A DNA stretch of 64,000 nucleotides from contig LRSL01000117.1 in assembly GCA_001563335.1 (NCBI GenBank), positions 1 to 64,000 of the forward strand, written 5' to 3'. The stretch is from Candidatus Thorarchaeota archaeon SMTZ1-45. GTDB lineage: Archaea > Asgardarchaeota > Thorarchaeia > Thorarchaeales > Thorarchaeaceae. Positions 1 to 64,000 of the stretch are shown here, one piece after another. The notes beneath the pieces were generated by a model that saw only the letters and a program-made list of their open reading frames with translations, made no database searches and had not been told where the DNA came from. Position 1 is the stretch's first letter, and each line of letters starts with the position of its first letter. The position numbers and the translations under genes were made by a program.

Positions 1-151
1 CTTCTAGCTCGAATTCTCTATGAAGTCTAATGTGCACTTAAATTACACTGAACGATAGGCAAAAGTTGCCATCTCATAAGACGGTTGTCAATCGTTGCCG
101 ATTGGAATTTTATTAAAAGCGTTGACGAAGAGCTTCCATGTGGTGCATTCA

Positions 152-1117
152 ATGACGAACGACTGCAAAGACCTCCAAGAGAAAATCCTCAAACTGAAGA
201 AGGAGCGCAAGGCACTCATTCTTGCTCATAATTATCAAATCATCGAGATTCAAGAAATTGCTGATTTTGTAGGTGACTCCCTGCAACTGGCTCGAAAATC
301 TGCTGAAGTCCACGGGTATGAAATGATTATCTTCGCAGGCGTAAAGTTCATGGCTGAGATGGCTGCCATTCTATCACCTGATGTCCCAGTTTACATCCCT
401 GACCCTAACGCTTTATGCCCACTTGCTAGTTATATTGATGCAGAGAAAATTCGCCAGAAGAAAAGGGAGTACCCTGGTGTACCAGTCGTTGTCTATGTAA
501 ACACTACTGCAGAGGCTAAATCAGAGGCTGATTATATCTGCACATCTGGTAGTGCTGTTGAGGTCGTTGAATCTCTTGGAGTTGATCGAGTTATTTTCGG
601 GCCTGATGCGAATCTTGCAGAATATGTCAGATCTCACACAAATGTAGAAATAATTGACATCGATCAGAGAGGTCATTGTTATGTCCACAATATGTTTGAT
701 CTCAACATGCTGATTGAACTTAAAGAGAAGTACCCTGATGCTGTTGCCATTGCGCATCCTGAATGCCTTATTGAAGTTCAGGAAGCAGCTGATTTGGTAG
801 GGTCAACCGGAATGATGGTTCGCACTGTTGCAGAGTCAGATGCGAAGGTGTTCATAATTGCCACAGAGATGGGATTGCTCCACCAGCTACAAAAACACCA
901 TCCTGACAAGAAAATCATCCCCATGTACGAAGGTGCAGTTTGTCGACAGATGAAGAAGCACACTCTCGAGAAGTTATTAGATGTCCTTGAGAATCTTCCA
1001 TCTGAAAATATAGTTACAGTTCCTGATCAGTATGCTCCTCACATTCGTGGGATTCTCGAGCGGATGAACAAGGTCAAAGGTCAAGGTCCTGCGGTTGCAA
1101 TTGAAGCAGAATCTTAG
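152..1117 (+). CDS. nadA: Quinolinate synthase A
   Basis: Motifs ILAHNYQ, DFVGDSLQLA, GVKFMAE, YVNTTAEAK, CTS, FGPDANL, HPEC, GST and the cluster Cys residues. ATG at 152 preferred over TTG at 95. Confidence 0.95.
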   Translation: MTNDCKDLQEKILKLKKERKALILAHNYQIIEIQEIADFVGDSLQLARKSAEVHGYEMIIFAGVKFMAEMAAILSPDVPVYIPDPNALCPLASYIDAEKIRQKKREYPGVPVVVYVNTTAEAKSEADYICTSGSAVEVVESLGVDRVIFGPDANLAEYVRSHTNVEIIDIDQRGHCYVHNMFDLNMLIELKEKYPDAVAIAHPECLIEVQEAADLVGSTGMMVRTVAESDAKVFIIATEMGLLHQLQKHHPDKKIIPMYEGAVCRQMKKHTLEKLLDVLENLPSENIVTVPDQYAPHIRGILERMNKVKGQGPAVAIEAES

Positions 1118-1992
1118 TAGCTTCCAGTTCTCAGTTTGACATAAGCAGTAATGACCACAGCTATGATAATACCTCCAACAATTAACAGCACATCGATTAT
1201 TATTGGAGGGTCAGATTAATCAGTCCAATCAGAGTATTCAAAGAATTCTCCAGAGAAGTCGATGCTGTTTATCTCAAAATCTGAGTCGATAGGAAAGTCC
1301 CACAGAGTAGTTGTTCCTGTAGTATTTGTCGTGATCGTTAGAGATTCATTTGGATGAAATGATTTTCGTAAGAATTCCCTTTCTTCCATGACATGCATTT
1401 TAATAGTTACGTGAGTTTCATTCTGAAAAGTACTGGCTGATCCAATGATTTAATGAAATGATAATCCTTCCCCATATTGCAATTGCAAAACTTCAGTTTT
1501 GATGGTTATGACATTAAGTTCATCTGAACGCATCCGGGCTGAGAAAAGACTGAGATCTGTGTCCTCAACCCATGTTCCACCAAAACTGGTAGTGTTATTT
1601 TCAAATCCAAAATAGATCAGATTCTCCCAAGATACTATACTATATGATAATGGAGTTGCACTCAGAGTAACTACCCACCCAATCTCTTGGTCAACCGGTC
1701 CTCTTCACCAATGTTGTGGATAGACGAAAGTAAGAGAAACATTTTGTGTTACTTCTGAAACAATACCATATTTCCTTATTACGTTTCCATGAATTCCATC
1801 GGACTCGCTGTATAATATACGTATCTTCACATCTGCCTGTAGCATGATCACTGCTGAATCATTAGTGAATGATTCGCCAATCTACAGGTCTATGATGTTT
1901 GCTACATTTGTTTCACAATAAACTGGTTGATATTTAGCTATCAATAGAATTCCAATACAAACAACTGTGATTTTTGGTTAAATCTTCTCCAT
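1114..1992 (-). pseudogene. Pseudogene of a secreted, C-terminally membrane-anchored protein
   Basis: One reading frame from ATG 1992 to TAA 1114 (292 codons) carries five internal stops (TAA, TAG, TGA, TAA, TAA). It has a signal-peptide-like N-terminus and a C-terminal TM segment (DPPIIIDVLLIVGGIIIAVVITAYVKLR). Confidence 0.75.
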
Positions 1993-2124
1993 ATCAGTTT
2001 TCTACTTGCATAGCAGTGTCTAATTGTGATACGAATCCTCTTGTGTTCCAATGCACCTATTCGAAATCTAAGAATGATAAGGTCTATATCCCTTGTCGAT
2101 TTAGCATGTGACGGGAAATGGGAG

Positions 2125-4602
2125 ATGAGTTTCGCCAACTGGCTGGTTAAAAGACCAAGAATCGATTATTTGATCATATTACTATTGTTCCTCTTTATCA
2201 GTTCGAACCATGTGTTCGAGAATACCTTACTCCGTCCAACAGGGACAGTAGATGTCACCTATGGGTCTGCAATTCCTCAAGAAACTAACTATACGATTAC
2301 AAACGTGGTTGAACCCTCTGTCACCGCTGCTGTCATCTTCAATCATTCATTTAGAGATGCAATATTCTTCAGAGTCCCCTTTGAGAGTCTTAGTTGGATT
2401 AGATTAGATCTAACTCTTAGAGCTGAGTCAAATGATACAGTTGTCAATTATAGAATGAGGGTAGAAGATTTAGAGGAAGAAATGTATCTTTCGATAGGTA
2501 CTGATGCTGAAACATTCAGTTTCAATCCCAACATTACTGGTATAGTTCCATCTACAACAACAATATGGTTAGAGGATATCCACGTGTCCATTGATACAAC
2601 GGGGAATGTACTTGCAGCACTTGTGGTGCATACTCAATACTCAGAACCAGTGTGTCCTGTCACCATCGACTTTCAATCGACTGATGGATTCAGTCTCTTT
2701 AAGAATGAATACACAAAACAAATGTATTACTATTATAGACCTAATCTGGAAATAGAGGGTGAAAACAGCAGCTATAGTACCGAGACGTATCCATGTATAG
2801 TCAATCAAACATATTATATGAAACCAGGTAACTATAGCTGCAGTGCTGGATGGGGCTATCGGGGACACTATCAAGAATTCAACATAAGAGCTGTTGCAGA
2901 CGAAGCAACCTATATCATTGTTCGAATGCAAGCTGTTCGCTTGGATATTTCAACCAACACAGATATACCATTAGTCAAGCTCACAATAGATCATTACTCC
3001 GATTGGGTATACCGTGAATTGTTCTTTGAATCAGCACCTCCTGAATTCCTTTACATACCTGGATTCTCATATGAAACTAGATTATATTTTGAACTTGCGA
3101 CCCCCGAATTCCTTTCCCGGCACATCGATCATTATGAGGATGTCCGCGCAGAGATTCAGTTTGAGTATAATTCAACAAACCATGTACACCTCGATGTTGA
3201 GATGCCATACCTCCGTGTATCCAACATTGTCGTCACACCTCACGACTTCATAAGAATTGTTCTCGCAGTATTGGGTTTCTTCGCTACAGTGTTACGATTA
3301 GGATTCTACTTCAATGATCTAAAACCTCGAACTTTGTGGCGTGACAAGCGATTGATTCCTGCAGTCATTCTTCTCGCGATTGCTGTACTTCCCTGGTTTT
3401 CAAGCGTGCGAAACGTTGGATTTGGATATGGCGTCAACAAACAGGTCACTATGCACGCGTTGGGTCCCTTTCCACTTGTCTTGGCTTCGATTGGAGGTGA
3501 AACCTCCCTTGTTGTTCTACCTGCTAATGGATTTGCATGGGCAGTCGCATCACTCTTCCTGTTCTGGATACCTCTACTCTTAGTGATGTTTCGGTATTCG
3601 ACACCTAGCACTGTTGACTATGATATGGAAGCAATACTCATACTCTTTAGCCCGTTCCTATTCATCTTGATGCTGGGGTATGACCTTCCGAATATCTTCT
3701 ATTCCTCTATCATGGTGTTGAGTTACCTTAACTATGTTCTATTTTCAATCCCCCTTATCTGGGCTCTCGTTATTATGATATTGTGGACTAGTGGAAAATA
3801 TAGATACGGTATACTTGAAAACCAATTGAAACATGATTTTGAAATATCATTAATGCAAGAGACTGACGAAGTTACAAGGCCAAAGGAACTTGAAGGTAAG
3901 GAAGTCCCCTTTCAAGAACCAACACTGATAGTAAGACTTGTATTTCGAATATTGGCTATGCTAGTACTTGCTATCCCAACAGTCCTTGGTTTTGAGTATA
4001 GATACGATTACTATGTTTCTGCATACCGTCTTGAAGGCATCTTTTTCGATAACCCTCTAGCTGGATTTGTTAACACTTTTGCAGCTTCTTTCAATCCAGC
4101 TGGTGCTGGTTTGACACTCCTTCTTTTTGTAGTATCATACTATTGGTTTACTGCAGCAATCGTCCATGAAATTAGAGTGAAATCTCGTAACCTACTGAAT
4201 TTCATCCTAGTGATTGTCTGGGCTATTATACCCTTTGTTGCATTTGGTGGTCTTGCTCTTGTGAGTTCAACATATCGCGTGACAGCTTGGTTGTGCGTGA
4301 GTTTTCCATCAATGTTACTGTCACTGTTTGCAATTTGGAAGGCATATCAATACGTGATCAGTGAGATAAGGATTAGCACATCATTATTGTGGATTGTATT
4401 ATCAATAGTTGGAATCTTGCCGGGTTGGTTGATATTGTCCACACTTGCTGAGTTACAATTTGCTAAACTCACGTATACTCTGGTGAGTTGGATTCCCATA
4501 CCAATAATATCCATCATGTTACTGATTCTCATCTGGCCAATATCCACTTGGGGAAGGCGAGAAATGAAGAGATTAGAACAATCAACCACTCAACCTTCAT
4601 GA
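2125..4602 (+). CDS. Large membrane protein (extracellular beta-rich N-terminal region plus many C-terminal TM helices), unknown function
   Basis: Long ORF with N-terminal hydrophobic segment, N-x-S/T-rich ectodomain and about 10 hydrophobic helices. ATG 2125 follows a GGGAG motif. Confidence 0.75.
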   Translation: MSFANWLVKRPRIDYLIILLLFLFISSNHVFENTLLRPTGTVDVTYGSAIPQETNYTITNVVEPSVTAAVIFNHSFRDAIFFRVPFESLSWIRLDLTLRAESNDTVVNYRMRVEDLEEEMYLSIGTDAETFSFNPNITGIVPSTTTIWLEDIHVSIDTTGNVLAALVVHTQYSEPVCPVTIDFQSTDGFSLFKNEYTKQMYYYYRPNLEIEGENSSYSTETYPCIVNQTYYMKPGNYSCSAGWGYRGHYQEFNIRAVADEATYIIVRMQAVRLDISTNTDIPLVKLTIDHYSDWVYRELFFESAPPEFLYIPGFSYETRLYFELATPEFLSRHIDHYEDVRAEIQFEYNSTNHVHLDVEMPYLRVSNIVVTPHDFIRIVLAVLGFFATVLRLGFYFNDLKPRTLWRDKRLIPAVILLAIAVLPWFSSVRNVGFGYGVNKQVTMHALGPFPLVLASIGGETSLVVLPANGFAWAVASLFLFWIPLLLVMFRYSTPSTVDYDMEAILILFSPFLFILMLGYDLPNIFYSSIMVLSYLNYVLFSIPLIWALVIMILWTSGKYRYGILENQLKHDFEISLMQETDEVTRPKELEGKEVPFQEPTLIVRLVFRILAMLVLAIPTVLGFEYRYDYYVSAYRLEGIFFDNPLAGFVNTFAASFNPAGAGLTLLLFVVSYYWFTAAIVHEIRVKSRNLLNFILVIVWAIIPFVAFGGLALVSSTYRVTAWLCVSFPSMLLSLFAIWKAYQYVISEIRISTSLLWIVLSIVGILPGWLILSTLAELQFAKLTYTLVSWIPIPIISIMLLILIWPISTWGRREMKRLEQSTTQPS

Positions 4603-4635
4603 TAAGAAAAAGTGATTTTCTGATGTTCGGGGATT

Positions 4636-5313
4636 TCAATCATCATAGGGAAATTCCACATAATCAGATTCTACTATCTCAAGTATGTCTGACAATCTCT
4701 CGACCATCTGACCATCATGACCAGCTTTCCTGAAATCTTGAAAATCGAACAAGCCAACCACACCAATGAATTGGCAGAAATCCTTAGACCGCTCATAGTC
4801 TTTCAAAGAATCCCCTACAAACAGCATGTCACCAAAATCAATGTTGTACTTGGAGCTAATGTGTTTTAAATGGTCCGCCCCTTTTTCGAACCCGGGTTTA
4901 TATCCAACTATAGCCTTGAACAGTTCGAGAATACCTCTTCTCCTGAAGTACTCTTCAATGGTTGGCTGAAAGGTGGATGATGATACAAATACATCAAATC
5001 CACGCCTAGTGAGTTCTCTTACTGTTAACTCTGCATCAGGAAACAGTTCTTGTTCATAGATTCGCTCAATCTTCAACTGCTCAAACTCTTTGATAGCTTC
5101 CTCATTCCTTGGGTCATCTAGGAAATTCATTTTGATTTGATGTTCATAGGGAAGGCCTGTTGTACTGACATACTTCTCTGTAGCATCATCCTTCGAAACA
5201 CCGAAATGATTCATCATGATCTCTACACCAATCTTCTGAAGGAAAGGCATACTGTCAGCCAATGTTCCATCAAAGTCAAAGACAATTGCTTTACAAAAGA
5301 CTAGCTCTGTCAT
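4636..5313 (-). CDS. HAD-family hydrolase/phosphatase
   Basis: FDFDGTL motif I, SSS motif II, K, and VGDSLKD motif IV. Confidence 0.9.
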   Translation of the reverse strand: MTELVFCKAIVFDFDGTLADSMPFLQKIGVEIMMNHFGVSKDDATEKYVSTTGLPYEHQIKMNFLDDPRNEEAIKEFEQLKIERIYEQELFPDAELTVRELTRRGFDVFVSSSTFQPTIEEYFRRRGILELFKAIVGYKPGFEKGADHLKHISSKYNIDFGDMLFVGDSLKDYERSKDFCQFIGVVGLFDFQDFRKAGHDGQMVERLSDILEIVESDYVEFPYDD

Positions 5314-5367
5314 GAGAGATCCACTCTTAGCTGCTTCTGGTCATTCTATTGAAAATCCTGGGGTAAT

Positions 5368-5895
5368 CTAGGAAGACTTTCCCTTCTTGTAGTCATCTAT
5401 GCAACGTTTTATGGTCTGAAACGTGTCACTCAGCTCTCGGAATTTCTTTATCTCTGTGTGACCACCTTCCTGGATTTTGTATGTTGCATAGAAGTGCTGA
5501 AGTTCATCCATCCTGCTCCGTGGGAGGTCAATGATGCTCTTCACATCTCGATAGTATGGTTCATTCATTGGAACTGCAATTATTTTGTCATCTATCTTAC
5601 CAGCGTCATCCATTTCCATGATACCTATTGGTCTCGCGTGAACTACACACGAAGTAAAAGTCGGTTCAGAGATTAGAAGAACTACATCAAGAGGGTCTCC
5701 ATCATGGTCCAATGTTTGTGGGATAAATCCATAATCAAATGGAGCAAAAGTGTAGAGCACTCTGTCCAGTTTAAAGAGGTTGAGTTTCGCATCATACTCA
5801 TACTTGTTCTTACTTGCTCTCGTTAGTTCGACAATAACATAGATCTCACTGGGTGGGTCTGGACCTGGTGGAATATCGTGCAAGTAGTTTGTCAT
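5368..5895 (-). CDS. ppa: Family I inorganic pyrophosphatase
   Basis: NKYEYD, LDRVL, DYGFIPQTL, DGDPLDV, DDKII motifs. Confidence 0.95.
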   Translation of the reverse strand: MTNYLHDIPPGPDPPSEIYVIVELTRASKNKYEYDAKLNLFKLDRVLYTFAPFDYGFIPQTLDHDGDPLDVVLLISEPTFTSCVVHARPIGIMEMDDAGKIDDKIIAVPMNEPYYRDVKSIIDLPRSRMDELQHFYATYKIQEGGHTEIKKFRELSDTFQTIKRCIDDYKKGKSS

Positions 5896-6012
5896 CGTAT
5901 CATCGCCATCTAGTCAAAGGTATGCTTCTTATTGAGCTTTCTCACTCAAGACAACAAGTCTATATGAGAGCTCACAACTAGGAAAATATGCACGGAATCG
6001 GAGGGAACAACA

Positions 6013-6555
6013 CTGTCTGATGATGAAGAGCTTCTTGATGTAGGATCAATGTTCAGAGGAACCGCCACAATAACTCTTGTTGCTGAGATTGTATCAGCAA
6101 TAATGTTACTCGGTTCCACAACTGCATACTTTCTAAGGGGTTATGTTGCTATCATCGAGCCTGATGTCGCGATTTTTCTTTTATTAGTTGGCGCTATGCT
6201 TACTCTTTTCATTTTCCTAGGTGCGATAGGCTTCTTCATACGATTCAACCGTCGGATAGGTCGGATAGTGATTGCAGAGGGTGTTGGCGAGGTCGATCTC
6301 AATAGACCTGGAGTGAAGACAGTAGTCATCATTTATGGGCTTGCAGTTGGTTTCATCCTAATATTGGGCATTTATGGGTACTATCTTGTTTGGGTATATT
6401 TCCTTGCAGTACAGGCTGCAACATCCCTTAGCTTCTTTGGAATCTCTCTGTCAGTTGGCATTTTTCTCATTGCGCTATTAGTACAGATAGTGCTCACGGT
6501 AATAGGGCGAACTGCAACAACAATAATCCGAAAGGTTCTTGCTGAAGACATTTGA
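6013..6555 (+). CDS. Hypothetical 4-TM membrane protein
   Basis: Four hydrophobic helices. The frame is open upstream of ATG 6049 to a CTG at 6013 that follows GGAGGG. Confidence 0.7.
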   Translation: MSDDEELLDVGSMFRGTATITLVAEIVSAIMLLGSTTAYFLRGYVAIIEPDVAIFLLLVGAMLTLFIFLGAIGFFIRFNRRIGRIVIAEGVGEVDLNRPGVKTVVIIYGLAVGFILILGIYGYYLVWVYFLAVQAATSLSFFGISLSVGIFLIALLVQIVLTVIGRTATTIIRKVLAEDI

Positions 6556-6620
6556 TAATTCGTCATCCATATAGGAGAAGTTTAATTATGTGACTTCCCA
6601 GCTTCAGAGGAGGTGCTAGA

Positions 6621-7793
6621 ATGGTGAAAATACATCTCTGGCAATGGTCATATATTATTGGACTGGCGATTGTAGTCCCTATTTTACTCCTAGATTTTCT
6701 TGGGATACACCTAATTCCTGAAAATATCGTACCCTACCTTGAATTGTTAGGAGGCATTTTACTAATTGCTGGAGCTTGCGAAGCATTCGTTCTGTCAGTA
6801 GAAGGAATCGCACATAATATGCACCTTACAGATTATGTTTCTGGAATCTATGCGAGTATTGCGAGCACAATTCCTGAGCTCTGTGTGCTTCTCTTCCTAA
6901 TTCTGGCTGGGCAGTATGAAATGGCTTGGATTCTCGCCCTAGCAACTATATTCATGAACTCTCTTGTGTTTGCACTCTACACACTCATTCTTCCAAAAGA
7001 TGACCATGGCAACTATGAACTACCTGCAGCTATCATGTGGGTGGGCTCAGACTTGCTCGCAATGGGAGCAGTGATTTCACTGTCCGTGGGTCTTTCTATG
7101 ATGCTTGTACACTTATTTCCAGTCACACCAACTGGTGGTGAAATTCGACAGTATCTTGATGCTGGAGAGTTGATACTCTTCGGTATATGCTTGGTTGTAG
7201 TATTCATTGCGTATTTGTATCGAATCACGAAGTACTACGGTCGGTGTGATCCGACATCTGAAGATCCCTACCTTGCTTGTGAAACAGAGCACGAGGTCAT
7301 GCCTAAACAGACAGTCATTGTTTTCGTTATTTTAGCATCCATCGGTGCACTGTTAGGAGGGGAGGCGCTCTCCTCTTTTGCACACTTTGCTATCAATGAG
7401 ATAGGTCTACCAATTATACACGCAGCATTACTCTTGGTAATCTTTGGTGGCACACCTGAATATATCATCGTAGCAAGTAGTCATAGAAAGAACGAGCTCG
7501 AAATTGCCCTCTCCAACGCATTTGGAGGTATTGTCCAAGTCTTTTTCGTCATCTTTGGATTGACAATGATATTCTCAGGTATCATTGGATATATCGACCC
7601 ATTACTTCTTGGAATCGATATACTACCTATAGATGTCTATTCAGTTGTCTTGTTATTGTTCGCATTTCCAACTATGTTCATACTGCGAATAATGATAACA
7701 GATGACTCAAAGATCAACGCACTAGAGTCTGTGGCAATGATTGCAGTCTTTGTGATGATGCTCTATATACTCCTCGTTTATGGTGGAATTTGA
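6621..7793 (+). CDS. Ca2+/cation antiporter (CaCA family)
   Basis: Two alpha-repeats (ASTIPEL; GGTPEY...ALSNAFG) and about 10-11 TM helices. RBS GGAGGT upstream. Confidence 0.8.
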   Translation: MVKIHLWQWSYIIGLAIVVPILLLDFLGIHLIPENIVPYLELLGGILLIAGACEAFVLSVEGIAHNMHLTDYVSGIYASIASTIPELCVLLFLILAGQYEMAWILALATIFMNSLVFALYTLILPKDDHGNYELPAAIMWVGSDLLAMGAVISLSVGLSMMLVHLFPVTPTGGEIRQYLDAGELILFGICLVVVFIAYLYRITKYYGRCDPTSEDPYLACETEHEVMPKQTVIVFVILASIGALLGGEALSSFAHFAINEIGLPIIHAALLLVIFGGTPEYIIVASSHRKNELEIALSNAFGGIVQVFFVIFGLTMIFSGIIGYIDPLLLGIDILPIDVYSVVLLLFAFPTMFILRIMITDDSKINALESVAMIAVFVMMLYILLVYGGI

Positions 7794-7819
7794 TTAACTC
7801 TGCAAATGTTGAGGATGCA

Positions 7820-8056
7820 CTAGTAGTGACGGTACTCTCCCAGAGTCTGAACCTTGATGATGCATTCGATGCAGACGAACTCGTCAGCCTCCTCTGTTTT
7901 ACCATGCTTTATACCGACAACATCTTCTCCAACAAATGCAATTTGTCCCTCTGCGACAATCATCATTCCTGGTCCATAGAATCTCATTCGTTCTCCCGAC
8001 TTTGCAGCCTTGAGTAAAACACTCCGCAGCGTTGCTTCTTTCTCGAAGTCCGACAT
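7820..8056 (-). CDS. Small protein with predicted Sm/Hfq-like fold
   Basis: 78 aa with AGGAGA RBS. Pattern of N-terminal helix plus beta strands (LRSVLLKAAKSG / RMRFY / AEGQIAFVGEDVVGIK / EFVCIECIIKV). Confidence 0.6.
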   Translation of the reverse strand: MSDFEKEATLRSVLLKAAKSGERMRFYGPGMMIVAEGQIAFVGEDVVGIKHGKTEEADEFVCIECIIKVQTLGEYRHY

Positions 8057-8146
8057 AATATAGTATATCTCCTTCTTCAGAAATAAGCCTTAGCAAAGAA
8101 ATGAGATGAGGCGCACCTCAGGGTTGAGATGCTCCACTTCTGAATC

Positions 8147-9334
8147 CTAGATGATTCCGACCTGCTTTCCGACCTTCTCATATGCTGCTAGAGCTTGGTC
8201 GAGCTGGTCCTTGGTCAGACCAGAGTTCATCATGTTTCGAATCCGAGCCTTGTCACGTGCAACCATCGGGAACACGATTGGTAGAGCAAGGATTCCCTCC
8301 TTGTAGAGACCATCGCTCAGTGCGACTGCCTTTGAACTCTCGCCGCACATTGCAGGAATGATGGGTGTCTGGCTGTTACCTGTGTCAAAGCCCATCTGCT
8401 GGAGACCTTTGATGAAGTACTCACGGTTATCCCAAAGTGTCTTGACATGTTCCTCCTCGGTTTCGAGGACATCGATAGCCGCTATACACGCAGCTGCGGT
8501 CGCAGGTGGGTGTGAGGCACTGAGGAGCCAGGATCGACTCTTGTTCAATGCATAGTTCACCATGTCGCGACTTCCTGATACGTGACCACCCATGACCCCA
8601 AACGCCTTTGAGAATGTCCCCATCTCGAAATGGACATCCTTGTGGGAGAGGTTGAAGTGTGAAACAATTCCACGGCCTCCCTTTCCAAGGACAGCTTCGC
8701 CGTGGGCATCATCGACATAAATCATTGCTCCGTGTGGTTTAGCAGCCTTCACAATGCCATCCAGAGGTGCGATATCTCCATCCATGCTGAACACTCCATC
8801 GGTGATAACGAGCATCTTCACTGGGTTTTCTTTCTCGGCTTCCGTCAATACCCTCTCTAGGTCTGCAACATCATTGTGCTTGTACACAAAACGTGTCGCC
8901 TTTGTCAGACGAACACCATCGATAATGCTTCCATGATTCAACTCATCTGAGATGATGGCATCCCCTTTGTCGACAAGTTGTGGGATTAATCCTTCATTGG
9001 TAGTGAAACCTGCGCTGTAGGTCAGTGAGGATTCAGCACCCTTGAACTTGGCTAGTCTTCGTTCAAGCTCCAAATGTAAATCCATGGTTCCTGCGATAGC
9101 TCTGACTGAGCCTGAACCAACACCATGGGTCTTGATGGCTTGAAGAGCGGCTTCTTTCATCTTAGGATGGTTACTCAGGTTGAGGTAGTTGTTGCTGCAA
9201 AGCATGATTACCTCCTTCCCATCAATCTTTGCACGAGGGGTTGAAGGACCTTGTAACTCCCTGATTTTCCAGTCAAAATTCTGTTCTACTAGTTTATTAT
9301 ACTCGTCTCTCATCCAACCTGTGGGATCTCTCAT
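8147..9334 (-). CDS. kbl: PLP-dependent alpha-oxoamine synthase (glycine C-acetyltransferase / 8-amino-7-oxononanoate synthase family)
   Basis: CSNNYLNL, GSGSVRAIAGT, DELNHGSIIDG, DGVFSMDGD, DDAHG, GTFSKAFG motifs. Confidence 0.85.
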   Translation of the reverse strand: MRDPTGWMRDEYNKLVEQNFDWKIRELQGPSTPRAKIDGKEVIMLCSNNYLNLSNHPKMKEAALQAIKTHGVGSGSVRAIAGTMDLHLELERRLAKFKGAESSLTYSAGFTTNEGLIPQLVDKGDAIISDELNHGSIIDGVRLTKATRFVYKHNDVADLERVLTEAEKENPVKMLVITDGVFSMDGDIAPLDGIVKAAKPHGAMIYVDDAHGEAVLGKGGRGIVSHFNLSHKDVHFEMGTFSKAFGVMGGHVSGSRDMVNYALNKSRSWLLSASHPPATAAACIAAIDVLETEEEHVKTLWDNREYFIKGLQQMGFDTGNSQTPIIPAMCGESSKAVALSDGLYKEGILALPIVFPMVARDKARIRNMMNSGLTKDQLDQALAAYEKVGKQVGII

Positions 9335-9449
9335 AGTATTCACCGTAAATCCAAACGGTATAGTGCCCCTCAATTATGGGCCATACACACTCCCGCGCCG
9401 CGAATTTTCGACTATATATGACCTTCGTTTCGTACTTTTTCAAACAGAT

Positions 9450-10688
9450 TCAGATTTTGAGAACTGTTCGAGGCATTAACCTCGCCACTATTTCACACAT
9501 TTGGAGGTCCAGAGTGCGTCTTACAACTTCTCTGCCCCTATATGTATATTCCAACTCCCGTGGATTTGAAAAGACCTTTCTTGATTCATGACCGGTTGCC
9601 ATGTCAGTAATATAATAACGTGTCCCGTTGCTCGCTTCAATGACTTGTTCAATTCCAAGAATTGATTGAAACTTATATCCTCCCCCATGAGGTAAAATAT
9701 TGGTATTCAGTAGTCTATGTTTTACATTGTGTTTCTCAGCGCGCCTTGTGAAACCCAAATGCTCTATTATATCCTCATTGAAATTCGGATGACCGCGAAC
9801 TAGATATGCTGGTAAATCCGCTCGAAGTGCAATTGGCAGAAGGTCATCATTATCTTTGCCATGAATATCTTGACAACCAAGAAGATGTTCATTCATATTT
9901 CTCAATCCTTGGTGTATTGGATTGCATATCTCTGTGAATTCACCAAAGATTGCTTCTGCAGCTTTCAAACGTTTCTTCATACTAAGTTCACAAGCAAAGT
10001 CATTCAATTGAAGGTACTCAGATGCATTCTCATCTATAACAACCCATGTCTTTCCAAAAGGCGTATCGATCTCTTCAGACATATCATTTAGTTTCTTACT
10101 TCTGTGGCGATATAACCCAAAGCCAAATTTAGTATCATTGTCTCCTTTAAGTTCCGGTACTGAACCATGTATGATGAAAACATAGTCGTATTCAGAGTCT
10201 GCAGAATTATCCACTGGTTTGTATCTAAATAAGTCGATGAAGTGGTTGCTGACTGCAAAATCCCACTCTATTGGAATTCCATCAATGATTTCATCTGTAC
10301 TAAGAACAGTACTGATATTTTCAATAAGCGCGTGCATAGGGGGTAATGTTTCCAATCCCCCCACAAGCATCCCACAGGCATTAGGCATAGCATCTAGAAA
10401 CACTAACTTTTGCTTTCCATCCCCCCAGGATAACTTTCCACCATAACCAAGCCCACTTTGCCACCTTCGAACGTTACGAGTGACAGTCGCATCTGGTGCA
10501 CTAACAAAAGTAGCATCAGGTTCTAGTGAGTGTTGATTTTGCACCCAATGAAACTTAGCAAGTCCATATTTCATGTTTGTAACACACAAAGCATTTGCAG
10601 AATCCTGTAAACCACTTGAGAAAATATGATCCTTCGCTCTCTCCAACATTTGACTTCTTGTTAAATTTTTGAAGCTAGTCATAGACAT
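9450..10688 (-). CDS. Divergent RtcB-like (3'-phosphate/5'-OH RNA ligase fold) protein
   Basis: RtcB motifs appear in order: APD, NACG, SNHF, IHGS, IHQG, PHGGG, ELEYTYR and C-terminal ARLMPRTVLK. Confidence 0.65.
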   Translation of the reverse strand: MSMTSFKNLTRSQMLERAKDHIFSSGLQDSANALCVTNMKYGLAKFHWVQNQHSLEPDATFVSAPDATVTRNVRRWQSGLGYGGKLSWGDGKQKLVFLDAMPNACGMLVGGLETLPPMHALIENISTVLSTDEIIDGIPIEWDFAVSNHFIDLFRYKPVDNSADSEYDYVFIIHGSVPELKGDNDTKFGFGLYRHRSKKLNDMSEEIDTPFGKTWVVIDENASEYLQLNDFACELSMKKRLKAAEAIFGEFTEICNPIHQGLRNMNEHLLGCQDIHGKDNDDLLPIALRADLPAYLVRGHPNFNEDIIEHLGFTRRAEKHNVKHRLLNTNILPHGGGYKFQSILGIEQVIEASNGTRYYITDMATGHESRKVFSNPRELEYTYRGREVVRRTLDLQMCEIVARLMPRTVLKI

Positions 10689-10721
10689 TCTCCACTCTTA
10701 GTTTTTTTCAGATAACTTATT

Positions 10722-11387
10722 TTACGAGGTCTTTACGAGTCCCTCTTGGTCGAATAAATGCCTAATCGATGCCATCCGCGATTGTAAACGGTCTTCGATA
10801 ATTAGTAGGAATTCAAGAAGCTCGTGGTGCAAATTGTCGCCTAATTTTCTACTATAATCAAAGTTCAGCTTTGCATAATCAAACTTGCGTTTTTCCATAT
10901 ATTTTGTCAGAATATTCTCCATGCTTCCTGTTTTCCCAACAAACCCTCTTAGAAGTCCCATTAAACCGAGTCGATCCAGTGTATCCGCATCGTATACAAT
11001 TCTCTCTTCTGTTGTAACTGGAGGAATCTTTGATGTTGGGGTATGTCTTATTACCACTCGAGCTACTGCATCACGAATTTTTGGGTTAACCTGAAGCCCA
11101 TCAAGATATTCTTCAGCTAAGGTGCCGCCAAGAAGACCATGTATATGATCAAAAGCACGATTTGTCTTTCCAATATCATGCAGTAAGGCTCCAGCGAAGC
11201 AGATGAAGGGATCTACTTTCTCCTCTATGTTTTTAGCTATCTCAATGGTATAACGACAGACTGTAAAAACGTGGGAGTAGTCATGACTGTCACTTACTGC
11301 ATGTGCTTCCCTGACGAATTCCTGCATTTGGAGTAACATCTGGAGCTCTTTATCTGTTAACAACCGTGCGAAGACCATTTTACTCAA
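10722..11387 (-). CDS. HD-domain metal-dependent phosphohydrolase
   Basis: HDYSH...LLHDIGK...HG...RH...YDADTLD. Confidence 0.9.
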   Translation of the reverse strand: MSKMVFARLLTDKELQMLLQMQEFVREAHAVSDSHDYSHVFTVCRYTIEIAKNIEEKVDPFICFAGALLHDIGKTNRAFDHIHGLLGGTLAEEYLDGLQVNPKIRDAVARVVIRHTPTSKIPPVTTEERIVYDADTLDRLGLMGLLRGFVGKTGSMENILTKYMEKRKFDYAKLNFDYSRKLGDNLHHELLEFLLIIEDRLQSRMASIRHLFDQEGLVKTS

Positions 11388-11461
11388 AACAATACTGGTA
11401 ATAAATGAGTTAAAGGCATCGCATACTAATGGAGGACTGTTAAGACAATCTGTCAGAACTA

Positions 11462-12331
11462 TTAACTATGTTTGATGAATGTACCTTCACGATATTCTCG
11501 AAAAGCTAAGTCAAGTTCTTCTCTATTGTTCATAACAATTGGTCCGTACCAAGCGATAGGTTCTCCAATTGGCATCCCTGAAACTAACAAGAATCGAAGC
11601 CGCTTATCTTTTGCTTTGGCAACTACTCGTTCTCCATCCTCGAACAGTACCAGATGCTCAGATTTGATGAGTCTGTCCATATTCTCATCAAAGTATCCCT
11701 CACCCTCGAATACATACACAAACACTGTGTGTCCTTTCTTCACAGAATGAGTAAATTCTTTGCTAGGAGGGACAATCACATCCATGTATTCTGGATCCGT
11801 TACAATCTCACTTACTGGTCCGCATGTGCCATCCAATTTTCCACAGATGATTCTCACACTCGAACCATCTTCTCTGACAATCTCGGGTATTTCTGATGAT
11901 TTAATGTCCTGATATCTTGGATGCATCATCTTGCTTGAGCTGGGAAGATTTGCCCATAGCTGAAAGCCCATCATAATATCATCAGAACGATGTGGCATCT
12001 CTTGGTGGATTATTCCACTTCCAGCAGTCATCCATTGTAAGTCGCCAGATTCGATAGATCCACTATTTCCTAGGCTATCCTCATGCTTCACCTGACCTTC
12101 AATCATATAGGTGATTGTTTCAATCCCTCGATGAGGGTGCCATGGAAACCCCTTCATATAGTCGTCGGGATTTTCTGAACCAAAATGGTCTAGCAGCAGA
12201 AAAGGATCCATTAGCTCTTTTTCATGGTAGCCGAATACACGCTTAAGTCGAACCCCAGCACCTTCGATGGTTGGCTTTGCTTTCATAATTGTCTTAATTC
12301 TACGAGTCTTAACCACTACTATATTCTCCAT
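11462..12331 (-). CDS. Pirin family protein
   Basis: EGAGV, DPFLLLDHF, FPWHPHRGIETITY, WMTAGSGIIHQEMP, GPIVMN motifs. Confidence 0.95.
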   Translation of the reverse strand: MENIVVVKTRRIKTIMKAKPTIEGAGVRLKRVFGYHEKELMDPFLLLDHFGSENPDDYMKGFPWHPHRGIETITYMIEGQVKHEDSLGNSGSIESGDLQWMTAGSGIIHQEMPHRSDDIMMGFQLWANLPSSSKMMHPRYQDIKSSEIPEIVREDGSSVRIICGKLDGTCGPVSEIVTDPEYMDVIVPPSKEFTHSVKKGHTVFVYVFEGEGYFDENMDRLIKSEHLVLFEDGERVVAKAKDKRLRFLLVSGMPIGEPIAWYGPIVMNNREELDLAFREYREGTFIKHS

Positions 12332-12408
12332 CGAGAATTCATTTTGAATATCAAGGACTTCACAATTGTGAATTTAAGTATTTTATAAGTGGCAACACAT
12401 GAATACCA

Positions 12409-12633
12409 TCACTTGATGATCTTTCTTATCTCATTTTGATGTGTGAATATTATCATTGTGTAACCACAATCAAGGCAGACAAAAGCAACCTGCTTGATAT
12501 GGGTCTTCCAATCGACCTGTAAGTTCGCGTCGAACAATATGTACGGACCATTCAGGTTCCTACCTCCACAGTTTAGACAAATTTTTGGACCCGCTATTGT
12601 TATATCTTCTTCCATGTCAGATTTTTGCTCCAT
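12409..12633 (-). CDS. Small zinc-ribbon protein
   Basis: CLNCGG...CLDCGY pair. GAGGTG RBS before ATG 12633. Confidence 0.7.
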   Translation of the reverse strand: MEQKSDMEEDITIAGPKICLNCGGRNLNGPYILFDANLQVDWKTHIKQVAFVCLDCGYTMIIFTHQNEIRKIIK

Positions 12634-12643
12634 TTTATCCACC

Positions 12644-13384
12644 TCACGTGTTACCTCCAAAGAAAGATGAGAGGTGAATTGACAATTGACCAAGAAGGTA
12701 GGTAACACCAACAGCTTCCATATCGCTGAGAAAACCTGGATGTGTCAATCTATAACCTATGATGTAGTCAGATATGAAGAATAAGATAAATCCCAGAAAT
12801 AGACAGATACTAAATAATTGAGGAAATTCATCAAATCTCTTTGAAAGACTGAATGCTACGACTGAGATGAGTAGAAGTCCATAGCCAAATATCCCAGCAC
12901 TAATCACCATATCTGTTGGATCATAAATCGTGAAGACAAACAAGATAATTACAACAACAATGCAGAGGACCCAAATACCTAGGTTTCTTGTTATTAACCT
13001 AGGTTTTTCATTACGAAGAATCAAAGGTGAACGGTCTTTGAGAGCCAACAAATAGAATACATGTCCTAGTGTAAACATCAAGATTCCGTTGATAAGACTC
13101 TCTTCTGGAATTATGTAGAATACTTCGGCCATGAGAAGGTCTCCAATGAAACAGATAAACATTGCAATGAACATGAAAAGGACAAATCGTGACCAATTTG
13201 CATCCCCTCTTTTGTCCACGAAATTAACCAAAGCTATGACAACAATCATTGCTGAGCCTGAAAGAAAGATCCAATTTGGCTTGGGTTCACCAACAATAAC
13301 AACGAGAAGAAGAGTTGTGATCAGAACTGCAATTACAATCAATACCCGTAGTATACCAATTGGTGTTTTCAACGAACTTTCCAT
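12644..13384 (-). CDS. YhhN/TMEM86 (lysoplasmalogenase-like) membrane protein
   Basis: About 8 TM helices with GDLLM, FTLGHVFY, LFFISD and TYLLGQ motifs. GAGGTGA RBS. Confidence 0.8.
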   Translation of the reverse strand: MESSLKTPIGILRVLIVIAVLITTLLLVVIVGEPKPNWIFLSGSAMIVVIALVNFVDKRGDANWSRFVLFMFIAMFICFIGDLLMAEVFYIIPEESLINGILMFTLGHVFYLLALKDRSPLILRNEKPRLITRNLGIWVLCIVVVIILFVFTIYDPTDMVISAGIFGYGLLLISVVAFSLSKRFDEFPQLFSICLFLGFILFFISDYIIGYRLTHPGFLSDMEAVGVTYLLGQLSIHLSSFFGGNT

Positions 13385-13503
13385 CCAAAACTCACCTCGA
13401 TGAGATGTCCATAGATTGAATATCATTCAAATGTTAAGGATTCCGGAATGATTTGTTAGGTTAGAAATCATGTTTATCAGGAACGCCAAACAGACAATAC
13501 ATC

Positions 13504-14073
13504 ATGTATTCCGGAAAACTTGTTCGTCTTCGAGCTCTTGAAACATCCGATCTAGAAAATATCACGAAGTTTTACAATACACTTGAGCTTAGACGATTTT
13601 TGGGTCCCCCCTTAGTGAGGTCCAGAGAATATATGGAAGAATGGATTGAGCAAGTTGCCAAATGGGACCCTTGGAAAGATGGACACCTACTGATGGCTAT
13701 AGAGGAGAGAAGGATTGGTGAGTTCTTAGGAATCGCTCGTTTTGAAGATGTCCGACTACCACATAATCGTGCAGAAATTGGTATATCAATATATGACCCT
13801 AGTAAGCGAGGAAAAGGGTATGGAACTGACGCGACACTTGTTACGCTATGGATTGGATTCAATATACTTGGATTAAACAGCATCTATCTCGATACAATGG
13901 AAGATAATGAACGGTCAATCCATGTGTATGAAAAGATTGGTTTCAAGAAGGTTGGCATTTTAAGAGAAACTGAATACATAGATGGGTCTTACAAGGGACT
14001 TCTAATCATGGACATCCTTAGAAAAGAGTTTCAGGAGAAATATCCTTTGAATTCCATTTTGGATTTCCATTAG
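13504..14073 (+). CDS. RimJ/RimL-type GNAT acetyltransferase
   Basis: VRLRALE, RAEIGISI, RGKGYGT, N..SIHVYEKIGF motifs. Confidence 0.9.
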   Translation: MYSGKLVRLRALETSDLENITKFYNTLELRRFLGPPLVRSREYMEEWIEQVAKWDPWKDGHLLMAIEERRIGEFLGIARFEDVRLPHNRAEIGISIYDPSKRGKGYGTDATLVTLWIGFNILGLNSIYLDTMEDNERSIHVYEKIGFKKVGILRETEYIDGSYKGLLIMDILRKEFQEKYPLNSILDFH

Positions 14074-14180
14074 TTATTCTCCGGTACATTCAAATCATTT
14101 CGACTCGAATGAGAATCTGCGTAAGGAGGTAGTTAGCCATTATTCCACCTAGCAACCCATCTTCTGATTTTGATGTACAA

Positions 14181-15746
14181 ATGTATCTAGATATTCTTAG
14201 AGAAGACCCTCCTTTAAGGAGATATGTGTCAAGAGGAGATACGCCAGATGATGTTGATATCCCTGGTCCTCATCAAGAGGCTGATCGTGCTATCTTTCGT
14301 GTGGCAAGATTCACGATGAAAGATCGCACACCCCGATTTCAACCGATACTTGGTGCAGCTGGAATGGGGAAGACACATCTCTATTGGGTTATAAAAGAAC
14401 AAGAAGGTCTTTTCGCAGCAGGTAAATTTCTTGCTGTATATGTTCCATCACCACCGTTTCCAGTTCGAATACCACTCCATTTTCATGCCTGTATTGTCGA
14501 CGAAGGCGGAGATGAGCTGTTCGAAGACACTGTTGATATGCTATTAACAAAGTTTGGAGGCGTGAAAGGAGTAACACATGAGGTTTACGATTACAACTAT
14601 GCAATGGAACGGCTTCTTGTAGACTATCCAGGAATCTCAGCGGATGCTGCCAAGGCTCTCCTTAGATACAGACTAGATCCAGCAACTAGAGACCTTTCAC
14701 GTAGGTGGCTGCTTGGCGATACTTTGAGTGAAACTGAGCTAGAGCGACTAGGAGTTCGTACATTCCTTGAAGAAGATGATGTTACATTTGCCATGCTTAA
14801 GATTTTGACTGAGGGTTCATCGAGACCTATCGTTTTGTTTGTTGATGAGATGGAAGGACCATTCAATGCTTATGGCGAGGAGGCCGAACGTCACTTCTTA
14901 GAAATCCTAAAACGCCTCTACAATGAAACAAAAAATGTCATTATTGTCGCATCTTGTTTAACGGAGATTTGGGACCGAATATACGCTCTAGCTGATGGTC
15001 CAACAAAATCAAGGATGGAAGCCCCCATTCACCTAAAACCATTCACAAAGGAAGATGTATCTGCCTTTGTTTCTGAAACCATGGCCAAGTATTGGGAACT
15101 TCAGAACATCGAGCCCCCTCCTGATCCGTTATTTCCATTTATAGAAAGAGATATTGAAGCCGCATTTTCTAAAAGTGAGGGGAATCCTCGAGAGGCAATT
15201 CGTTTTCTAATTCCTAGATTGGATGAGATTGTGTTTGAAAAGAAAGAAGCAGAGATTGTGCCGCAAGAAGACTATGTTATCAAGCTAACAGCATCAGTCG
15301 TTCTTAATTCAATTGTACAAGCAATAACCCTTGCGGCAAATCCTCTTGGAATCGAAGTTGAACTTAAGGTTTCGGGAGCTGGAACACAAAAACAAGAAGC
15401 AACAATCCTTAACCTGACGAAGGAGGGTATAACTCAATCTATTGGTATTGATTTGCCCAATGTAAAAGAGTGGGATCGAAGTGGAGGCGTCGCTGCTTAC
15501 TATTCTGCAAATCGTCTTAAGACTGTCTTGGACACAAATACTGCCAAAGCTGCTGTGATTGCAGTTCCAACATCCACAAAAGGTACTAAGTTTGAAGCCA
15601 TAATTGAGGAGCTTGGAAGTGCACTGCTAACACTTCGGTTTGATGAGGACACCGCAACTTCATTTGTGCGTGAAACTAGTGAAGGTACTCTTCCACACGG
15701 ATACGCAGAGTCCTTCACTGGACTTGTCGACGGATTGTTTAGCTAG
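14181..15746 (+). CDS. AAA+-type P-loop ATPase with uncharacterised C-terminal alpha/beta domain
   Basis: Walker A GAAGMGKT, Walker B LFVDEME, Arg finger KSRM, sensor-2 GNPRE. Possible ATT start at 14139. Confidence 0.8.
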   Translation: MYLDILREDPPLRRYVSRGDTPDDVDIPGPHQEADRAIFRVARFTMKDRTPRFQPILGAAGMGKTHLYWVIKEQEGLFAAGKFLAVYVPSPPFPVRIPLHFHACIVDEGGDELFEDTVDMLLTKFGGVKGVTHEVYDYNYAMERLLVDYPGISADAAKALLRYRLDPATRDLSRRWLLGDTLSETELERLGVRTFLEEDDVTFAMLKILTEGSSRPIVLFVDEMEGPFNAYGEEAERHFLEILKRLYNETKNVIIVASCLTEIWDRIYALADGPTKSRMEAPIHLKPFTKEDVSAFVSETMAKYWELQNIEPPPDPLFPFIERDIEAAFSKSEGNPREAIRFLIPRLDEIVFEKKEAEIVPQEDYVIKLTASVVLNSIVQAITLAANPLGIEVELKVSGAGTQKQEATILNLTKEGITQSIGIDLPNVKEWDRSGGVAAYYSANRLKTVLDTNTAKAAVIAVPTSTKGTKFEAIIEELGSALLTLRFDEDTATSFVRETSEGTLPHGYAESFTGLVDGLFS

Positions 15747-16852
15747 TGGTATCTTCTTCGATAATACCAGATTGAAAACATCAAAATTGAAACAGATGTC
15801 CCTCCCACACCCAGGATCCAATAGAAGGTTTCTCGTCTGATTTGCTCATATTCCAGACATGGGTCTGTAAATGAGAATCTCACAGATATTATACCATCAG
15901 GATTTTCCGCAAAAAGGTCTGTTTCAAAATTAATTTCTTCATCTCCAAAGGTATCAAAAATAACATAGAGATCTGGTCTATAGTATCCTAAATCAATCCA
16001 GAAATTATACCTATGCTCACTCTCACAAGTGAAATATCCTCCACAGGAATAATTTGAGATGGTCCAAAGATAGAGTACTTCTTTGTCCTCTACTCCATAA
16101 TCCTCAAAGTCAATGATGAAGCCTGTGATTGATGGATACAGTTCTAAATATGGAATACCTAGTAAGGCAACAAACAATTCGCATGTATTGCCTTTGTTAT
16201 AAATCATGAAATAGAATTCATCGGTCATACTATATGGTAAGAACTCCACCACAACTCTTGTGTCACCACTGCTCTCTAGCCTATATAGGTAAGGACTCGT
16301 ACTCTCAAAGTACGTAATAGAAACTGTGTTGTCTTTTGGGTCATCCACATCCTCCAGGTTGAAGAGATTCGTATATTGGAAATCAATTTCATCTATGGAA
16401 GAGAAGGTGATATTGTATACTGCATTATCTACAGGATCAAGATTCCTTACTGCTGTAACGTACTTGGTCTGACCAGTACCTTCAAAGACACACCTGCAGG
16501 TGTAGTTGTTTTCTGTTCCACAAGTAGTGATGTATTCATAGTTATAGGAGAAATCAGTGTAGTTGTAGATGCTGATTGTGAGTTCTGGCCAACCAGTAGA
16601 GCCTTCAAATTCTAGAGCTGTAATGTTAATTTCAAGCTGAAGACTATTCATTCCTCGTATCCAAATAACGAAGAATTGTGTTGTGCCTCCGGCAATACCT
16701 TCCATGTCGTAATCAACTATAGTGATGCTTGTAGCTTGCACTTCTTGAAAATTGAGTAAGCTAAATGGATTAAAAACTAGGAAAAGGGCTAGAAAGATTG
16801 CTACGACTCGTTTTGTCTCAATCATCATAGTCATCAAGACATTACAAACCAC
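15743..16852 (-). CDS. Secreted, C-terminally anchored surface protein
   Basis: Signal peptide (KRVVAIFLALFLVF), acidic aromatic-rich ectodomain, C-terminal TM followed by RRRYH. Confidence 0.75.
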   Translation of the reverse strand: MVCNVLMTMMIETKRVVAIFLALFLVFNPFSLLNFQEVQATSITIVDYDMEGIAGGTTQFFVIWIRGMNSLQLEINITALEFEGSTGWPELTISIYNYTDFSYNYEYITTCGTENNYTCRCVFEGTGQTKYVTAVRNLDPVDNAVYNITFSSIDEIDFQYTNLFNLEDVDDPKDNTVSITYFESTSPYLYRLESSGDTRVVVEFLPYSMTDEFYFMIYNKGNTCELFVALLGIPYLELYPSITGFIIDFEDYGVEDKEVLYLWTISNYSCGGYFTCESEHRYNFWIDLGYYRPDLYVIFDTFGDEEINFETDLFAENPDGIISVRFSFTDPCLEYEQIRRETFYWILGVGGTSVSILMFSIWYYRRRYH

Positions 16853-16888
16853 AATTTAGACATTGAGTGAGTTGCTTTACAGTACTGG

Positions 16889-17437
16889 CTAAGTCCCAGG
16901 CTCAATATCTTGATCATCCCTTTTTGCCCAGACTTCAGGTATAATCAAGATTAATACTAGGAGAATGAGGACAACAGGCAATACTCCAGGAGTTTGTAAG
17001 AAGAGAGTGATGTTTCCAATCCAGGGAATCGCAAAGACTACAACTCCAACTATGTCATCATATGTCCGATAGTATGGGTCTTGGCGATCGTTGTTATCTC
17101 CCTGCGTATAGTATCTGTATTCTCCATCAACATTTTCAATTTGGATGACTCTGTGCACAACAGGCGCTTCAGTATGCCAATCAGCATTATAGACAATGAT
17201 GTCCCCTACATAGATTTCGTTTGGTGCTCGTGATTGCAGGACAAGAAGATGTCCTCGCTCCAAGTTAGGATACATCGAATCACTTGTTACAACCACAAGT
17301 GGCGTTGGATTTCCCATTGCAACCATGAATATCCCGTAGCCACCAAGAGTAATCCCCACAACTAATAAAATAAAGAAACCAGTCTTCCCATATTCTGGCC
17401 ACTTGTCCCACTTGAGTTTCTGACGAATTCTCTCCAA
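16889..17437 (-). CDS. Signal peptidase I, archaeal Sec11/SPC21 type
   Basis: VVTSDSMYP (catalytic Ser), VGDIIVY, VVHRV (catalytic His), TQGDNN..D motifs. Confidence 0.92.
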   Translation of the reverse strand: MERIRQKLKWDKWPEYGKTGFFILLVVGITLGGYGIFMVAMGNPTPLVVVTSDSMYPNLERGHLLVLQSRAPNEIYVGDIIVYNADWHTEAPVVHRVIQIENVDGEYRYYTQGDNNDRQDPYYRTYDDIVGVVVFAIPWIGNITLFLQTPGVLPVVLILLVLILIIPEVWAKRDDQDIEPGT

Positions 17438-17494
17438 TATTCTTTCGCCTTCTAAGTTTTGGATTATGGAGATTTAATAAAATTGACGAACTAA

Positions 17495-17965
17495 TCATGA
17501 CCATTTCTTTGTAGCGGAGCCAATTAAACCGAGAACATCTACCGCCTCGCCCTTGAGATCTGGTTTCCATTTTCGTACTTCTTTTACATGATCTGCCCCA
17601 GCTGCTGAGATCAGAAAACGCTCAAGGATTCTGAGATTTTGCTCATCCATCTCCGCTGCCTTCATTGCATCTCTTCCCGAAGGATAGCCACTTTTTGGTG
17701 TTTCAGAGGTAGCATTCAGATACCAAAAGTTTCTGATGATTTTGATTGCAATAATCCTTGCTGGGCATGGTTGTATCTTTTCTTCAAATAAGACTGTATC
17801 ACCAGTTCGGATTTCGCTATCTGCAGGACGCAATTCTCCATCCATATCATAGATCTTTTCGTTGAACTCGAATAATACCTTCTTAGCTGCTTTTCTAAGA
17901 ATATCGAGAGAAGTATCTACGATTATTCCCTCTTCAGTTTCCATGGTGTCACAATGTTCGTCCAT
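17495..17965 (-). CDS. Hypothetical protein
   Basis: 156-aa soluble ORF filling the intergenic space. No recognised motif. Confidence 0.65.
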   Translation of the reverse strand: MDEHCDTMETEEGIIVDTSLDILRKAAKKVLFEFNEKIYDMDGELRPADSEIRTGDTVLFEEKIQPCPARIIAIKIIRNFWYLNATSETPKSGYPSGRDAMKAAEMDEQNLRILERFLISAAGADHVKEVRKWKPDLKGEAVDVLGLIGSATKKWS

Positions 17966-18077
17966 ATCAGTATCATTATGGATTTACATCTGTTTAATCT
18001 TTGCCTATTGAGTAAGGAATCGTCTTCACCTTACTTCTTAAAAGCCAGTTATCCAAGATTGAGGAAGTGAGCTCGTC

Positions 18078-19463
18078 ATGAGGATACATACTGTAAAATC
18101 AGCGGGGCTTGCCGCTCTCTCTTATTTCATAAGCTCTGGAAACGAAGCAATAGTCATCGACCCACGTAGGGATGCAAACATCTACAAACACCTCGCTGAT
18201 GAAGATGAATCAGAGATCGTATATATCTTTGAAACTCACAGAAATGAGGACTATGTAACAGGTTCTCTAGAATTAAAGAATATAGTTCCTGAAGCTCGAA
18301 TAGGACACTCAAATCAAACAAACTTCAAGTATGGCGATGACAATGTTGCAGACGATGAATCTTTCACCATTGGAAATATGAAGGTCACATGTGTACAAAC
18401 ACCCGGGCACACAGATGACAGTATCTGCTATATCGTTGCAGACCTTTCAGTCGGTTCTGATCCTATTGTAGCATTCACTGGTGACACCTTGTTTGTGAAT
18501 GAAGTTGGACGAACAGATTTAGTTGATATCAAGAAACATGAATTAATGTCAAGAAAATTATACAACAGCCTTCATGAGAAACTTCTACCAATTGGAGATG
18601 GTGTTATTATCCACCCTGGACATGGAGCTGGATCTGTGTGCGGTGGGGATATTAGTAACCGAGAGTTCTCAACAATTGGTTTTGAGAGAGCAAACAACAT
18701 CTGGTTGAGAATGGCTGAAGACGAATTTGTGGAGTCCAAACTTCGCCAACAGCTCACCCTAGCTTCATATTTCAAACACTGTGAACATTTGAATACAATT
18801 GGTCCACCAATTTTGGCGGATCTCCCCGAGCCCAATGAGCTTGACGTTGAAAAATTCAGCAATCTATTGAAAGATGATAACCACCGAGCTATTGATACAC
18901 GCTCTTCAGCCGAGTTCCTTGAAAGTCATATACCTGGCTCGATAAGCTTGAGTATCACAAACATGGGACGATTAGCAGGACTGTCTTTACGTCCTGAACA
19001 CACATTCTCTATCATCTTGAGAAATGACTATGAAGATCTTTCTCTAGCATCAACAATGCTTCATCGTATTGGTTTTGATAAAATAGTTGGATATCTAAAA
19101 AGTGGACTTGAGCAATGGGTTGCTAGTGGTCGTCAAACAGACTCCATTGAGGAATTGTCTCTAGATGAGTTTGGAGCTAGACAGACAAGACGTGAGGTGA
19201 AGGTGATTGATGTTAGAGAACCTCATGAGTTTGATATAGAACATATCGAGGATTCTCTCTCTTTCCCTCTCACAAAGCTGGAAGAGGCTGTTAAGAATCC
19301 TGCATTCAAGGGTCCGATAACAACTATTTGTCCTAGTGGTTTCAGGAGTACGACAGCAGCTAGTATTCTAAAGCGTCAAGGTGTTAAAGAAATTACAGTT
19401 AGCTTGGATGGGTTAAAGGCTTGGAAAGCTTTTGACTTTCCTCTAGAAGATAGACGAGACTGA
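18078..19463 (+). CDS. MBL-fold hydrolase fused to two rhodanese domains
   Basis: ETHRNEDY, TPGHT, FTGDTLF, PGHGAGSVCG, then DTRS..EF..SHIPGS and DVREPHEF...CPSGFRS. Confidence 0.9.
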   Translation: MRIHTVKSAGLAALSYFISSGNEAIVIDPRRDANIYKHLADEDESEIVYIFETHRNEDYVTGSLELKNIVPEARIGHSNQTNFKYGDDNVADDESFTIGNMKVTCVQTPGHTDDSICYIVADLSVGSDPIVAFTGDTLFVNEVGRTDLVDIKKHELMSRKLYNSLHEKLLPIGDGVIIHPGHGAGSVCGGDISNREFSTIGFERANNIWLRMAEDEFVESKLRQQLTLASYFKHCEHLNTIGPPILADLPEPNELDVEKFSNLLKDDNHRAIDTRSSAEFLESHIPGSISLSITNMGRLAGLSLRPEHTFSIILRNDYEDLSLASTMLHRIGFDKIVGYLKSGLEQWVASGRQTDSIEELSLDEFGARQTRREVKVIDVREPHEFDIEHIEDSLSFPLTKLEEAVKNPAFKGPITTICPSGFRSTTAASILKRQGVKEITVSLDGLKAWKAFDFPLEDRRD

Positions 19464-21065
19464 ATGGAGCGGATAAATCTGTACTGGGAAAGACCAACTT
19501 GCCGTTCTGATGTAATCGCTCGGGACGGAGTTGTTGCTTCTTCACAACCTCTTGCAACACAAGCAGGATTGGAAATAATACGAAAGGGTGGCAATGCAGT
19601 GGATGCTGCAGTAGCTGTAGCAGCTGTGCTTGATGTTGTTGAACCCTTCAGTACAGGTTGTGGTGGCGATGCTTTCGTGCTTATTCATTTGTCTGGTAGC
19701 TCTCGACCTTTGAGCTATAATGGGTCTGGTCGTTCTGGATCTCTTGTTTCTCTCCAAGAACTCCTTGACCTGGGTTGGACAAGCATTCCTGCTCGTGGTG
19801 GACCGCCTGTGACTGTTCCAGGAGCACTACATCTGTGGTGTTACGTTGTAGAGAAACATGGTGCGCTTGAGATGAAGGATATTCTTGCTCCAGCTATACA
19901 CTATGCTCGGAATGGATTCCCAGTTTCACCAATCATTGCTCAGGATTGGAGAGGAATCATTAGGGTGTTGAAGAATGATTCAGCTCGTGAGATTTATGCA
20001 CCCAATGGAAAGGTTCCAATCAAGGGTCAAGTTATGAATAACCCGGACTTAGCGAATACATTCGAGAGAATCATAGAGGATGGTCCTTCAGCCTTCTATT
20101 CAGGGAAAATTGCCGAGTCAATTGTCAATACTGTCCAAAAACATGGTGGGTTCCTGACAATGGAGGATTTGGCTGCACACAAAACAACGCTGACAAAACC
20201 AATCTCAGTTTCTTATCGCGGTATTGATGTGTTCGAACATCCTCCTAATAGTCAGGGGTTTGCTGCACTCTCCATGTTGAATATAATGGAAACCTTTGAC
20301 TTTTCTGAATTCACTCCCCTCAGTACTGAGAGATACCATCTAATGATTGAAGCAAAGAAACTAGCTTACGCAGATTTGCATCAACATAATGCTGACCCAA
20401 CGTTCTATGATATTCCCTTGAAAAAGCTTCTTTCCAAATCATATGCAAGGAACAGGGCAAAAATGATTGATGCAAATCACGCTATGACTGTCTATGCTCC
20501 AGGTCTTCTACTGGGTCAGGACACTGCATATTTTGCTACAGCTGACCGAGCGGGAAATGCAGTTTCTTTCATTAACAGTCTATACATGGGCATAGGAAGC
20601 GGCCTTGTTGCTCCTGGGACTGGGATTAAACTTCAAAACAGAGGACATCTTTTCTCCCTAGATTCAGAGCATCCAAACTGTTATGCACCAAAGAAATTAC
20701 CTTTCCATACAATCATCCCAAGTGCGTTATACAAGGATGGGAAGTTGATGGGCGTGTATGGGATCATGGGTGGTGCACACCAAGCTCAAGCCCATGGTCA
20801 GTTTGTGAGTAATGTGGTTGACTATGGGATGAGTCCACAGGACGCCCTTGACTATCCAAGATTCGACCATGACCACTCAACTAATAAAGTGGGGCTAGAG
20901 AATGGAATTTCTCCTCAGATACAGGGTGAACTCAGGAAACGTGGTCACATTCTTATTCATGAAACTTCCTCCTATTTTGGTGGTGGTCAGGCTATCTTCA
21001 GACTTGATGAAGCTTGGATTGCTGGATCAGATTTTAGAAAGGATGGACAGGCTGCTGGTTTTTAA
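19464..21065 (+). CDS. ggt: Gamma-glutamyltransferase
   Basis: GGNAVDAAVA, GGDAF, VTVPGA, PPNSQG, DTAYF (Thr nucleophile), PFHTIIP, GIMGG, SDFRKDG. Confidence 0.95.
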   Translation: MERINLYWERPTCRSDVIARDGVVASSQPLATQAGLEIIRKGGNAVDAAVAVAAVLDVVEPFSTGCGGDAFVLIHLSGSSRPLSYNGSGRSGSLVSLQELLDLGWTSIPARGGPPVTVPGALHLWCYVVEKHGALEMKDILAPAIHYARNGFPVSPIIAQDWRGIIRVLKNDSAREIYAPNGKVPIKGQVMNNPDLANTFERIIEDGPSAFYSGKIAESIVNTVQKHGGFLTMEDLAAHKTTLTKPISVSYRGIDVFEHPPNSQGFAALSMLNIMETFDFSEFTPLSTERYHLMIEAKKLAYADLHQHNADPTFYDIPLKKLLSKSYARNRAKMIDANHAMTVYAPGLLLGQDTAYFATADRAGNAVSFINSLYMGIGSGLVAPGTGIKLQNRGHLFSLDSEHPNCYAPKKLPFHTIIPSALYKDGKLMGVYGIMGGAHQAQAHGQFVSNVVDYGMSPQDALDYPRFDHDHSTNKVGLENGISPQIQGELRKRGHILIHETSSYFGGGQAIFRLDEAWIAGSDFRKDGQAAGF

Positions 21066-21099
21066 GAATCTAATAATTATGTGAAACTGATAGAGCATT

Positions 21100-22566
21100 G
21101 TGGTGATGTACATGAATCAGGAAGAGATACAATTTCGTGAGGAGAGTGACTTGTTGGGCACTAGACTGGTCCCAAGAAACGCTTACTGGGGAATTCAGAC
21201 ACTACGAGCGCAGGAGAATTTTGGCGTTTCTCTTGTCCGTTTATTCAACTATTCGACGTTAGTTCAATCTATGGTGATGGTTAAGAAGGCTTGCACGCAA
21301 GCGAACCACAACCTTGGACATCTCATTGATGAGTATGCTGAAGCAATCATACAAGCTTGTGATGAAATCATTGCTGGAAATCTTGAAGATCAATTTGTTG
21401 TTGATATGCTTCAAGGAGGTGCTGGAACATCTACAAATATGTGTGCGAATGAAGTAATAGCTTCTCGAGCCAATGAGATTCTGGGTGAACCTAGAAACAC
21501 CCTGAGTCCAATATCTGCACTTGATCATGTAAATCTCTCCCAATCAACAAACGATGTCTATCCAACAGCAATCAAAATCGCTACAATCTATGGCCTTCGA
21601 GATTTATCAAACAATCTTCGGAGTCTTATCGACGCACTTGATGAGAAAGCTGACGAGTTCAAAGACATCCTAAAGCTAGGTCGTACTGAGATGCAGGATG
21701 CAGTTCCTATTACTCTTGGTCAAGAATTTGGAGCTTGGTCAGGAGCTTTAAAGAGAGACCTTCAGAGAATTGGCTGGGCTATAGACATTCTAAAGACACA
21801 CAATATTGGAGCAACAGCAATCGGGACTTCACTTAATGCTGATCCAGAATATATAGAACTTGCCGAGAAATACCTTAGAGAGATTACAGGAATTACAGAG
21901 CTTACAACATCAGAGAACCTTGTTGATGATACTCAAAACTCCGATGAGTTCGTTCATGCCTCTGGTTTGCTTAGAGTCATAGCAACAAATCTCTCGAAGA
22001 TTGCTGGAGACCTTATTCTACTCTCCTCTGGACCAATTGGTGGATTCCATGAAATTATACTTCCTCCAGTGCAACCGGGTTCGTCAATAATGCCAGGAAA
22101 AATCAACCCAGTGATTCCAGAAATGGTTACTCAGGTGGCTTTTCAGGTAATAGGCCATGATCTCGTTATTTCATTGGCTGCGCAATCTGGGCAACTTGAA
22201 CTCAATGCTTTTGAGCCTGTAATTGCCTACAACTTCTTCCAAGCTCTAAAAGTGTTGAAGAATTCAATCCCAATATTCACAGAGAAATGCGTGAAAGGAA
22301 TCAAACCGAATCATCTTGGGTTGGACATAGTTCATAGAAGCGTAGGCCTCGTCACAGCATTAAATCCAGTTATTGGATATAAGGCGACTTCTCAAGTGGC
22401 AAAGAAGGCATTAGATACTGGTCGACCAATCCGTGAAATAATCTTAGAAGAAGGTATATTGGATGCGGACTGGCTGGATGTTTTGCTTTCACCAAGAAGA
22501 ATGACTCAAGCTGGTATTGCAGGACACGAGCACAAGAAATCGCAGGATCATGATGATTCTAAGTAA
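21100..22566 (+). CDS. aspA: Aspartate ammonia-lyase
   Basis: QGGAGTSTNM, SQSTND, GRTEMQDA, GSSIMPGKINP, GQLELNAFEP. Confidence 0.9.
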   Translation: MVMYMNQEEIQFREESDLLGTRLVPRNAYWGIQTLRAQENFGVSLVRLFNYSTLVQSMVMVKKACTQANHNLGHLIDEYAEAIIQACDEIIAGNLEDQFVVDMLQGGAGTSTNMCANEVIASRANEILGEPRNTLSPISALDHVNLSQSTNDVYPTAIKIATIYGLRDLSNNLRSLIDALDEKADEFKDILKLGRTEMQDAVPITLGQEFGAWSGALKRDLQRIGWAIDILKTHNIGATAIGTSLNADPEYIELAEKYLREITGITELTTSENLVDDTQNSDEFVHASGLLRVIATNLSKIAGDLILLSSGPIGGFHEIILPPVQPGSSIMPGKINPVIPEMVTQVAFQVIGHDLVISLAAQSGQLELNAFEPVIAYNFFQALKVLKNSIPIFTEKCVKGIKPNHLGLDIVHRSVGLVTALNPVIGYKATSQVAKKALDTGRPIREIILEEGILDADWLDVLLSPRRMTQAGIAGHEHKKSQDHDDSK

Positions 22567-22575
22567 TAATGTTCA

Positions 22576-24201
22576 TCACGTATCCATTATCACATCATAT
22601 GCTATGTTGTCAGCATGGTCACCAATTCTTTCCAAATTTCTCAGCGTTTCGACAAACACAGTGTCTGCTTGAGGGTCACATATTCCCCTTCTGACACGTT
22701 CAACGTGGGATGCTTTCAATCTCCTCTCCAGAACATCAACTTGGTCTTCGAGCCTCTCTGCAACTTTCGCGAGGTCCTTATTCCTAGTCTTTAGAGAGTT
22801 GATAGCTGTTGTATAGGTTTCTTCCACAAGTTCAAACATTTCTGTTATGTCATCAGTTCCCTGTTGAGAGAAAGTGATTCCATTCTTCAACTTATCAAGC
22901 ACAAACTCAGCGATGTTCGAAGCAAGGTCTCCCACACGCTCAATGTCAGTGAGTATCGCCAGTAACTTTATTCGCCAAATTGTGTCTTCATGATTAAGCT
23001 CTTCTTCTCTGATTTTATCAATGAAATCTTCAGTACTCCTGCATCTCTCATCTACTTCTTCTTCAAGATTCATAACCTTTCTTGCATCTTCAAGGTCCTT
23101 CTTTAGAAGAGCAGTCTTGCTCAATGTGATCATTTCGATGGTTTTCTCTGCAGTACGGAGTGTTTCACGCTCAGACTCAAGAAGTGCAGCTTGGGGCAAA
23201 TGTAACATCTCATCATCAAAGTAGTGTCTGCCAATGACCTCTCCTTTCTTGTCAGGAATCAACTTTTCGCAGAATCGAACTAACAAACCCACAAAAGGAA
23301 TGAAAATCAAACTCACAATCACGTTGAATATTGTGTGAGCATTTGCTAGCTGGCGAGGAATATTTGTTAGATCCGGGTCTGTTAATTTCACTAAATCCGT
23401 AAAGCTTCCTAAGAATGGAAGAAAAATCACGACGCCTACAACATTAATCATAGTTTGAGCCATAGCAGTACGTTTTGCGGGAGAAGTGGCACCTATCGCT
23501 GCAAATAGCTCTAGGAAACAAGTTCCTATGTTGGCTCCCATCACAAGCGCAATCCCCGGGCCTAAATCGATTGCACCTGCTCTTCCCATTGCAATTACTA
23601 GACTTGTTGTAGCAGAGCTACTTTGAGTTACTCCTGCTATAAGTGCACCAATCATGATGCCTACTATTGGATTTGCTCCATATTCATTAATGAGTGTTCT
23701 AAAAAACGGATAATCTGATGTTAGATCTTCACCACCCATCTTCATGAAATCCATTGCCAAAAATAGGAGGCCAAGACTGAAAATAACAGTACCTGTAAGC
23801 TGAATCTTCTCATTCTTTGAGAACATTTTCATGAAGAATCCGATTGCCACAAGAGGCCAAAATGCCATACCAATATCAAAGGACACAAGCTGTGCTGTTA
23901 CAGTAGTTCCGATCTCAGATCCAAGCATGACATTCACTGATTGTCTAAATGTCATCATGCCTGCATTTACAAAACCAATCAAAGTAAGAACAGTGATACT
24001 CGAACTTTGCGTCATGAATGTTGCAGCAGTGCCTGCTCCCATTCCTTTGACTGGATTATTACTGACTTTTTCCAGAATTCGAACAACTCGTTTACCTGAA
24101 ATCTTCCCGAGTGTTTCTCGAAGAAGAGTTACACCATACATAAAAAGGGCAAGCCCGCCAATGATGTTGAAAGCAATCGTCAGTTCTTCCCACATTGCCA
24201 A
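22576..24201 (-). CDS. Na+/phosphate cotransporter with C-terminal PhoU domains
   Basis: Two QSSS repeats, GANIGT, and PhoU motifs DIERVGD and NLERIGDH. Confidence 0.92.
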   Translation of the reverse strand: MAMWEELTIAFNIIGGLALFMYGVTLLRETLGKISGKRVVRILEKVSNNPVKGMGAGTAATFMTQSSSITVLTLIGFVNAGMMTFRQSVNVMLGSEIGTTVTAQLVSFDIGMAFWPLVAIGFFMKMFSKNEKIQLTGTVIFSLGLLFLAMDFMKMGGEDLTSDYPFFRTLINEYGANPIVGIMIGALIAGVTQSSSATTSLVIAMGRAGAIDLGPGIALVMGANIGTCFLELFAAIGATSPAKRTAMAQTMINVVGVVIFLPFLGSFTDLVKLTDPDLTNIPRQLANAHTIFNVIVSLIFIPFVGLLVRFCEKLIPDKKGEVIGRHYFDDEMLHLPQAALLESERETLRTAEKTIEMITLSKTALLKKDLEDARKVMNLEEEVDERCRSTEDFIDKIREEELNHEDTIWRIKLLAILTDIERVGDLASNIAEFVLDKLKNGITFSQQGTDDITEMFELVEETYTTAINSLKTRNKDLAKVAERLEDQVDVLERRLKASHVERVRRGICDPQADTVFVETLRNLERIGDHADNIAYDVIMDT

Positions 24202-24271
24202 CGGGTGTGCTACCCCTCATATGCTACATATGAATCTTGTGAGCAATCAATTATGGTTCAAAAAGATTTGA

Positions 24272-24296
24272 TGCTCCGAGAAGATCTTCCGGAGCT
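24272..24296. terminator. Intergenic hairpin downstream of the NIF3-like gene
   Basis: gctccgagaagatcttccggagc imperfect inverted repeat. Confidence 0.35.
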
Positions 24297-24309
24297 CAAG
24301 TTTGGAATA

Positions 24310-25263
24310 CTAACTTCTCCTATGGCGTGTGAAACCTGAGCATGCATAGGACTTGATGCCTTCTTTTTCAAGTTCGTCAAGAATCAAGTTCATCCCGATT
24401 GAATCCGAGCTATCATGCCCTGCAATTACAACATAGAGGCCTTCGTCTTCACATGCTTTCTTGAGGTTTTCAGGCATATGCATTGTAACTATTGTACTTA
24501 CTCCTGCACTTGCTAATTTTGGAATTGATTTTGGCCCTGCAGAGGTCCCCCCGGTGAAGAAGACAAACTTTTCTCCTACACTCCCGTTAGAGTTACCAAC
24601 TAGAATCTCTGGTCCTGCGCCAACTTTCTCCGCTTCTTGGTATTCAGGAATCTCAAGGAGCGAGTTCACCAGGTCGCCCAAGGTTTGGGGATTATTCTCC
24701 TTAAGATACTTGTTTAGAAATTGATAGCCAAGTGAGTCTGCTGGGGTATGTGCGCACATGAATGGCATGTCAATCAACCTTGCAGCATCTATTGATTGTG
24801 TGTGGTTTCTTGCTTTGAAGTTGAAATGCACCTCTTTCATTCTTGTAGCCATTGCTGACTCTGCTTGAGCGATAGGTACACCTACAGCAGCCCACTGCTC
24901 CGGCTGAATGTTCATGACATAATCTAATTTTGACATCCCAATCCCGTGTGGATGATGAGCAAGAACCAGATCCACTTCTTCGCCCTTCTGTGTGAGGGTG
25001 TCTGCAAGAAGAATCTCACCTGTTCCTATGTCAATACCGCAGAGTAAACTAGTTACTTCTCTATCTTTATCTCCATATAGAAGTCTGCAGTCTGTATACG
25101 GATTCCAGATGACGTCTTTATCTGCTAGTTCCTTTTTTTTCCCCTCAAGCTTTTCTAGATCCTTTTTCGACTTTTCCAGAATCTGATTGACCCTTTCCCT
25201 CCCTCTAGGATCAGCATCAATTCCCATTTCCACTATCTTTCGATAAATATCACCTAGTTTCAT
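24310..25263 (-). CDS. NIF3-like (NGG1p-interacting factor 3) dinuclear metal protein
   Basis: GID, AHHP, HTPAD, MHM, AGH..SD motifs. Confidence 0.85.
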   Translation of the reverse strand: MKLGDIYRKIVEMGIDADPRGRERVNQILEKSKKDLEKLEGKKKELADKDVIWNPYTDCRLLYGDKDREVTSLLCGIDIGTGEILLADTLTQKGEEVDLVLAHHPHGIGMSKLDYVMNIQPEQWAAVGVPIAQAESAMATRMKEVHFNFKARNHTQSIDAARLIDMPFMCAHTPADSLGYQFLNKYLKENNPQTLGDLVNSLLEIPEYQEAEKVGAGPEILVGNSNGSVGEKFVFFTGGTSAGPKSIPKLASAGVSTIVTMHMPENLKKACEDEGLYVVIAGHDSSDSIGMNLILDELEKEGIKSYACSGFTRHRRS

Positions 25264-25346
25264 GTTTTTGAAATAATTTATCTCCGGTTTGAACCTTTCG
25301 AAAAACGCTAGAATGGGCCCGAGTTAATCAGATACATGTGTTTTGC

Positions 25347-26366
25347 CTAATATCCACGTTCAAGGTCTACTATGTTCAGAAAATCTGTTCGTCCTTGCGT
25401 AAATCGAGTGATGTTTTCTATCACCTCATCCCAACGTTCAAGATCATCCATTGGTGATGCTCCTCGGTGTGGTGATAGGACAACATTGTCAAGTTCATGG
25501 AATGGGTAATGAAATGGGTATCTTCTGTCCTCTTCACCTGGTTCTGGTTGATACTCATACCAAACATCAATTGCAGCGCCTGCAATAATTCTCTCAGACA
25601 ATACCTTGAACAGCGCGTATTCATCTATTACAGGACCTCGAGAAATGTTCACAACAAGTCCATCGTTCCCCAAAAGTTCCAGTTCTTTTAAACCAATTAA
25701 TCCTAGGGTTTCTGGAGTTTGTGGTACAGCAACTATTAGTGTGTCAATCTCACGAAGGAACTCACTTAGTTGAGATGCTTTATATTTTATTGCAGTTGTT
25801 GGAAGATCCTCTGTTTTTCCTTGCCAGCTGTTTCTACAAATGAAGAAATCAACGTTGAATCCAGAAAGGAATCTGTGCACTTTTTGATTTACAGCTCCAT
25901 AACCAAGGAAACCGATATTTCGGTATCTCAAAGGTTTGGACTTGCCATAGTTATCGCCTCTTCTCCAGAGACCATCAACCATCCAATTATGGTGCCGGAT
26001 GATTTTGTTTGTTAAAGCAAGTAGCAAAGCCACTGCATGTTGAGCAGTGAAATAGGTGTTACCATGTCCATTGACAAGAACTACATCTCTTTTCTCAACT
26101 AGCTCTTTAAATGGTTCAATATGGTGTTGAACACCAACTCCTGGATTAATGAATAGACTAAGATTCTCAGCTGAATAAAGAAACTCTCTAGTTGGACGCC
26201 ATCCAACGACAATATCAGCTTTTGGAGCATGCCTAAGATACACTTCTTCTGTTTCTTCCTCTGGAAATATCAAATTCAGATTCTTGAGGTTGTCAAGACC
26301 TCTCCGGAGATAGTCTTCTAATTCTTTTTGTGGCTTCCAGATAAAAAGAACATTAATTACTCTCAT
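25347..26366 (-). CDS. D-isomer-specific 2-hydroxyacid dehydrogenase
   Basis: GYGAVN Rossmann motif, VNISRG, IDVWYEY, LSPHRGA. Confidence 0.88.
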   Translation of the reverse strand: MRVINVLFIWKPQKELEDYLRRGLDNLKNLNLIFPEEETEEVYLRHAPKADIVVGWRPTREFLYSAENLSLFINPGVGVQHHIEPFKELVEKRDVVLVNGHGNTYFTAQHAVALLLALTNKIIRHHNWMVDGLWRRGDNYGKSKPLRYRNIGFLGYGAVNQKVHRFLSGFNVDFFICRNSWQGKTEDLPTTAIKYKASQLSEFLREIDTLIVAVPQTPETLGLIGLKELELLGNDGLVVNISRGPVIDEYALFKVLSERIIAGAAIDVWYEYQPEPGEEDRRYPFHYPFHELDNVVLSPHRGASPMDDLERWDEVIENITRFTQGRTDFLNIVDLERGY

Positions 26367-26466
26367 GAAGAAAATCCACCCTAAGTCACCTTAATAGCTC
26401 TTCTGCATCTATTATTTTTGAGCCATGGCAAAAAAGTCAGCTTTTCTTTCCAATGATTAAATAATG

Positions 26467-26590
26467 ATTACAAATTATAACTATCAATTACAAAAAGTAA
26501 CTCAAACTACTATTATTTTAAACATCAAGTAATCATTAGAATTATTATGAATTAAGTGTATTATATACCAATTATTACATCTTGTAACCA
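26467..26590. promoter_or_regulatory. AT-rich divergent promoter region with repeated TTAC-N5-GTAA palindromic boxes
   Basis: ttacaaattataa (26468), ttacaaaaagtaa (26488) and ttacatcttgtaa (26575). Inverted pair taatgattac/gtaatcatta. Confidence 0.5.
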
Positions 26591-26619
26591 TCACTTATTA
26601 CAAGAGGAGGAGAGATTGT

Positions 26620-27432
26620 ATGGGAAAAGCATTCTCTGTGGTATCATGGAATGTGAAACATTTCAAGTCCCCGAAAGCAAGAGCAAATAGAGCTGTGTCT
26701 TTTCTTAAGTCGCAGGACGCTGATATCATTGCACTTTATGAGCTATTTGGAAAGGATGTCTTTGCTGAAATGGTGAAGGAGTTTCCTGGGTATTCATTTT
26801 ATATAACTGAGGGAAAAAGCTCCCAAGAGATTCTCCTTGGTGTCCGAAATAATCTTGATGCATTCATTACTCAGAAGCTTGAGTTCTCATCTGGAACGAC
26901 TCATATTAGTCCAGGCCTCTTAGCGACAATTATCCATGATGGAAGTCTATATCCAATGCTCTTTATGAACTTGAATAGTGCACCAACGACTCAAGGAATG
27001 GGGCTTCGCCACGAAATGATGGAAAGAGCATTCAAGTATCGCCAACGTTTAGACAAACTTGCATGGGAAGTTGGAGACCCTAAAGTAAACTATATCTTCC
27101 TTGGAGATCTCGAAACTATGGGTATGAACCATCCCTATGGTAGGAGTATTGATGCTTACACTGAGCTTCGCAAGTGGGATGATGAAGAGTGTAAAAAATA
27201 CAACATGCGTCGACTACGAAAGTCACATGACCTTACTTACAGAAGTTGCGATGGCAAACAAGAGGGTGACTATGACCATGTCTATGTGGCAGAGCACCTA
27301 AGTTTTACAAAGTTTGGCGATGCTGAAGTAGATGTAAGAGGCTGGGTAACAGAACCTGAAGACTCACAAAAAGAATGGCGTGAGAAGTACTCCCCGCACT
27401 CTTTGATATACTTTGAAGTTCACAAGGTTTGA
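26620..27432 (+). CDS. Exonuclease/endonuclease/phosphatase (EEP) family protein, degenerate active site
   Basis: SWNV, ALYE, LGDLE, YDHVY, SPHSLI motifs. GAGGAGG RBS. Confidence 0.8.
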   Translation: MGKAFSVVSWNVKHFKSPKARANRAVSFLKSQDADIIALYELFGKDVFAEMVKEFPGYSFYITEGKSSQEILLGVRNNLDAFITQKLEFSSGTTHISPGLLATIIHDGSLYPMLFMNLNSAPTTQGMGLRHEMMERAFKYRQRLDKLAWEVGDPKVNYIFLGDLETMGMNHPYGRSIDAYTELRKWDDEECKKYNMRRLRKSHDLTYRSCDGKQEGDYDHVYVAEHLSFTKFGDAEVDVRGWVTEPEDSQKEWREKYSPHSLIYFEVHKV

Positions 27433-27449
27433 GGACAAAATAAAGGAAA

Positions 27450-27466
27450 GGGAGCTATCAGCTCCC
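27450..27466. terminator. Hairpin between convergent genes
   Basis: gggagct-atc-agctccc, perfect 7-bp stem. Confidence 0.45.
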
Positions 27467-27487
27467 ATCCAATACGAGATTAAATGA

Positions 27488-27841
27488 CTATCTTGCGAAT
27501 TCCCATTGTCGACTTCTTGAAATGGCATCACGTTTTCGCTCTACCTTTTCGACATAATAGTCAGATTCACGAGATTTGTCAAATAGCGATTTCTTTTCAA
27601 GAGACTCCTCATACTTTGAGTGCATCCAATCAAGCAGATACACCTCTGATGGTAGAATTAAAATCACTAACCCGGGGATCCATAATAGCGGTAACAGTAG
27701 TGTCACTGCAAGAAGCATACCTCCAATTATCCACAAATGTTTTGATAGAGTCAACCCTTGACCTAGTTGCGAATAAGAGATTTGCTTGATTCTTGCTGAC
27801 AGTTCAAGAATAAGCCTCTTGTTATGCTTTTTTTCTTGCAT
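27488..27841 (-). CDS. Hypothetical small membrane protein
   Basis: 117 aa with a central hydrophobic hairpin. Confidence 0.5.
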   Translation of the reverse strand: MQEKKHNKRLILELSARIKQISYSQLGQGLTLSKHLWIIGGMLLAVTLLLPLLWIPGLVILILPSEVYLLDWMHSKYEESLEKKSLFDKSRESDYYVEKVERKRDAISRSRQWEFAR

Positions 27842-28052
27842 CTGATTTCACAGCCTCTCTCTCTGGTACTATTGCGGTTTTCGTCGCAATCATTTTTTTT
27901 GAGATATATACTATTACACAAATAATGTAATAAGTATTACTATTACATGATACATTCCTATGAGCGGCAACGAACTTCTTCTCTCTTATAAGAAAGCTAA
28001 AACTACGCACAGGCGAAATAAGAAAAGTACCTTTTCTTGAGATATTATAAGC

Positions 28053-29294
28053 ATGTCAATCTCTCCTACAAAATTACGGTATATTGAAAAAATTCATCTC
28101 ATTAGTCGTGATGCTCGATTCACAATTGCCTCCTGGGCATTGTGGGCTTTCGGATTTGGGATAAACGACGTTTTATTCAACTTATATCTCCTTGAGGCTG
28201 GTTTTGGCGAGGACTTCCTAGGATTCTTCCTCTCAATCGCTATGTTTCTGGCTGGCAGCCTCGCAATTCTTGCAGGAATGGTTGCAGATCGATACTCCCG
28301 TAAAAGGATCCTTCTTATGGGTAGCGTAATTATGCTGTTTGCGATACTAATTCAGTACTCTTCTTTGAATCCAATTCACCTCTTAACTTCTCAACTTCTC
28401 TATGGTATCGGCTTTGGATTTAGTGGTGTTTGTTGGCAGCCCTATACAGTAAGTGTCACAACTCGGGAAGAACGGGTACATGTATTCAGTGTTCGTTTTG
28501 CTCTGTACTTAGTAGCAAGTCTTTTGGGGTCTCTTACTGGTGGTGTCTTGCCAACAGTATGGACTAATCTTGGTTTTGCAGTAAATCTTCTCACAGCATA
28601 CAGATTATCACTATGGACTGCTCTGATTCCTCTTACATTTGGAGTACTAATAATCATCCCCATGTCAACAGACCGAGTCCAAAACAATCATCGGTTTGGT
28701 TTCGGAAACATCCATAATCGTGCATTCATAGGTAAGTACGCCTTAGCATGGTCAGTTTCCGGATTAGGCGCTGGCTTGTTTGTGCAGTTCTTCAATGTCT
28801 ACTTCAATCTCGCATTCAATGTTGATGAAATGACAATTGGATTCATCTTTGCAATCAATACACTTGTAATGGCCGCTGGGAATTTTGCATCACCAGCAAT
28901 TGTGGATCGCATAGGCAAACTTGGTACCATCATATGGTTCCAGACACTATCAATTCCTTTTCTTGTAACTCTCTCTTGGTCACCTGTCCTGTCCATAGCA
29001 GTCATCGGGTATGTAGGTCGTGCTTTATTCATGAACATCGCATGGCCAGTAATGGATGTCTTCTATATGGAGGGACTAGAAAAGGAGGAACGGTCAACTG
29101 CAATGGGCGTGATCAATATGGGTGACTCTCTAAGCCGAGCAGTAGGTCTTAATATTGGTGGTTGGCTACTTGCCTCCGGATTTCTTAGATTACCTTTCGC
29201 TTTTGCAGCTATATTATATTCTGGCAGCATTGTGCTGTTCTATTGGTTCTTTGGAAGAGCTGATAAAGAACCTATGATAGAAAGTCAGGTTTGA
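28053..29294 (+). CDS. MFS transporter
   Basis: About 12 TM helices. Motif A GMVADRYSRK, repeated as IVDRIGK. Confidence 0.92.
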   Translation: MSISPTKLRYIEKIHLISRDARFTIASWALWAFGFGINDVLFNLYLLEAGFGEDFLGFFLSIAMFLAGSLAILAGMVADRYSRKRILLMGSVIMLFAILIQYSSLNPIHLLTSQLLYGIGFGFSGVCWQPYTVSVTTREERVHVFSVRFALYLVASLLGSLTGGVLPTVWTNLGFAVNLLTAYRLSLWTALIPLTFGVLIIIPMSTDRVQNNHRFGFGNIHNRAFIGKYALAWSVSGLGAGLFVQFFNVYFNLAFNVDEMTIGFIFAINTLVMAAGNFASPAIVDRIGKLGTIIWFQTLSIPFLVTLSWSPVLSIAVIGYVGRALFMNIAWPVMDVFYMEGLEKEERSTAMGVINMGDSLSRAVGLNIGGWLLASGFLRLPFAFAAILYSGSIVLFYWFFGRADKEPMIESQV

Positions 29295-29306
29295 CAACTC
29301 TTAGTA

Positions 29307-29335
29307 GGAGGGGTAGACCTTCCATCAACCCCTCC
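29307..29335. terminator. GC-rich hairpin between convergent transcription units
   Basis: ggaggggt...acccctcc 8-bp stem. Confidence 0.5.
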
Positions 29336-29374
29336 GTGATTTACTCTAGAGAATAGTGCTTACTGTTGTCTGAA

Positions 29375-29845
29375 TTAGCTTATCTGGAGGTAACATACGA
29401 TGAACATTCCACCTGCATCGAAGCCAAGAGTGCCAATTGTGTGTATTTGTCGTCCATCAAGGTTTGACCAATCATCGGAAGTGTCTGTGATATGTCCGTT
29501 TATCACGGATTGGCCTATATCATAGACGAATATTCTTTTGTGGGTCCCTCGAATATCTACTATGCCTTCATATAAGTCAAAGTCTATCCACCATTCTCCT
29601 CAGAATCTATTTACTCCTCCTAGATCTATCGCGTCGTGGTTATCCCAATAGATTGTACCTACCTCATCATCATGGGTCGTTATGACTCCAGTCCACTCAA
29701 CTGGATTTACTTGACTCCGAGTTCAGTAAATCTTACTCTGCCATCTGTATACTGAGAATCCTTTCTTTGCATCCACAGGCACCGCAGAAACCAGAGCCAC
29801 TAGGAAGATTATACTGATTACAGCAACACCTATTCTCTTTGACAT
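29375..29845 (-). pseudogene. Secreted beta-rich protein frame interrupted by two in-frame TGA codons (pseudogene or recoded gene)
   Basis: GGAGGTGA RBS and signal peptide MSKRIGVAVISIIFLVALVSAVPVDA. 156-codon frame with TGA at 29723-29725 and 29600-29602, ending TAA. Confidence 0.7.
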
Positions 29846-30166
29846 ACTCATTACATTTCTCACCTCCCTACACGTGAGTGCCCTATAGTGTAACATAGCT
29901 AACTAATAAGACTCTCATTTAATTGAATAAGCTCGCACATTACAAAAATCGTGATAAACCACAGAATTGATGAGGTGTGGCCAGGACGCGGCAGAGCTCA
30001 ATGTGGTAGGAGGGGGGGAGTTATGTAAATGAGGGCATGTTACGAAAACTAGGCCCTACCGATTCTCTGACCACATATTTTCTTAGGAGCTCTGGCCTAT
30101 TAAGCTTGTTCTTCTGAGAAGAAAAGTACACCGTTATGCATGTTCACGCCAATCGCTATTCTCTGA

Positions 30167-33160
30167 CTATGAAATAGGAATTTCAACTTCGAATGTTGTT
30201 TCTCTCTCTTGCAGCAGTCTAATCTTCCAGCCATGTGCTTCAACGAGACGCTTGACAATAGCTAAACCAAATCCTTGACCAATCTTGCTGGTAGTAAAAC
30301 CACGCAAGAAGATCTTAGCACGCTGAGGCTCTGGGATTTTTTCTCCATCATTCCTTACCTTGATTTTAAATAAACCATCAGTCTTTGAAGCATTAACTTC
30401 TATCCTGTTTGGTTTCCCATGTCGGATTGCATTGTCGAAGAGGTTACGAAAGATTTGAGCAACTTTCCTTCTGTCTGCACTCACAACTGGCAGCTTATCT
30501 TGCGTATAGTCTACGCTATTTGGGATGATTGATTTTGCTACTTCCTCTACCAGAGAAGATAGATCAACATTCATGGTTTCCTCGATTATCAGACCAGCAT
30601 CTGCGAGAGCCACTGAATGGTCTAACATTTCACCTGTTTCCTTCAACAAGATCCGTAATCTTGTGAGATAGTCGAAATCCTGTTCTTCTTGAACGAGCTC
30701 AATGAATCCGTACATATTATGAAAGATGTTTTTTAGGTCATGACTCATAGAGTGCGCGAAATCGCTAAGTTCTTCCTTCTGCTTCTTGAGCATCTCAAGA
30801 GCATTTTTCTGCTCAGTGATATCTGCCATTACACCTTCAATGTAGCCTTTTTCTGACCAGAGGCTGAGAGAAAAACGCATCCAACGCAGCTCACCATTTT
30901 TCGTTGACACAGGTAGTTCAGTGACAAACCGCTGTTGCACTCGAAGTTTCTCCTTCAGAAATTCCCACTCATTTGGCTGTTTGAGAATGTCAATAACAAA
31001 ACTTGAGCTGTCGATCATTAAGCCTTCCTTTTCAAATCCCAATATACTTGCAAACTGGTCATTGCATTCAAGTATCAATCCATCAGAAATTCTAGCTCTA
31101 AATAATCCTACCAAAGCATTGTTGTACAATTCTTTGTAGCTTTCTCTACTCTCTATTAATGCCTGTTCAGCGAGAGTTCTATCAGTCACATTTTGTACAT
31201 GAATTATGAAACCTTGAAGGTCTTCTTCTTTCCCATATTTTATGGGTGAATATACGCATTCAATATGAATTATCCCACTCTTGGTAGTATTGTAAAGGTC
31301 ATTATCTTTAACTATCGAGAAATCAAACTTATACTGAGCAAACGCTAACTCTCCTCTGCGAAGACTCTCTTTTGCATATTCAGGAGTGTTAGGATCTGCA
31401 AACAAATCGAAGCCAACGAATTCCTCCAATGACTCTACTCCGAATAGGTCAAGTGCAGCCTTGTTTGCTCTAACGAGTATTCCATCCGAATCAAATAGTT
31501 CGATGCATATAGGCGACTCCTCAAAAATGGTACGGAACATCTCTTCATTTGCACGTAAAGCAGATTCAGTCAGTTTACGCTCAGTTATGTCTGTAGCATG
31601 CATGACATATCCTCTAGACATGCCATTTTCATCCAGAAGTGATGACAAAGTGACATCCATATATACGACATCGTTACGAGATGTCTGAAGGATGCCCTTG
31701 GCTTTAACATACTCAAAATCCCATTTATACATAAATCGATAGACATTGCCATTGCGAATATTTTCCAAGACATCGTCAGGCAAATTCGACTCTTCAAATA
31801 GATTAAGCCTAAAAGCATCTTCCTTGCTCTCTAAGCCAAGTAAATCAAGACCTGCTTTGTTAATGTCTAATAGAAATCCCTCCGAGTCGAAAATGCCCAC
31901 TGCTCCAGGTGCGTGATCAAATACTCCTTGCCACCACTTCTCTCGGATTTTCTCAGTTTCAGTCACAACATCCATTTTGATTTCACTGGCAGAACAGAGA
32001 ATCGCAGTGACTTTTCCATCTTCATCGGTCATGACTCTATCTTGACAGATAATCTTCTTTTCTACACCTTCTGGTGTAATGATCACCATCTCACAGGATC
32101 CACCTGGTCCACCGCCAATAAGAGATGAGAGATACTGTGCAGCGGTTTCTCGACTATCTTCAGGGATAAACGATTCAATCCAGTTTCTACCTACAATATC
32201 TTTCTCTTCGCAGTTGAGAAGTTCACCTCCCTTTTGGTTTATCATTGTTATATTGAACTTAGGATCTAGAGCCAGAATCATTGTGCCAGCAAGGTCGAGA
32301 TACCTTTGCGCTTTATCTCGTTCTTCTCTAAGTAGTATTTCTTGCTGAACTCTCGTGGTTATATCTTGGACTGTCCCCATCATGCGAACCGCATTTCCAT
32401 CCTCATTAAACGTAACTTCAGCTTCTTCGTGAACGAAACGTATCACTCCATCAGGAAGTACAATCCTATGGTCTATGCTATACTTCTGATTGTCATGAAT
32501 AGCTTTGTTAACTGATTCACGGACAAAATCTCTATCATCAGAATGAACTGAGTCGAGAAATGCATCATAGGTTGCTTCAAACTCTTGTGGGGCTAATCCG
32601 AATATCCGATAAATCTCATCTGACCATGCGATGTTATCCTCGATAATATCCCAATCCCAATGGCCTAAATGAGCAATACTTTGAGCTTCAGCAAGCTTAG
32701 CTTCACTCTCACGAAGTCTCCGCTCAGACTCAACGAGTGCTCTCTCGGTTCTACGCTTTTTTACAGATGTATGGATGTAATATGATAGCTCAGCATACAA
32801 CCCTTCGATCTCAGATGAACTTTTTCGAATATAATAGTCCGCCCCAAGATTGAGTGCTTGAATTGCGATTTCCTCTCGACTTTTCCCAGTGAAGATGATG
32901 ATGGGGATATCAAACTCGTTTACTCTGACTTGTTCAAGAATATCAAGACCTGTAGGTTGGTCTTCACCAAGATCGATATCGCATACAGCAGCATCGAATT
33001 TACCTTCTAAAAGAAGATTCATCGCTTCCTCAGGTTTTTCCACAGGCACAATCTCATATTCTGAACTTTGCCGCTTCAAGAACTGCTCACTAAGTTCGAG
33101 ATGCACTGGGTCGTCGTCTACCATAAGAACTCGGATGACCATCTTAATACACAGCCCCAT
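30167..33160 (-). CDS. Hybrid sensor histidine kinase: REC, multiple PAS, HisKA, HATPase
   Basis: VLMVDDD...CDIDL...FTGK receiver, about 5 PAS/PAC repeats, SHDLKN H-box, NLFDNAIRH, GQGFGLAIV. Confidence 0.93.
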   Translation of the reverse strand: MGLCIKMVIRVLMVDDDPVHLELSEQFLKRQSSEYEIVPVEKPEEAMNLLLEGKFDAAVCDIDLGEDQPTGLDILEQVRVNEFDIPIIIFTGKSREEIAIQALNLGADYYIRKSSSEIEGLYAELSYYIHTSVKKRRTERALVESERRLRESEAKLAEAQSIAHLGHWDWDIIEDNIAWSDEIYRIFGLAPQEFEATYDAFLDSVHSDDRDFVRESVNKAIHDNQKYSIDHRIVLPDGVIRFVHEEAEVTFNEDGNAVRMMGTVQDITTRVQQEILLREERDKAQRYLDLAGTMILALDPKFNITMINQKGGELLNCEEKDIVGRNWIESFIPEDSRETAAQYLSSLIGGGPGGSCEMVIITPEGVEKKIICQDRVMTDEDGKVTAILCSASEIKMDVVTETEKIREKWWQGVFDHAPGAVGIFDSEGFLLDINKAGLDLLGLESKEDAFRLNLFEESNLPDDVLENIRNGNVYRFMYKWDFEYVKAKGILQTSRNDVVYMDVTLSSLLDENGMSRGYVMHATDITERKLTESALRANEEMFRTIFEESPICIELFDSDGILVRANKAALDLFGVESLEEFVGFDLFADPNTPEYAKESLRRGELAFAQYKFDFSIVKDNDLYNTTKSGIIHIECVYSPIKYGKEEDLQGFIIHVQNVTDRTLAEQALIESRESYKELYNNALVGLFRARISDGLILECNDQFASILGFEKEGLMIDSSSFVIDILKQPNEWEFLKEKLRVQQRFVTELPVSTKNGELRWMRFSLSLWSEKGYIEGVMADITEQKNALEMLKKQKEELSDFAHSMSHDLKNIFHNMYGFIELVQEEQDFDYLTRLRILLKETGEMLDHSVALADAGLIIEETMNVDLSSLVEEVAKSIIPNSVDYTQDKLPVVSADRRKVAQIFRNLFDNAIRHGKPNRIEVNASKTDGLFKIKVRNDGEKIPEPQRAKIFLRGFTTSKIGQGFGLAIVKRLVEAHGWKIRLLQERETTFEVEIPIS

Positions 33161-33280
33161 TTTGAAATAATCAACTACCTTCTTATTATCTTTGACAAAA
33201 TAGAGAATTAGGGGGAAACATCTGCAAACCTTATATCGGTCTAGATACTCTGTCGTGTATACTTAGGGAGGTAACTCTTA

Positions 33281-34669
33281 TTGGGAATCCCATTGTTTGA
33301 TGGTATCGGTGTCTTCTTCAGAAAACGGAGATACCTTGCTTATTTCATTGTGTTTGTAGCCACTACCTTTCTTGGTCTATTCATGTCATGGTTGATGAGT
33401 ACCTATGCAGGCACACCTGTTGAGGCGACTCTTGTCTACTTCTTTGCTTACATTGGCTCAGCGGGTACAATCTATTTCGCTTTTGGATCTTTAATCACTG
33501 GCATAGGTATTGATAGACTGTGGATTACTAGACGTGGTAGAGGTAGAACCACAGAACTGAAAGGAGTAAGTTGGATGGCTGTGTCTTTTGCCATCTCTGT
33601 ATTTCTTTCAATTCTAACAGGTCCAACGACCATGCTCTTCTTTGCTATTTTCTGTTGGGTTGGTTGGATAGCTTTTCAGGGTTATCTATCCACTCGAACA
33701 AGCTTGAGGCTTGCTACAATTGCAGAACCTAAGAAGGGAGGTGTCCTTTTAGGCACAGGGAGTTTCATTCTTCTTCTCATTGGGCTTGTCTTGATTGGTG
33801 CAGAAGCCTTACTCGCTTTATATCTAGTCCCGAATGATATCCTTGGTATTGGCACCCTTATCAATGGCATTTTTACTGACGCGACGAACAATATAATGCT
33901 GCAATACAACTTTCTGATCGTGGCTTATGCTATGATGGGACTTTTCGCGCTCGTCATGTTATTATCATTCATCAGGAATATTGGCAAGGGCGCCGCATTG
34001 AACATTGCCTTGCTAACCAATTTCATTGCAATATATGCAGGATACTTTCTGGTTAATGTGATGAGAAGGGGTGGCATATTTGGCATGACTCCTGTAGACA
34101 TTGCTATGTCTCTCTTCTTCCTAGCATATGCCTTAAGTGGAATAGGACGAACAGCCACAGAAGCAGCTGAGAAACCGGGTGGACGTTCAGGTGATTTCGG
34201 ACCTCTTGCTACATTCTTCCTTGCAAGTGGTTACTTCTTCGTGGATAGTATAATCGCAGTAGCTTCCAATCCTTCCACTCAGATATGGGACTGGTTCCAA
34301 GCAGGCATTCTAGCTGATCCACGCTTTCTCTTCCTCTTCAGAGATGTAGCTAAATTGATCGCCTTCCCACTAGCAGCAATCTTTACTGCAGTCTACTATC
34401 TACGTTATGAACGAACAGAACGGATAGTAAGTAGAGCACGCGAGGCTGGTGAAACATTTGCTCCAGATGAAGTTGATAAAGAGATTGCAGATAGAACTCC
34501 AGATCCCGGCGAAGCATGGCCAAGTGAGAGAGCTGAGGGAATCAAGGAAGGAAAACCTGGTCATGATCTGTCAGCGCCAGACACTCGTAGGTTGTCCGTT
34601 GATGACAGTCGGCGTCTTGGTAAACCTAAACGTCTTGGTGAAGAAGACGAGGATGATGAAGGCAACTAG
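33281..34669 (+). CDS. Polytopic membrane protein with acidic C-terminal tail, unknown function
   Basis: About 10 TM helices. GGAGGT RBS with TTG start. Confidence 0.8.
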   Translation: MGIPLFDGIGVFFRKRRYLAYFIVFVATTFLGLFMSWLMSTYAGTPVEATLVYFFAYIGSAGTIYFAFGSLITGIGIDRLWITRRGRGRTTELKGVSWMAVSFAISVFLSILTGPTTMLFFAIFCWVGWIAFQGYLSTRTSLRLATIAEPKKGGVLLGTGSFILLLIGLVLIGAEALLALYLVPNDILGIGTLINGIFTDATNNIMLQYNFLIVAYAMMGLFALVMLLSFIRNIGKGAALNIALLTNFIAIYAGYFLVNVMRRGGIFGMTPVDIAMSLFFLAYALSGIGRTATEAAEKPGGRSGDFGPLATFFLASGYFFVDSIIAVASNPSTQIWDWFQAGILADPRFLFLFRDVAKLIAFPLAAIFTAVYYLRYERTERIVSRAREAGETFAPDEVDKEIADRTPDPGEAWPSERAEGIKEGKPGHDLSAPDTRRLSVDDSRRLGKPKRLGEEDEDDEGN

Positions 34670-34680
34670 TACATTGGGAT

Positions 34681-34699
34681 GAGGGTCTCTACGACCCTC
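34681..34699 (+). terminator. Hairpin followed by T-rich tract
   Basis: gagggtc-tctac-gaccctc followed by tctttccattgttttatttt. Confidence 0.5.
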
Positions 34700-34753
34700 T
34701 CTTTCCATTGTTTATTTTAGTAAAAATCATGTAGGGTGATACGTGGACTCAGT

Positions 34754-34903
34754 CTAGAGGACCATTGTAACAAACATTAGAATTGTGAACAAGATAGAAA
34801 CTAATGCGCAATTCACGCAGAGTCCTTCTTCAATCTCTTTCTTATCGCGTTTGCTTAATTTCTGAGATTCGGCAACTTCCTCTTCCTTGTTTTCATTAGT
34901 CAT
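34754..34903 (-). CDS. 49-aa tail-anchored membrane protein (absent from the ORF track)
   Basis: AGGAGG RBS, then MTNENKEEEVAESQKLSKRDKKEIEEGLCVNCALVSILFTILMFVTMVL*. Confidence 0.65.
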   Translation of the reverse strand: MTNENKEEEVAESQKLSKRDKKEIEEGLCVNCALVSILFTILMFVTMVL

Positions 34904-34971
34904 ATGGTGGCCTCCTGAATGTTGATTGTTATTCTCAAGCAGTATTAAAGGTACTTGTTTTCTTCAGCCTT

Positions 34972-35514
34972 CTAAATTGGCAACTTCTTTTCAAGCTCAA
35001 TTTCATCAGTTATTTCTATTCCATCAAACCCAAGCAGAGGAATTTCCGGTTTCAATTTTCGAGATTTCTTGATTGCTCCTTGGTATACTGCCTTTATTTT
35101 GAATCCCACTGCTTGATAGAATTCCAATGCTGGAGTGTTGTCATTTGTTGTGATGACCCATACCCGAGAACATCCATTATCAGCTGCTATGTTTACAGCT
35201 TGATTCACCAAGTGTCTACCTATTCCCTCTCTTTGTATTAGAGCATTCAAGGTCACTATTTCGAGCATTTTCCTATCAATATTGTAGGTGAGTAAGCCTA
35301 TCCTCTGTTCATCTTTTTCAGCGATTAATCCTGGTAATGAATCTGCGTTATGTACAACCCCTCTAGTAACTACTCTGCATGAGTCCCAACTTTCTGTGAG
35401 AATTTCTCTGATCCACTCGATGTCAGATTCTTCTATTTCACGAATATAGTATTGTTTCGTTTCTTTCAGAGTTTGTCCCTCCCCTATGGAACTCAAGCTT
35501 GATGATAAAACCAC
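34972..35514 (-). CDS. GNAT acetyltransferase
   Basis: YIREIE, QREGIGRHL, ITTNDN..ALEFYQAVGF. Exact start uncertain. Confidence 0.88.
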   Translation of the reverse strand: MVLSSSLSSIGEGQTLKETKQYYIREIEESDIEWIREILTESWDSCRVVTRGVVHNADSLPGLIAEKDEQRIGLLTYNIDRKMLEIVTLNALIQREGIGRHLVNQAVNIAADNGCSRVWVITTNDNTPALEFYQAVGFKIKAVYQGAIKKSRKLKPEIPLLGFDGIEITDEIELEKKLPI

Positions 35515-35590
35515 TGTGTCTACGCCCCAAATGATTTATGTTAACACGTTCTATACCATAAATGCACCATTCTAATAGGAGGTATCTCCA

Positions 35591-36091
35591 ATTTACAACT
35601 ACGCAGAAGTTGTCATACGAAAAGCCGCACTGGGCGAAGTAGATGTAATCAAGGAGATTGTTAAAGAGGCATACCAACCTATAATGAAAAAATTGTCACG
35701 AACACCTGCAGCATTAGAAGAAGGATTGGGCAAAATTTCGCGCCATATACAAATGGGCAATCAGTACGTGGCTCTTGTTGGAGACACTGTTGTTGGAACG
35801 ATGAGGGTCAGCCTCCATGGCCAAGTTGGAGTAATTGCTAGAGTTGCTGTTCGTCAGAAGTATCGAGGACGAAGAATAGGTACAATGCTAGTTGATTATG
35901 CTGAAAATTTGTTGAGCCACATGAATGCAAAGCGGATAGAGATTGAAGTATACGGTGCTGTTGAAGATCAAATCTCATTCTACGAGCGTGCAGGGTATAT
36001 TGAAATCAAGCGAATTGAACGCCTTGGTGAAGAGATTGTAGTAATGCAAAAAGAATTGACTGAGGAACTTTTAGAAGACGAAGAGGAATAG
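35591..36091 (+). CDS. GNAT acetyltransferase (probable ATT start)
   Basis: RVAV..KYRGRRIGT, FYERAGY. The GNAT N-terminal strand/helix (VVIRKA...VIKEIVKEAY) lies upstream of ATG 35684. Confidence 0.85.
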   Translation: MYNYAEVVIRKAALGEVDVIKEIVKEAYQPIMKKLSRTPAALEEGLGKISRHIQMGNQYVALVGDTVVGTMRVSLHGQVGVIARVAVRQKYRGRRIGTMLVDYAENLLSHMNAKRIEIEVYGAVEDQISFYERAGYIEIKRIERLGEEIVVMQKELTEELLEDEEE

Positions 36092-36093
36092 AC

Positions 36094-36879
36094 TCACTTT
36101 TTTTTCTTTGCACACCTTTTAGCAATTAAAGCTGCTACAGAGCCTGCACCCAAACCATTCCCAATATTAACAACTGAAAGACCTGGTGCACATGTCTGTA
36201 ACATTGAAGCTAATGCTGTTTCACCCTTGCCACCATGGCCATATCCAGTTGGAACAGGCACACCAATAACAGGTAAATCGATCAATGATGCGACTACTGT
36301 TGGTAATGCACCCTCCATTCCTGCGAACACCACAACTGCATCAACATCTTCATCTATTATCTTCTGGATAGGTTCAATCAATCTGTGAATACCAGCGACA
36401 CCAACATCATAGAATGTCAATACACCTACACCCATTAATCGAGCGATTGCTTCTGCTTCACGTGCATAGATGACATCCGAAGTTCCTGCAGTAAGAATTG
36501 CAATCTTTCCATTCTTTGGTGGCTCTGACCAGGATTTTGAATACACAAAGACTGTAAGATGGTTGTCAGAACCTAGTTCTTCAATTATAAGACTTGGATG
36601 TGCTTGTTTTATACCATCTAATTTGTCCTGATCCATTCTAGTGAGTAGAACAACACCATTTTTCTCAACCAGAGTCTGCACAATTCGCACAATACTCTCA
36701 GTTGTCTTTGTTTCAGCAAGTACGACCTCTGGGACACCAGTACGTTCCTGTCTATTTACATCTATTAAACCGATGTCTCCAATTCTCGCAAGAGCTAGGG
36801 CTCTAAGTTCTTTTTCTGCATCATCGATAGAAATTTTCCCAGATGCCAAGTCTTCAAGTATTTCACGTGTGGATGTCAT
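36094..36879 (-). CDS. larB: Nickel-pincer cofactor biosynthesis protein LarB
   Basis: R..RTGVPEVV, AGTSD, DVGVAGIHRL, AGMEGALP, VPTGYG, SMLQTCAPG, VVNIGNG. Confidence 0.92.
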   Translation of the reverse strand: MTSTREILEDLASGKISIDDAEKELRALALARIGDIGLIDVNRQERTGVPEVVLAETKTTESIVRIVQTLVEKNGVVLLTRMDQDKLDGIKQAHPSLIIEELGSDNHLTVFVYSKSWSEPPKNGKIAILTAGTSDVIYAREAEAIARLMGVGVLTFYDVGVAGIHRLIEPIQKIIDEDVDAVVVFAGMEGALPTVVASLIDLPVIGVPVPTGYGHGGKGETALASMLQTCAPGLSVVNIGNGLGAGSVAALIAKRCAKKKK

Positions 36880-36923
36880 CGTATTCCTGACAGGTTAGCT
36901 ACTTCTTCTTTTATGTGCGTTTC

Positions 36924-38006
36924 TTAAGGGACAATCTCGCAACCATTGTTATACTTCGGGTAATTAAGCGCATCAATTGATATAATGCCTTCTGCTATGA
37001 TTTCCCTAACTTCTTCGACATGTTTCCTTAATGAGTCAAAGAGATGTTGAGAAACTTGACAAACCTTATTAAAACCTTCATCACCCCAAAGCCTTTGTCT
37101 GTTTGCGAAAAGACATCGTCCTCCACACAATCCATAATCGTCGCAAGATGGACAAGGTTCAACAACACTCATAGAGTCCTTCAATTGTTGAGGATTTGAA
37201 TCCCATATATTACCAACAATTGAAAACTCCCAATCAGGAGATATTGGACACACCCCTATCTTACCATCAACATGAATTGCAAATGTGTCTAAACCAGAAC
37301 CACACCTTAGTTTGGAGGTTTCTCCTGTTATGAGGCTATACATAAGCGGCATAAATGGAACAATCCCCTCCACAGTACCTGATTTCATATTTCCTACCCA
37401 CTCTTCCACAAGTTGAGTAATTCCAGGATTATAGATTTCATTAGTCCACCTATCAAAATCCTGCCAATTGTCTTCTGCATCCCAGATGACATTAAGCTGC
37501 CAATGTACGTGGTCAAAAGAAGGATTTTCGAGATCGATTAGATGTCTAACATCTTTGTAGATGTCTGTCTGTTCTGAAACAGCCATTCTAGCAACAATGT
37601 TTCCTTTATAGCCAAGCTTGCGAAGCCATTTGACATTCTTGATTACTTTTTTGTAGACTCCCTTAGAGCGATATCCATCTGTTGTTTCTTCTGTTCCATC
37701 GATAGATACAAGGATTGAGTGGAATCTCTTGATGTATGCTTCACGGATCTTATCTAGATGGAGCCCATTGGTCTGAAGCATGAATCTTTCCTTTGGAAAG
37801 TGGTCCATCAGTTCAACGATTAAAGGAACCCTAAGTGTAGGCTCACCGCCATAAAGCATGAGCTGTACATCCTTGTCCTTCTTGAGAAAGGTTGCTAGAT
37901 CATTCATCGAATACTGAATCTCAGTATCTGGTCCAATCTCTTCGCCTCCATGACAATAGAAGCAATTGAGATTACACCTTCTAGTTAGGACCAGATGATA
38001 GTTCAA
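36924..38006 (-). CDS. Radical SAM/SPASM protein (archaeal AF0577-like putative peptide-modifying family)
   Basis: CNLNCFYC, YGGEP, QTNG, SIDG, SPASM Cys set (CGSG, CP, CPSC...CGGRC) and C-terminal CEIVP. Confidence 0.88.
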   Translation of the reverse strand: MNYHLVLTRRCNLNCFYCHGGEEIGPDTEIQYSMNDLATFLKKDKDVQLMLYGGEPTLRVPLIVELMDHFPKERFMLQTNGLHLDKIREAYIKRFHSILVSIDGTEETTDGYRSKGVYKKVIKNVKWLRKLGYKGNIVARMAVSEQTDIYKDVRHLIDLENPSFDHVHWQLNVIWDAEDNWQDFDRWTNEIYNPGITQLVEEWVGNMKSGTVEGIVPFMPLMYSLITGETSKLRCGSGLDTFAIHVDGKIGVCPISPDWEFSIVGNIWDSNPQQLKDSMSVVEPCPSCDDYGLCGGRCLFANRQRLWGDEGFNKVCQVSQHLFDSLRKHVEEVREIIAEGIISIDALNYPKYNNGCEIVP

Positions 38007-38138
38007 ATGTGATACTCTCCATGCTCTAATATCAGATGAAAAGAGTAGATTGCATAAACATTCCCATCAATACTCGATGTCTATTCACAGCTAATATTGA
38101 CCTGAACAAGAAGAAGAATTTCTTGATATTTGCACAGC

Positions 38139-38591
38139 TTATGCGAATTTTAACTTCCAAAGTCGATAAGTTTCAAACCAAGCAAAAATGGCACCTATAA
38201 TACCAACGCCAAGTCCAATATAACGATCAAATAGCCCTAATGGAATATTCAGTGTCATAATAAAATACGCTAAAGTGTAGACTGAGAAAAAGATTGCCAC
38301 AAATGAATATCTTGGCAACAAAACTCCTCGGAAGGCAATGAAATTCTGAAGTACTCCGACCTTCACTAGTTTCTTTAGTTCATATGTATTATCAGATTTT
38401 TTCTCTATAAGTTCAAGTGACTCTAACTTTGCTAAATGGTGACTTGCTACTGATGGACTGGACATGCTAATCGCTCTTTGAACCTCTCTAACGCCAACTG
38501 AGGAATTCTGCGATAACATATACCAATATACTCTTAGAGTATTGCCTCGGAGTTCTGGTTCTAAATTACGCTCATCCTTTGTTGAGCTCAT
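38139..38591 (-). CDS. Membrane-anchored winged-helix transcription regulator
   Basis: GVREVQRAISMSSPSVASHHLAKL wHTH followed by two TM helices. Confidence 0.8.
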   Translation of the reverse strand: MSSTKDERNLEPELRGNTLRVYWYMLSQNSSVGVREVQRAISMSSPSVASHHLAKLESLELIEKKSDNTYELKKLVKVGVLQNFIAFRGVLLPRYSFVAIFFSVYTLAYFIMTLNIPLGLFDRYIGLGVGIIGAIFAWFETYRLWKLKFA

Positions 38592-38737
38592 TCACCACGC
38601 CATTTTCTTGTCATATAATTAGGATTAATGTCTTATCATCTCATGTCATTGTTCTAGTTTTAGTACCAGATGAATAAAGCTCATCATAGGGTGTTCTATT
38701 CCATGGTACTAAGTAGAGTTGAAGCTAACTGTATATT

Positions 38738-40963
38738 ATGCTTTCAAAATTCTTGAGGTACTCACTCGACACAGAAACGAGGAAGAAAATGATTGCTGGA
38801 GGTATTGCATCCTCACTTCTAGCCATGAGTCTTGTAGTCACTCTGGGCGTAATTGGTGGTTGGAATTTAGACAGGTATACTCACACAGGTCATCCGAATA
38901 GTCCAATCTTTACCATTGATTACACAGTATCGAATGATTTTGCAGACTATATACCATATTCTGAAGAGTTCACTGTAAATGTGCCTTGGTATACGATTTC
39001 TCCAGGTTTATCTAATGTCATAAATCTCAATGATTTTCCACATCTGACAAGTGATCAACGCTCAATGATTGAGGTAAATGGATTCACAGCCACTCCAAGC
39101 GAGTATAATCAGATATATGAAATCCTCCTGGAGAACAAAGACGAGGACATTCCTAGTTTCGTTAGCTCGGATGCAGTATTGCATGCGTTTCATGTCCTAT
39201 ATGATCTTGCTCTCAGAGAAACTGAAGTGTATACCTTTTGGGACTTGTTAGGAAATCTCACATCATCATTGGTTCACAGCTCATATGTGCAATATGAAGC
39301 TGCACCTGATGGTCGATGGAAGGATGCTGCTTTGAGAAATGTCATGTTCTTCTCAGTAGCTCAATACCTACTGGACAATCAAACAGTCCTTTACCCGGAG
39401 GTAATTAATGAGGTTAATACTGTTCTTTCTCTGATTGCATCCCATTCCGATATTTCTGATGCTTGGTTCCAGAATTATAGAGAGGATTTCAGTCAGTACG
39501 TTCCCCGTGGTCATTATACACGTACTGATAGACTGAAACAATTCTTCATGGCAATGATGTGGTATGGACGCATTGCATTTCGATTACAGCCTGGAACAAC
39601 ACCTCTCGAACAAGAAAAAGGGCTGAATGAAACAGCTCAGGCTGTTTTAATGACTCTCGCTCTTCAAGATGATGTAGAAGGTTTCGTGTCTGGAACCAAA
39701 GGTTACGCTGTTTGGGAGGCAATCTATGAACCAACACGATTCTTTGTTGGTGATGCAGATGATCTACTTCCAAAAGAATATGACCAATTAATTGATGAAG
39801 TATTTGGTACGATTACTTCACTCAACGATCTGGATGATGATATTCTGCTATCCGACTTCATTGATTCTGCGCTTGCACTTCGTCCACCTCGAATTCTCTC
39901 ATCGGTAATTAATGACACTCAGAGTATCATAAGTACAAAAGGTCTAAGATTCATGGGACAACGCTTTGTTCCTGATAGTTATTTCTTGAGTCAGTTGGTC
40001 TACGATAATGTCGGAACACGAATCGTTCCAAGAACTTTACCAAAAGGACTAGATGTCATGGCGTCTCTTGGGTCGAATCGTGCATGGGAATTACTTGATA
40101 ATCAGAAGGACTACTATCGATATATTGATCAAATGGAATTCTTGTGGGACTCAGTTGAGAACATGAGCGCCTCAGAATGGACTCACAATCTATACTATCT
40201 GTGGTTGTATTCTCTACTCCCACTTCTTAATGACCCTGGTGATGGATATCCAATGTTTATGCAGAGTGAAGCTTGGGTGGATAAGCAGCTTATGACTAGC
40301 TTGGCCTCCTGGGCAGAACTCAGACACGACACAATTCTATATGCCAAACAATCCTATACTGTGGTTCCTACCGCAGTAACACCACCAGCAGAAAGGGTCG
40401 TTGGATATGTCGAGCCTGTTCCTCGGGTCTATGGCCGCTTGGCAACATTGTGTGATATGATGATTGAGGGGCTTATCGTTCGTAATATTATGTCGGAACG
40501 ACTTCTTCCTAAATTAAGCCTGCTTCAAAGCTTTCTACTAGATCTCAAAGCAATCTCTGAAAAGGAGCTTTCCGGACAGCTTCTGACTGATGATGAAGTG
40601 TATCTTATAAAGAACAGCGGTCGATACATAGAACAAATTTCATCAATAAGTGATTTTGAAGATCTAACATCAGCGGCTGATGAGCGGATGGCTGTCATTG
40701 CTGATGTACATACATACCCTCACCCTGACAATCCAATAGTTCTTGAAGAAGCTGTAGGAAATCCAATGCTCATCTATGTTGCTGTTGAAATTGAAGGGCG
40801 AATTGTCCTGACTCGTGGAGGTATCTTTTCATACTATGAATTTGAGCAACCTCTGGATAATCGACTCACAGATGAAGCATGGCAAGAGATGATAGATTTG
40901 GGGATAGTCCCCTCAATGCCACTTTGGGTTGGCACCTTCGTTGCAGATAATGAGCTTGGTTAG
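38738..40963 (+). CDS. DUF3160-family extracellular protein
   Basis: DAVLHAFH, DFSQYVPRGHYT, MWYGR, RFMGQRFVPDS, SWAELRHDTILYAKQ, GYVEP, FSYYEF, RLTDEAW. N-terminal TM. Confidence 0.88.
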   Translation: MLSKFLRYSLDTETRKKMIAGGIASSLLAMSLVVTLGVIGGWNLDRYTHTGHPNSPIFTIDYTVSNDFADYIPYSEEFTVNVPWYTISPGLSNVINLNDFPHLTSDQRSMIEVNGFTATPSEYNQIYEILLENKDEDIPSFVSSDAVLHAFHVLYDLALRETEVYTFWDLLGNLTSSLVHSSYVQYEAAPDGRWKDAALRNVMFFSVAQYLLDNQTVLYPEVINEVNTVLSLIASHSDISDAWFQNYREDFSQYVPRGHYTRTDRLKQFFMAMMWYGRIAFRLQPGTTPLEQEKGLNETAQAVLMTLALQDDVEGFVSGTKGYAVWEAIYEPTRFFVGDADDLLPKEYDQLIDEVFGTITSLNDLDDDILLSDFIDSALALRPPRILSSVINDTQSIISTKGLRFMGQRFVPDSYFLSQLVYDNVGTRIVPRTLPKGLDVMASLGSNRAWELLDNQKDYYRYIDQMEFLWDSVENMSASEWTHNLYYLWLYSLLPLLNDPGDGYPMFMQSEAWVDKQLMTSLASWAELRHDTILYAKQSYTVVPTAVTPPAERVVGYVEPVPRVYGRLATLCDMMIEGLIVRNIMSERLLPKLSLLQSFLLDLKAISEKELSGQLLTDDEVYLIKNSGRYIEQISSISDFEDLTSAADERMAVIADVHTYPHPDNPIVLEEAVGNPMLIYVAVEIEGRIVLTRGGIFSYYEFEQPLDNRLTDEAWQEMIDLGIVPSMPLWVGTFVADNELG

Positions 40964-41018
40964 GAATGAAGATCCTTATCGACATCCTTATGATTTGTTG
41001 AACCTGTACTCAAATGAG

Positions 41019-42512
41019 ATGGCATTTGTGAAGACATACTCTCTTGCTATAGCTATCATTGTTTCGCTTCTAGTCTTGCCTATTGTTCTGCAAGAACCGA
41101 CAGATGTGTTTGAAAATCAATCATCAATCATACTGGCTGATGATGTACTTCTTCCCGCTGAGGATTATGTTTGGCAAGAGATCAATGGATTCTGTGCATG
41201 GGCTTCAACCACAATGGCTATGCGGTATGCAGGTGTTGACCTTACAATGTACGATGTCTTCGCTGCATCAACAATTGGTTTTTCCTTTGCATACTTTCGG
41301 TTTGATGATACACTACTCATATTTCCAGGTGCTCTGTATACTCAAGCTGAGCCAACGCAGTTTCTTGCAGACCTATATGGGGTTAATTATACACTCTATG
41401 TTGGTGCTGCGATCCCCAACCTGGAACAGAATGTTCAGGTTTGGGAGAGTGAAGGTATACAGGTTGGCATTCTAGATGACCAAACTGATGCCTTTAATCT
41501 GATGCGACAAACAATTGATCAGGGATATCCACTCCTCATTAGTGTTGATCCTATCTATCTTCCAGCCTTTGATTACAATTACTTCAGAGAAGGAGAACTC
41601 ACTGGTGGCGCTCACGGAGTACTCATTGTAGGTTATAACGATGACGAAACTTCTGTAACTATTCTTGACCCTGGTGTCGGATCCTTCGGAGAGTATTATG
41701 GCTATCCTGACGATGGCCGTGGCAATTACACAACAATTACATATACCGCGCTGATTGATGCATGGTCGAGTAGATACTATATCGCAAGCACGTTTCTACC
41801 AGGTACTCTGCCTTCTATCACTATTGATGAACGACTTGGACCTATGATACGCGACAAACTTCTTGGTGTTGGTTCAATCTATTCTCCCAACAGTCCAAAT
41901 GCATTTATTGGAAAATTCGGAGAAGTAGGATTCCGTCAGATGAGCGAAGACATCACTGCTGATGGACTGAAATCATTTCTGAGTGTCTTTGATGGTGTTG
42001 AAGATGAAATTAGCTTCAAAGCATCACTTCTATATTTCATTGGTTTAGGTCTTGAAGCACAGGTCACTCTTCAATATCTATCATATCGTACTGCATTAGC
42101 CAGTTTACCCGCTTTAATGTCTAATAGAAACCTCACTGATTTTGTAGCAGCGGGTGAAATGTCTCTTCCTGCATTTGCTAATATTGCTGATAACTCCTCA
42201 TTGATCTTCCCTGGAAATATCTCACAAGCAACTGGTTTCATTGCATCTACATTTCTTGAGATAGCTCAATCCTTCAATTCAACCGGTGATATCGATGCCG
42301 CACTTGCTCCATACCAGAACACTCTTGATACACTCTCAAACAATCTCTTAACCATAGCAGACTCATGGCGTGATGCAGGAAATGCCCTTGCAGTAATATG
42401 GCCAAATGATTTCCTCACTCAGTATGGACCTGTACTCGCGTTTGCTGGGGGTGGTGTTGCAGTACTCATTATGGTTGTGATTTGGTGGATGCGTCGTAAG
42501 CCATCACAATAG
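41019..42512 (+). CDS. Secreted, membrane-anchored C39-like/papain-fold peptidase
   Basis: Signal peptide, QEINGFCAWAS (Cys), HGVLIVGY (His), ILDP (Asp) and C-terminal TM plus RRK. Confidence 0.78.
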   Translation: MAFVKTYSLAIAIIVSLLVLPIVLQEPTDVFENQSSIILADDVLLPAEDYVWQEINGFCAWASTTMAMRYAGVDLTMYDVFAASTIGFSFAYFRFDDTLLIFPGALYTQAEPTQFLADLYGVNYTLYVGAAIPNLEQNVQVWESEGIQVGILDDQTDAFNLMRQTIDQGYPLLISVDPIYLPAFDYNYFREGELTGGAHGVLIVGYNDDETSVTILDPGVGSFGEYYGYPDDGRGNYTTITYTALIDAWSSRYYIASTFLPGTLPSITIDERLGPMIRDKLLGVGSIYSPNSPNAFIGKFGEVGFRQMSEDITADGLKSFLSVFDGVEDEISFKASLLYFIGLGLEAQVTLQYLSYRTALASLPALMSNRNLTDFVAAGEMSLPAFANIADNSSLIFPGNISQATGFIASTFLEIAQSFNSTGDIDAALAPYQNTLDTLSNNLLTIADSWRDAGNALAVIWPNDFLTQYGPVLAFAGGGVAVLIMVVIWWMRRKPSQ

Positions 42513-42520
42513 TTGATGAG

Positions 42521-44620
42521 TCACACAATCTCAATTCCTAACATCTTCAGGAGTTGTTTGGTATCGTTTGTCGGTAACTTGCAATTGTAATCAATACATA
42601 CATGAGCAGTTGCCTTTCCACCAACTGCATCGTGGAACCTAGTAAACGGAGCAAGTCGGGTGATTGCTTTAGACTGATGCTCGGTCCCCTTTAACATAAT
42701 CACTTTGTTAGGAATGTATTGTGCTCGAATCGAACTCAGCAACTTCTGTGTATCTGACTTTTCTGGATCTCCTGCTATGACAATTTCATACGATTGACCT
42801 TGAGCGAATTCCAAGGCGGTCAGCATCATTGAGAAACCGGATGGTGCTCGAGCAAAGAAACCAGAGAATGCTCTGATTGTCGTAGCTGCTTTCTCTTCTA
42901 GATCCGAGTTTCCGAGAAAACGTGCGAGACGAACAAGATTCAAAGACGCTACTGAATTCCCAGAAGGCATCGCACCGTCATAGGCATCCTTCTTTCTCAC
43001 TAGCAGCTCTTCAGAATTGTTACTTGTGAAGAATAATCCTCCTTCTTTATCATCCCAGAAATTCTCTATCATTTCAAAGGTCAGATCTTTTGCCTTTTCC
43101 AAATAGTCTGGCTTGAACGTGGCTTCATATGACTCCAATAGTGCCCAGACCAGATACGCATAATCATCAAGAAATGCACCTATTGCCACCTCTCCATCTT
43201 TATATCTGTGGAATAGACCTTGATTTTCATTGTACATTGTTTCAAGAATGAATTTGAGTGCTCCTTCAGCAGCTACAATAAATCTAGAATCATTTATGAT
43301 GACACTAGCTTTCGATAAAGCAGCAATCATAAATCCGTTCCAATCCGTGAGGATTTTGTCATCTTTACTGGGTTTAACTCTCTTTTCCCTATGTATGAAC
43401 AGTTTTGCTCTAGCCTCTTCAAGTGTGGTGACGACAGTTTCTGATTCCACACTCAACTCTTCTGCAATTACTTCTATTGAGTCTGTCAGATGTGGGATGT
43501 TCAGTCCAGTCCTCTTTCGTGTTGCCTCGTCTTCGAAGTTGCCTTCCATGTTTATGTTGAATGAGCGTAAGAAAATCGTTGCTTCATCATCATCCAATAC
43601 GTCTTCTATTTCACTCTGAGTCCAAGTGTAGAATTTTCCTTCTTCTCCTTCTGAATCCGCATCTTCCGCTGAGTAGAACGCTCCTTCCGCACTCGTCATG
43701 TTTCTTCTTATATACTCGAAGATTTCTCTCACTACATCCGCATATCCTTCCTTTTTCGTAATCTGATATGCCTCTGTATACGCCATCATTAGACTTGCTT
43801 GATCATAAATCATCTTCTCAAAGTGTGGAAGAAGCCATTTAGCATCAGTTGAATATCTATGAAATCCATATCCGATATGGTCATACAGTCCTCCCTTACG
43901 CATCTCTTGCAAAGTCTTCTCAACAATATGAAGCGCCTGCTCATCACCTGTTCTCTTCCAATACCGAAGTATCAGCAAGAGGTTGTGAGGAGAAGGGAAC
44001 TTTGGTGCTGAACCAAATCCACCCCTCTCTTCATCAAATCGCTTTGATAATTGCGAGAATGCATCATCAATAGCAGAGAGTGTGAGATCATCCATTATCC
44101 CAGTTCCGCTAGATTCAGCAAGTCCACTTTCAATTCGATTAATTACATCATTGATATTGGCTTTGTCAGTTTCCCATATCTTTCGGATTCGAGGGATGAG
44201 CTCCTTCATTCCAAGCATACCATAACGACTCTCCTTGGGAATGTAGGTTGCTGCATAGAATGGTTTCTTGTCTGGAGTCATGATGATTGTAAGAGGCCAA
44301 CCACCTCTGCCTGTAATCATTTGAGCCACTTCCATATAGACTCCATCAATGTCAGGACGCTCCTCCCGATCAACCTTGATGTTAATGAATGCCTCATTCA
44401 TCAATCTGGCAACTTCGACGTCCTCAAATGACTCATGGGCCATGACATGGCACCAATGACATGTACTGTACCCTATGGATAGAAAGATAGGCTTGTTTTC
44501 TCTGGTTGCAGCTTCAAAGGCCTTGTCCCCCCATGAATACCAATCAACAGGGTTCTTCGCATGTTGAAGCAAATATGGACTCTTCTCTTTGGCTAATCGG
44601 TTTCTTGTCATTGCTACCAC
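42521..44620 (-). CDS. YyaL/SPATA20-like thioredoxin-domain plus alpha/alpha-barrel protein
   Basis: [53 protein letters not shown]. Confidence 0.93.
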
Positions 44621-44742
44621 TCAATTAGTTATTTAACTATTGTTACTTCTATTTATCTTTCTCTTTATAGAACTTGCGGAATTGGAACGAGAATTTACTT
44701 AGAACTAATTATAGATAAACAAACAAGAATATCATCAGAGTC

Positions 44743-45426
44743 GTGAGGATGGTGAGCTCGGTCGAACTAGTAGAAGAACCCCACGAAAATAGTCGACTTC
44801 AACGACTAAAACTGAGAATAGTAAGTCTAGTTGGCTATGTAATACCATTTCTTGCATCTATTCCTCCCATGTTTGGTTGGGCTGGGTTGATGACCGTTCC
44901 TCTCATTTTCTTCATAATCGTTATGGGTGGTCGATTTCCTGAGCTGCCAGTGTCAATTCCCTATCTCTTCTTAGGCGGAACCATTTTGGATGCATTTGTG
45001 GTCATTCTGGGGCTTGTTATTCTACTACTTTCAATTGTAGTTCTATGGAGAAACAAATCGAAAGGACTTGTCACACACAATCTATACAGAATCGTCAGAC
45101 ATCCTCAATACCTCGGTTTGATCCTATTCACAGCTGGACTTACAAGTCGAAGTGTATGGATTCTAATGCATACATTTGGTGTAGGTTGGTTAAATGTCCA
45201 AGAAACAATCATGGTCTGGATAGTAATGGTTGCTGTTTACATTTGTCTTGCATCAATTGAGGAGCTCCATTTATCAAGAACATTTAGTGATTCGTGGTCA
45301 GAATATAGAAAACGCGTGGGGTTCTTTATTCCATCTCCTGTAAGGTTGCCACGAGCTGTTGAGATTGTGTTGGCAATTGCTATTCCAATCATTCTTCTTT
45401 ATGGACTAATTTTCTTCAGCTTATGA
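44743..45426 (+). CDS. Isoprenylcysteine carboxyl methyltransferase / PEMT-like membrane methyltransferase
   Basis: LVTHNLYRIVRHPQYLG, IEE..L, Y...V..FIP. Confidence 0.82.
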   Translation: MRMVSSVELVEEPHENSRLQRLKLRIVSLVGYVIPFLASIPPMFGWAGLMTVPLIFFIIVMGGRFPELPVSIPYLFLGGTILDAFVVILGLVILLLSIVVLWRNKSKGLVTHNLYRIVRHPQYLGLILFTAGLTSRSVWILMHTFGVGWLNVQETIMVWIVMVAVYICLASIEELHLSRTFSDSWSEYRKRVGFFIPSPVRLPRAVEIVLAIAIPIILLYGLIFFSL

Positions 45427-45446
45427 TATTACAAGATCGTTGCAGA

Positions 45447-46382
45447 TTAAACTGCTACAAGTTTTCCATTTTCTTCCTCAATAAGACCATTTCCTAACAA
45501 TGAGGCTACATGATGTTCAATCATCCAGGTTTCAAACTGCAAAAAAACTGGATTTGTCAGTGAAGGATAAATGATTGGATTTGCTGTGATCTCAGGAATT
45601 GTTTTTGCACCTTCAAGAATAGCTGATAACACAAGGTCTTCTCGCATTCCTATTTGTCTGGAATAAGCAGTTAATCGATCTTTGTAGTCGAGAACAAGCG
45701 GGTCCTTCAGGTGCCCACTTATAATGCCATCATAACTACCATATCGAAGTTTCCTGATTGAACTCTCGAAATCTGATATTGATGAATTAGGATGACCGTA
45801 ATAAGGTCCGAATTCTGTAAGATCGATATCCGAAGTAAAAACAAGATTTGGTTCAAGAAGCTCGATACACATGTGGTCTGGAAGATGACCTGGCGTATAG
45901 AGGGTTCTTAGTGTGACTTCTCCTAAGTTGAATTTGTCACCATCGCATAACACCTCATCCACTCTTCCTTCATCTAGTGCCCCATACATCCTTTCATCCA
46001 CGAACCGTTCCCATAGTTTTCGAACAGGATTGCCCTTATCAAAACCAAGGAACCGTTTCATTTCCTCCTTGTTGTTGAACAAAGGTGCTGTGATTTCATT
46101 AGCTGCAATTCTGCAATTGGAGAGTCGGTTAAGTCTCATCGCATGAGTGATATGATCCGGGTGAATGTGACTAAGAATAATTGTCCCGATGTCCTTTAGC
46201 TGGATATCTTGAGTCATTAGAAATCTACGAAGGTCCTCTACTACGCAACCTGGATCAATAATGACAATCTCATCTGCAATGATTACGACTGTGTTGCACT
46301 TTGGAAAAGCGCCTCCAATGACCACATACATATTGTCAGCTAGTTTGGAATATGACATTCTTCCTCGTCCTCGTCCTGACAA
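45447..46382 (-). CDS. MBL-fold metallohydrolase with C-terminal wHTH-like extension
   Basis: SHIHPDH, TPGH, SD, SGH. Confidence 0.88.
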   Translation of the reverse strand: MSGRGRGRMSYSKLADNMYVVIGGAFPKCNTVVIIADEIVIIDPGCVVEDLRRFLMTQDIQLKDIGTIILSHIHPDHITHAMRLNRLSNCRIAANEITAPLFNNKEEMKRFLGFDKGNPVRKLWERFVDERMYGALDEGRVDEVLCDGDKFNLGEVTLRTLYTPGHLPDHMCIELLEPNLVFTSDIDLTEFGPYYGHPNSSISDFESSIRKLRYGSYDGIISGHLKDPLVLDYKDRLTAYSRQIGMREDLVLSAILEGAKTIPEITANPIIYPSLTNPVFLQFETWMIEHHVASLLGNGLIEEENGKLVAV

Positions 46383-46438
46383 AGTGAAATAGTCAGATAT
46401 CCAAAATGTTTGGATAATCTGTAAACTAATCGGAAGAC

Positions 46439-46828
46439 CTACATTCCTGTTGGTCTAACCTTCATTTCTGCTTCAGCGCGTCTTGCATTTCGCCATGTAC
46501 CTAGAGAGCTATACATTACTGGAAATGCAAATGCCAACACAAGGAACAGGAGTAACATTACATTTACAACATCAACCCTCTGAGGTCCAAGAGGGGATGC
46601 CAACGCATCTAACCATAATCCTGTCATTAGGAATAATGATGCAGGAATCATTAAAATGAACAGCAAGAAGAACGTAAAGAATGCTCTCCCTGGAGAATGC
46701 TGAATAAACCTCGCAAAACCTCCCAGAAAGCGGTGTTTTTGCCACCTGATACCTTCATGGACAATCCAAAAGAGGAAAAATACAACTAGTATGATGACGA
46801 ATGGGATTAGCAAGATCTCTGTCCACAT
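46439..46828 (-). CDS. Hypothetical 3-TM membrane protein
   Basis: Three hydrophobic helices. AGGAG RBS. Confidence 0.7.
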   Translation of the reverse strand: MWTEILLIPFVIILVVFFLFWIVHEGIRWQKHRFLGGFARFIQHSPGRAFFTFFLLFILMIPASLFLMTGLWLDALASPLGPQRVDVVNVMLLLFLVLAFAFPVMYSSLGTWRNARRAEAEMKVRPTGM

Positions 46829-46921
46829 AATAGGGTACTCCCTATGTGTATGTTCCCTTCCCCGTCAGGTTGTCCCTATAAACGCTACGGTTAATGTAGA
46901 ATGTTCCTATATGAACTTGTT

Positions 46922-48595
46922 TCAACGAGCTTTGAATCGAAACTGCTTTTCATAGAGTTGTTTCAATTCATCTAATGTCATTGCATCTATTGGTCCCTTG
47001 TCCTCTCGAATTCGGTTTATCCTAGCAAATCGTAATGCCATTCCAGACACATAAGTTGGGCTCTCTTGAATTTCTGAAGCGATAACTTCAACCACAATCT
47101 CAGGTTTTACTTCCACAATATGCCTATGAGATTCAACCTTTAACTCCAATAGCTTCTGAGTTATCTCCTGAAATTCCTTGTCAGTAAATCCTTTGTAGGT
47201 CTTTCCTACAACAAGGAACTCACCAGACTCATCATCCCTCACTGCAAGATGATAGTCAGAGAGCCAATCCTTACGTCTTCCATGTCCCCATTCTGCTGCA
47301 ACAATAACTAAGTCTAGAGTGTCTAGGGTATGTTTTATTTTGAACCAGTATTTTCCACGTATACCTGGAGTATATGGTGAATCTAATTCCTTTGCGACCA
47401 AACCTTCATGTCCAAGTTTCTTACTCTTCTTAAAGAAGGTCTGAACAGTTGCAACATCATTGGTAACAATTCGTTCAACCAACATTTCTATGGGCATTAT
47501 CTCTTCCAGTTTGTTTCTTCTTTCAAAATAAGGTCTATCTACAAGTTGAACATCTTCTATTAGTATCACATCAAAAAGAACAAGCAGAAGACGAGTATCT
47601 TTGAAAGCCTCTTCAATATCACGAGTTCGACCAAACCTTTTCATTACTGCTTGAAAGGGGAATGGTTTGCCTTCACTATCAACTGCAAGCACTTCCCCAT
47701 CAAGAATTATCTTGTTTGCCTTAGTCTTCTTTCGAACAACACTTACGATTTCAGGAAGACTCTCTGTCACATCACTTAATCTTCTTGAGAATATTCGAAC
47801 TTCATTTCTTTCCTTGTGTATCTGGACTCTTGCTCCATCTAATTTGAGTTCAAATGAATACTCTTTTGGTTGATTTTCAAACAACGTTTCAATGTCTTGA
47901 ACTGGACTAGCTAACATAGGTTTGATTCCACGCATTAATTGAACAGAAATTACCTGTAATGCTTTTGCTCCCCCTACTGATGCGAGTCTTGCCACTTCCC
48001 CCAGATTGCCATTAAAGCTCCACGCTCTCCTGACAAGCGCTGCATCTATATCGAATCCGACTGAGATGGCATCAGCCAGTAGTCCTTCTGAAAGTCCTGT
48101 TCGCATATCCTCAAGCACTATTGCGGTCAAATATCTTGCTTCTCTCGGTGATGCCTCCATCAGTAAGCTAGTTAGTAGAGACTGTTTTTCCTTAAGAGAA
48201 CCTCTGCCTTGAGCATTAGCAATTTTATCAAAGGTCTGACTGACAGATGCAAGTGATAGTGGTTCAGAGAATAGTGTTGACTGACGTGACTTTTTCGAGG
48301 TAGTTAGGATTTTTGCAACTGCCTCACCTGTATCCCCCTCGTAAGCTTGAGAGAGTGCTTTGTCATTAATATCTACAACACTCTTCAATGCATTAAGCAA
48401 TCCTCTCCATGATATGTTGAGAGTGCGTTGATCACTCTCCGCAAACACTTTTCCACTCAAGAAGAGTGCAGCTATACTCACCTCCTCTGATTGCAGCCTA
48501 CGAAGGAATTTTCCTACTAGGTTTATTTTCTCAGTCCTTTTGCGGGTTCTACTTACTTTATCAAGTACATCCGCAAGATAGACAAATTCTGTCAT
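46922..48595 (-). CDS. lig: ATP-dependent DNA ligase
   Basis: PMLA, ELKLDGARVQIH, FSRR, ILDGE, FD, EGLVAK, WFKIK, DLV, LRFARI. Confidence 0.96.
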   Translation of the reverse strand: MTEFVYLADVLDKVSRTRKRTEKINLVGKFLRRLQSEEVSIAALFLSGKVFAESDQRTLNISWRGLLNALKSVVDINDKALSQAYEGDTGEAVAKILTTSKKSRQSTLFSEPLSLASVSQTFDKIANAQGRGSLKEKQSLLTSLLMEASPREARYLTAIVLEDMRTGLSEGLLADAISVGFDIDAALVRRAWSFNGNLGEVARLASVGGAKALQVISVQLMRGIKPMLASPVQDIETLFENQPKEYSFELKLDGARVQIHKERNEVRIFSRRLSDVTESLPEIVSVVRKKTKANKIILDGEVLAVDSEGKPFPFQAVMKRFGRTRDIEEAFKDTRLLLVLFDVILIEDVQLVDRPYFERRNKLEEIMPIEMLVERIVTNDVATVQTFFKKSKKLGHEGLVAKELDSPYTPGIRGKYWFKIKHTLDTLDLVIVAAEWGHGRRKDWLSDYHLAVRDDESGEFLVVGKTYKGFTDKEFQEITQKLLELKVESHRHIVEVKPEIVVEVIASEIQESPTYVSGMALRFARINRIREDKGPIDAMTLDELKQLYEKQFRFKAR

Positions 48596-48676
48596 TTTTG
48601 TTGCACCACAATCTCCAATTACATAGTTCGTTACATCTATATTCTGTGACAAATGTTTAGACTTTGGTTGAAATCG

Positions 48677-49264
48677 ATGGGTAGTATTTGGTTTAGCAAG
48701 AAAGCATTTCTCTACTTCGGTGGAGCTGCAATCATATTGATTGGTGGAGCAATAGTGTTAATGGCTCCATATCATTACGTTAACTACGCAGTTATTGAAA
48801 ATGACCACCGATCATTCTCAATATGGGACAGTGAAGGATACTACCCACAGCTTGAAGTTTCAGTGCAATTAAGGGTTTCAAATTCCACTACAGTTGAAAT
48901 CGGAATTATTTTAATTGAAAATACCACTCTTGATGTGGTACTAGTTAATTTGACTCTAGATCAAGATAATATTATAGAAACCCCTGATGCATTATTTCTA
49001 CAAGGTAGTACTATTGTTGATATCCCATTCGGTAATTATACAGCAATCATTGATCAAATCAATGGAGCAGGAATGATTGATCTTGGCTTCAACCAAGTAA
49101 GTAACTCACGATTATTCATTATTGCTGGAGGGTCAATGAATATTATCGGTTTAATTATGGGAATATCTGGATACTTCGTTCCCGGTACATTCTTGCCTAC
49201 TGATACTGATACAATTGTTGAGTGGGGATATGAGGAACAAGAAGAAGTAGATTCTTCTCGATGA
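48677..49264 (+). CDS. Hypothetical membrane protein (two TM helices flanking a beta domain)
   Basis: Hydrophobic segments at both ends. Confidence 0.7.
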   Translation: MGSIWFSKKAFLYFGGAAIILIGGAIVLMAPYHYVNYAVIENDHRSFSIWDSEGYYPQLEVSVQLRVSNSTTVEIGIILIENTTLDVVLVNLTLDQDNIIETPDALFLQGSTIVDIPFGNYTAIIDQINGAGMIDLGFNQVSNSRLFIIAGGSMNIIGLIMGISGYFVPGTFLPTDTDTIVEWGYEEQEEVDSSR

Positions 49265-49377
49265 GTAGAATTGTGATTTGACGGTAGATTTTCTACCCGA
49301 GTAAGTGTTACGCTAGAATAGTCCACGTAGTACACAGGCTCTTCTATAATTTATAGACTGTCTTCTTGTTGAGCGCA

Positions 49378-49611
49378 ATGGAAACTGAAGAGATGAAATG
49401 GTTACTGAAAGGGAAGATTGTGACTGACTTCAGGGGTTTCCCATTAGGTAGAGTCAAAAAAGTCTGGTTTGATGAAGAAAACGGGCCTCTTGTAATCGTT
49501 GAACGTGAGGACAAATTTGATGAAAAGCAGTCTTGGGAAGCAATTCCACTGAGGGCTGTTGATTCTGTTTCAGAACATGTTCGTCTTAAACCACCAGCCC
49601 TTGCGGAATGA
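49378..49611 (+). CDS. PRC-barrel domain protein
   Basis: LKGKIVTDFRGFPLGRVKKVWFD...IPLRAVDSVSEHVRL matches the PRC-barrel pattern. Confidence 0.75.
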   Translation: METEEMKWLLKGKIVTDFRGFPLGRVKKVWFDEENGPLVIVEREDKFDEKQSWEAIPLRAVDSVSEHVRLKPPALAE

Positions 49612-49651
49612 TGTTAATACATGTGTGAAAACAACTTTGGAGTCCAAGTAT

Positions 49652-49987
49652 ATGATTCAGAAAAATAAAGTAGTGACTCGCGCTAATCAGCAATCAATCT
49701 CCAGTGAGTCTGATTCATTGAAGATAAATGTCTTCACAAGTTCTTCTTGCACTTTTTGCAATGATGCACTTACTGCTGCAAAAAAAGTTGCTAAGAAATT
49801 CCATCACTTTGATTTCCCTATTGAGGTAATAGAAACCTCAGTTGAAGAACAACCAGAGATAATCGAAGCTCTCAATGTTGTAGCTCTGCCTTTGATTCGT
49901 ATTGGTGGTGCGCAAATTATTGGCCTACCAACAGTAGAGGAAATTGAATTAATGCTACACCGGAATGTCGTATCTGGCAAAGACTAG
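49652..49987 (+). CDS. Thioredoxin-fold protein
   Basis: VFTSSSCTFC, VVALP (cis-Pro), IIGLP. Start uncertain. Confidence 0.78.
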   Translation: MIQKNKVVTRANQQSISSESDSLKINVFTSSSCTFCNDALTAAKKVAKKFHHFDFPIEVIETSVEEQPEIIEALNVVALPLIRIGGAQIIGLPTVEEIELMLHRNVVSGKD

Positions 49988-50742
49988 AAGAATGATAAAC
50001 CAAGAATTACCCAAGCGTTCTCTTTCATAATTAGTCTGCTTGTTTCAACATCGAGATCAATCATATTTAATGCTGCCATAAGATCCGGATATTGACTATG
50101 ATATCCTGAACCAAACACAAGTTTTCGCGCACCAAAATCCTGCAATACAGCATCAAGGAATACACGAAGTGGAGACTCAACGATTTTGAAGAATGTTGTT
50201 GATAATTCTAACCAAATGTTTGGACGCGACATTAGAGGGATAAGTTGTGGGAACCCAAATAGTCCCCCCATATTCAGAACAACAAACTTTCCCTCTTGAT
50301 GGAGGGTGGATATTCTATCAAGGAATGTTATAGTTTCACTAGTCATTATGTCATTATGGATGTATATTGGTAGGTCCTTCCTAACGGCTTCGTAAACAAG
50401 CGATTCAGCAGCGGGATCTTGAGGATGGTATGATTTCTCATCAAGCAAAAGAGCCTTACAGCCTTTGTCAATGAAGTCATGAAGTTTTTCTTTAGCTTGA
50501 TTTATTGGTCTAGGAATAATCGAACAAGCAGAGTACAAACGGTCTGGGTAGATTTCAGTAGCTTGCAAATATAGATCTGTGCTAATCTCTGGCTCGTGTG
50601 GTGCAAGTACTGCTTTGTCGATACCAAAAGTATCCATTCTCGAAACCAGTATATCTACATGCTCAATATAGTTGTCTAAGGTAATCTCTGTTACTTCTGT
50701 TCGACCTATGCCGAGATGTGTGTGAATATCGGTGGTCATCAA
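49984..50742 (-). CDS. Amidohydrolase_2-family TIM barrel with degenerate metal site
   Basis: DIHTH, GIDKAVL, LPIYIH, VVLNMGG, NIWLELS, KLVFGSGY, ENA. Confidence 0.78.
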   Translation of the reverse strand: MMTTDIHTHLGIGRTEVTEITLDNYIEHVDILVSRMDTFGIDKAVLAPHEPEISTDLYLQATEIYPDRLYSACSIIPRPINQAKEKLHDFIDKGCKALLLDEKSYHPQDPAAESLVYEAVRKDLPIYIHNDIMTSETITFLDRISTLHQEGKFVVLNMGGLFGFPQLIPLMSRPNIWLELSTTFFKIVESPLRVFLDAVLQDFGARKLVFGSGYHSQYPDLMAALNMIDLDVETSRLIMKENAWVILGLSFF

Positions 50743-50853
50743 ACATCATTGTCTGGGTTCACTAAATCGCTTTTCTATTGATTTGTTATGAATATCTGTC
50801 ACCAACAGCACCTCTAAATACCGAATTGAACAATCTTGTTCTAGCTGATTAAT

Positions 50854-51477
50854 GTGAGCGACAATGACATGCCAAAGAATTTGGAGAGAAGTCTTCGATA
50901 CATATCTCAGAGTATCAACAATGATCAGTTCATGCTCATGGAATATCTAGGTCCTGTGGTAGATGGTTGTAGAGCAGCTCTTAATGTCAGCATTGAGAAA
51001 GCTCGAGTCCTTCATAAAATCACAGAAGAGGAGTTTGAAGAGCATATTAATTCAGTATCAGACTCATTCAGGGATCTAACTATTTGTCTTAGGGCATCAG
51101 ATACTCAGGACGAATACTCAATCGTATTCAATAGAGGAAAAACAACTGTATATGACGAATGTGTTGAACCTGATGTTCTCATTATTGCTGATAATGAAAC
51201 GCTCATTTCAATTTGTGATAGTGATCCTAAGTTAGCACCAAATGAAGTTCTTGGGAATAGATTGAAGGTGTCTGGGAAGGACAATTTGAATATTGTTGAA
51301 GGTCTCGGTTTCCTTTGCTATCCATCTCTTCTTAGAGTCGCCAAATCTGGAGTGGATCCTTCTTCACTATTAAGCGAAGATGCTGATTCGGTAATAATGG
51401 CTGCAGCATCTGATTTAGTTGTGAAGATGATTAGAAAGTGGATTGATATTTCACTCTCAGAAATACACGATGCATAG
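50854..51477 (+). CDS. SCP2 (sterol-carrier/lipid-binding)-like domain protein
   Basis: YSIVFNRGKTTV...PDVLIIADNETL...RLKVSGK pattern. Confidence 0.6.
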   Translation: MSDNDMPKNLERSLRYISQSINNDQFMLMEYLGPVVDGCRAALNVSIEKARVLHKITEEEFEEHINSVSDSFRDLTICLRASDTQDEYSIVFNRGKTTVYDECVEPDVLIIADNETLISICDSDPKLAPNEVLGNRLKVSGKDNLNIVEGLGFLCYPSLLRVAKSGVDPSSLLSEDADSVIMAAASDLVVKMIRKWIDISLSEIHDA

Positions 51478-51480
51478 CTT

Positions 51481-52626
51481 CTATAGACCGTGATATGGAA
51501 ACACTAATTCTTTCACTCGACGAAGTGCTCTCTCGAGGTCCAAAACAATATCTTCTCTTGAGAAGTACATTTGAACAACTTCATTCTTATCTCGCATGAA
51601 TTCTGGTATGTCTTTGTAACCCATTTCGTTACATGTTTCTCTAAACTCGTCAGGCATTTTATTTGGTATATCCTCATCTAGCATAACAGCGAGAAACAGA
51701 GTCCAAAGACGTGCAACGTTGACTGGATGGTACCCACCTCCACCGACAGCAAGCCAACCAAGTTTACATATCTCAGTTGAGATTTCTCGAAGCTTTCCTA
51801 CTACTGTTTCATATCCATGTGAGGTGTATGTTAAATGTGCGAGAGGATCCAAATAATGTCCGTCAACCCCCATTTGGGTCACAAGAAGGTCTGGTTTGAA
51901 GGATTCAAAAAGTGGAACAACAACATCATCGAACACCCGTAATAGTTCTGGTGTTCCAGCTCCAGGAATCAAAGGGACATTCACAGAATAACCAATGCCC
52001 TCAGCAGCACCAGTTTCGTAGATAAATCCTGTTCCAGGAAAGAGTGTCTGTCCAGTTTGGTGTACAGAAATCGTCAGTACATCCTTAGACCTATAGAATG
52101 CATTTTGAACGCCATCACCATGATGCGCATCGAAGTCAAAATACAAAACCTTGCTATTTTGTTTCTTGTGGAGCATTTTGATTGCAATTACAATGTCATT
52201 ATATATACAAAAACCAGATGCTGCGTTTTTGTGTGCGTGATGAAGACCACCTGAGATGCAGAATGCATTAGATGCCCCATCCATTATTGCTCTAATTGCA
52301 TCAAGAGTAGCACCAACATATCTTGCACCTGTTTCATGTATTTGAGGAAAGATAGGATTGTCTGCTGTCCCAAGCCCATAATGAGGATAAGCGTTGTTGT
52401 TCGTCCCACTATCCACAACAGCATTAATGAATTCTGAAGAATGGAACAATTCAAGTTCCTCTCTTGAGGCAAAAGCTGGCTTTAGTTCTTTCACTTTATC
52501 TAGCAATCCAAGCTGTTGTGAAAGCAAATAAGTTAGTTTGAGCCTATCTGGTTTTAAGGGATGATCTCTTCTGAACTCGTATTCAAGAAGTGCGTTTGAA
52601 TAAGGATAGACAAGCTTACCTCTCAT
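51481..52626 (-). CDS. acuC: AcuC / histone-deacetylase-family Zn-dependent deacylase
   Basis: HPLKPDR, GGLHHA, SGFCIYND, DAHHGDG, SVHQ, FPGTG, GVDGH..DPL, GGGGY. Confidence 0.9.
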   Translation of the reverse strand: MRGKLVYPYSNALLEYEFRRDHPLKPDRLKLTYLLSQQLGLLDKVKELKPAFASREELELFHSSEFINAVVDSGTNNNAYPHYGLGTADNPIFPQIHETGARYVGATLDAIRAIMDGASNAFCISGGLHHAHKNAASGFCIYNDIVIAIKMLHKKQNSKVLYFDFDAHHGDGVQNAFYRSKDVLTISVHQTGQTLFPGTGFIYETGAAEGIGYSVNVPLIPGAGTPELLRVFDDVVVPLFESFKPDLLVTQMGVDGHYLDPLAHLTYTSHGYETVVGKLREISTEICKLGWLAVGGGGYHPVNVARLWTLFLAVMLDEDIPNKMPDEFRETCNEMGYKDIPEFMRDKNEVVQMYFSREDIVLDLERALRRVKELVFPYHGL

Positions 52627-52746
52627 CAATATCAATCCTTCAGCAGAACAATACATCATCCCTTCTAAGTCTGTGGTTGCGGAAATAAATTCCAAATTCT
52701 ATTTGTTTTCAAAGCTCTGGTCTTATACCTATTAGATGTCTGACAA

Positions 52747-54915
52747 TTAATCCAGGAATTTGGTCAACCCTCTGGAAAAGGTTGCCTTTGCTTCACTGAG
52801 AGGTATTACAAATTTTCCAAAATCTGCCACAGGATCTGATGTAGTTAGCCCCAGTTCACATGTTGAGATGCCATGTTTGTCAAGTAACTCAAGGAACTCT
52901 GGTTGTTTACTTTCCGTGACTTCCGCTAAATAACGAGAAGCGGTTTCTGAAAAAAGTGCCTGAGCTAAGCTGTTTACTGTGCCAGGAACGTAGTCCATAT
53001 TCAACTTAAACCCATATTCACTATCTACCACCATTTTCATTAGAGCAACAGCGACTCCTCCTCTACCAACATTATTGCAGGATCGTATGAAACCCCGTTC
53101 GTGAGCCTCAAGGATGACATTCATTGCTCGCTTCTCCCAATTAGGTTGATATTTCGGAGGTTCTCCTTTAACTTCACCAATGGTCAATCGTTGAAACTCA
53201 CTACCGTTCAATTCTGGTAGAGTTTCTCCAATTAGGAAGATATTTGCCCAGGGTGTGACAAGGTTTCGTTTAATAGGCGTGAAGCCGCGATTAAACATTC
53301 CTGCAATCATTATCTGAGGCGTTGGATTTATTCTCTTTATTTTTCCATCAATCTCAGATTCGTTATACAATGATACGTTGCCAGCTACGATTGGGAGGTC
53401 AAAGTCATTAGAGAATCTTCCAAGTCCTCTTAGAGCTTCCACAAACTGAGCGTAAGACTCAGGTCTTTCGGGATTGCCAAAATTAAGGCAGTTAGCAATG
53501 AATAATGGCTTTGCTCCCATTGATACAATATTTCTGAGTGACTCAGCAGCTGAATTTGCAGCACCTGTTTGAGGATCAAGCCTGCACCAGAATGAATTGC
53601 AATCACTTGTAAAAGCAAGAAGCCTTCCATTCGGGAACTCTAATACACCTGCATTTTGTCCCAAGTCCACGACAGTATTTGTTTGTACATGTTGGTCATA
53701 CTGACTGAACACCCATGAACGGTCACAAATATTGATTGATTCAAGCATGTTCAGTAGAGCTTTTTTATAATCTTCAGGCTCTTTGAACCAACTCAGAGAG
53801 TCAGTCTGAGCAGGTATTTTTCCTTCAACTCTTTCAGGAATTGGGAAACCATCCACTAGTAGACTGATCGGGAGTCGGGCAATCACCTCTCCTTGATACT
53901 TTGCAGTGTAATGACCATCATTGGTTACATTTCCAATTATTGCATAAGGTGTATCATTCTTTTCGAGTAATGTTATCACACGTTCCATATTTGAAGGAGA
54001 TATAATAGCAAGCATTCTTTCTTGAGACTCAGAGATAATAATCTCTGAGAGTTCCATATCCTTCTCCCTAAGTGGTATTTTTTCTAGATCTATTTCTACT
54101 CCCGTCCCTCCTGCTTTGGCGAGTTCTCCAGCAGCTGATACCAATCCTCCCCCACCAAAATCCTGTAGGCCATCTAGAAGTTCCTCTTCAATGAGTTCAG
54201 TCAGAGTATCAATCAAGACCTTCTTTGCTAGGGGGTCGCCAATCTGAATTGCACCACGACTTTCCCTAGTATCATCTGAAAGTGTTTCTGATGCAAAACT
54301 GACACCTCCTATACCGTCTGGTCCTGTTGTAGCACCAAACATTACGAGATTATGTCCTGGAGTTCTAGCACTGCTTCTAACAACTTTCTCTGGTCTCACA
54401 AATCCGATACATACCACATTAACCAAGCAATTTTCATCGTATGAGTCATCGAACTCGATTTCCCCACCAACAACTGGAATTCCAACACCATTCCCATAAT
54501 CGGATATTCCTCGAACTATGTTCTCAAGAAGATAGGCATTATGAGGTTTCTCTGGGTTTCCAAGCCGCAAACAGTTCATCAAACCCACTGCCTTGCATCC
54601 TTGTGAAATGACATCTCTTACAATTCCTCCAACACCAGTTGCTGCTCCGTTGTATGGATTAACCTGACTTGGATGATTGTGGGACTCCATAGCAACTCCA
54701 ACATAATATCCTCCTCCAATGTCTACAAGCCCTGCTCCTTCTCCAATGCCTAGAATGACATTTTCTCCAGAGGTTTTGAAAAGATAAAACCATCTTTTAC
54801 TACTCTTATAGCTACAATGTTCTGACCAAAGGACGTCGAGCATAGCAAGTTCTGTCTTGGAAAGCTCCCTACCCAAGACTTTCTTTGCATGCTGTAATTC
54901 ATCCTTTGTAATCAT
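52747..54915 (-). CDS. purL: FGAM synthase subunit PurL (small form)
   Basis: WSEHCSYKSS, ESHNHPS, GAATGVGGIVRD, QIGDP, QDFG, SESQERM, QYD, LNFGNP, GNVSLYN. Confidence 0.93.
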   Translation of the reverse strand: MITKDELQHAKKVLGRELSKTELAMLDVLWSEHCSYKSSKRWFYLFKTSGENVILGIGEGAGLVDIGGGYYVGVAMESHNHPSQVNPYNGAATGVGGIVRDVISQGCKAVGLMNCLRLGNPEKPHNAYLLENIVRGISDYGNGVGIPVVGGEIEFDDSYDENCLVNVVCIGFVRPEKVVRSSARTPGHNLVMFGATTGPDGIGGVSFASETLSDDTRESRGAIQIGDPLAKKVLIDTLTELIEEELLDGLQDFGGGGLVSAAGELAKAGGTGVEIDLEKIPLREKDMELSEIIISESQERMLAIISPSNMERVITLLEKNDTPYAIIGNVTNDGHYTAKYQGEVIARLPISLLVDGFPIPERVEGKIPAQTDSLSWFKEPEDYKKALLNMLESINICDRSWVFSQYDQHVQTNTVVDLGQNAGVLEFPNGRLLAFTSDCNSFWCRLDPQTGAANSAAESLRNIVSMGAKPLFIANCLNFGNPERPESYAQFVEALRGLGRFSNDFDLPIVAGNVSLYNESEIDGKIKRINPTPQIMIAGMFNRGFTPIKRNLVTPWANIFLIGETLPELNGSEFQRLTIGEVKGEPPKYQPNWEKRAMNVILEAHERGFIRSCNNVGRGGVAVALMKMVVDSEYGFKLNMDYVPGTVNSLAQALFSETASRYLAEVTESKQPEFLELLDKHGISTCELGLTTSDPVADFGKFVIPLSEAKATFSRGLTKFLD

Positions 54916-55604
54916 TTAGTAGCCCTCACAAAGTTATCCAAAATTTGTAGTCCATCAGAGGATCCTAAAACCGGTCTTGATGCTCTTTCAGGATATGGCA
55001 TCATTCCAAGAACGTTCCCCTTTTGATTTGTAATTCCTGCGATATTTTCAATTGATCCATTTGGATTAGCATCTGTTGTTATTTCACCTTGAGCATCACA
55101 ATATCTGAATGGAATTCGACCCTCATGGTTCAATGCATCAAGATGTTCATTTTGACAGTAATAATTGCCCTCAGCATGAGCTATAGGTACTCGTATAACT
55201 GCACCTTCTATATTCTCAATGAATACAGATGGACTTTCACTTACACGAACATAGACCCATTTACATACAAAACGGGCGGAGTAATTGGGTAGAAGTGCTC
55301 CTGGCAGGAGTCCTGTTTCGGTCAGTATTTGAAAGCCATTGGAGATTCCAATAACTGGTTTCCCATCTTCTGCAAGATCTCTAATACCTTCAGTTATGAC
55401 TTCCATTGACGCGACTGCTCCGGCTCTCAAATAATCCCCATAGGAAAAACCTCCAGGTATCACGATACCATCTGCGTCTTTTAATCCTGCAAGCCCTTTT
55501 CTACTCGGAACAAGGTAAGGTTTTGCCTCGGGAATCTGGTTGAGTGCTCGTAGAACATCGTTCTCACTGTTAGTTCCAGGAAACCTAATCACTGCGATTG
55601 ACAC
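54912..55604 (-). CDS. purQ: PurQ homolog lacking catalytic Cys and His
   Basis: FPGTN, PGGFSYGDYLRAG, GISNGFQIL, AHAEGNY, NPNGS, GMMPYPER. Confidence 0.9.
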   Translation of the reverse strand: MSIAVIRFPGTNSENDVLRALNQIPEAKPYLVPSRKGLAGLKDADGIVIPGGFSYGDYLRAGAVASMEVITEGIRDLAEDGKPVIGISNGFQILTETGLLPGALLPNYSARFVCKWVYVRVSESPSVFIENIEGAVIRVPIAHAEGNYYCQNEHLDALNHEGRIPFRYCDAQGEITTDANPNGSIENIAGITNQKGNVLGMMPYPERASRPVLGSSDGLQILDNFVRATK

Positions 55605-56569
55605 TATTTGAAATTCACCTCTTGCTTTTCGGATATTGGATTTGACAAGAGCTTGATGTTCATAATTTTGAGGTGATTAAGTACTTCAGACGTAATGGGT
55701 TTCCTAAGAAAGATATTGAATACTTTTCCCACTCTCACATCCTCAGCTTCTCCAAATCCTAGTCTAACTAATGCTCTCTTGGTTACCTCTCCTGGGGGAT
55801 TCCTGATTCCATCTTTGGGATTTACTAAGACTTGCACCATCTCTTTCCGAACATTTACTTCCTCTGGTTTGGTTTGGGTTATTACCTCGATGAGTTTCGA
55901 GTAAACCTCGAATATTCCTCCTTTCTCCTTTCCAAATACATCCCTATCTCTCGAATCTGAAGAAGTATCCCATATTCTCATTGTATCCCCTGATAGCTCA
56001 TCCGCCAAAACAATATGCCCATCTTTTGTATAACCAAACTCAAGCTTGAAGTCAACCAGCGTGAGACCCTGTTGCTTCAATAACGCAGTTAAGTAATAGT
56101 TCGTAGAATGGGTTACAGACTGCATGAATTGTAGAATCTCATTTTTCACAAGCCCCAGACTAGTAATTGCATTTTCTATAATCAAAGGATTATTCAGTTT
56201 GTCATCTTTTAAAAAGAATTCAATAATAGGTGATTCAAGAACTGTACCCTCTTCTACTCCATAACGGGTACAAAATGATCCTGCTGCAATGTTTCGGCAC
56301 ACGATCCCTATAGGAAATACATTCACTTTTCTACAGAGTAATCTAGGACCATCAAGCGCTTTCAAAAAGTGTGTGTCTATACCCTTGCCCTCAAGATATC
56401 CGAGAAGATATTCGGTCATCCTGCAAGCCAGATTCCCTTTCCCTTCAATCTCTTCTTGTCTCTTTCTATCTCCTCCCATTACAATATCTGTAAATTCGAT
56501 AATCACATTATCAGTTGATTTAGGGTCTTGGTAGATTCTCTTCACTTTTCCTTCATGAATAAGGTCCAT
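55604..56569 (-). CDS. purC: PurC (SAICAR synthetase)-PurS fusion with degenerate PurC site
   Basis: EGKVK, RNIAAGS, LVDFKLEFG, LADE, RIWD. The C-terminal ~80 aa are PurS-like (NPPG...LGF...VRVGK...LLSNPISE). Confidence 0.85.
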   Translation of the reverse strand: MDLIHEGKVKRIYQDPKSTDNVIIEFTDIVMGGDRKRQEEIEGKGNLACRMTEYLLGYLEGKGIDTHFLKALDGPRLLCRKVNVFPIGIVCRNIAAGSFCTRYGVEEGTVLESPIIEFFLKDDKLNNPLIIENAITSLGLVKNEILQFMQSVTHSTNYYLTALLKQQGLTLVDFKLEFGYTKDGHIVLADELSGDTMRIWDTSSDSRDRDVFGKEKGGIFEVYSKLIEVITQTKPEEVNVRKEMVQVLVNPKDGIRNPPGEVTKRALVRLGFGEAEDVRVGKVFNIFLRKPITSEVLNHLKIMNIKLLSNPISEKQEVNFK

Positions 56570-56617
56570 GATTTCCTCTCCTTGCTTTCTTTATGAGGGT
56601 TGGTGGACTAAATAACT

Positions 56618-57691
56618 TCATGTTGACACCTCATCAAGACACTTCTCTTCTGCTGCTGCCTTAATATCAAGCATACAAAGATCTAGCGGGCTTTGAATAT
56701 CAGCTTTGAACTTGAGGGACAGTCTTCTCATTTCAGGACTAGTTGGTCCGACACATGGTGCTCCTGGAACTCTTGGACTGAGATCAAAGACAACGAATTC
56801 TGATGATTCTGTAATTGCTCCTTGAAGGGAGAAGAGACCTATCATTTTTGGTGGAAAGTATTCCTTGATTCCTTTCAGCAGAAGCGCTGCAGTTTCATAT
56901 ACCAGCGGTTTCTTACTTTCTCTCATTGTGACTCCTTTGTGCCCAATCTCCTCATTTACCACAGCGATTTCGAGCTTCAGTTGCTCCTTGGCTGGTAGAT
57001 TGAGTAATCCCGAGAGATTAGTTTGGATTCGGTCATCAAAACCCACGAAATCAAAATCACCTAAAACATGAGCCATGCCATATGCTTGGAAATTTGCATT
57101 AAAGCGTGGTGCAATCACAAACTCTTCGATGGTTGCCTCCTCAAGATCCTCTTCTGAGATTATCCCAGCTTTGAGTAATTTCTTGCTCTCTATTTCATAG
57201 TCTGATTGTGAATTTGCGAAAAAGAAGGCTCGCTCAAGCTGATTGTTTTTTTGCTGAACTTTGATAATTGCCAAGCTATCAATCGAGTCCGGAGTGAATG
57301 ATTTTGGGGTCCTAATACCTGATTGTTTTAGAAGCCAGCATTGATCTTTTGGCTGGCCTCTATCTTCAACTCTTAGTACATGCCGATTTCCATATAGTGG
57401 AATTCGAAACTCGTTTTCAATTCCATCATATCCTACATAGACTGAGAACGATCTATTTGGAATCCAAAGTGTGTTTAATTCTTCTAACCTCTTTTGAATG
57501 TCCTCTTGAAGTATATCTTTGAAGCTTTCAAGTATAATGAACTCATCATAGAGATGTCTGTTGAATTGAGTATAGAGATGTTCTCTTCCTCTCTGGCAAA
57601 CTATGACTGTACGAAATCCATTTGCTTTTGCTGCCATACCAATTTCTTCAGCACTATGTGAACCAATCATTCCGATGATGGGTAGTTTCAT
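56618..57691 (-). CDS. PurP-like ATP-grasp protein (PNRSF subgroup)
   Basis: GSHSA, IPNRSF, YGNR, LERAFF, RIQTN, EIGH..TMRES, DLSPRVPG. Confidence 0.88.
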   Translation of the reverse strand: MKLPIIGMIGSHSAEEIGMAAKANGFRTVIVCQRGREHLYTQFNRHLYDEFIILESFKDILQEDIQKRLEELNTLWIPNRSFSVYVGYDGIENEFRIPLYGNRHVLRVEDRGQPKDQCWLLKQSGIRTPKSFTPDSIDSLAIIKVQQKNNQLERAFFFANSQSDYEIESKKLLKAGIISEEDLEEATIEEFVIAPRFNANFQAYGMAHVLGDFDFVGFDDRIQTNLSGLLNLPAKEQLKLEIAVVNEEIGHKGVTMRESKKPLVYETAALLLKGIKEYFPPKMIGLFSLQGAITESSEFVVFDLSPRVPGAPCVGPTSPEMRRLSLKFKADIQSPLDLCMLDIKAAAEEKCLDEVST

Positions 57692-57705
57692 CTATCTCAC
57701 CTCCA

Positions 57706-58659
57706 TTACTTCAATACTTCATCAAGTTGATTTTGTTCTATGAGCTCACGAATCTCTATCGCAATCCTCCTGCCCATCCAAACTGGCTCTCCATGTTGAA
57801 GATATGAATAGGGTGATGATGGAATCCAAACATTTGTACCTGCAACAATCCTTCCACTGAATTCAAAGGTGTAGATTTGTTGTTCTCTATCAATTACTGT
57901 TTCAATACAAAATGGTCCTGGTATCTTCTGATTGCATAGACGATGAAATGCTTCAACAAAGGCAACACCCATATCAAAATACTCAGCTAATATGGATTCT
58001 CTCAAGACAAGAGGCAAGTTACCAATCACAGTAAAAGTAGGTTCATCATTAAATCGTAGACTAGAGTCTATATCAGTTTCATATCTAATGTCTGCACTAA
58101 AAACCTCAGTTCTATTCCTAGTCAGTGAGTTGAAATAGGTAACGAAAACCTTTGTTCCAACTATATATTCTTGTAAAATATAATCCACTGATGGGTTCAT
58201 CTTCTCTTTAGCCCAATCAGTATTTTTTGCTACAAAATATCCTCTACCTCCTGCAGCGCCATGAGTCTTTGCGATTACAGGGCCATTTATTTCACCCAAT
58301 GATGAGTATTCCTTTGGAACAGTGAATCCAGCTTCCACCATTAGTTTAGATTTCAATTTTCGGTTTTCTTCCCATCTCAGGAGTTCTTTGTTACCAAATA
58401 ATCTCAAGTCTGAATTGAGTAACTTTTGAGCACCAATGTAGGTCACAAAAGAACCATGAGGAATTAATACTACATCCGAGAGGTCCATCTCCAAGATTTG
58501 CTCAAATGAATCGACTTCAACAATCGAGTCTTCCAAACCAAATGATTTGTAGAACGGAATGCGATTGGGACGACAATAAAGTTGGGTATGAAACCCTTCA
58601 GCTTTTGCCCCTGAAATAATGTTAAGAGCGCTATGACTAGCGATGGTTCCAATCTTCAT
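57706..58659 (-). CDS. purP: FAICAR synthetase PurP
   Basis: ASHSAL, GAKAEGF, PHGSF, GGRGYF, RYET, GNLPLVLRES, FEFSGRIVAGTN, MGRRIA. Confidence 0.9.
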   Translation of the reverse strand: MKIGTIASHSALNIISGAKAEGFHTQLYCRPNRIPFYKSFGLEDSIVEVDSFEQILEMDLSDVVLIPHGSFVTYIGAQKLLNSDLRLFGNKELLRWEENRKLKSKLMVEAGFTVPKEYSSLGEINGPVIAKTHGAAGGRGYFVAKNTDWAKEKMNPSVDYILQEYIVGTKVFVTYFNSLTRNRTEVFSADIRYETDIDSSLRFNDEPTFTVIGNLPLVLRESILAEYFDMGVAFVEAFHRLCNQKIPGPFCIETVIDREQQIYTFEFSGRIVAGTNVWIPSSPYSYLQHGEPVWMGRRIAIEIRELIEQNQLDEVLK

Positions 58660-58854
58660 TCCAAGAAATCCCTCTCACAGTGTCTGAAATTAGTTACTGT
58701 TCCTACTTCTTGAACCTTGTCACAGATTCTCTAAGCACACCAAGTACAACAAAAATCTCTTCACCAAGTCCATTACGAGCATGAACCTGTTCCTATTTTA
58801 CCTTGTTTTGTTATGTGCTCTTAGTTATGTATTTTTTCACAATTGCATTCTACA

Positions 58855-59412
58855 TCAGAAGAACTCTCGTAAAATGACACCAACAACGGTCCCAAGAAAT
58901 GTAGCCACTACCATCATGATAAAGTATACCATTGAGAGGGCTAATGCACTTAGGATGAAAGCATCAATTCCTAATTCTGGCACATACAAACCTGGAGAGG
59001 CAAGAAAAATGATAAAGAAAATCATGAAAAAGAAGGCTCCAATGACACTTGAGATTAGAGCTTTTCCAGCTTCAGCCGATGTTAGTCCAATGGGTATAGC
59101 AACAATTATTGGGATGAAAAACAAGTATGTGGCTGAACTCTCGAATCTTGCCGTGATTATAAATGAATATATTGTGGTGTCAATTAACCCAACTAATGCT
59201 GGAACTAATAACATTATCAAAAGGTCTTTCCTTCTTTCAGTCATTGATACTCCTAAAACCTTGACAATTGGTTGAGGTCTCCCATCTTTTTCGATATATT
59301 CTGGTTCTTCTCTAGTCGGAAGTGGTCTTAGAAACCCTTTCTTCTCTTCTGGTTCTTCTTCCTTTTCCGGAGCCTCAACTCTATACTTTTCCTCGTTTGC
59401 CATGAAGACCAC
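58855..59412 (-). CDS. Hypothetical 4-TM membrane protein
   Basis: Charged N-terminus followed by four hydrophobic helices. Confidence 0.75.
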   Translation of the reverse strand: MVFMANEEKYRVEAPEKEEEPEEKKGFLRPLPTREEPEYIEKDGRPQPIVKVLGVSMTERRKDLLIMLLVPALVGLIDTTIYSFIITARFESSATYLFFIPIIVAIPIGLTSAEAGKALISSVIGAFFFMIFFIIFLASPGLYVPELGIDAFILSALALSMVYFIMMVVATFLGTVVGVILREFF

Positions 59413-59546
59413 ACTGCTTTGCCAGAGAGTCTAGTCGCGGAATAAAGTCTTTGCATAACGCAACAAAACGAGATATTAAAATCGGAATGCAACCACAACT
59501 CCTATCTGTAGTTACATATACTCATCTTATAATCGGAGATACTGCG

Positions 59547-60677
59547 ATGGTTGAAGATCGAACGGTTGATAAATTTGGAACAGAAGATGATGTGTCTGAG
59601 GCTTCACTGACAAGACGCAGAAAAATTGAACATATCGAGATTTGTCTTGATGAAGAGGTCCAATGTCAACGGTCTACAATGTTCGAGGACATTGAATTTG
59701 TCCACAATGCATTACCCGAGATAAACAAGGACAAAATCGATCTTACAACCAACTTCTTTGGTTTACGAGCTAGTGCGCCATTGGTCATCGCAGCAATGAC
59801 AGGTGGACATCCTAAGACTAAGAACATCAATCAACGATTAGCGAGTGCAGCAGAAGAACTAGGGTTACCTATAGGTGTTGGTAGTCAGAGAGCTGCAGTA
59901 GAAGACCCATCGCTTGCAGACACATTCACAATAGTAAGAGAGTCTGCACCATCTGTCCCAGTAATTGCAAACATTGGAGCTACACATGTTGATGTAGCTC
60001 CAGAGGCAGTAGAAATGATTGATGCAGATATTCTCGCCATTCATCTTAACCCATTACAAGAAGCAATCCAACCAGAGGGTGACTGCAACTCGATTGGTGC
60101 TTTAGAGAGCATTGCTTCCATTGTTGAATCGGTTGATGTTCCTGTCATTGTCAAAGAAACTGGAGCTGGAATTTCGAGTGATGTAGCAAAGCGTCTAGAA
60201 GAAGTCGGTGTCGTGGGTGTCGATGTTGGAGGCGTGGGCGGAACCAGTTGGGCTGGGGTAGAATATTTCCGCGCACAGAAAGAAGATGATGACCTAAAAG
60301 CTCAGCTTGGTCTTGAGTTTTGGGATTGGGGTATTCCTACAGCTTTGAGTGTACTAATGGTCTTAGATTCAACTGAGCTGGATGTTATTGCTACTGGGGG
60401 AATTCGTAGCGGTCTTGATATTGCGAAAGCGCTGGCACTTGGGGCAACTGCTGCTGGTGTTGCACATCCACTTCTGCGACAAGCAGTTCATGGTTCTTCT
60501 CTTGATGTTGTGGTTGAGCTTGAGCGGTTCCTTGAAGGACTCACAGTTGCCATGTATCTCACGGGGTCTGAGAAGGTTGAGGACTTGTCCTCAAAACAGC
60601 TAATCCTGAGTGGTAAGCTTGTTGAATCACTCAAATCGCTTGGAATCGATTACCAAAAAGTTGCACGTGGAATTTGA
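59547..60677 (+). CDS. fni: Type-2 isopentenyl-diphosphate delta-isomerase
   Basis: RKIEHI, AMTGG, GVGSQR, IHLNPLQE..QPEGD, KETGAG, GGTSW, WGIPT, GGIR. Confidence 0.96.
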   Translation: MVEDRTVDKFGTEDDVSEASLTRRRKIEHIEICLDEEVQCQRSTMFEDIEFVHNALPEINKDKIDLTTNFFGLRASAPLVIAAMTGGHPKTKNINQRLASAAEELGLPIGVGSQRAAVEDPSLADTFTIVRESAPSVPVIANIGATHVDVAPEAVEMIDADILAIHLNPLQEAIQPEGDCNSIGALESIASIVESVDVPVIVKETGAGISSDVAKRLEEVGVVGVDVGGVGGTSWAGVEYFRAQKEDDDLKAQLGLEFWDWGIPTALSVLMVLDSTELDVIATGGIRSGLDIAKALALGATAAGVAHPLLRQAVHGSSLDVVVELERFLEGLTVAMYLTGSEKVEDLSSKQLILSGKLVESLKSLGIDYQKVARGI

Positions 60678-60678
60678 A

Positions 60679-62085
60679 CTAGGCTGCTCCAATCCGTTTC
60701 AGATATTTCGAACGTATTTGGATTCCATTTAGCATTTGAACTGCTTCTTCAATTGTGTCACCCACTGCAATACCATTCAACTCAAATCCCCGAATAATAA
60801 CTTCATACTTCTCAAGATTTGGAACATAAGCAACAACAGTTTTGTTGTGACGTTTTGCTACATTTGCCACACGAGCTCCTATCTGAAGAGAAATGCCTGG
60901 AGCATAGGGCAACAAGAGCAATAGTGCTGCGTCAATGTTTTTGAATTCAAGCATCTTGTCAAGGACTCTTTCATAATCAATATCAGATGCGCTTCCTGTC
61001 AGATCACAAGGATTTCTGAATGATGCGATGCCCTGGTAAGCTGGAGTCATTGCCGCTCGCATAGATGCTTGCTGCTCCTTGTTGAACAGAGGCATCAAGA
61101 GACCATATTGTGAGGCTTCGTCACTAGCTATTACTCCATGTCCACCACTGACAGTCAATGTCCCAACTCTGGGTCCTTGCATAAACTTAGGTTTGAAAGA
61201 GAAAACCTTCGCATAGGCCATTACTTCATCCTCATCCAACGCGTGAATGATCCCATACTGGTTGAAAGCAGCATTAGTCACAGCGTGGTCTCCTGCAAGT
61301 GATGATGTATGGCTTTGAGTTGCGCGATGACCGGCCTCTGATTCACCACCCTTAAGAACAATTACTGGTTTCTTAGGTACTATCTTTTTACATACTTCGA
61401 CAAACTGTCTTCCCTCACCTTGGGCAAATCCTTCAATATATGCAAGTATAACATCAACTTGATTTTCCCTACCAAAGTACTCAACAAAGTCAGTCACCTT
61501 TGTCTGTGCAGCATTGCCAATGGATATTGCTGCAGCTATTCCCACATCCCTACCTGCAAACTCCTCAAGCCTTTCTATTAACCATCCTCCACTTTGTGAA
61601 ATAATTGCAACATTTCCCTTTCTAGGTCGAGCAACACGCTCCGAGGGTAGGAAGAATGTGTCAAGAACATCTGGCACAAAGACACCGATGCAATTTGGTC
61701 CAACCATTGAGATTTCATATTTGCTTGCAACCTCCACAATCTCTGACTGAATACTTGCACCAGATTCTCCAACTTCACTAAAACCACCAGAAACAACAAT
61801 TACAGACTTGATATTCTTCTCTCCACACTCAGTTAACACTCCTGGCACATATTTTGCAGGAACTGAAATCACCACAAGTTCGATATCATCCGGAGCTGCT
61901 GTGATTGATTTGTGAACTGCAACCCCTTCAACAGTTCCTCCTTTGGGATTAATAGGATAAGTCGGAAGGCCATTTTCAAAGGCAAGTTTCCGGAAAATTA
62001 CATTGCCTGGACTGAAGGGATTGGATGTTGAAACACCAACCACTGCAGTCACCTTGGGATTAAGCATTGTCTTGAGACCAGTCAT
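60679..62085 (-). CDS. ADP-forming acyl-CoA synthetase, alpha-like subunit
   Basis: YPINP, SGGFSE, GPNCIG, SQSG, SHT (phospho-His), NPCDLTG. Confidence 0.88.
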   Translation of the reverse strand: MTGLKTMLNPKVTAVVGVSTSNPFSPGNVIFRKLAFENGLPTYPINPKGGTVEGVAVHKSITAAPDDIELVVISVPAKYVPGVLTECGEKNIKSVIVVSGGFSEVGESGASIQSEIVEVASKYEISMVGPNCIGVFVPDVLDTFFLPSERVARPRKGNVAIISQSGGWLIERLEEFAGRDVGIAAAISIGNAAQTKVTDFVEYFGRENQVDVILAYIEGFAQGEGRQFVEVCKKIVPKKPVIVLKGGESEAGHRATQSHTSSLAGDHAVTNAAFNQYGIIHALDEDEVMAYAKVFSFKPKFMQGPRVGTLTVSGGHGVIASDEASQYGLLMPLFNKEQQASMRAAMTPAYQGIASFRNPCDLTGSASDIDYERVLDKMLEFKNIDAALLLLLPYAPGISLQIGARVANVAKRHNKTVVAYVPNLEKYEVIIRGFELNGIAVGDTIEEAVQMLNGIQIRSKYLKRIGAA

Positions 62086-62177
62086 CTCTCACCCTCATGT
62101 GTCTTTGAACTGAGTTGCTAATATCCCTTATATGGGCTATGTATACGAATGTATTGGATATTCTTGCCTTGATTGAT

Positions 62178-63248
62178 TCAGGGTTTCATTTGAGCTAGAA
62201 TCTCTCTTGGCCTCGGTTCAGCTAATATGGCATGCTGAAGTTTACTCAGCAGTTTTGCTATCTCCGCGTGAATGACCTGACGTGCTGGGTCAGAACCTGA
62301 CTCAGCATTTTGAATGGCTTCCTCAACCTCTTGGTTCAATCTTTTTATAATTCGCTTTTCAAGTTCAGGTCCTCCCCATCCAAAGCCATCAAATGCGGTC
62401 TGAGCTTCAAGGATCTTTTCTTTGACATCAAGCTTATCCTCTTTCAGAACTGGCTCAATTCCTTGGAAATATTTAGCAACAGCTCTCTCAATTCGTTCCA
62501 TCTCTGAACCATTCAGATAGTTCTCTTGTTGACGATGTTTCATGAGATCCTGCAATAGTCTTGCACCCGGTGCTTCTGTTAATAGTCCTTTAGCTATCTT
62601 GACCAAGACTCGAGCTGGAAGTTCTACCACATCTCCAAAATAGGGTGAATCAGATCTATATCGATGAATTTCTCTCAGAGATTCAAGCCAGAATGTCGGA
62701 AGGAGAATATGACATCTTTTCGAATATTGCTGAATTAGTCTTTGACTCTGACCAATAAGACCAAATAGGTCATCTTCAACATCGACTTTACGATATGGTT
62801 CGACAGGTTTTGGTTGCTCCTCACCAACTAGTGGTACCAATTCAGAGTCAGAAGATCCTGCTGCTGTTCCTCCAGTAGGCACTTTTTGTCCAGCTGGAAC
62901 CTCACTCCCTTCAAGAAGAGATAGTATCTCCTGAGTTGCAGTCCCAGATTCCATCTGCCTAGCCTTATTCGATAATTTGGGTAGAAGACTCTCAATCTGT
63001 GAAAGGCGTTTCACAATTAAGCTCATGATATTCTGTGTGGAGGGTGGAATTCCTTTCATTGTGGTGGCTTCCTCCATCCATTTGCGTGTTCTCAGAAGAC
63101 CTTGAGTCAAAGAGTCGACTCTATCAGGATCGAGAGTTTCTTCAACTTGTGTGCTCAGAAGAAAGTGGATGAGTGTTGAATTCAGGGTGACAATAAGAAG
63201 AAGTCTATCTATGAGGTCTTCATATTGGAATGATGAGGAGTCAGACAT
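62178..63248 (-). CDS. Hypothetical alpha-helical protein, co-oriented with the tubulin-like gene
   Basis: Long ORF with GGTGGTGA RBS before ATG 63248. Two helical regions separated by a low-complexity linker. Confidence 0.75.
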   Translation of the reverse strand: MSDSSSFQYEDLIDRLLLIVTLNSTLIHFLLSTQVEETLDPDRVDSLTQGLLRTRKWMEEATTMKGIPPSTQNIMSLIVKRLSQIESLLPKLSNKARQMESGTATQEILSLLEGSEVPAGQKVPTGGTAAGSSDSELVPLVGEEQPKPVEPYRKVDVEDDLFGLIGQSQRLIQQYSKRCHILLPTFWLESLREIHRYRSDSPYFGDVVELPARVLVKIAKGLLTEAPGARLLQDLMKHRQQENYLNGSEMERIERAVAKYFQGIEPVLKEDKLDVKEKILEAQTAFDGFGWGGPELEKRIIKRLNQEVEEAIQNAESGSDPARQVIHAEIAKLLSKLQHAILAEPRPREILAQMKP

Positions 63249-63264
63249 TATGTCACCACCAGTC

Positions 63265-64000
63265 CTATTCCATTGTATCACCTGGAGTCATGTAGTAGCT
63301 GAATAGCTCACGAAAGTCGTTTATTGCATCTACTAGCTCTTTTCGAGTCGTGCCTTTCGATCTCATGAACCAACCCTGTTTGAGGGGTGAGGCTCCGCTA
63401 TGTAAATTAACCAGTTGGGTAGCTTCGTTGATGATTTGGACAAGTTCAGGAATCTTAGGTAACCCAAGTAGAAGAAGAAGGTTCGTCCTAGGATCTTCTT
63501 CATGATATTGCACATAGCATGGGGTTATTGCAGCTCCAGGTGCAATGAACTTGTCTAGTGCCTCTTTCACATGCATGCCAAATTCTGCCTTTGCAATGTG
63601 TCTTGGTCCAGAAAGGACATAATACACACTCTCTGCATTTGGCTCATCACCAACATCTGCATAGGAACACTCCTTTACTGCATAGTCAATCATTGTTCTG
63701 AGCTGTTTTGGCATACTACCTGCGTCAGGTATGAGACCTATATCTGTATAGAGCGCAGGAACCACAACAGGGTCTAACTTTCTCGCATAGTCTGCAAGAT
63801 CAGTTGTTGGGAAAACGTCTTTCGATTTTTCCCAAACACCTGGTGAGAGCATTGCCTCAACAACATCCAGAGCAAGTGGGTTGACCAGCTCAACAAATGC
63901 TTGTTCAGTTCTTGCCTCTAAATCAGAACTCTCATCCAAAGTTGAAGGCACCATGGTTTCAATTGAGTCAATGTCCGCTATGTCGACTTCAAGCTCCCTC
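63265..64000 (-). CDS. C-terminal part of a divergent tubulin/FtsZ/CetZ-superfamily protein (5'-truncated by window edge)
   Basis: Frame is open to the window end. H7-like AFVELVNPLALDVVEAML, T7-like TTDLADY, and CetZ-like C-domain AESVYYVLSGP...NLLLLLGLPKIPELVQIINEA. Confidence 0.6.
   Translation of the reverse strand, partial: RELEVDIADIDSIETMVPSTLDESSDLEARTEQAFVELVNPLALDVVEAMLSPGVWEKSKDVFPTTDLADYARKLDPVVVPALYTDIGLIPDAGSMPKQLRTMIDYAVKECSYADVGDEPNAESVYYVLSGPRHIAKAEFGMHVKEALDKFIAPGAAITPCYVQYHEEDPRTNLLLLLGLPKIPELVQIINEATQLVNLHSGASPLKQGWFMRSKGTTRKELVDAINDFRELFSYYMTPGDTME

Follow-up and report, generated by a model that had tools for sequence, protein, structure and literature searches.

The locus considered here, in a 64,000-nucleotide stretch of a contig (LRSL01000117.1) of Candidatus Thorarchaeota archaeon SMTZ1-45 (the window), raises the question of whether a protein that looks hypothetical, here called T, is an RtcB-type ligase, and what it might act on together with the HD phosphohydrolase encoded beside it. 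A sequence-only reading had described a highly divergent RtcB-fold ligase with RtcB motifs in the correct order, paired with an HD gene ending 33 nt upstream on the same strand. Both ORFs (412 and 221 aa) are found as claimed, with that spacing and orientation. The motifs listed for T are likewise all present in the claimed order, namely P65-D66, P102-N103-A-C105-G106, D143-F-A-V-S-N148-H149-F150, I-H174-G, H259, P333-H334-G-G-G337, Y383-R384 and P406...K411. Coordinates are given in Table 1.

Table 1. Features of the T and HD genes in the window.
Feature	Position	Strand	Remark
T gene (RtcB-superfamily protein)	9450..10688	-	ORF, 412 aa from ATG 10688
P102-N103-A104-C105 codons, counterpart of RtcB D-x-x-C metal motif	10374..10385	-	Cys kept, Asp out of register
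N148-H149-F150 codons, RtcB 'GNHF' motif	10239..10247	-	Aligned to EcoRtcB N167-H168-F169
H174 codon	10167..10169	-	Counterpart of M1 ligand PhoRtcB H234 / EcoRtcB H185 (hhalign)
H259 codon	9912..9914	-	Probable counterpart of M1 ligand PhoRtcB H329 / EcoRtcB H281
P333-H334-G-G-G-Y338 codons	9675..9692	-	Counterpart of RtcB 'HGAGR' with nucleotidylated His
Spacer, HD stop codon to T start, 33 nt	10689..10721	-	GGAG just upstream of T ATGs
HD gene, YpgQ/YedJ-type HD phosphohydrolase	10722..11387	-	ORF, 221 aa from TTG 11387

Translation of T probably starts at ATG 10682, giving 410 aa, because the copies in databases are of this length and GGAG lies 7-8 nt ahead of this second ATG. Orthologues of the HD protein begin with MVF, and its start is therefore probably ATG 11378 rather than TTG 11387. 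Scanning with Rfam and for tRNAs revealed no RNA genes in the window or at three other loci.

T matches 0 Pfam and 0 NCBIfam families at E≤1, and phmmer against the PDB returned one irrelevant match only (E 0.23). PF01139 also gave no match in 17 of 17 distant or longer homologues. A total of 852 homologues were found, the family comprises at least 234 clusters at 50% identity, and every source-given name among the best 120 is 'hypothetical protein'. A literature search found no paper on the family. Two peptide patterns, built on a 25-sequence alignment, identified 187 relatives among 185,579 species genomes. The family is rare, with a patchy distribution over many anaerobic bacterial phyla, Bathyarchaeia and Asgard archaea, and the loci include both cultured Lokiarchaeia genomes. 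Locus counts below cover 80 of the 187 relatives, with totals of 81 including the window, and residue conservation was counted over an alignment of 68 diverse homologues. The median isoelectric point of T is 6.1 versus 5.9 for E. coli RtcB, which does not discriminate between them. A 565 aa homologue (P0171) considered as a fused form was rejected as it looks like a frameshifted tail, and a 410-aa Clostridia neighbour considered as a paralogue of T proved to be an endonuclease Q homologue.

The relationship to RtcB emerges at the level of structure and profiles. An AlphaFold (AF2) model of T has a pLDDT of 90.6 and a pTM of 0.91, with pLDDT <50 in the loop just ahead of H149 (residues 145-148). 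In a Foldseek search of the PDB, the 12 matches listed at E≤0.001 all come from RtcB of human, zebrafish, T. thermophilus and P. horikoshii, with E 2e-8 to 2e-6 and probability 1.00, and the remaining 4 of the 16 matches at this threshold are, according to the tool's note, further chains of the listed entries. The next match has E 0.036. TMq values are 0.42-0.47, which is below the usual 0.5, and identity to the solved RtcBs is 10-13%. When the T family profile was searched against the PDB, the top four matches were RtcB sequences (E 0.023-0.079), and hhalign of the T family with RtcB gave probabilities of 70-87% (E 3.9e-5 to 3.7e-6). The RtcB profile used there has 3 sequences only, as the search seeded with a Bathyarchaeia RtcB gave only proteins >80% identical. 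A global hhalign alignment, in which the N-terminus of T fell in an RtcB insertion, was discarded; the other runs span E 2.3e-5 to 3.7e-6. Of the 30 named ESM-Atlas language-model neighbours of T, 28 are PF01139 clusters. As had been proposed, the predicted structure has an RtcB-like fold, with Foldseek matching RtcB only and the profile alignments in agreement. T is a new, previously unmodelled branch of the RtcB superfamily.

Most of the catalytic core of RtcB has counterparts in T. All 68 homologues have H149, H174, H259 and H334, and D66 (67/68), F150 (67/68), N148 (66/68) and C105 (64/68) are nearly invariant. In a permissive hhalign alignment C105 corresponds to the bridging Cys (EcoRtcB C78, PhoRtcB C98), with E 0.0033 in an N-terminal-only run. 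N148-H149 aligns with EcoRtcB N167-H168 and PhoRtcB N202-H203; the Asn of this NHF motif contacts the NTP and the 5'-OH, and the His is an M2 ligand, according to the accessible parts of PMC9745838 and PMC8051266, which were also the source of the other metal, NTP and 5'-OH strand contacts. H174 falls on the M1 ligand in all hhalign runs. H259 is paired with the 'HN' His (EcoRtcB H281, PhoRtcB H329) when a distant-subfamily profile is used and lies 12 residues off with the whole-family profile. Both hhalign and the profile search against the PDB place H334 on the nucleophilic His of the HGAG loop (EcoRtcB H337, PhoRtcB H404). In this loop G337 is present in 68/68 homologues, and the next residue, Arg in RtcB HGAGR, is Tyr338 in T (Y in 57/68). 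At the guanine-contact positions, D152 aligns with EcoRtcB E171 and PhoRtcB E206, and K411 with EcoRtcB K407 and PhoRtcB K480. Across the 68 homologues position 152 is D in 25, N in 15 and E in 11, and position 411 is K in 47 and R in 8.

The differences fall in one metal site and in the residues that hold the 5'-OH strand. The sequence-only reading had noted that the Asp of DxxCG is out of register, and the M2 Asp of RtcB (PhoRtcB Asp95, EcoRtcB D75) indeed aligns to Pro102, with Asn103 one residue off. A one-residue gap in another profile run pairs the T-family Asn with this Asp. Of the M2 ligand pair, the counterpart of the His (H149) is kept and that of Asp95 is not. Position 103 is N in 62/68 and Asp in 2/68, and, judging from the alignments, Asn103 alone could replace the M2 Asp. 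PhoRtcB R238 aligns to Pro178, a position occupied by P in 28, S in 14, R in 6 and K in 4 of 68 homologues. PhoRtcB R190 and Q194 have no counterpart in T, which misses the segment of ~60 residues carrying both. Of the 5'-OH-strand contacts of PhoRtcB (N202, R238, R190 and Q194), N202 has its counterpart in N148.

The product of the adjacent gene matches PF01966 (E 6e-12, 46.3 bits versus a cut-off of 22) and, by sequence, the PDB entries 2pq7, YedJ and 5dqv. The best Foldseek match of its AF2 model (pLDDT 85.8) is B. subtilis YpgQ (5dqw/5dqv; E 1.6e-6 to 7e-6), with TM 0.64-0.78 (TMt 0.74-0.78) and 19-23% identity. Its score with the NCBIfam YedJ equivalog model is 40 bits, below the cut-off of 286. 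H39, H70-D71 and D135, the ligands of the H...HD...D motif as defined in the accessible text of PMC8177086, show no variation across 25 orthologues, and the same holds for H83 and H115. Together with H35-D36, which is invariant too, H83 and H115 suggest a dinuclear site.

T is genomically coupled to one subfamily of HD phosphohydrolases. An orthologue of the HD protein is encoded within 5 kb of T in 33/80 loci, plus the window, and lies on the same strand, chained to T by gaps of ≤150 nt, in 27/80 loci and in the window as well, with HD upstream of T in 16 of these cases and downstream in 12. This operon linkage occurs in many phyla and in both gene orders, the HD gene preceding T in certain clades and following it in others, and is scattered over the T tree such that at least 12 changes are required. 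No HD gene is in the operon at 53 of 81 loci (window included). HD is by far the most widespread neighbour cluster, being found at 34 loci versus ≤10 for any other, and the proposed check of HD conservation next to homologues of T did not refute the pairing.

Other neighbours are more varied. Endonuclease Q directly follows T in 3 Bacillota loci (gaps of 3, 3 and -4 nt), PolX is the adjacent gene in 4 Planctomycetota loci, Archease is near T in 3/80 loci, and a cyclic-nucleotide-phosphodiesterase-like metallophosphoesterase is near T in 5. SbcCD-like, TatD, RNase H and PHP-domain genes were seen once each, and PrfH was not found as a neighbour in the 80 loci. Neighbours of amine or peptide type include ATP-grasp ligases (~12 loci), arginine decarboxylase (10), deoxyhypusine synthase (9), lysine 2,3-aminomutase (3) and EF-P (1). 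A pyruvoyl arginine decarboxylase and deoxyhypusine synthase are in the T operon in three loci (L062, L072 and L080; gaps of 16-50 nt), and further operon partners in other lineages are Ddl-like and ATPgrasp_ST ligases, lysine 2,3-aminomutase, a PLP decarboxylase and an FAD amine oxidase. In the window the operon partner of this kind is Kbl/BioF.

With the RtcB catalytic core kept, the known RNA-gripping residues missing and one particular HD gene often adjoining it, T probably stands for a family of phosphate-activating ligases not studied so far. The reading that we prefer, held at a little short of even confidence, is that T would be an RtcB-superfamily enzyme that seals DNA or RNA ends through a His-NMP intermediate, with the HD protein as phosphoesterase of an accessory module. 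By analogy with RtcB, T would bind two transition-metal ions and an NTP, and for T of the window this is likely to be GTP since the acidic D152 and the C-terminal K411 are kept at guanine-contact positions. A covalent His334-NMP would most likely form, from which the NMP would pass to a phosphate monoester, and attack by a hydroxyl would then produce a phosphodiester. DNA or RNA ends are our leading guess for the substrate, most likely a broken end with a 3'-phosphate and a 5'-OH, which T would grip otherwise than canonical RtcB does. The HD enzyme, whose gene shares the operon with T, would supply the phosphoesterase activity and might trim cyclic or extra phosphates to leave a ligatable end, or strip dead-end NMP caps. 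The pair would then be an accessory module and not the housekeeping tRNA ligase. Of the two-gene system proposed by the sequence-only reading, the RtcB-like fold, the pairing with HD and the distinctness from housekeeping RtcB are supported by the data, and the nucleic-acid ligase role is what we infer.

Other explanations differ in what they make of the likeness to RtcB. That it is a chance run of short motifs in an unrelated protein is scarcely credible. The null results with Pfam, NCBIfam and phmmer and the TM-scores below 0.5 would suit this view, but four independent approaches (Foldseek, the profile search against the PDB, HMM-HMM alignment and language-model neighbours) all reach RtcB alone, and the positions of T that match RtcB are the invariant ones. 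As four His are invariant in every homologue aligned and both fold and profiles point only to RtcB, the motifs are more than chance. It is very improbable that T is the housekeeping tRNA-splicing RtcB of its host, diverged beyond recognition. No canonical RtcB is present among the 45 ORFs of ≥150 aa in the window, which covers 64 kb of the genome only, as would be expected if T filled that role. However, a canonical RtcB (PF01139-type) is located ≤5 kb from T in two related loci (L018 and L029), so the two coexist in at least two lineages, and the rarity of the family and the loss of strand-binding residues also argue against it. With no RtcB model detecting T, the earlier claim that T is distinct from housekeeping RtcB is upheld.

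The remaining alternatives accept RtcB-type chemistry and change the substrate. It is possible, though somewhat unlikely, that T performs His-NMP chemistry on a small molecule or phosphoprotein, an NDP-linked intermediate being converted to a phosphodiester, with HD as the phosphatase or pyrophosphatase of the pathway. Cobamide and F420 synthesis have GMP-activated steps that proceed likewise, through an NDP-linked intermediate to a phosphodiester. The lost 5'-OH-strand contacts, the variable guanine-contact position 152, the amine, ATP-grasp and polyamine enzymes in T operons of other lineages and Kbl/BioF in the window all fit such a role, as does the homologue P0142, in which T is fused to an APH-family small-molecule kinase domain (PF01636, 3.2e-20). 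Yet this fusion is one cluster representative among 150 listed, and a search for longer fused forms, itself weak evidence, found none. Across lineages only HD recurs and no single metabolic pathway does, the endonuclease Q, PolX, Archease/RtcB and phosphodiesterase neighbours suit nucleic acids better, and every characterised RtcB works on polynucleotides (PMC9745838 and PMC8051266). In a more specific form, which we consider fairly unlikely, T would found a second family within the RtcB superfamily, in which the His-NMP chemistry has shifted from RNA ends to a phosphate not carried by a polynucleotide (that of a phosphoprotein, a phosphorylated metabolite, or a conjugate with a polyamine or peptide), with HD as its dedicated phosphoesterase; if true, this would be the first RtcB-type ligase outside nucleic-acid repair, common to Asgard archaea and anaerobic bacteria. 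An improbable alternative is that T and HD make and break a nucleotide-derived signal or dinucleoside polyphosphate, T transferring the NMP on His334 to a second nucleotide at its phosphate, and HD hydrolysing the product. Among characterised proteins YpgQ is nearest to the HD protein, and its low-efficiency hydrolysis of (d)NTPs (accessible text of PMC8177086) is consistent with this. So are weak NCBIfam matches of the HD protein to a YqeK-type Ap4A hydrolase (E 0.13) and to further HD enzymes that act on nucleotides, a cNMP-binding protein encoded between T and HD in one locus (L077), and the phosphodiesterase-like metallophosphoesterases in 5 loci. Against it, T is not regularly accompanied by any effector or sensor gene, and we know of no RtcB-type enzyme that makes nucleotide-nucleotide signal products. 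T also has no match in PADLOC or PHROGs, and so shows no sign of belonging to a known defence or phage family, and a tblastn search of 72,556 plasmids and 50,697 phage records gave no match to it.

To our knowledge no enzyme family other than RtcB seals 3'-phosphate ends, and no other family with the RtcB fold has been described. The T family keeps the metal and His core of RtcB with one metal ligand and the strand-binding residues changed, and knowing its substrate would reveal the reach of RtcB chemistry and assign a role to a conserved HD subfamily. YpgQ, the characterised protein nearest to this subfamily, has weak known activity only.

Among known systems, B. subtilis YpgQ and E. coli YedJ resemble the HD partner in structure and in the H...HD...D ligands. 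The HD partner differs from them in its low identity (19-23%), its score below the YedJ cut-off and the extra invariant H35-D36, H83 and H115, and the accessible text of PMC8177086 does not mention coupling of the YpgQ/YedJ group to an RtcB-like gene. T shares with RtcB (PF01139; P. horikoshii, E. coli and human RTCB) the predicted fold and the order and spacing of catalytic motifs, including the bridging Cys, the M2 His, one M1 His and probably the other (H259), the Asn of NHF, the nucleophilic His in an H-G-x-G loop, the C-terminal Lys and a Tyr not far from it. Unlike RtcB, T has ~60 fewer residues from the Cys to NHF and no PDxH His; Pro-Asn, out of register, stands in place of the Asp M2 ligand, Pro in place of R238 and Tyr in place of the HGAGR Arg. 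It is also unseen by the PF01139 and NCBIfam RtcB models, shares only 10-13% identity with solved RtcBs, and has an HD enzyme rather than RtcA as its usual partner, with Archease in 3/80 loci only. In HD-Pnk and in the bacterial Pnkp/Hen1 heal-and-seal RNA repair systems an end-preparing phosphoesterase (HD or metallophosphoesterase domain) is encoded with a ligase, as in the T-HD pair. However, these systems heal to 3'-OH/5'-P ends for ATP-dependent ligases, whereas 3'-P/5'-OH ends are what an RtcB-type sealer requires. The healing step performed by the HD partner of T would thus have to be a different one. The RtcB2-PrfH and other accessory RtcB paralogue modules, as covered in the accessible parts of PMC9223846 and PMC13166195, are described as RtcB ligases partnered by a release-factor homologue, whereas T has no PrfH neighbour in the 80 loci and is unrecognised by family models; what they have in common with the T-HD pair is an RtcB-type enzyme in an accessory two-gene module beside the housekeeping ligase.

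The 412-aa RtcB-superfamily protein, T, and the HD phosphohydrolase (HD) belong to a run of genes transcribed in the same direction, in the order pirin, HD, T and a Kbl/BioF-type acyltransferase. Translation probably begins at the second ATG of the T open reading frame (10682) and at ATG 11378 for HD. Elsewhere the window looks like a typical stretch of archaeal chromosome, with genes for purine synthesis, transporters and a DNA ligase. Canonical RtcB is absent from its 45 ORFs of ≥150 aa, and no RNA genes were found in it. A 521-aa protein encoded nearby carries a Walker-A-like G-M-G-K-T motif and has no Pfam match; its homologues (neighbour cluster c5) occur in 7 Thorarchaeota-type-clade loci, often divergent from and adjoining the HD-T pair.

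Features of the window and of related loci (L numbers), with residues of T aligned to RtcB of E. coli (Eco) and P. horikoshii (Pho); homologue counts are out of 68
Feature	Position	Strand	Remark
Acyltransferase, Kbl/BioF-type	8147-9373	-	
T ORF, 412 aa	9450-10688	-	sequence read
T residues 145-148	10245-10256		loop into conserved N148-H149-F150; G-T-L-G-x-G lead-in in RtcB
HD ORF, 221 aa	10722-11387	-	sequence read; 33 nt before T ORF
Pirin	11462-12331	-	
521-aa protein	14181-15746	+	
DUF3160 protein	38738-42512	+	E 6.5e-187; 35-nt overlap with 527-aa BtrH_N / peptidase-C39-like protein; C39-like/TPR protein also downstream of T-HD in L044
ATP-dependent DNA ligase	46922-48652	-	complete (N, adenylation, OB domains); ~36 kb from T gene, no link with it observed
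Purine biosynthesis run	52747-58659	-	PurL-like and PurQ-like genes, SAICAR synthetase-PurS fusion, two tandem DUF1246/DUF1297 proteins
Endonuclease Q homologues	L038:3089-4321, L043:1702-2618, L059:6194-7432	+	start 3, 3 and -4 nt past T gene
Archease by T or T-HD unit	L018:4215-7995, L029:732-6774, L032:2880-4629		abutting, opposite strand
Lokiarchaeum ossiferum T paralogues	L066:5001-6218, L072:4965-6194		separate chromosomal sites; neither with operonic HD
ArgDC and DHS downstream of T	L062:2268-3842, L072:6224-7804, L080:6244-7844		gaps 16-50 nt
ArgDC, DHS and agmatinase	L037:1-2307		divergently upstream of T
Weak ATPgrasp_ST protein	L058:6240-7622, L062, L071:7551-8918		downstream in T operon; in L062, 473-aa ORF after DHS
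T C105			C78 Eco, C98 Pho; C in 64
T N148			N167 Eco, N202 Pho; N in 66
T H149			H168 Eco, H203 Pho; H in 68
T D152			E171 Eco, E206 Pho; D25, N15, E11
T H174			H185 Eco, H234 Pho; H in 68
T H259			H281 Eco, H329 Pho only with the 27-member profile, 12 residues off in another alignment; H in 68
T H334			H337 Eco, H404 Pho; H in 68
T Y383-R384			Y380-K381 Eco; Y59, R66
T K411			K407 Eco, K480 Pho; K47, R8

As a single sequence, T had no match at E≤1 in Pfam and NCBIfam, none in PADLOC, PHROGs, plasmids or phages, and one irrelevant phmmer match in the PDB (E 0.23). Its closest homologues are 89-91% identical, the named ones coming from Sifarchaeia/Thorarchaeota bins. At E≤0.001 the family comprises 852 proteins among 3348 candidates; in a separate count of sequences clustered at 50% identity, 234 clusters pass this threshold. 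All names that sources give to the top 120 proteins read 'hypothetical protein', and none of the 120 has a precomputed Pfam domain. The family is covered by no curated model, and a full-text literature search on RtcB-like families, paralogues, HD and Asgard found no paper describing it.

The earlier proposal, made from sequence, of a divergent RtcB-fold protein is borne out by Foldseek, profile and ESM-Atlas comparisons, all of which point at RtcB. When a profile of 68 family sequences was run against the PDB, the four best hits were RtcBs, though weak ones (E 0.023-0.079), with GAPDH next at E 0.21. In hhalign, the family profile matched E. coli RtcB alone with 76% probability (E 2.3e-5) and three RtcBs with 70-83% (E 3.9e-5 to 8.9e-6), and a profile made from the 27 most divergent members reached 87% (E 3.7e-6). 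The AlphaFold2 model (25 sequences; pLDDT 90.6, pTM 0.91) falls below pLDDT 50 only at residues 145-148. Of its 16 Foldseek matches in the PDB at E≤0.001, every one of the 12 listed is an RtcB, the others being, as the tool states, further chains of those entries. The RtcB matches (E 2e-8 to 2e-6, probability 1.00, TMq 0.42-0.47, identity 10-13%) are followed by the next at E 0.036, and ESM-Atlas feature neighbours fall in RtcB clusters in 28 of 30 named cases. Profile and structure-prediction methods agree on RtcB as the relative of T, and show a predicted RtcB-like fold with a conserved RtcB catalytic centre.

HD scores above the Pfam HD cut-off and has sequence matches in the PDB to 2pq7, YedJ and 5dqv. 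The structure closest to its model (pLDDT 85.8) is B. subtilis YpgQ (E 1.6e-6, TMt 0.74-0.78), described in a review as a Mn-dependent (d)NTP pyrophosphohydrolase of low efficiency (PMC8177086). Residues H39, H70-D71, H83, H115 and D135 are invariant across 25 orthologues, which fits the extended dinuclear HD motif as set out in that review.

Two peptide patterns found 187 T relatives in contigs from one genome per species, from which the 80 best loci were retained. The taxa include Thor-, Hermod-, Hel-, Jord- and Lokiarchaeia, Bathyarchaeia, Methanocellales and Nano-/Woesearchaeota, and bacteria including Desulfobacterales, Spirochaetota, Planctomycetota, Chloroflexota, Bacillota and Actinomycetota. 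Lokiarchaeum ossiferum has two copies and P. syntrophicum MK-D1 one. An HD orthologue lies ≤5 kb from T in 33/80 loci, and HD is the sole neighbour cluster occurring in >10 loci. Operon linkage of T to this one HD subfamily recurs: in 27/80 loci and the window, T and HD are co-oriented and linked by successive gaps of ≤150 nt. HD lies upstream of T in 16 of these cases (Asgard, Bacillota, Helarchaeota, Deferrimicrobiota), and in the other 12 (Spirochaetota, Desulfobacterales, Chloroflexota, one Bathyarchaeia) it lies downstream. On a FastTree tree of 81 T proteins, this linkage needs at least 12 changes. The pairing proposed in the sequence-only reading is seen in these operons; 53/81 loci have no operonic HD, some of them on contigs too short to judge.

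T would form His334-NMP using two metals, then activate a phosphate monoester and seal the activated phosphate to a hydroxyl, with HD supplying a phosphoesterase step. Broken DNA or RNA ends are the most likely substrate, at a little under an even chance, because these are the substrates of every known RtcB and because genes for repair nucleases, polymerases and phosphodiesterases, as well as Archease, recur near T. T is directly followed by an endonuclease Q homologue in 3 Bacillota loci (E 1.1e-59 to PfuEndoQ) and by PolX and an NTPase in 4 Planctomycetota loci. RNase J-like genes (4 loci), a CpdA/YfcE-like metallophosphoesterase (5 loci) and genes of the SbcCD-like, TatD, RNase H and PHP-domain kinds (one occurrence each) are found nearby. 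The endonuclease Q homologue matches NCBIfam TIGR00375 below its cut-off; L038 and L059 have an HD-T-EndoQ operon, and in L043 the contig does not extend far enough to reveal an HD gene. Archease is near T in 3 loci, two of which (L018, L029) also carry a separate canonical RtcB ≤5 kb away. T is distinct from housekeeping RtcB, as had been supposed, and a housekeeping role for T itself is unlikely, since at least two lineages have canonical RtcB alongside it. The T-HD and Archease-RtcB pairs of L018 converge, with a 12-nt overlap between the ORFs of HD and Archease.

A non-polynucleotide substrate is a less probable alternative to nucleic-acid ends, favoured by the loss of RtcB's strand-binding residues, an APH-type kinase fusion and amine/ATP-grasp gene contexts. 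Pyruvoyl arginine decarboxylase (ArgDC) is near T in 10 loci, deoxyhypusine synthase (DHS) in 9, agmatinase in 6, ATP-grasp ligases in about 12 and lysine 2,3-aminomutase in 3, with EF-P directly upstream in 1. T, ArgDC and DHS are co-directional in 3 Lokiarchaeia-type loci; in Planctomycetota loci, L037 among them, both enzymes and agmatinase are encoded divergently upstream, so the association recurs in archaea and bacteria alike. T operons of three unrelated phyla (Helarchaeota, an unclassified archaeon, Chloroflexota) encode a 455-473-aa protein whose sole match, to ATPgrasp_ST, is weak; its L058 and L071 members had no match in an NCBIfam scan. In the T homologue P0142 (743 aa), the T domain is complete, retains every motif and is fused to an APH-family phosphotransferase domain at the N-terminus (PF01636, E 3.2e-20); no other T fusions were found.

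In P. horikoshii RtcB, as described in PMC9745838 and PMC8051266, C98, H234 and H329 bind metal M1, C98, D95 and H203 bind M2, H404 is guanylylated, N202 contacts the 5'-OH as well as the phosphates, guanine is recognised by E206 and K480, and the 5'-OH strand is gripped by R238, R190 and Q194. Residues were mapped from profile alignments and conservation was counted in 68 homologues; the catalytic residues of T would cluster in space. T differs from RtcB at the M2 Asp, which aligns to Pro102 beside an Asn103 kept in 62/68 homologues, in line with the out-of-register Asp noticed earlier. The PDxH His is missing, Pro178 occupies the R238 position, Tyr338 replaces the Arg of HGAGR, and T is without the ~60 residues between Cys and NHF that bear R190 and Q194 in RtcB.

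Follow-up and report, generated by a model that had tools for sequence, protein, structure and literature searches.

The 64,000-nucleotide stretch of DNA analysed here (the window) belongs to a MAG of an Asgard (Thorarchaeota-type) archaeon that is 87.7% complete, with 5.8% contamination. Homologues of the FGAM synthetase subunits PurL, PurQ and PurS, the last as a domain of a PurC-PurS fusion protein, are encoded in the window beside two purP paralogues and several conserved flanking genes (Table 1). The frames of purC/S, purQ and purL are all intact and the genes overlap, with purQ and purL sharing four bases (ATGA) and a single base being common to the purC/S stop codon and the purQ GTG start codon. 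A preliminary description of the locus had reported a tightly coupled trio with clean frames, and this was borne out when the overlaps were re-read. The HDAC-family gene is found in 85 of the 87 genomes of the class Thorarchaeia that were surveyed, irrespective of the state of their pur genes; all of the genomes behind the comparisons are MAGs.

Table 1. Features of the pur locus and its flanks, with window coordinates and strand.
Feature	Coordinates	Strand	Description
HDAC-family gene	51481-52695	-	conserved marker flanking the operon downstream
purL/HDAC-family gene junction	52696-52746	.	51 bp
purL	52747-54915	-	722 aa; catalytic motifs kept
purQ	54912-55604	-	230 aa; predicted glutaminase-dead homologue, Ser88/Tyr204/Glu206, N13S
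purC/S fusion gene	55604-56569	-	
PurS domain of fusion	55607-55843	-	conserved
PurC (SAICAR synthetase) domain of fusion	55856-56569	-	degenerate: T31M, A32G, G35R, E88G, D127N, K209R, R213G
purP paralogue 1 (purP1)	56618-57691	-	357 aa; retained upstream part of operon remnant
purP paralogue 2 (purP2)	57706-58659	-	317 aa; retained upstream part of operon remnant
purP2/membrane-protein gene junction	58660-58854	.	195 bp
Upstream flank markers, conserved, together	58855-60677	.	
185-aa membrane protein	58855-59412	-	upstream flank marker
Type-2 IPP isomerase homologue	59451-60677	+	upstream flank marker

PurQ scores above the cut-off of TIGR01737 (289.8 against 177.8 bits). Aligned to the T. 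maritima PurQ (3d54_D), its nucleophile motif reads GISNGFQ in place of GICNGFQ, and MPHPER is replaced by MPYPER, in which the Glu is kept. The Cys-His-Glu triad of 3d54_D and of 33 relatives that possess the purine pathway (pathway-positive) is represented by Ser88 (codon TCC, 55341-55343), Tyr204 (codon TAT, 54993-54995) and Glu206, and the window PurQ is, as judged from its sequence, glutaminase-dead, with neither nucleophile nor catalytic His. The loss of catalytic residues from PurQ claimed in the preliminary description is thereby upheld, as is its suggestion of targeted catalytic loss without gene decay, since two of the three changes at the 63 positions that are invariant in pathway-positive relatives affect the triad (hypergeometric p 0.005). 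The nearest relatives, P0002 and P0003 (88% and 85% identity; 89% and 86% by BLASTP), have intact catalytic residues and show zero and one change, respectively, at these 63 positions, suggesting that the loss in the window lineage may be recent.

The fusion protein matches both PF01259 (about 203-204 bits, cut-off 20) and PF02700 (54.2 bits, cut-off 22.2). The former score (204 bits) falls below the whole range of the full-length matches from pathway-positive genomes (219-258 bits), and the PurC domain reaches 165.3 bits against the TIGR00081 cut-off of 189.9. It differs from 32 pathway-positive relatives by A32G, G35R, E88G, D127N, K209R and R213G, as well as by T31M, at a site with some variation among those relatives. 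According to extracts of PMC9376930, the Mg ions in human PAICS are bridged by Glu97 and Asp137, and aspartate is bound by Thr40, Lys191, Lys228 and Arg232. These residues correspond to E88, D127, T31, K175, K209 and R213 of the window protein, in a numbering map (human, E. coli) that rests on motif spacing and aligned ranges, with residue roles drawn from the consulted parts of PMC9376930 and PMC3261824. By this correspondence, both Mg-bridging carboxylates (E88G, D127N) and the Asp-binding Arg (R213G) are gone and the substrate-binding Thr and Lys are replaced (T31M, K209R), in agreement with the catalytic loss in PurC that had been proposed earlier. The PurS domain exceeds the TIGR00302 cut-off (45.6 against 39 bits) and retains 15 of 16 invariant positions, the sole change being K256R. 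Its omega is unchanged (0.081 vs 0.082), while that of the PurC domain has doubled from 0.073 to 0.152, and among the invariant cells pooled for G000, G032, G034 and G036, 49/180 are changed in PurC and 5/64 in PurS (Fisher p 0.0008). The fusion itself occurs in all family-f1 genomes that have PurS, including the pathway-positive ones, and the earlier proposal of a complex rebuilt around it does not hold.

PurL exceeds the cut-offs of NF002290 (807 against 648 bits) and TIGR01736 (804 against 526 bits) and retains SEHC, SHNHP, GGIVRD, QDFGGGG, SESQER and GNVS. The preliminary description was correct as to these synthetase motifs and as to the presence of NNVGRGG, which occupies the position of HDVAEGG in the T. 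thermophilus PurL, but the latter is a family-wide trait rather than one specific to the remnant. Both NNVGRGG and the PurC-PurS fusion are common to pathway-positive genomes and are therefore not part of any rebuild. Eight positions that are invariant in pathway-positive PurL proteins are changed (D86N, I99V, F118L, S143G, R199P, A203G, F212L and E216T), all of them in domains A1/B1, the N-terminal catalytic half, which accounts for 138 of all 262 such positions (p 0.005). The last four fall within a loop region, TGRDG...R, that is invariant in 26 pathway-positive relatives and that, by its position, would be the published C-loop (PMC7124931). The alignment points to a PurL that keeps its catalytic His motifs and has lost an invariant loop Arg. 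The loop Arg is replaced as well in eight bacterial PurL proteins encoded in pur operons beside a PurQ with Gly at the Cys position (Gly-PurQ). The preliminary description mentions neither the R199P change in the catalytic-loop region nor the deletion scars that flank the locus.

Base-calling errors, raised in the same description as a possible source of the unusual residues, were not seen. Where the window is covered by contigs of three additional runs (three other studies; depth low, about 2-5), no letter differs, and these contigs cover the codons of Tyr204 (X4 record 28) and of PurC E88G, D127N, K209R and R213G (X2, X3 records 11, 12, 19, 20).

An ancestral operon of ten purine genes, seen in relatives as purN-purF-purP2-purP1-purC/S-purQ-purL-purE/M-purD-guaA, has lost both flanks by deletion in the window lineage, and purC/S, purQ and purL represent its middle part. 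All ten genes, with purE/M fused, are encoded in the congener G045 (L046) between the same flank genes as in the window. Where the window has its 51-bp junction, about 4.3 kb comprising the purE/M fusion, purD and guaA are found in pathway-positive relatives, while purN and purF of G045 occupy the site of the 195-bp junction. Both deletions are clean, with purL adjoining the HDAC gene and purP2 the membrane-protein gene. The absence of purF, D, M and E from the window had been observed previously, and the genome-wide search extends it, together with that of purN, to the whole MAG (87.7% complete). The sole weak matches of the MAG to the missing families are two glmS genes, a D-Ala-D-Ala-ligase-like gene, sucC, hypE, selD, thiL and larB, and tblastn searches with the congener PurN, PurF, PurE/M, PurD and GuaA gave no match at E<=1e-5. 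The purB gene is located on another contig. With both operon flanks deleted, the organism is incapable of de novo purine synthesis, and its PurL is embedded in no working pathway, with neither a supply of FGAR (PurF/D/N) nor PurM. The two purP genes were probably retained because they recycle AICAR made by histidine synthesis.

Across the class, PurM is over the cut-off in 33 of the 87 genomes, in addition to one split copy, and PurD is found in the PurM-positive genomes and in G006. The genes purF, D, N, M and E are absent from 52 of the 87, among which G010 and G058 are each a single contig. Among 56 full-length PurQ proteins, Cys is present in all 33 from pathway-positive genomes and missing from 21 of those from pathway-negative ones (Ser 8, Gly 12, Ala 1), with two retaining it. 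At least 11 changes between Cys and non-Cys states are needed on the 168-row PurQ tree and five on the 56-row tree; of four phylogenetically independent contrasts three are as predicted, none is against and one shows no difference, for which the sign test is not significant. Around 20 other pathway-less Thorarchaeia share the state of the window and are under purifying selection. Deletions at the locus form a nested series, the last stage of which is the complete loss of purQ and purL in 29 of the 87 genomes, where the flank genes are adjacent, suggesting that the role of the remnant is dispensable in many lineages. Among the retained remnants the furthest state, with purQ-purL only and neither PurS nor PurC, is found in G010 and in 13 of the 17 genomes of genus g12, across the whole of which the pair is stable. 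Here both the catalytic His and the catalytic loop of PurL are gone, and invariant PurL positions are kept at 78-97% in the C-terminal domains and 45-51% in A1/B1, with omega about 0.09 for both halves. A PurL-PurQ interface is predicted even in the g12 pair, where both partners would be dead.

The small-PurL complex of the B. subtilis/T. maritima type (PDB 3D54) is a close known counterpart, with clear orthology and gene adjacency in common. The window system shares the PurS module and the catalytic His motifs of PurL, but differs in the Ser and Tyr that replace Cys and His in PurQ, in the family-wide fusion of PurS to PurC and in the lack of FGAR supply and PurM in the genome. The consulted parts of a survey of 65 archaea (Brown et al. 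2011, PMC3261824) give the PurQ Cys and Glu as fully conserved in the purine makers and describe, in Crenarchaeota, PurF paralogues (PurF') that lack the N-terminal Cys and were proposed to be ammonia-dependent. Both PurF' and the window PurQ are purine-pathway glutamine amidotransferases retained without their nucleophile, but PurF' occurs beside an intact PurF in purine makers, whereas the change in the window affects the sole PurQ copy of a genome that has lost the pathway. Korarchaeum cryptofilum, according to the same parts, has lost de novo synthesis and kept two adjacent purP-like genes and purB, as in the window and its genome. The persistence of purL, purQ and purC/S sets the window apart from the auxotrophic archaea in the consulted parts of that survey, where no retained purL or purQ is described for a non-synthesising archaeon. 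Pseudoenzymes of similar ancestry are the vGAT (ORF75) proteins of gammaherpesviruses, which, as described in extracts of PMC7605207, are derived from PFAS/FGAM synthase, lack the glutaminase triad, are maintained under selection and act in a non-catalytic way. The two systems are homologues of the same enzyme, both without this triad, but vGAT is viral, has the large, fused type of PurL as its ancestor and recruits host PFAS to deamidate RIG-I, while the window system is cellular, archaeal and split into subunits. Scores against the vGAT model TIGR01739 are weak (35.6 bits for PurL and 18.3 for PurQ, cut-off 716), and the likeness is one of analogy, not of membership.

The loss of catalytic residues, together with the deletion of most of the purine operon, suggests that these proteins probably now do a job other than making purines. 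Alternatively, purC/S, purQ and purL may be a plain relic of recent pathway loss, functionless and in early neutral decay that has yet to produce a stop or frameshift, an account that appears rather unlikely. The canonical nearest PurQ relatives, the deletion series ending in complete loss and the fragmented pur genes beside Gly-PurQ in the Bacillus sp. N9 and Syntrophaceticus loci are consistent with it. Decay does occur, as in G066, where the pathway-negative purL is split into two frames and adjoins the most divergent PurQ; single open frames are found in 15 of the 16 fully covered pathway-negative purL genes. Under neutral simulation an intact PurL would still be free of stops with P 0.14 after only 36 amino-acid changes, falling to 0.019 at 72 and to 0/1000 at 231 or more. 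Against this stand the intact state of three genes simultaneously and the uneven placement of the changes in PurL (8/8 in A1/B1) and PurQ (2/3 in the triad), both seen, as indirect signs of purifying selection, on the window branch itself. The dN of the window against G045 is also not above that of pathway-positive pairs (PurL 0.116 against 0.129; PurQ 0.131 against 0.114-0.154). Codon-model omega rises from 0.028 in pathway-positive to 0.057 in pathway-negative g1 and 0.095 in g12 for PurL, and from 0.061 to 0.078 and 0.096 for PurQ, in subsets that include branches older than the loss and with dS saturated in most g1 pairs; the unsaturated pairs G065-G062 (g12 PurL, dS 0.25) and G047-G049 (Ser-PurQ, dS 0.29) give 0.097 and 0.10. 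Every measurable pathway-negative sister lineage, a set to which the window's own branch does not belong, lies between 0.06 and 0.15. Intact close relatives and a dN/dS near 1 had been named in the preliminary description as signs of recent decay; the former are seen in P0002 and P0003, but the latter in no measurable lineage.

The preliminary description had also put forward an ammonia-only synthetase with scaffold or sensor subunits. On this account PurL would use free NH3 on FGAR to form FGAM, with PurQ and PurS as a scaffold, and the remaining pathway would be encoded in the 12% of the genome that is unassembled or be provided by unrecognised enzymes. The intact PurL motifs and the MAG completeness of 87.7% leave some room for this, and bacteria offer natural candidates for an enzyme of this kind: all five genomes tested (a Coriobacteriia MAG, a Syntrophomonadaceae MAG, Thermacetogenium, Syntrophaceticus and a Thermotogota MAG) have Gly-PurQ, located within apparently complete pur operons, as their sole PurQ homologue. 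Cys-to-Gly PurQ proteins are encoded beside purL in apparently complete bacterial pur operons at L190, L191, L193, L196, L197, L199 and L212, for which no description was found in the literature searched. The adjacent PurL motifs are mostly intact, and only partly so at L191 and L193. ESHNHP and SESQER are present in four of the five tested (L190, L196, L197 and L212), three of which also have WSEHCSY, while only the loop and Q.GDP motifs were detected by script in the Syntrophomonadaceae PurL (L191). With purE, F, M, N and D adjacent at the bacterial loci and absent from the window genome, an NH3-dependent synthetase is plausible for the former, but not for the window. There it is highly improbable, because with purF, D, N, M and E all gone nothing supplies FGAR or consumes FGAM. 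Five genes are missing simultaneously, their ancestral sites being visibly deleted within the contig, and the same absence recurs in 52 of 87 genomes, among them two single-contig ones. The Cys is lost alongside a pathway in 0/33 Thorarchaeia, the PurC that such a pathway would need is degenerate, and PurL of the older pathway-negative lineages loses its catalytic His and loop. Improbable too is a new enzyme, in which PurL, as an ATP-dependent carbonyl-activating member of the PurM superfamily, would act on a non-purine substrate with PurQ as a non-catalytic subunit. The N-terminal half of the g12 PurL carries genus-fixed new residues (SERR, ESNNHP, AGVISD) at an omega of 0.097, and in its ES, xxD and xDxGGGG motifs the acidic residues, presumably metal/ATP ligands as in the PurM superfamily, are preserved. 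FGAR-type motifs are, however, still present in the window PurL, g12, G007 and G010 have lost the catalytic loop by deletion, none of the loci shows novel neighbours or a different pathway setting, and many lineages have lost the remnant.

The evidence is best accounted for by the probable retention of PurL-PurQ-PurS as a non-catalytic assembly, maintained by selection in some capacity other than FGAM synthesis, in which PurQ and PurC would be pseudoenzyme, non-catalytic parts. The key catalytic residues whose absence marks a pseudoenzyme are missing from both PurQ and the PurC domain. Constraint is concentrated in the C-terminal half of PurL, the PurS domain and the fold and interface of PurQ, a pattern more in keeping with a structural, ligand-binding or regulatory role than with catalysis. 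More tentatively, the Thorarchaeia, having lost de novo purine synthesis repeatedly, may have turned FGAM synthetase into a stably inherited pseudoenzyme module in a stepwise manner, with PurQ and PurC dying first and PurL later, and with the C-terminal half of PurL and the PurQ interface surviving in a ligand-sensing or regulatory capacity, for instance with respect to glutamine, adenine-nucleotide or purine status. Were this the case, the module would parallel, in a cellular organism, the vGAT of herpesviruses, and the related Cys-less PurQ subunits of bacteria would mark another version of the enzyme, the second, that depends on ammonia only.

A close-packed minus-strand run of five genes, purP2, purP1, the purC-purS fusion gene (purC/S), purQ and purL, makes up the pur locus of the window, with junctions overlapping as previously noted by one base (purC/S-purQ) and four bases (purQ-purL). 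The proteins are orthologues of PurL, PurQ, PurC and PurS; PurQ and the PurC domain, both described earlier as catalytically defective, fail the catalytic-residue tests of their families. Alignment to T. maritima PurQ (3d54_D) places Ser88 at the Cys of GICNGFQ and Tyr204 at the His of MPHPER, with the Glu retained. Relative to 32 relatives from genomes with de novo purine genes (pathway-positive), the PurC domain carries the substitutions A32G, G35R, E88G, D127N, K209R and R213G, as well as T31M. In human PAICS, the catalytic Mg ions are described as bridged by Glu97 and Asp137, and the aspartate substrate as held by Thr40, Lys191, Lys228 and Arg232 (PMC9376930), and Brown et al. report Arg215 of the E. 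coli enzyme as a substrate contact (PMC3261824). By motif spacing and aligned ranges, these residues would correspond to E88, D127, T31, K175, K209 and R213 of the window, and as the mapped positions include E88G, D127N and R213G, the domain would be missing its two metal ligands as well as the key Arg. The letters are not a product of misassembly or base-calling error: contigs of three other runs from three other studies show zero mismatched letters where they overlap, and their low-depth cover takes in the codon for Tyr204 and four of those changed in PurC. Only a single match each to purQ and purC exists in the whole genome.

Coordinates and profile evidence for genes of the window and for features of related loci
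Feature	Location	Strand	Evidence
purP2	window 57706-58659	-	archaeal formate-dependent AICAR formyltransferase models, score below cut-offs
purP1	window 56618-57691	-	archaeal formate-dependent AICAR formyltransferase models, score below cut-offs
purC-purS fusion	window 55604-56569	-	PF01259 and PF02700 matches; purC equivalog 165 bits, cut-off 190
purQ	window 54912-55604	-	profile 290 bits, cut-off 178
purL	window 52747-54915	-	profile 807 bits, cut-off 648
LarB homologue adjoining radical-SAM gene	window 36094-38006	-	245 bits, cut-off 175
Long ORFs (858, 521, 369, 462 aa)	window 2026-4602 (+), 14181-16852, 33281-34669		zero Pfam matches at E<=1e-5
PurM-superfamily protein (358 aa)	G000:C118:40886-41248 (L008:976-2049)		HypE best, 133 bits, cut-off 252
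purE-purM fusion (478 aa, single frame)	L046:9878-11314 (G045)		PurE residues 4-128, PurM 138-462
purL broken by one TAA	L055:1829-3988 (G039)		
purL in two frames	L092:3327-5415 and 5429-6124 (G066)		

The window PurL has all of the synthetase motifs listed in the preliminary description (SEHC, SHNHP, RD, QD, SESQE and GNVS), and NNVGRGG stands at the place of HDVAEGG in T. thermophilus PurL. The stretch containing R199P reads TGPDGIGGVSFASETLSDDTRESRG in the window and TGRDGIAGVSFASETFSDEEEENRG in relatives; by position it may be equated with the published catalytic C-loop, described as capping the FGAR site and coupling it to the glutaminase (PMC7124931). R220 of this stretch is lost in five of the seven other genomes of genus g1 that lack de novo purine genes (pathway-negative), and R199 or D200 is changed in two. 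Among bacterial PurL proteins with a readable loop, the Arg of TGRDG has given way to K, S, G or P in 8/16 of those encoded beside a PurQ with Gly at the nucleophile position (Gly-PurQ) and in 0/4 beside Cys-PurQ. As the loop Arg is also replaced beside bacterial Gly-PurQ, R199P possibly reflects a loss of coupling and not of synthetase activity, and replacement of this Arg may mark PurL proteins no longer coupled to a glutaminase.

In the pathway-positive congener G045, the corresponding locus has the same genes on its flanks and encodes between them purN, purF, purP2, purP1, purC/S, purQ, purL, a purE-purM fusion, purD and guaA, with the full-length PurF match scoring slightly below its cut-off (330 versus 350 bits). 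In the window, 51 bp separate purL from an HDAC-family gene, which comes after guaA in G045, and 195 bp separate purP2 from a membrane-protein gene, which precedes purN in G045; these junctions against the same flank genes indicate that the operon was excised on both flanks. In the MAG (3.54 Mb, 119 contigs, completeness 87.7%, contamination 5.8%), purF, purD, purM, purE and purN are all absent, and tblastn with PurN, PurF, PurE/M, PurD and GuaA of G045 gave zero matches. The closest PurQ homologues carry Thorarchaeota source names. Weak family matches in the MAG belong to glmS (two copies), a D-Ala-D-Ala-ligase-like gene, sucC, hypE, selD, thiL, a hypE-like gene and larB. The weak AIRS-family matches were rejected as substitutes for PurM, since they are HypE, SelD, ThiL and a HypE-like protein without assignment, and similar-length ORFs with comparable weak PurM matches also occur in pathway-positive genomes. 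The presence of purA, purB and a hisF-like gene fits a purine-salvaging organism which recycles AICAR from histidine synthesis via PurP.

Several further observations were made on these loci. The LarB homologue is the sole 'purE-like' match in the genome. The 358-aa PurM-superfamily protein belongs to none of the curated families, and ORFs of 362-371 aa with comparable weak PurM-model matches occur in both pathway-negative and pathway-positive relatives. The purE-purM fusion of G045 has counterparts in pathway-positive relatives, and the PurM match lies within an open frame of ~480-510 aa in nearly all PurM-bearing genomes of family f1. The broken purL of G039 (pathway-positive) stems from an assembly error or else has recently become a pseudogene.

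A search of 87 genomes, each representing a species of the class, put PurM above the cut-off in 33, with one additional split copy. PurD turned up in these and also in G006, whose MAG is incomplete and which was scored pathway-positive for its PurD; the totals are 35 pathway-positive genomes against 52 that are pathway-negative. PurQ occurs in 57 (34 pathway-positive, 23 pathway-negative), and 29 genomes have neither purQ nor purL. The pur locus forms a nested series of states, from the full operon, through purP2-purP1-purC/S-purQ-purL (window and G032; G033 and G049 have the same genes on short contigs ending inside purL), purC/S-purQ-purL (G036, G054, G007) and purQ-purL only (13 of 17 in genus g12, together with G010), to loci without pur genes in which the flank genes adjoin (G043, G052, G029, G082, G077). 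Among 56 full-length PurQ sequences, the Cys-His-Glu triad is present in 33/33 pathway-positive proteins, and the Cys is absent from 21/23 pathway-negative ones (8 Ser, 12 Gly, 1 Ala), the two with Cys being those of G033 and G054. A minimum of five changes between Cys and non-Cys is required on the 56-row species-representative tree, and 11 on a 168-row tree with metagenome proteins. Four phylogenetically independent contrasts gave three as predicted, none opposite and one tie (sign test not significant). The direction of the association between Cys loss and pathway loss is thus without exception, but the species set offers few independent events to support it. A scan of metagenome contigs with PurQ gave nothing beyond relatives of 44-54% identity, caught via the generic motif. 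Two parts of the preliminary description had to be given up on this distribution, namely that the complex was rebuilt around the PurC-PurS fusion and that NNVGRGG was part of the rebuild: the fusion is found in all PurS-bearing f1 genomes, pathway-positive ones included (PurC and PurS are separate genes in the single f2 genome), and the motif or a near variant is common to all family members. Judging from their spread, both are ancestral and lie outside the phenomenon.

Selection on the remnants, estimated as dN/dS (omega) from NG86 pairs and IQ-TREE codon models, is weaker than in pathway-positive genomes and still strong.

Codon-model omega for PurL and PurQ in pathway-positive and pathway-negative lineages
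Protein	g1 pathway-positive	g1 pathway-negative	g12
PurL whole	0.028	0.057	0.095
PurL N-terminal half	0.023	0.063	0.097
PurL C-terminal half	0.047	0.046	0.089
PurQ whole	0.061	0.078	0.096

Unsaturated pairs gave similar values, for g12 PurL (G065-G062, dS 0.25, omega 0.097) and for PurQ with Ser at the nucleophile position (G047-G049, dS 0.29, omega 0.10). In four g1 genomes with dead PurQ, omega of the PurS domain is steady (0.081 vs 0.082) and that of the PurC domain is doubled, from 0.073 to 0.152. The PurL proteins of g12, G007 and G010 have neither the SEHC His nor the first of the two in SHNHP; they also carry a deletion of the catalytic-loop region and a changed QIGDP. Positions invariant in pathway-positive relatives are retained in g12 PurL at 78-97% in the C-terminal domains (A2/B2) versus 45-51% in the N-terminal catalytic half (A1/B1). 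Of the 16 purL genes from pathway-negative genomes with full coverage, 15 have a single open frame, and under simulated neutral point substitution purL stays intact in 1.9% of trials at 72 amino-acid changes and in 0/1000 at 231 or more. The low omega, the open frames and the simulation together indicate that the older remnants are maintained genes rather than wrecks. The exception is G066, the only pathway-negative genome with a split purL; the PurQ beside it is the most divergent (Ala88, Tyr204, 15/63 invariant positions changed), and this lineage probably has a remnant now decaying.

Recent decay has to be weighed for the window itself. Its nearest PurQ relatives, P0002 (88% identical) and P0003 (85%), are canonical, with zero and one change at the 63 invariant PurQ positions against three in the window, so that the part of the decay argument which concerns intact close relatives stands; the other part, dN/dS near 1, was not seen, omega being 0.15 or less in the sister lineages measured. 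The loss on this branch may be recent, and the case for retention is weaker here than for the older remnants. The placement of the changes nevertheless speaks for continued constraint on the window's proteins: all eight changes at invariant PurL positions fall in A1/B1, although only 138 of the 262 lie there (p 0.005), two of the three in PurQ strike the triad (p 0.005), and dN relative to G045 is not above that of pathway-positive pairs. The earlier suggestion of an ammonia-only synthetase fails for the window because the pathway is missing.

We consider it reasonably likely that PurL, PurQ and PurS are still kept together as an assembly, for some benefit other than making FGAM. Within it, PurQ and the PurC domain would have no catalytic part to play, and constraint would bear on the surfaces of PurS, of the C-terminal half of PurL and of the PurQ fold. 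Loss would have proceeded from the pathway to the glutaminase nucleophile, the fused ligase domain and finally the synthetase active site, with the interface and structural half constrained at every stage. The predicted complex of PurL and Gly-PurQ from a g12 genome (G058), a pair in which both partners are dead, scored 0.85 (best of three controls 0.00), a mark reached by 58/80 solved complexes and 2/110 mismatched pairs, with at least 91% shared contacts between runs and partner pLDDT of at least 87. In the model PurL residues 394-405 touch PurQ; by position, in unmapped numbering, they are probably the conserved QFDQH stretch. As a similar complex (T. maritima PurLQS) is already solved, this pass speaks of likeness more than binding, and the prediction is weak support for the assembly. 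Any role of PurQ-PurL must be conditional, since 29 genomes dispense with the pair. No new neighbour genes were found in the genomes with purQ and purL only, where the wider synteny is conserved. A thiamine link, in which ThiC needs AIR, was rejected, with thiC present in 0/87 class genomes, as was a functional connection with the HDAC-family gene downstream of purL, which has an orthologue in 85/87 genomes irrespective of pur state and adjoins the upstream flank genes in genomes without purQ and purL.

PurQ proteins without the Cys also occur elsewhere. Among the best 150 representatives of 50%-identity clusters, the full triad is found in 115, and 21 carry Gly (19), Asp or Ala at the nucleophile position, only one of these 21 falling inside the Thorarchaeial clade. 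A species-genome scan with one Cys-less PurQ as query found GIGNGFQ at 32 loci in many bacterial and archaeal groups. At seven loci (L190, L191, L193, L196, L197, L199, L212), from Coriobacteriia, Syntrophomonadaceae, Bacillaceae, Syntrophaceticus, Thermacetogenium, Thermoanaerobacteraceae and Thermotogota, Gly-PurQ lies in apparently complete operons (purE-purQ-purL-purF-purM-purN-..-purD); the adjoining PurL has ESHNHP and SESQER at L190, L196, L197, L199 and L212, and shows these motifs only in part at L191 and L193. Gly-PurQ is the sole PurQ homologue in 5/5 genomes checked, and these bacterial operons are candidates for an ammonia-only FGAM synthetase. Further Gly-PurQ-like genes, at L198, L203, L204, L206, L208, L210, L211 and L222-L225, include some that stand alone, with purL absent within 10 kb, in Lewinellaceae, Saprospiraceae, Bacteroidales, Cerasicoccus and Propionibacteriaceae, and in four Sericytochromatia/Tanganyikabacteria genomes guaA lies ~1.3 kb from such a gene. 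At L192 (Bacillus sp. N9), L195 and L214 (Syntrophaceticus), purL is matched in pieces beside Gly-PurQ, as are purM, purN, purD and guaA at L192, which looks like ongoing decay or frameshifts.

The nearest functional analogue is the herpesvirus vGAT, a pseudoenzyme derived from the same enzyme (PMC7605207); the PurF' of Crenarchaeota, an amidotransferase without its nucleophile, and the orphan purP pair of Korarchaeum are parallels, the latter for leftover genes (both PMC3261824). In a searched literature with few subscription journals, accounts of cellular PurL/PurQ pseudoenzymes, of purine-pathway loss in Thorarchaeia and of the archaeal PurC-PurS fusion were not found. The remnant would be a pseudoenzyme kept after pathway loss. 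Such proteins are labelled active PurQ, PurL and PurC by automatic annotation, judging from the source names of the closest homologues, and pathway reconstructions from such MAGs therefore overstate the capacity for purine synthesis. With PurQ proteins that lack the Cys present in complete pur operons of bacteria, the idea of an ammonia-only FGAM synthetase becomes open to direct test. If the reading given here is true, the locus would be a natural replicated experiment on a multi-subunit metabolic enzyme turning pseudoenzyme, with at least five independent losses (11 with metagenome proteins), and PurL-PurQ would have had a second role older than the pathway loss. Purine auxotrophy would then be common and repeatedly evolved in an Asgard lineage, with dependence on partners or environmental purines.

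Follow-up and report, generated by a model that had tools for sequence, protein, structure and literature searches.

Two of the three catalytic triad residues are gone from the PurQ protein encoded in the window (the whole 64,000-nucleotide stretch of DNA that was analyzed), and the genes that would supply FGAR or consume FGAM have been deleted from the cluster that holds its gene. Our preferred explanation, which we hold with modest confidence, is that a glutaminase-dead PurQ sits in an orphaned PurL-PurQ module of a purine auxotroph and owes its retention to a role for which glutaminase activity is not needed.

Residues of the PurQ triad and conservation outside it

The purQ gene (54912..55604, minus strand) encodes a 230-residue protein in which Ser88, Tyr204 and Glu206 stand in place of the Cys-His-Glu triad. 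Residue equivalence was taken from a phmmer alignment to T. maritima PurQ (3d54_D, PDB 3D54 chain D). Ser88 (TCC at 55341..55343, minus strand, one base from TGC) aligns with the nucleophile Cys86, Tyr204 (TAT at 54993..54995, minus strand, one base from CAT) with the general base His186, and the retained Glu206 (GAA at 54987..54989, minus strand) with Glu188. The first-pass annotation had read GICNGFQ as GISNGFQ and GMMPHPER as GMMPYPER at these codons and had concluded that two of three triad residues were gone; our read-out agrees on each point. Its description of the remaining protein as well conserved also holds, with PGGFSYGDYLR and AHAEG present and all 51 non-triad invariant columns intact. 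As it had predicted, glutaminase activity should be absent because nucleophile and general base are both replaced, an expectation supported by homology. Class I amidotransferases lose their glutaminase activity when the Cys is changed to Ser.

The protein nevertheless passes as an ordinary PurQ in annotation. Against the curated NCBIfam equivalog models for PurQ (FGAM synthase subunit I) it reaches 289.8 bits with TIGR01737, whose cut-off is 177.8, and 271.8 bits with NF002957, whose cut-off is 212, and its gene adjoins purL and a PurS domain in the order purC/S-purQ-purL; the GTG start of purQ overlaps the purC/S stop and its TGA overlaps the purL ATG (ATGA). It lacks the intact Cys-His-Glu triad, and is in this sense a pseudoenzyme, a homologue of an active enzyme that lacks key catalytic residues. 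The sole other match in the genome is HisH, which rules out a second PurQ. The read check advised by the first-pass annotation returned the same codons from three further runs. In X2, Logan contigs span 54946-55140, including the Tyr codon; in X3 (55208-55401) and X4 (55242-55395) they span the Ser codon. Each shows 0 differences, with a depth of 2-3. Run X1, the likely source, spans the whole stretch.

Fifty-four invariant columns were defined from the PurQs of 31 full-pathway genomes of the order. Exactly two of them, C88 and H204, are changed in the window PurQ, and the two triad changes exceed chance (the probability that two random changes among 54 columns both land in the triad is 0.002). 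The protein carries 13 further derived changes, none of which affects any of the 51 non-triad invariant columns (P = 0.033). It has also evolved faster than its sister P0002, with 15 versus 5 derived changes (p = 0.04). For the window genome taken alone, the evidence of selection after erosion is weak: dS between it and every relative is saturated, and the P values obtained are modest (0.033).

An eroded pur cluster in the window

The window cluster was compared with that of the full-pathway genome G045, where the gene order is unk185-purN-purF-purP-purP-purCS-purQ-purL-purEM-purD-guaA-HDAC; the window reads unk185-purP-purP-purCS-purQ-purL-HDAC. All of these window genes lie on the minus strand. 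The upstream anchor is a 185-residue protein without a Pfam family (unk185, 58855..59412; 63% identity to the G045 orthologue) and the downstream anchor is a histone-deacetylase-family gene (HDAC, 51481..52695; PF00850), which comes after the pur cluster in G045, G054, G058 and G010. Between them lie two purP paralogues, one (DUF1246/DUF1297, 56618..57691) of the formate-dependent AICAR formyltransferase family with 78% identity to its G045 orthologue and the other (57706..58659) with 74%, a purC-purS fusion of SAICAR synthetase and a PurS domain (55604..56569; PF01259, PF02700), purQ, and a small PurL of 722 residues (52747..54915; 807 bits on NF002290). A spacer of about 195 bp (58660..58854) is found where G045 has purN and purF, and 51 bp (52696..52746) where it has purE/M, purD and guaA. 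The first-pass annotation had missed this erosion, which is decisive for how the triad losses are read.

The missing genes were sought throughout the 3.54-Mb assembly, which is 87.7% complete. G045 PurN, PurF, PurD and GuaA gave no tblastn match at E<=1e-3 and G045 PurEM matched only a LarB-like gene; HMM searches agreed, with PurF, PurD, PurN, PurM and PurE found neither in the cluster nor in the assembly. FGAR thus has no supply and FGAM no consumer, so this Thorarchaeota-like Asgard archaeon would be a purine auxotroph. Purine salvage is plausible from its gene content, where the purine phosphoribosyltransferase candidates (Apt-like and XPRT/HGPRT-like) all score under the curated cut-offs. 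PurO (PF07826) was found in 0 of 5 genomes and is uninformative, because it is missing even from full-pathway G045. A general switch from glutamine to ammonia is ruled out by three glutamine synthetase genes, the intact Cys-His-Glu triads of PyrG and HisH and the failure of a search of the window genome to find an ammonium (Amt) transporter.

The five relic genes (purP, purP, purC/S, purQ and purL) have no stop or frameshift, and the start/stop overlaps in the cluster are intact. The proteins next to PurQ have lost additional invariant residues. PurL has 6 of 138 universal invariants changed (I85V, F118L, R199P, V223I, Y403F and D475N), as against 0-3 in full-pathway genomes of the same family, and the Pro at R199 falls in the invariant TGRDGIGG motif. 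PurC/S has 15 of 110 changed compared with 2-14 in controls, and with PF01259 it reaches 204.0 bits, less than in any of the 31 full-pathway genomes (219-258); only other eroded or contig-truncated PurC copies score lower. PurP1 has 14 of 157 changed, above most controls. These losses fit a relaxation of the whole relic.

PurQ and PurL across the order

A survey of PurQ homologues, likewise advised by the first-pass annotation, covered 87 species genomes of the Thorarchaeota-like order and 57 PurQs, 21 of which carry Ser, Gly or Ala instead of Cys at the nucleophile position. PurF, PurD and PurM were each found in 0 of the 21 genomes with a non-Cys PurQ, versus 32, 34 and 33, respectively, of the 36 with a Cys PurQ; Cys loss in the order is confined to genomes without PurF, PurD and PurM. 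Most Cys-less relatives keep His and Glu. A scan of metagenome contigs for close relatives yielded only loci of 44-54% identity; as a background, these 80 loci contained 79 Cys and 1 Gly. Gene loss follows an order in which purQ-purL always go last: 14 genomes retain purQ-purL alone, the pair has been lost entirely in 27 of 87, and PurC is restricted to genomes with PurQ/PurL except for the fragmentary G053, a pattern of nested loss.

In G054 erosion of the cluster preceded triad loss, because the cluster is eroded while Cys remains. The Ser codon is TCC in the window genome (G000) and AGT in its sister G036, and the nearest Cys/His-bearing relatives, P0002 and P0003, nest with these two; the differing codons and this nesting indicate that the two Cys losses were independent. 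On the PurQ+PurL tree, the association of erosion with Cys loss is carried by only 3-4 independent contrasts (sign test p = 0.25).

Cys-less PurQ and its PurL are under purifying selection in the relatives. The dN/dS value is 0.10 for a Ser-Ser PurQ pair and 0.06-0.17 for 10 Gly-Gly pairs, alongside 0.06-0.15 for 5 Cys-Cys pairs, and PurL of genus g12 gives 0.07-0.10. The purQ-purL module is kept at a dN/dS of about 0.1 in 13 species of g12 as well as several further eroded lineages. The oldest Cys-less lineage has lost the catalytic motifs of PurL as well.

The course of events that we favor would begin with in-place deletion of purN-purF and purE/M-purD-guaA from an ancestral 10-gene pur cluster. 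With FGAR no longer made and FGAM no longer used, demand for glutamine-derived ammonia would have disappeared; the nucleophile Cys would then have been replaced first and the His next, the remaining PurQ protein staying constrained after the triad was lost. In related lineages the module is long-lived as a Cys-less PurQ alongside a PurL with a decayed catalytic half, under continuing purifying selection. Given this long persistence, the pair has most likely been kept as a complex with a second role. In the window genome, too, a PurL-PurQ(-PurS) complex most likely survives and would serve a second role without glutaminase activity and probably without catalysis.

A bolder version, possible although we lean against it, holds that PurL-PurQ has a hidden catalysis-independent cellular function, which alone keeps the pair once purine synthesis is abandoned. 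The glutaminase nucleophile would be removed or ignored first and the catalytic N-terminal half of PurL next, with constraint remaining on the PurQ fold and on the C-terminal half of PurL; the order would then display the whole series at one syntenic locus, with the window as its earliest visible stage.

The main rival is slow decay, in which the relic genes are functionless in the window genome and drift to loss, their intact frames reflecting a recent event. Complete loss of purQ-purL in almost a third of the genomes, the faster change of the window PurQ than of its sister, the extra invariants lost from PurL, PurC/S and PurP1 and the low PurC score are what plain decay would produce. It accounts poorly, however, for five genes with open frames and preserved overlaps, for PurQ changes that miss all 51 non-triad invariants, for a loss order in which this pair always goes last and for the module maintained at low dN/dS in g12 and other eroded lineages, and we consider it rather unlikely.

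Other possible roles for the pair and comparison with known systems

Purine synthesis might instead still run, with PurL using free NH3 and PurQ acting as a structural or tunnel subunit, as in an ammonia-dependent FGAM synthase. Human CPS1 has exactly the Cys-to-Ser change (PMC4655335), Gly-type PurQs sit in complete bacterial purE-K-B-(C)-S-Q-L-F-M-N operons with PurL invariants intact, and the window PurL retains 132 of 138 invariants. This becomes improbable in view of the absence of PurF, PurD, PurN, PurM and PurE from the window cluster and assembly, and likewise from all 21 Cys-less genomes, the lack of an ammonium transporter among the genes found in the window genome, and the Pro in the TGRDGIGG motif of PurL.

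No less improbable is a glutamine sensor, the role suggested by the first-pass annotation, in which the dead site would still bind glutamine and signal nitrogen status to PurL or a different partner. A glutamine-binding pocket could persist in the window PurQ because every non-triad invariant column, including PGGFSYGD and GxxNGFQ, is intact, and the His and Glu kept by most Cys-less relatives would suit such a role. But the G56/D57/R60/F91 columns around the site are altered in G066, G010 and a single subclade of g12, all of which still retain the gene, and the conserved neighborhood shows neither a regulatory partner nor an output domain. That Ser88 serves as nucleophile in a hydrolase that is still active is highly improbable: a Ser-His-Glu arrangement is kept in 15 of the 120 closest homologues, but the window His is Tyr, so that the general base is gone, and relatives show Gly, Ala or Asn at the nucleophile position. 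Sequencing or assembly error behind both codons, each a single base from the canonical one, is excluded by the identical letters in contigs of X2, X3 and X4 and by the parallels across the clade; sequencing error was one of the outcomes that the first-pass annotation had named as refuting its reading.

Automatic annotation calls such a PurQ a working FGAM synthase subunit. As a dead PurQ passes the equivalog cut-offs, metabolic reconstructions of Asgard archaea that take purL and purQ as a sign of purine synthesis would err for about one third of the order. At this locus the passage from enzyme to pseudoenzyme can be traced as a natural time series, in which pathway deletion would be followed by nucleophile loss and then by decay of the catalytic half of the partner. 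Another use of the locus is in dating purine auxotrophy within a group on which reasoning about the archaeal ancestor of eukaryotes draws. If the second function is real, a universal purine enzyme would have an unrecognized role.

Compared with the canonical PurQ of PurLQS FGAM synthetase (T. maritima 3D54 chain D; B. subtilis), the window protein is a full-length match with shared motifs, and its gene is adjacent and translationally coupled to purL and the PurS domain. It differs in Cys86 to Ser and His186 to Tyr, and with PurF, PurD, PurN, PurM and PurE missing the canonical reaction has no context. According to the accessible text of Brown et al. (2011; PMC3261824), every archaeal PurQ known at the time had kept the Cys. 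The same text describes Korarchaeum cryptofilum, which, like the window organism, has lost the purine pathway and kept two purP-like genes, together with purB; retention of purL or purQ is not reported there, whereas the window keeps both, with PurQ predicted to be dead.

Gly-type PurQs (GxGNGFQ) above the equivalog cut-offs lie beside purL in Bhargavaea, in a record titled Bacillus subtilis DE0224 and in a Coriobacteriia MAG. In a genome-contig scan 78 of 80 loci were of the Gly type, a figure that conveys breadth and not frequency because the search pattern itself demands Gly. These bacterial operons have purF and purM and intact PurL invariants, which on gene content would fit NH3-dependent synthesis, while the pathway of the window is deleted; we found no paper on Gly-type PurQ in complete bacterial pur operons. 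Human CPS1, in the accessible part of its description (PMC4655335), retains a class I amidotransferase module, the inactive glutaminase-like S2 domain, in which the catalytic Cys has become Ser (Ser294), and this change explains why the enzyme cannot use glutamine. Its synthase still runs on free ammonia in a working pathway, whereas in the window the pathway is gone and the His is lost too. The gammaherpesvirus vGAT/ORF75 proteins are, as far as the accessible text goes (PMC7605207), FGAM-synthase homologues that lack the triad and have a role outside purine synthesis. They share with the window PurQ the family and the loss of triad residues, but these viral proteins consist of a single chain and work via host PFAS, while those of the window are cellular and split into PurQ and PurL.

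Triad substitutions in the window PurQ

The purQ ORF (54912..55604, minus strand) encodes a 230-aa product that scores as a PurQ equivalog on both TIGR01737 (289.8 bits; cut-off 177.8) and NF002957 (271.8 bits; cut-off 212); its closest homologues are annotated Candidatus Thorarchaeota. The nucleophile motif reads GISNGFQ (TCC codon, 55341-55343) and a second motif reads GMMPYPER (TAT codon, 54993-54995). Alignment with T. maritima PurQ (3d54_D) placed the TCC and TAT positions at Cys86 and His186, and Glu206 at Glu188. Coordinates and codons matched exactly on re-reading those of the first-pass annotation, whose observation of a PurQ with Cys-to-Ser and His-to-Tyr changes is confirmed; its proposal that glutaminase activity would be absent is supported at the sequence level. 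The read check that it had suggested for the triad codons gave 0 differences from the window in contigs of three sequencing runs at depth 2-3 (X2 over 54946-55140, X3 over 55208-55401, and X4 over 55242-55395), and the identical letters rule out an assembly artefact; X1, the probable source run, covers the whole stretch, and no RNA run was found to contain it. purQ overlaps both neighbours: its GTG start shares bases with the stop codon of the purC-purS fusion upstream, and its TGA with the ATG of purL. One PurQ copy was found in the host assembly (G000; 3.54 Mb, 119 contigs, 87.7% complete), the other weak match being HisH.

Cysteine loss and erosion of the pur cluster

Among the 120 best PurQ homologues, query included and all at least 65% identical, position 88 is Cys in 100, Ser in 17, Asn in 2 and Ala in 1, and position 204 is His in 117, Tyr in 2 and Gln in 1. 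At least nine changes between Cys and non-Cys are needed on the tree of these homologues, and its well-supported branches by themselves force about 4-5. In the window's order, PurQ and PurL co-occur (57 and 60 of 87 species genomes, respectively), and 21 of the 57 PurQs are Cys-less. Six belong to the window's genus, g1, and carry Ser (TCC in G000, TCA in G034, AGC in G032, and AGT in G036, G047 and G049); G007 has Ser, G010 has Ser plus a His-to-Ser change, and all 13 genomes of genus g12 have Gly (12, using all four GGN codons) or Ala (1). Loss of the Cys is a clade phenomenon. G000 and G036 are sisters on the PurQ+PurL tree (SH-aLRT support 99); because their Ser codons differ and the nearest Cys/His-bearing relatives, P0002 and P0003, nest among them, their losses are independent. 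As background, Cys is present in 79 of 80 metagenomic PurQ loci (44-54% identical) and in 128 of 150 diverse 50%-identity representatives (Gly in 19; Asp, Ala or a gap in the remaining three), and Brown et al. (2011; PMC3261824) reported it to be invariant among the archaeal PurQs known at that time. At L165:3520-4206, the best metagenomic relative (49% identical) has GIGTGVHIA in place of the nucleophile motif, which makes it another degenerate PurQ, from outside the order. In G047 a second, divergent PurQ (L059:1483-2097, on G047:C231; 36% identical) has the canonical Cys-His-Glu triad; its neighbours on this 3.6-kb contig are a PfkB-like kinase gene and one further, unidentified gene. Contamination could account for it, or it may represent a second type of PurQ.

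Syntenic loci were compared by Pfam annotation and a BLAST matrix. The pur cluster lies in a conserved frame, with an ACD-like CoA ligase, an FMN dehydrogenase and a 185-aa unknown protein in that order before it, and a histone-deacetylase-family (HDAC-family) gene, a 207-aa unknown protein and an amidohydrolase after it. G045, with Cys at residue 88, carries purN, purF, purP, purP, purC/S, purQ, purL, purE/M, purD and guaA. The window and G032 (Ser) retain purP, purP, purC/S, purQ and purL; G036, G034 and G007 (Ser) and G054 (Cys) retain purC/S, purQ and purL, to which G047 (Ser) adds guaA; G010 (Ser) and G058 of g12 (Gly) retain purQ and purL. Spacers of ~195 bp and 51 bp occupy the purN-purF and purE/M-purD-guaA places in the window. 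Searching the whole G000 assembly by tblastn with G045 queries gave no match at E<=1e-3 for PurN, PurF, PurD or GuaA, and PurE/M matched only a LarB-like gene; HMM searches agree. This LarB-like protein (36094-36879; 261 aa, with a C-terminal AIR-carboxylase domain), adjoined by a radical SAM gene (36924-38006), is the sole PurE-like match in G000 (40 bits) and is kept in G045, G054, G058 and G010. Gene fusions are typical of the order: purC-purS (window 55604-56569) in the window and all relatives examined, and purE-purM (L077:11578-13014) in full-cluster relatives such as G045. Two genes past the ACD-like gene, three relatives have a 461-aa tubulin/FtsZ-family gene (L065:2205-3590, L070:1861-3246, L076:1536-2930), of which the window-end ORF (63265-63954 onward) may be the C-terminal part. 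The window further encodes a 997-aa hybrid sensor kinase (30167-33160) that combines a receiver and a HATPase domain with four or more PAS domains.

Order-wide, PurF, PurD and PurM are each present in 0/21 Cys-less genomes, and in 32/36, 34/36 and 33/36 Cys genomes, respectively; the Cys genomes without early-pathway enzymes are G054, a true deletion by synteny, and three fragmentary genomes (G033, G006, G012). PurC was found in 44/87 genomes, confined to PurQ/PurL-bearing ones except the fragmentary G053; neither PurC nor PurS accompanies purQ-purL in the 13 g12 genomes and in G010. The losses are accordingly nested, and purQ-purL is the last to go. Nothing is left in 27 genomes, among them same-genus genomes 92-97% complete. 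The genome-level association of erosion with Cys loss is perfect, but the gene tree gives ~3-4 independent erosion events and a contrast test falls short of significance (p=0.25).

Constraint on PurQ and PurL

By the Nei-Gojobori method, limited to pairs whose dS is under 1, dN/dS was 0.06-0.15 in five Cys-Cys PurQ pairs, 0.10 in the one Ser-Ser pair (G047-G049) and 0.06-0.17 in ten Gly-Gly pairs of g12, whose PurL gave 0.07-0.10; PurQ lacking the nucleophile, together with its PurL, is therefore constrained to the same degree as the canonical proteins. The dS of G000 is saturated against every available relative. Among 138 PurL columns constant in 11 full-pathway PurLs (8 of the order, 3 bacterial), changes number 3 in G054, 4 in G047, 6 in G000 and G036, 17 in G032, 24 in G007, 28-31 in g12 and 56 in G010, against 0-3 in leave-one-out controls of the same family. 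The PurL active site is decaying although the gene is constrained: among the columns changed in g12 are the His of the SEHC and ESHNHPS motifs, whose catalytic role is taken from studies of T. maritima PurL and whose identity with T. thermophilus PurL 3VIU was shown. Losses concentrate in the N-terminal half (25-28/88 columns versus 2-4/49 in the C-terminal half in g12, Fisher p 8e-5 to 3e-3; 48/84 versus 8/49 in G010), so whatever is under selection lies in PurL's C-terminal half and the PurQ fold.

The window alters only C88 and H204 of 54 PurQ columns invariant in 31 full-pathway genomes (P = 0.002 that two random hits both land on triad residues). Outgroup-polarised, its PurQ has 15 derived changes versus 5 in the Cys/His-bearing sister P0002 (p=0.04), and the 13 non-triad changes touch 0/51 other invariants (P=0.033). 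Window PurL carries R199P within the invariant TGRDGIGG motif and five further changes. PurC/S has 15/110 invariants altered versus 2-14 in controls, with a PF01259 score (204.0 bits) below that of every full-pathway genome, and PurP1 has 14/157 versus 0-9. All five pur genes are open and translationally coupled. The window is at an early stage.

Explanations and known systems

The best explanation, which we hold to be slightly better than an even bet, is that PurL-PurQ of the window is a relic module of a purine auxotroph, retained for a role that would not need glutaminase; the window would then catch its first step. Simple decay of the relic genes, the main rival and in our judgement rather unlikely, is favoured by the altered invariants of window PurL, PurC/S and PurP1 and opposed by the dN/dS values of the eroded lineages. 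The glutamine sensor put forward in the first-pass annotation would be a speculative alternative. An ammonia-dependent FGAM synthase fails in the window, where it would have neither substrate nor consumer. That G000 has switched generally from glutamine to ammonia is contradicted by three glutamine synthetase genes, by intact Cys-His-Glu triads in PyrG and HisH, and by the lack of a detectable ammonium transporter (PF00909) in this 87.7% complete assembly, where the GMP synthase C-terminal domain and PurO also went undetected.

Ammonia dependence is the natural reading for bacterial Gly-type PurQs, which lie in operons that are complete (purE-K-B-(C)-S-Q-L-F-M-N) and whose PurL keeps its invariants (Bhargavaea cecembensis, a Coriobacteriia MAG and a record titled B. 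subtilis DE0224). PurQs with GxGNGFQ were found at L087:9001-9687, L124:6602-7279, L085:4454-5158 and 75 further loci (L086-L164), in cultured Bacilli (Bhargavaea, Sporosarcina, Lederbergia, Siminovitchia), the DE0224 record, and Coriobacteriia, Lewinellaceae and Armatimonadota MAGs; the search pattern demanded Gly at the site, so 78/80 loci indicates breadth and not frequency. Their presence in full operons suggests that NH3-dependent FGAM synthases are widespread.

The literature searches turned up no account, for archaea, of a PurQ lacking the Cys or of an orphan PurL-PurQ pair. The window PurQ is, judged from its residues, a predicted glutamine-amidotransferase pseudoenzyme, a kind already known. 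Close published cases are the dead glutaminase domain of CPS1, with Cys changed to Ser (PMC4655335), herpesviral homologues of FGAM synthase that lack the triad (PMC7605207), and archaea that keep purP and purB without purine synthesis (PMC3261824).
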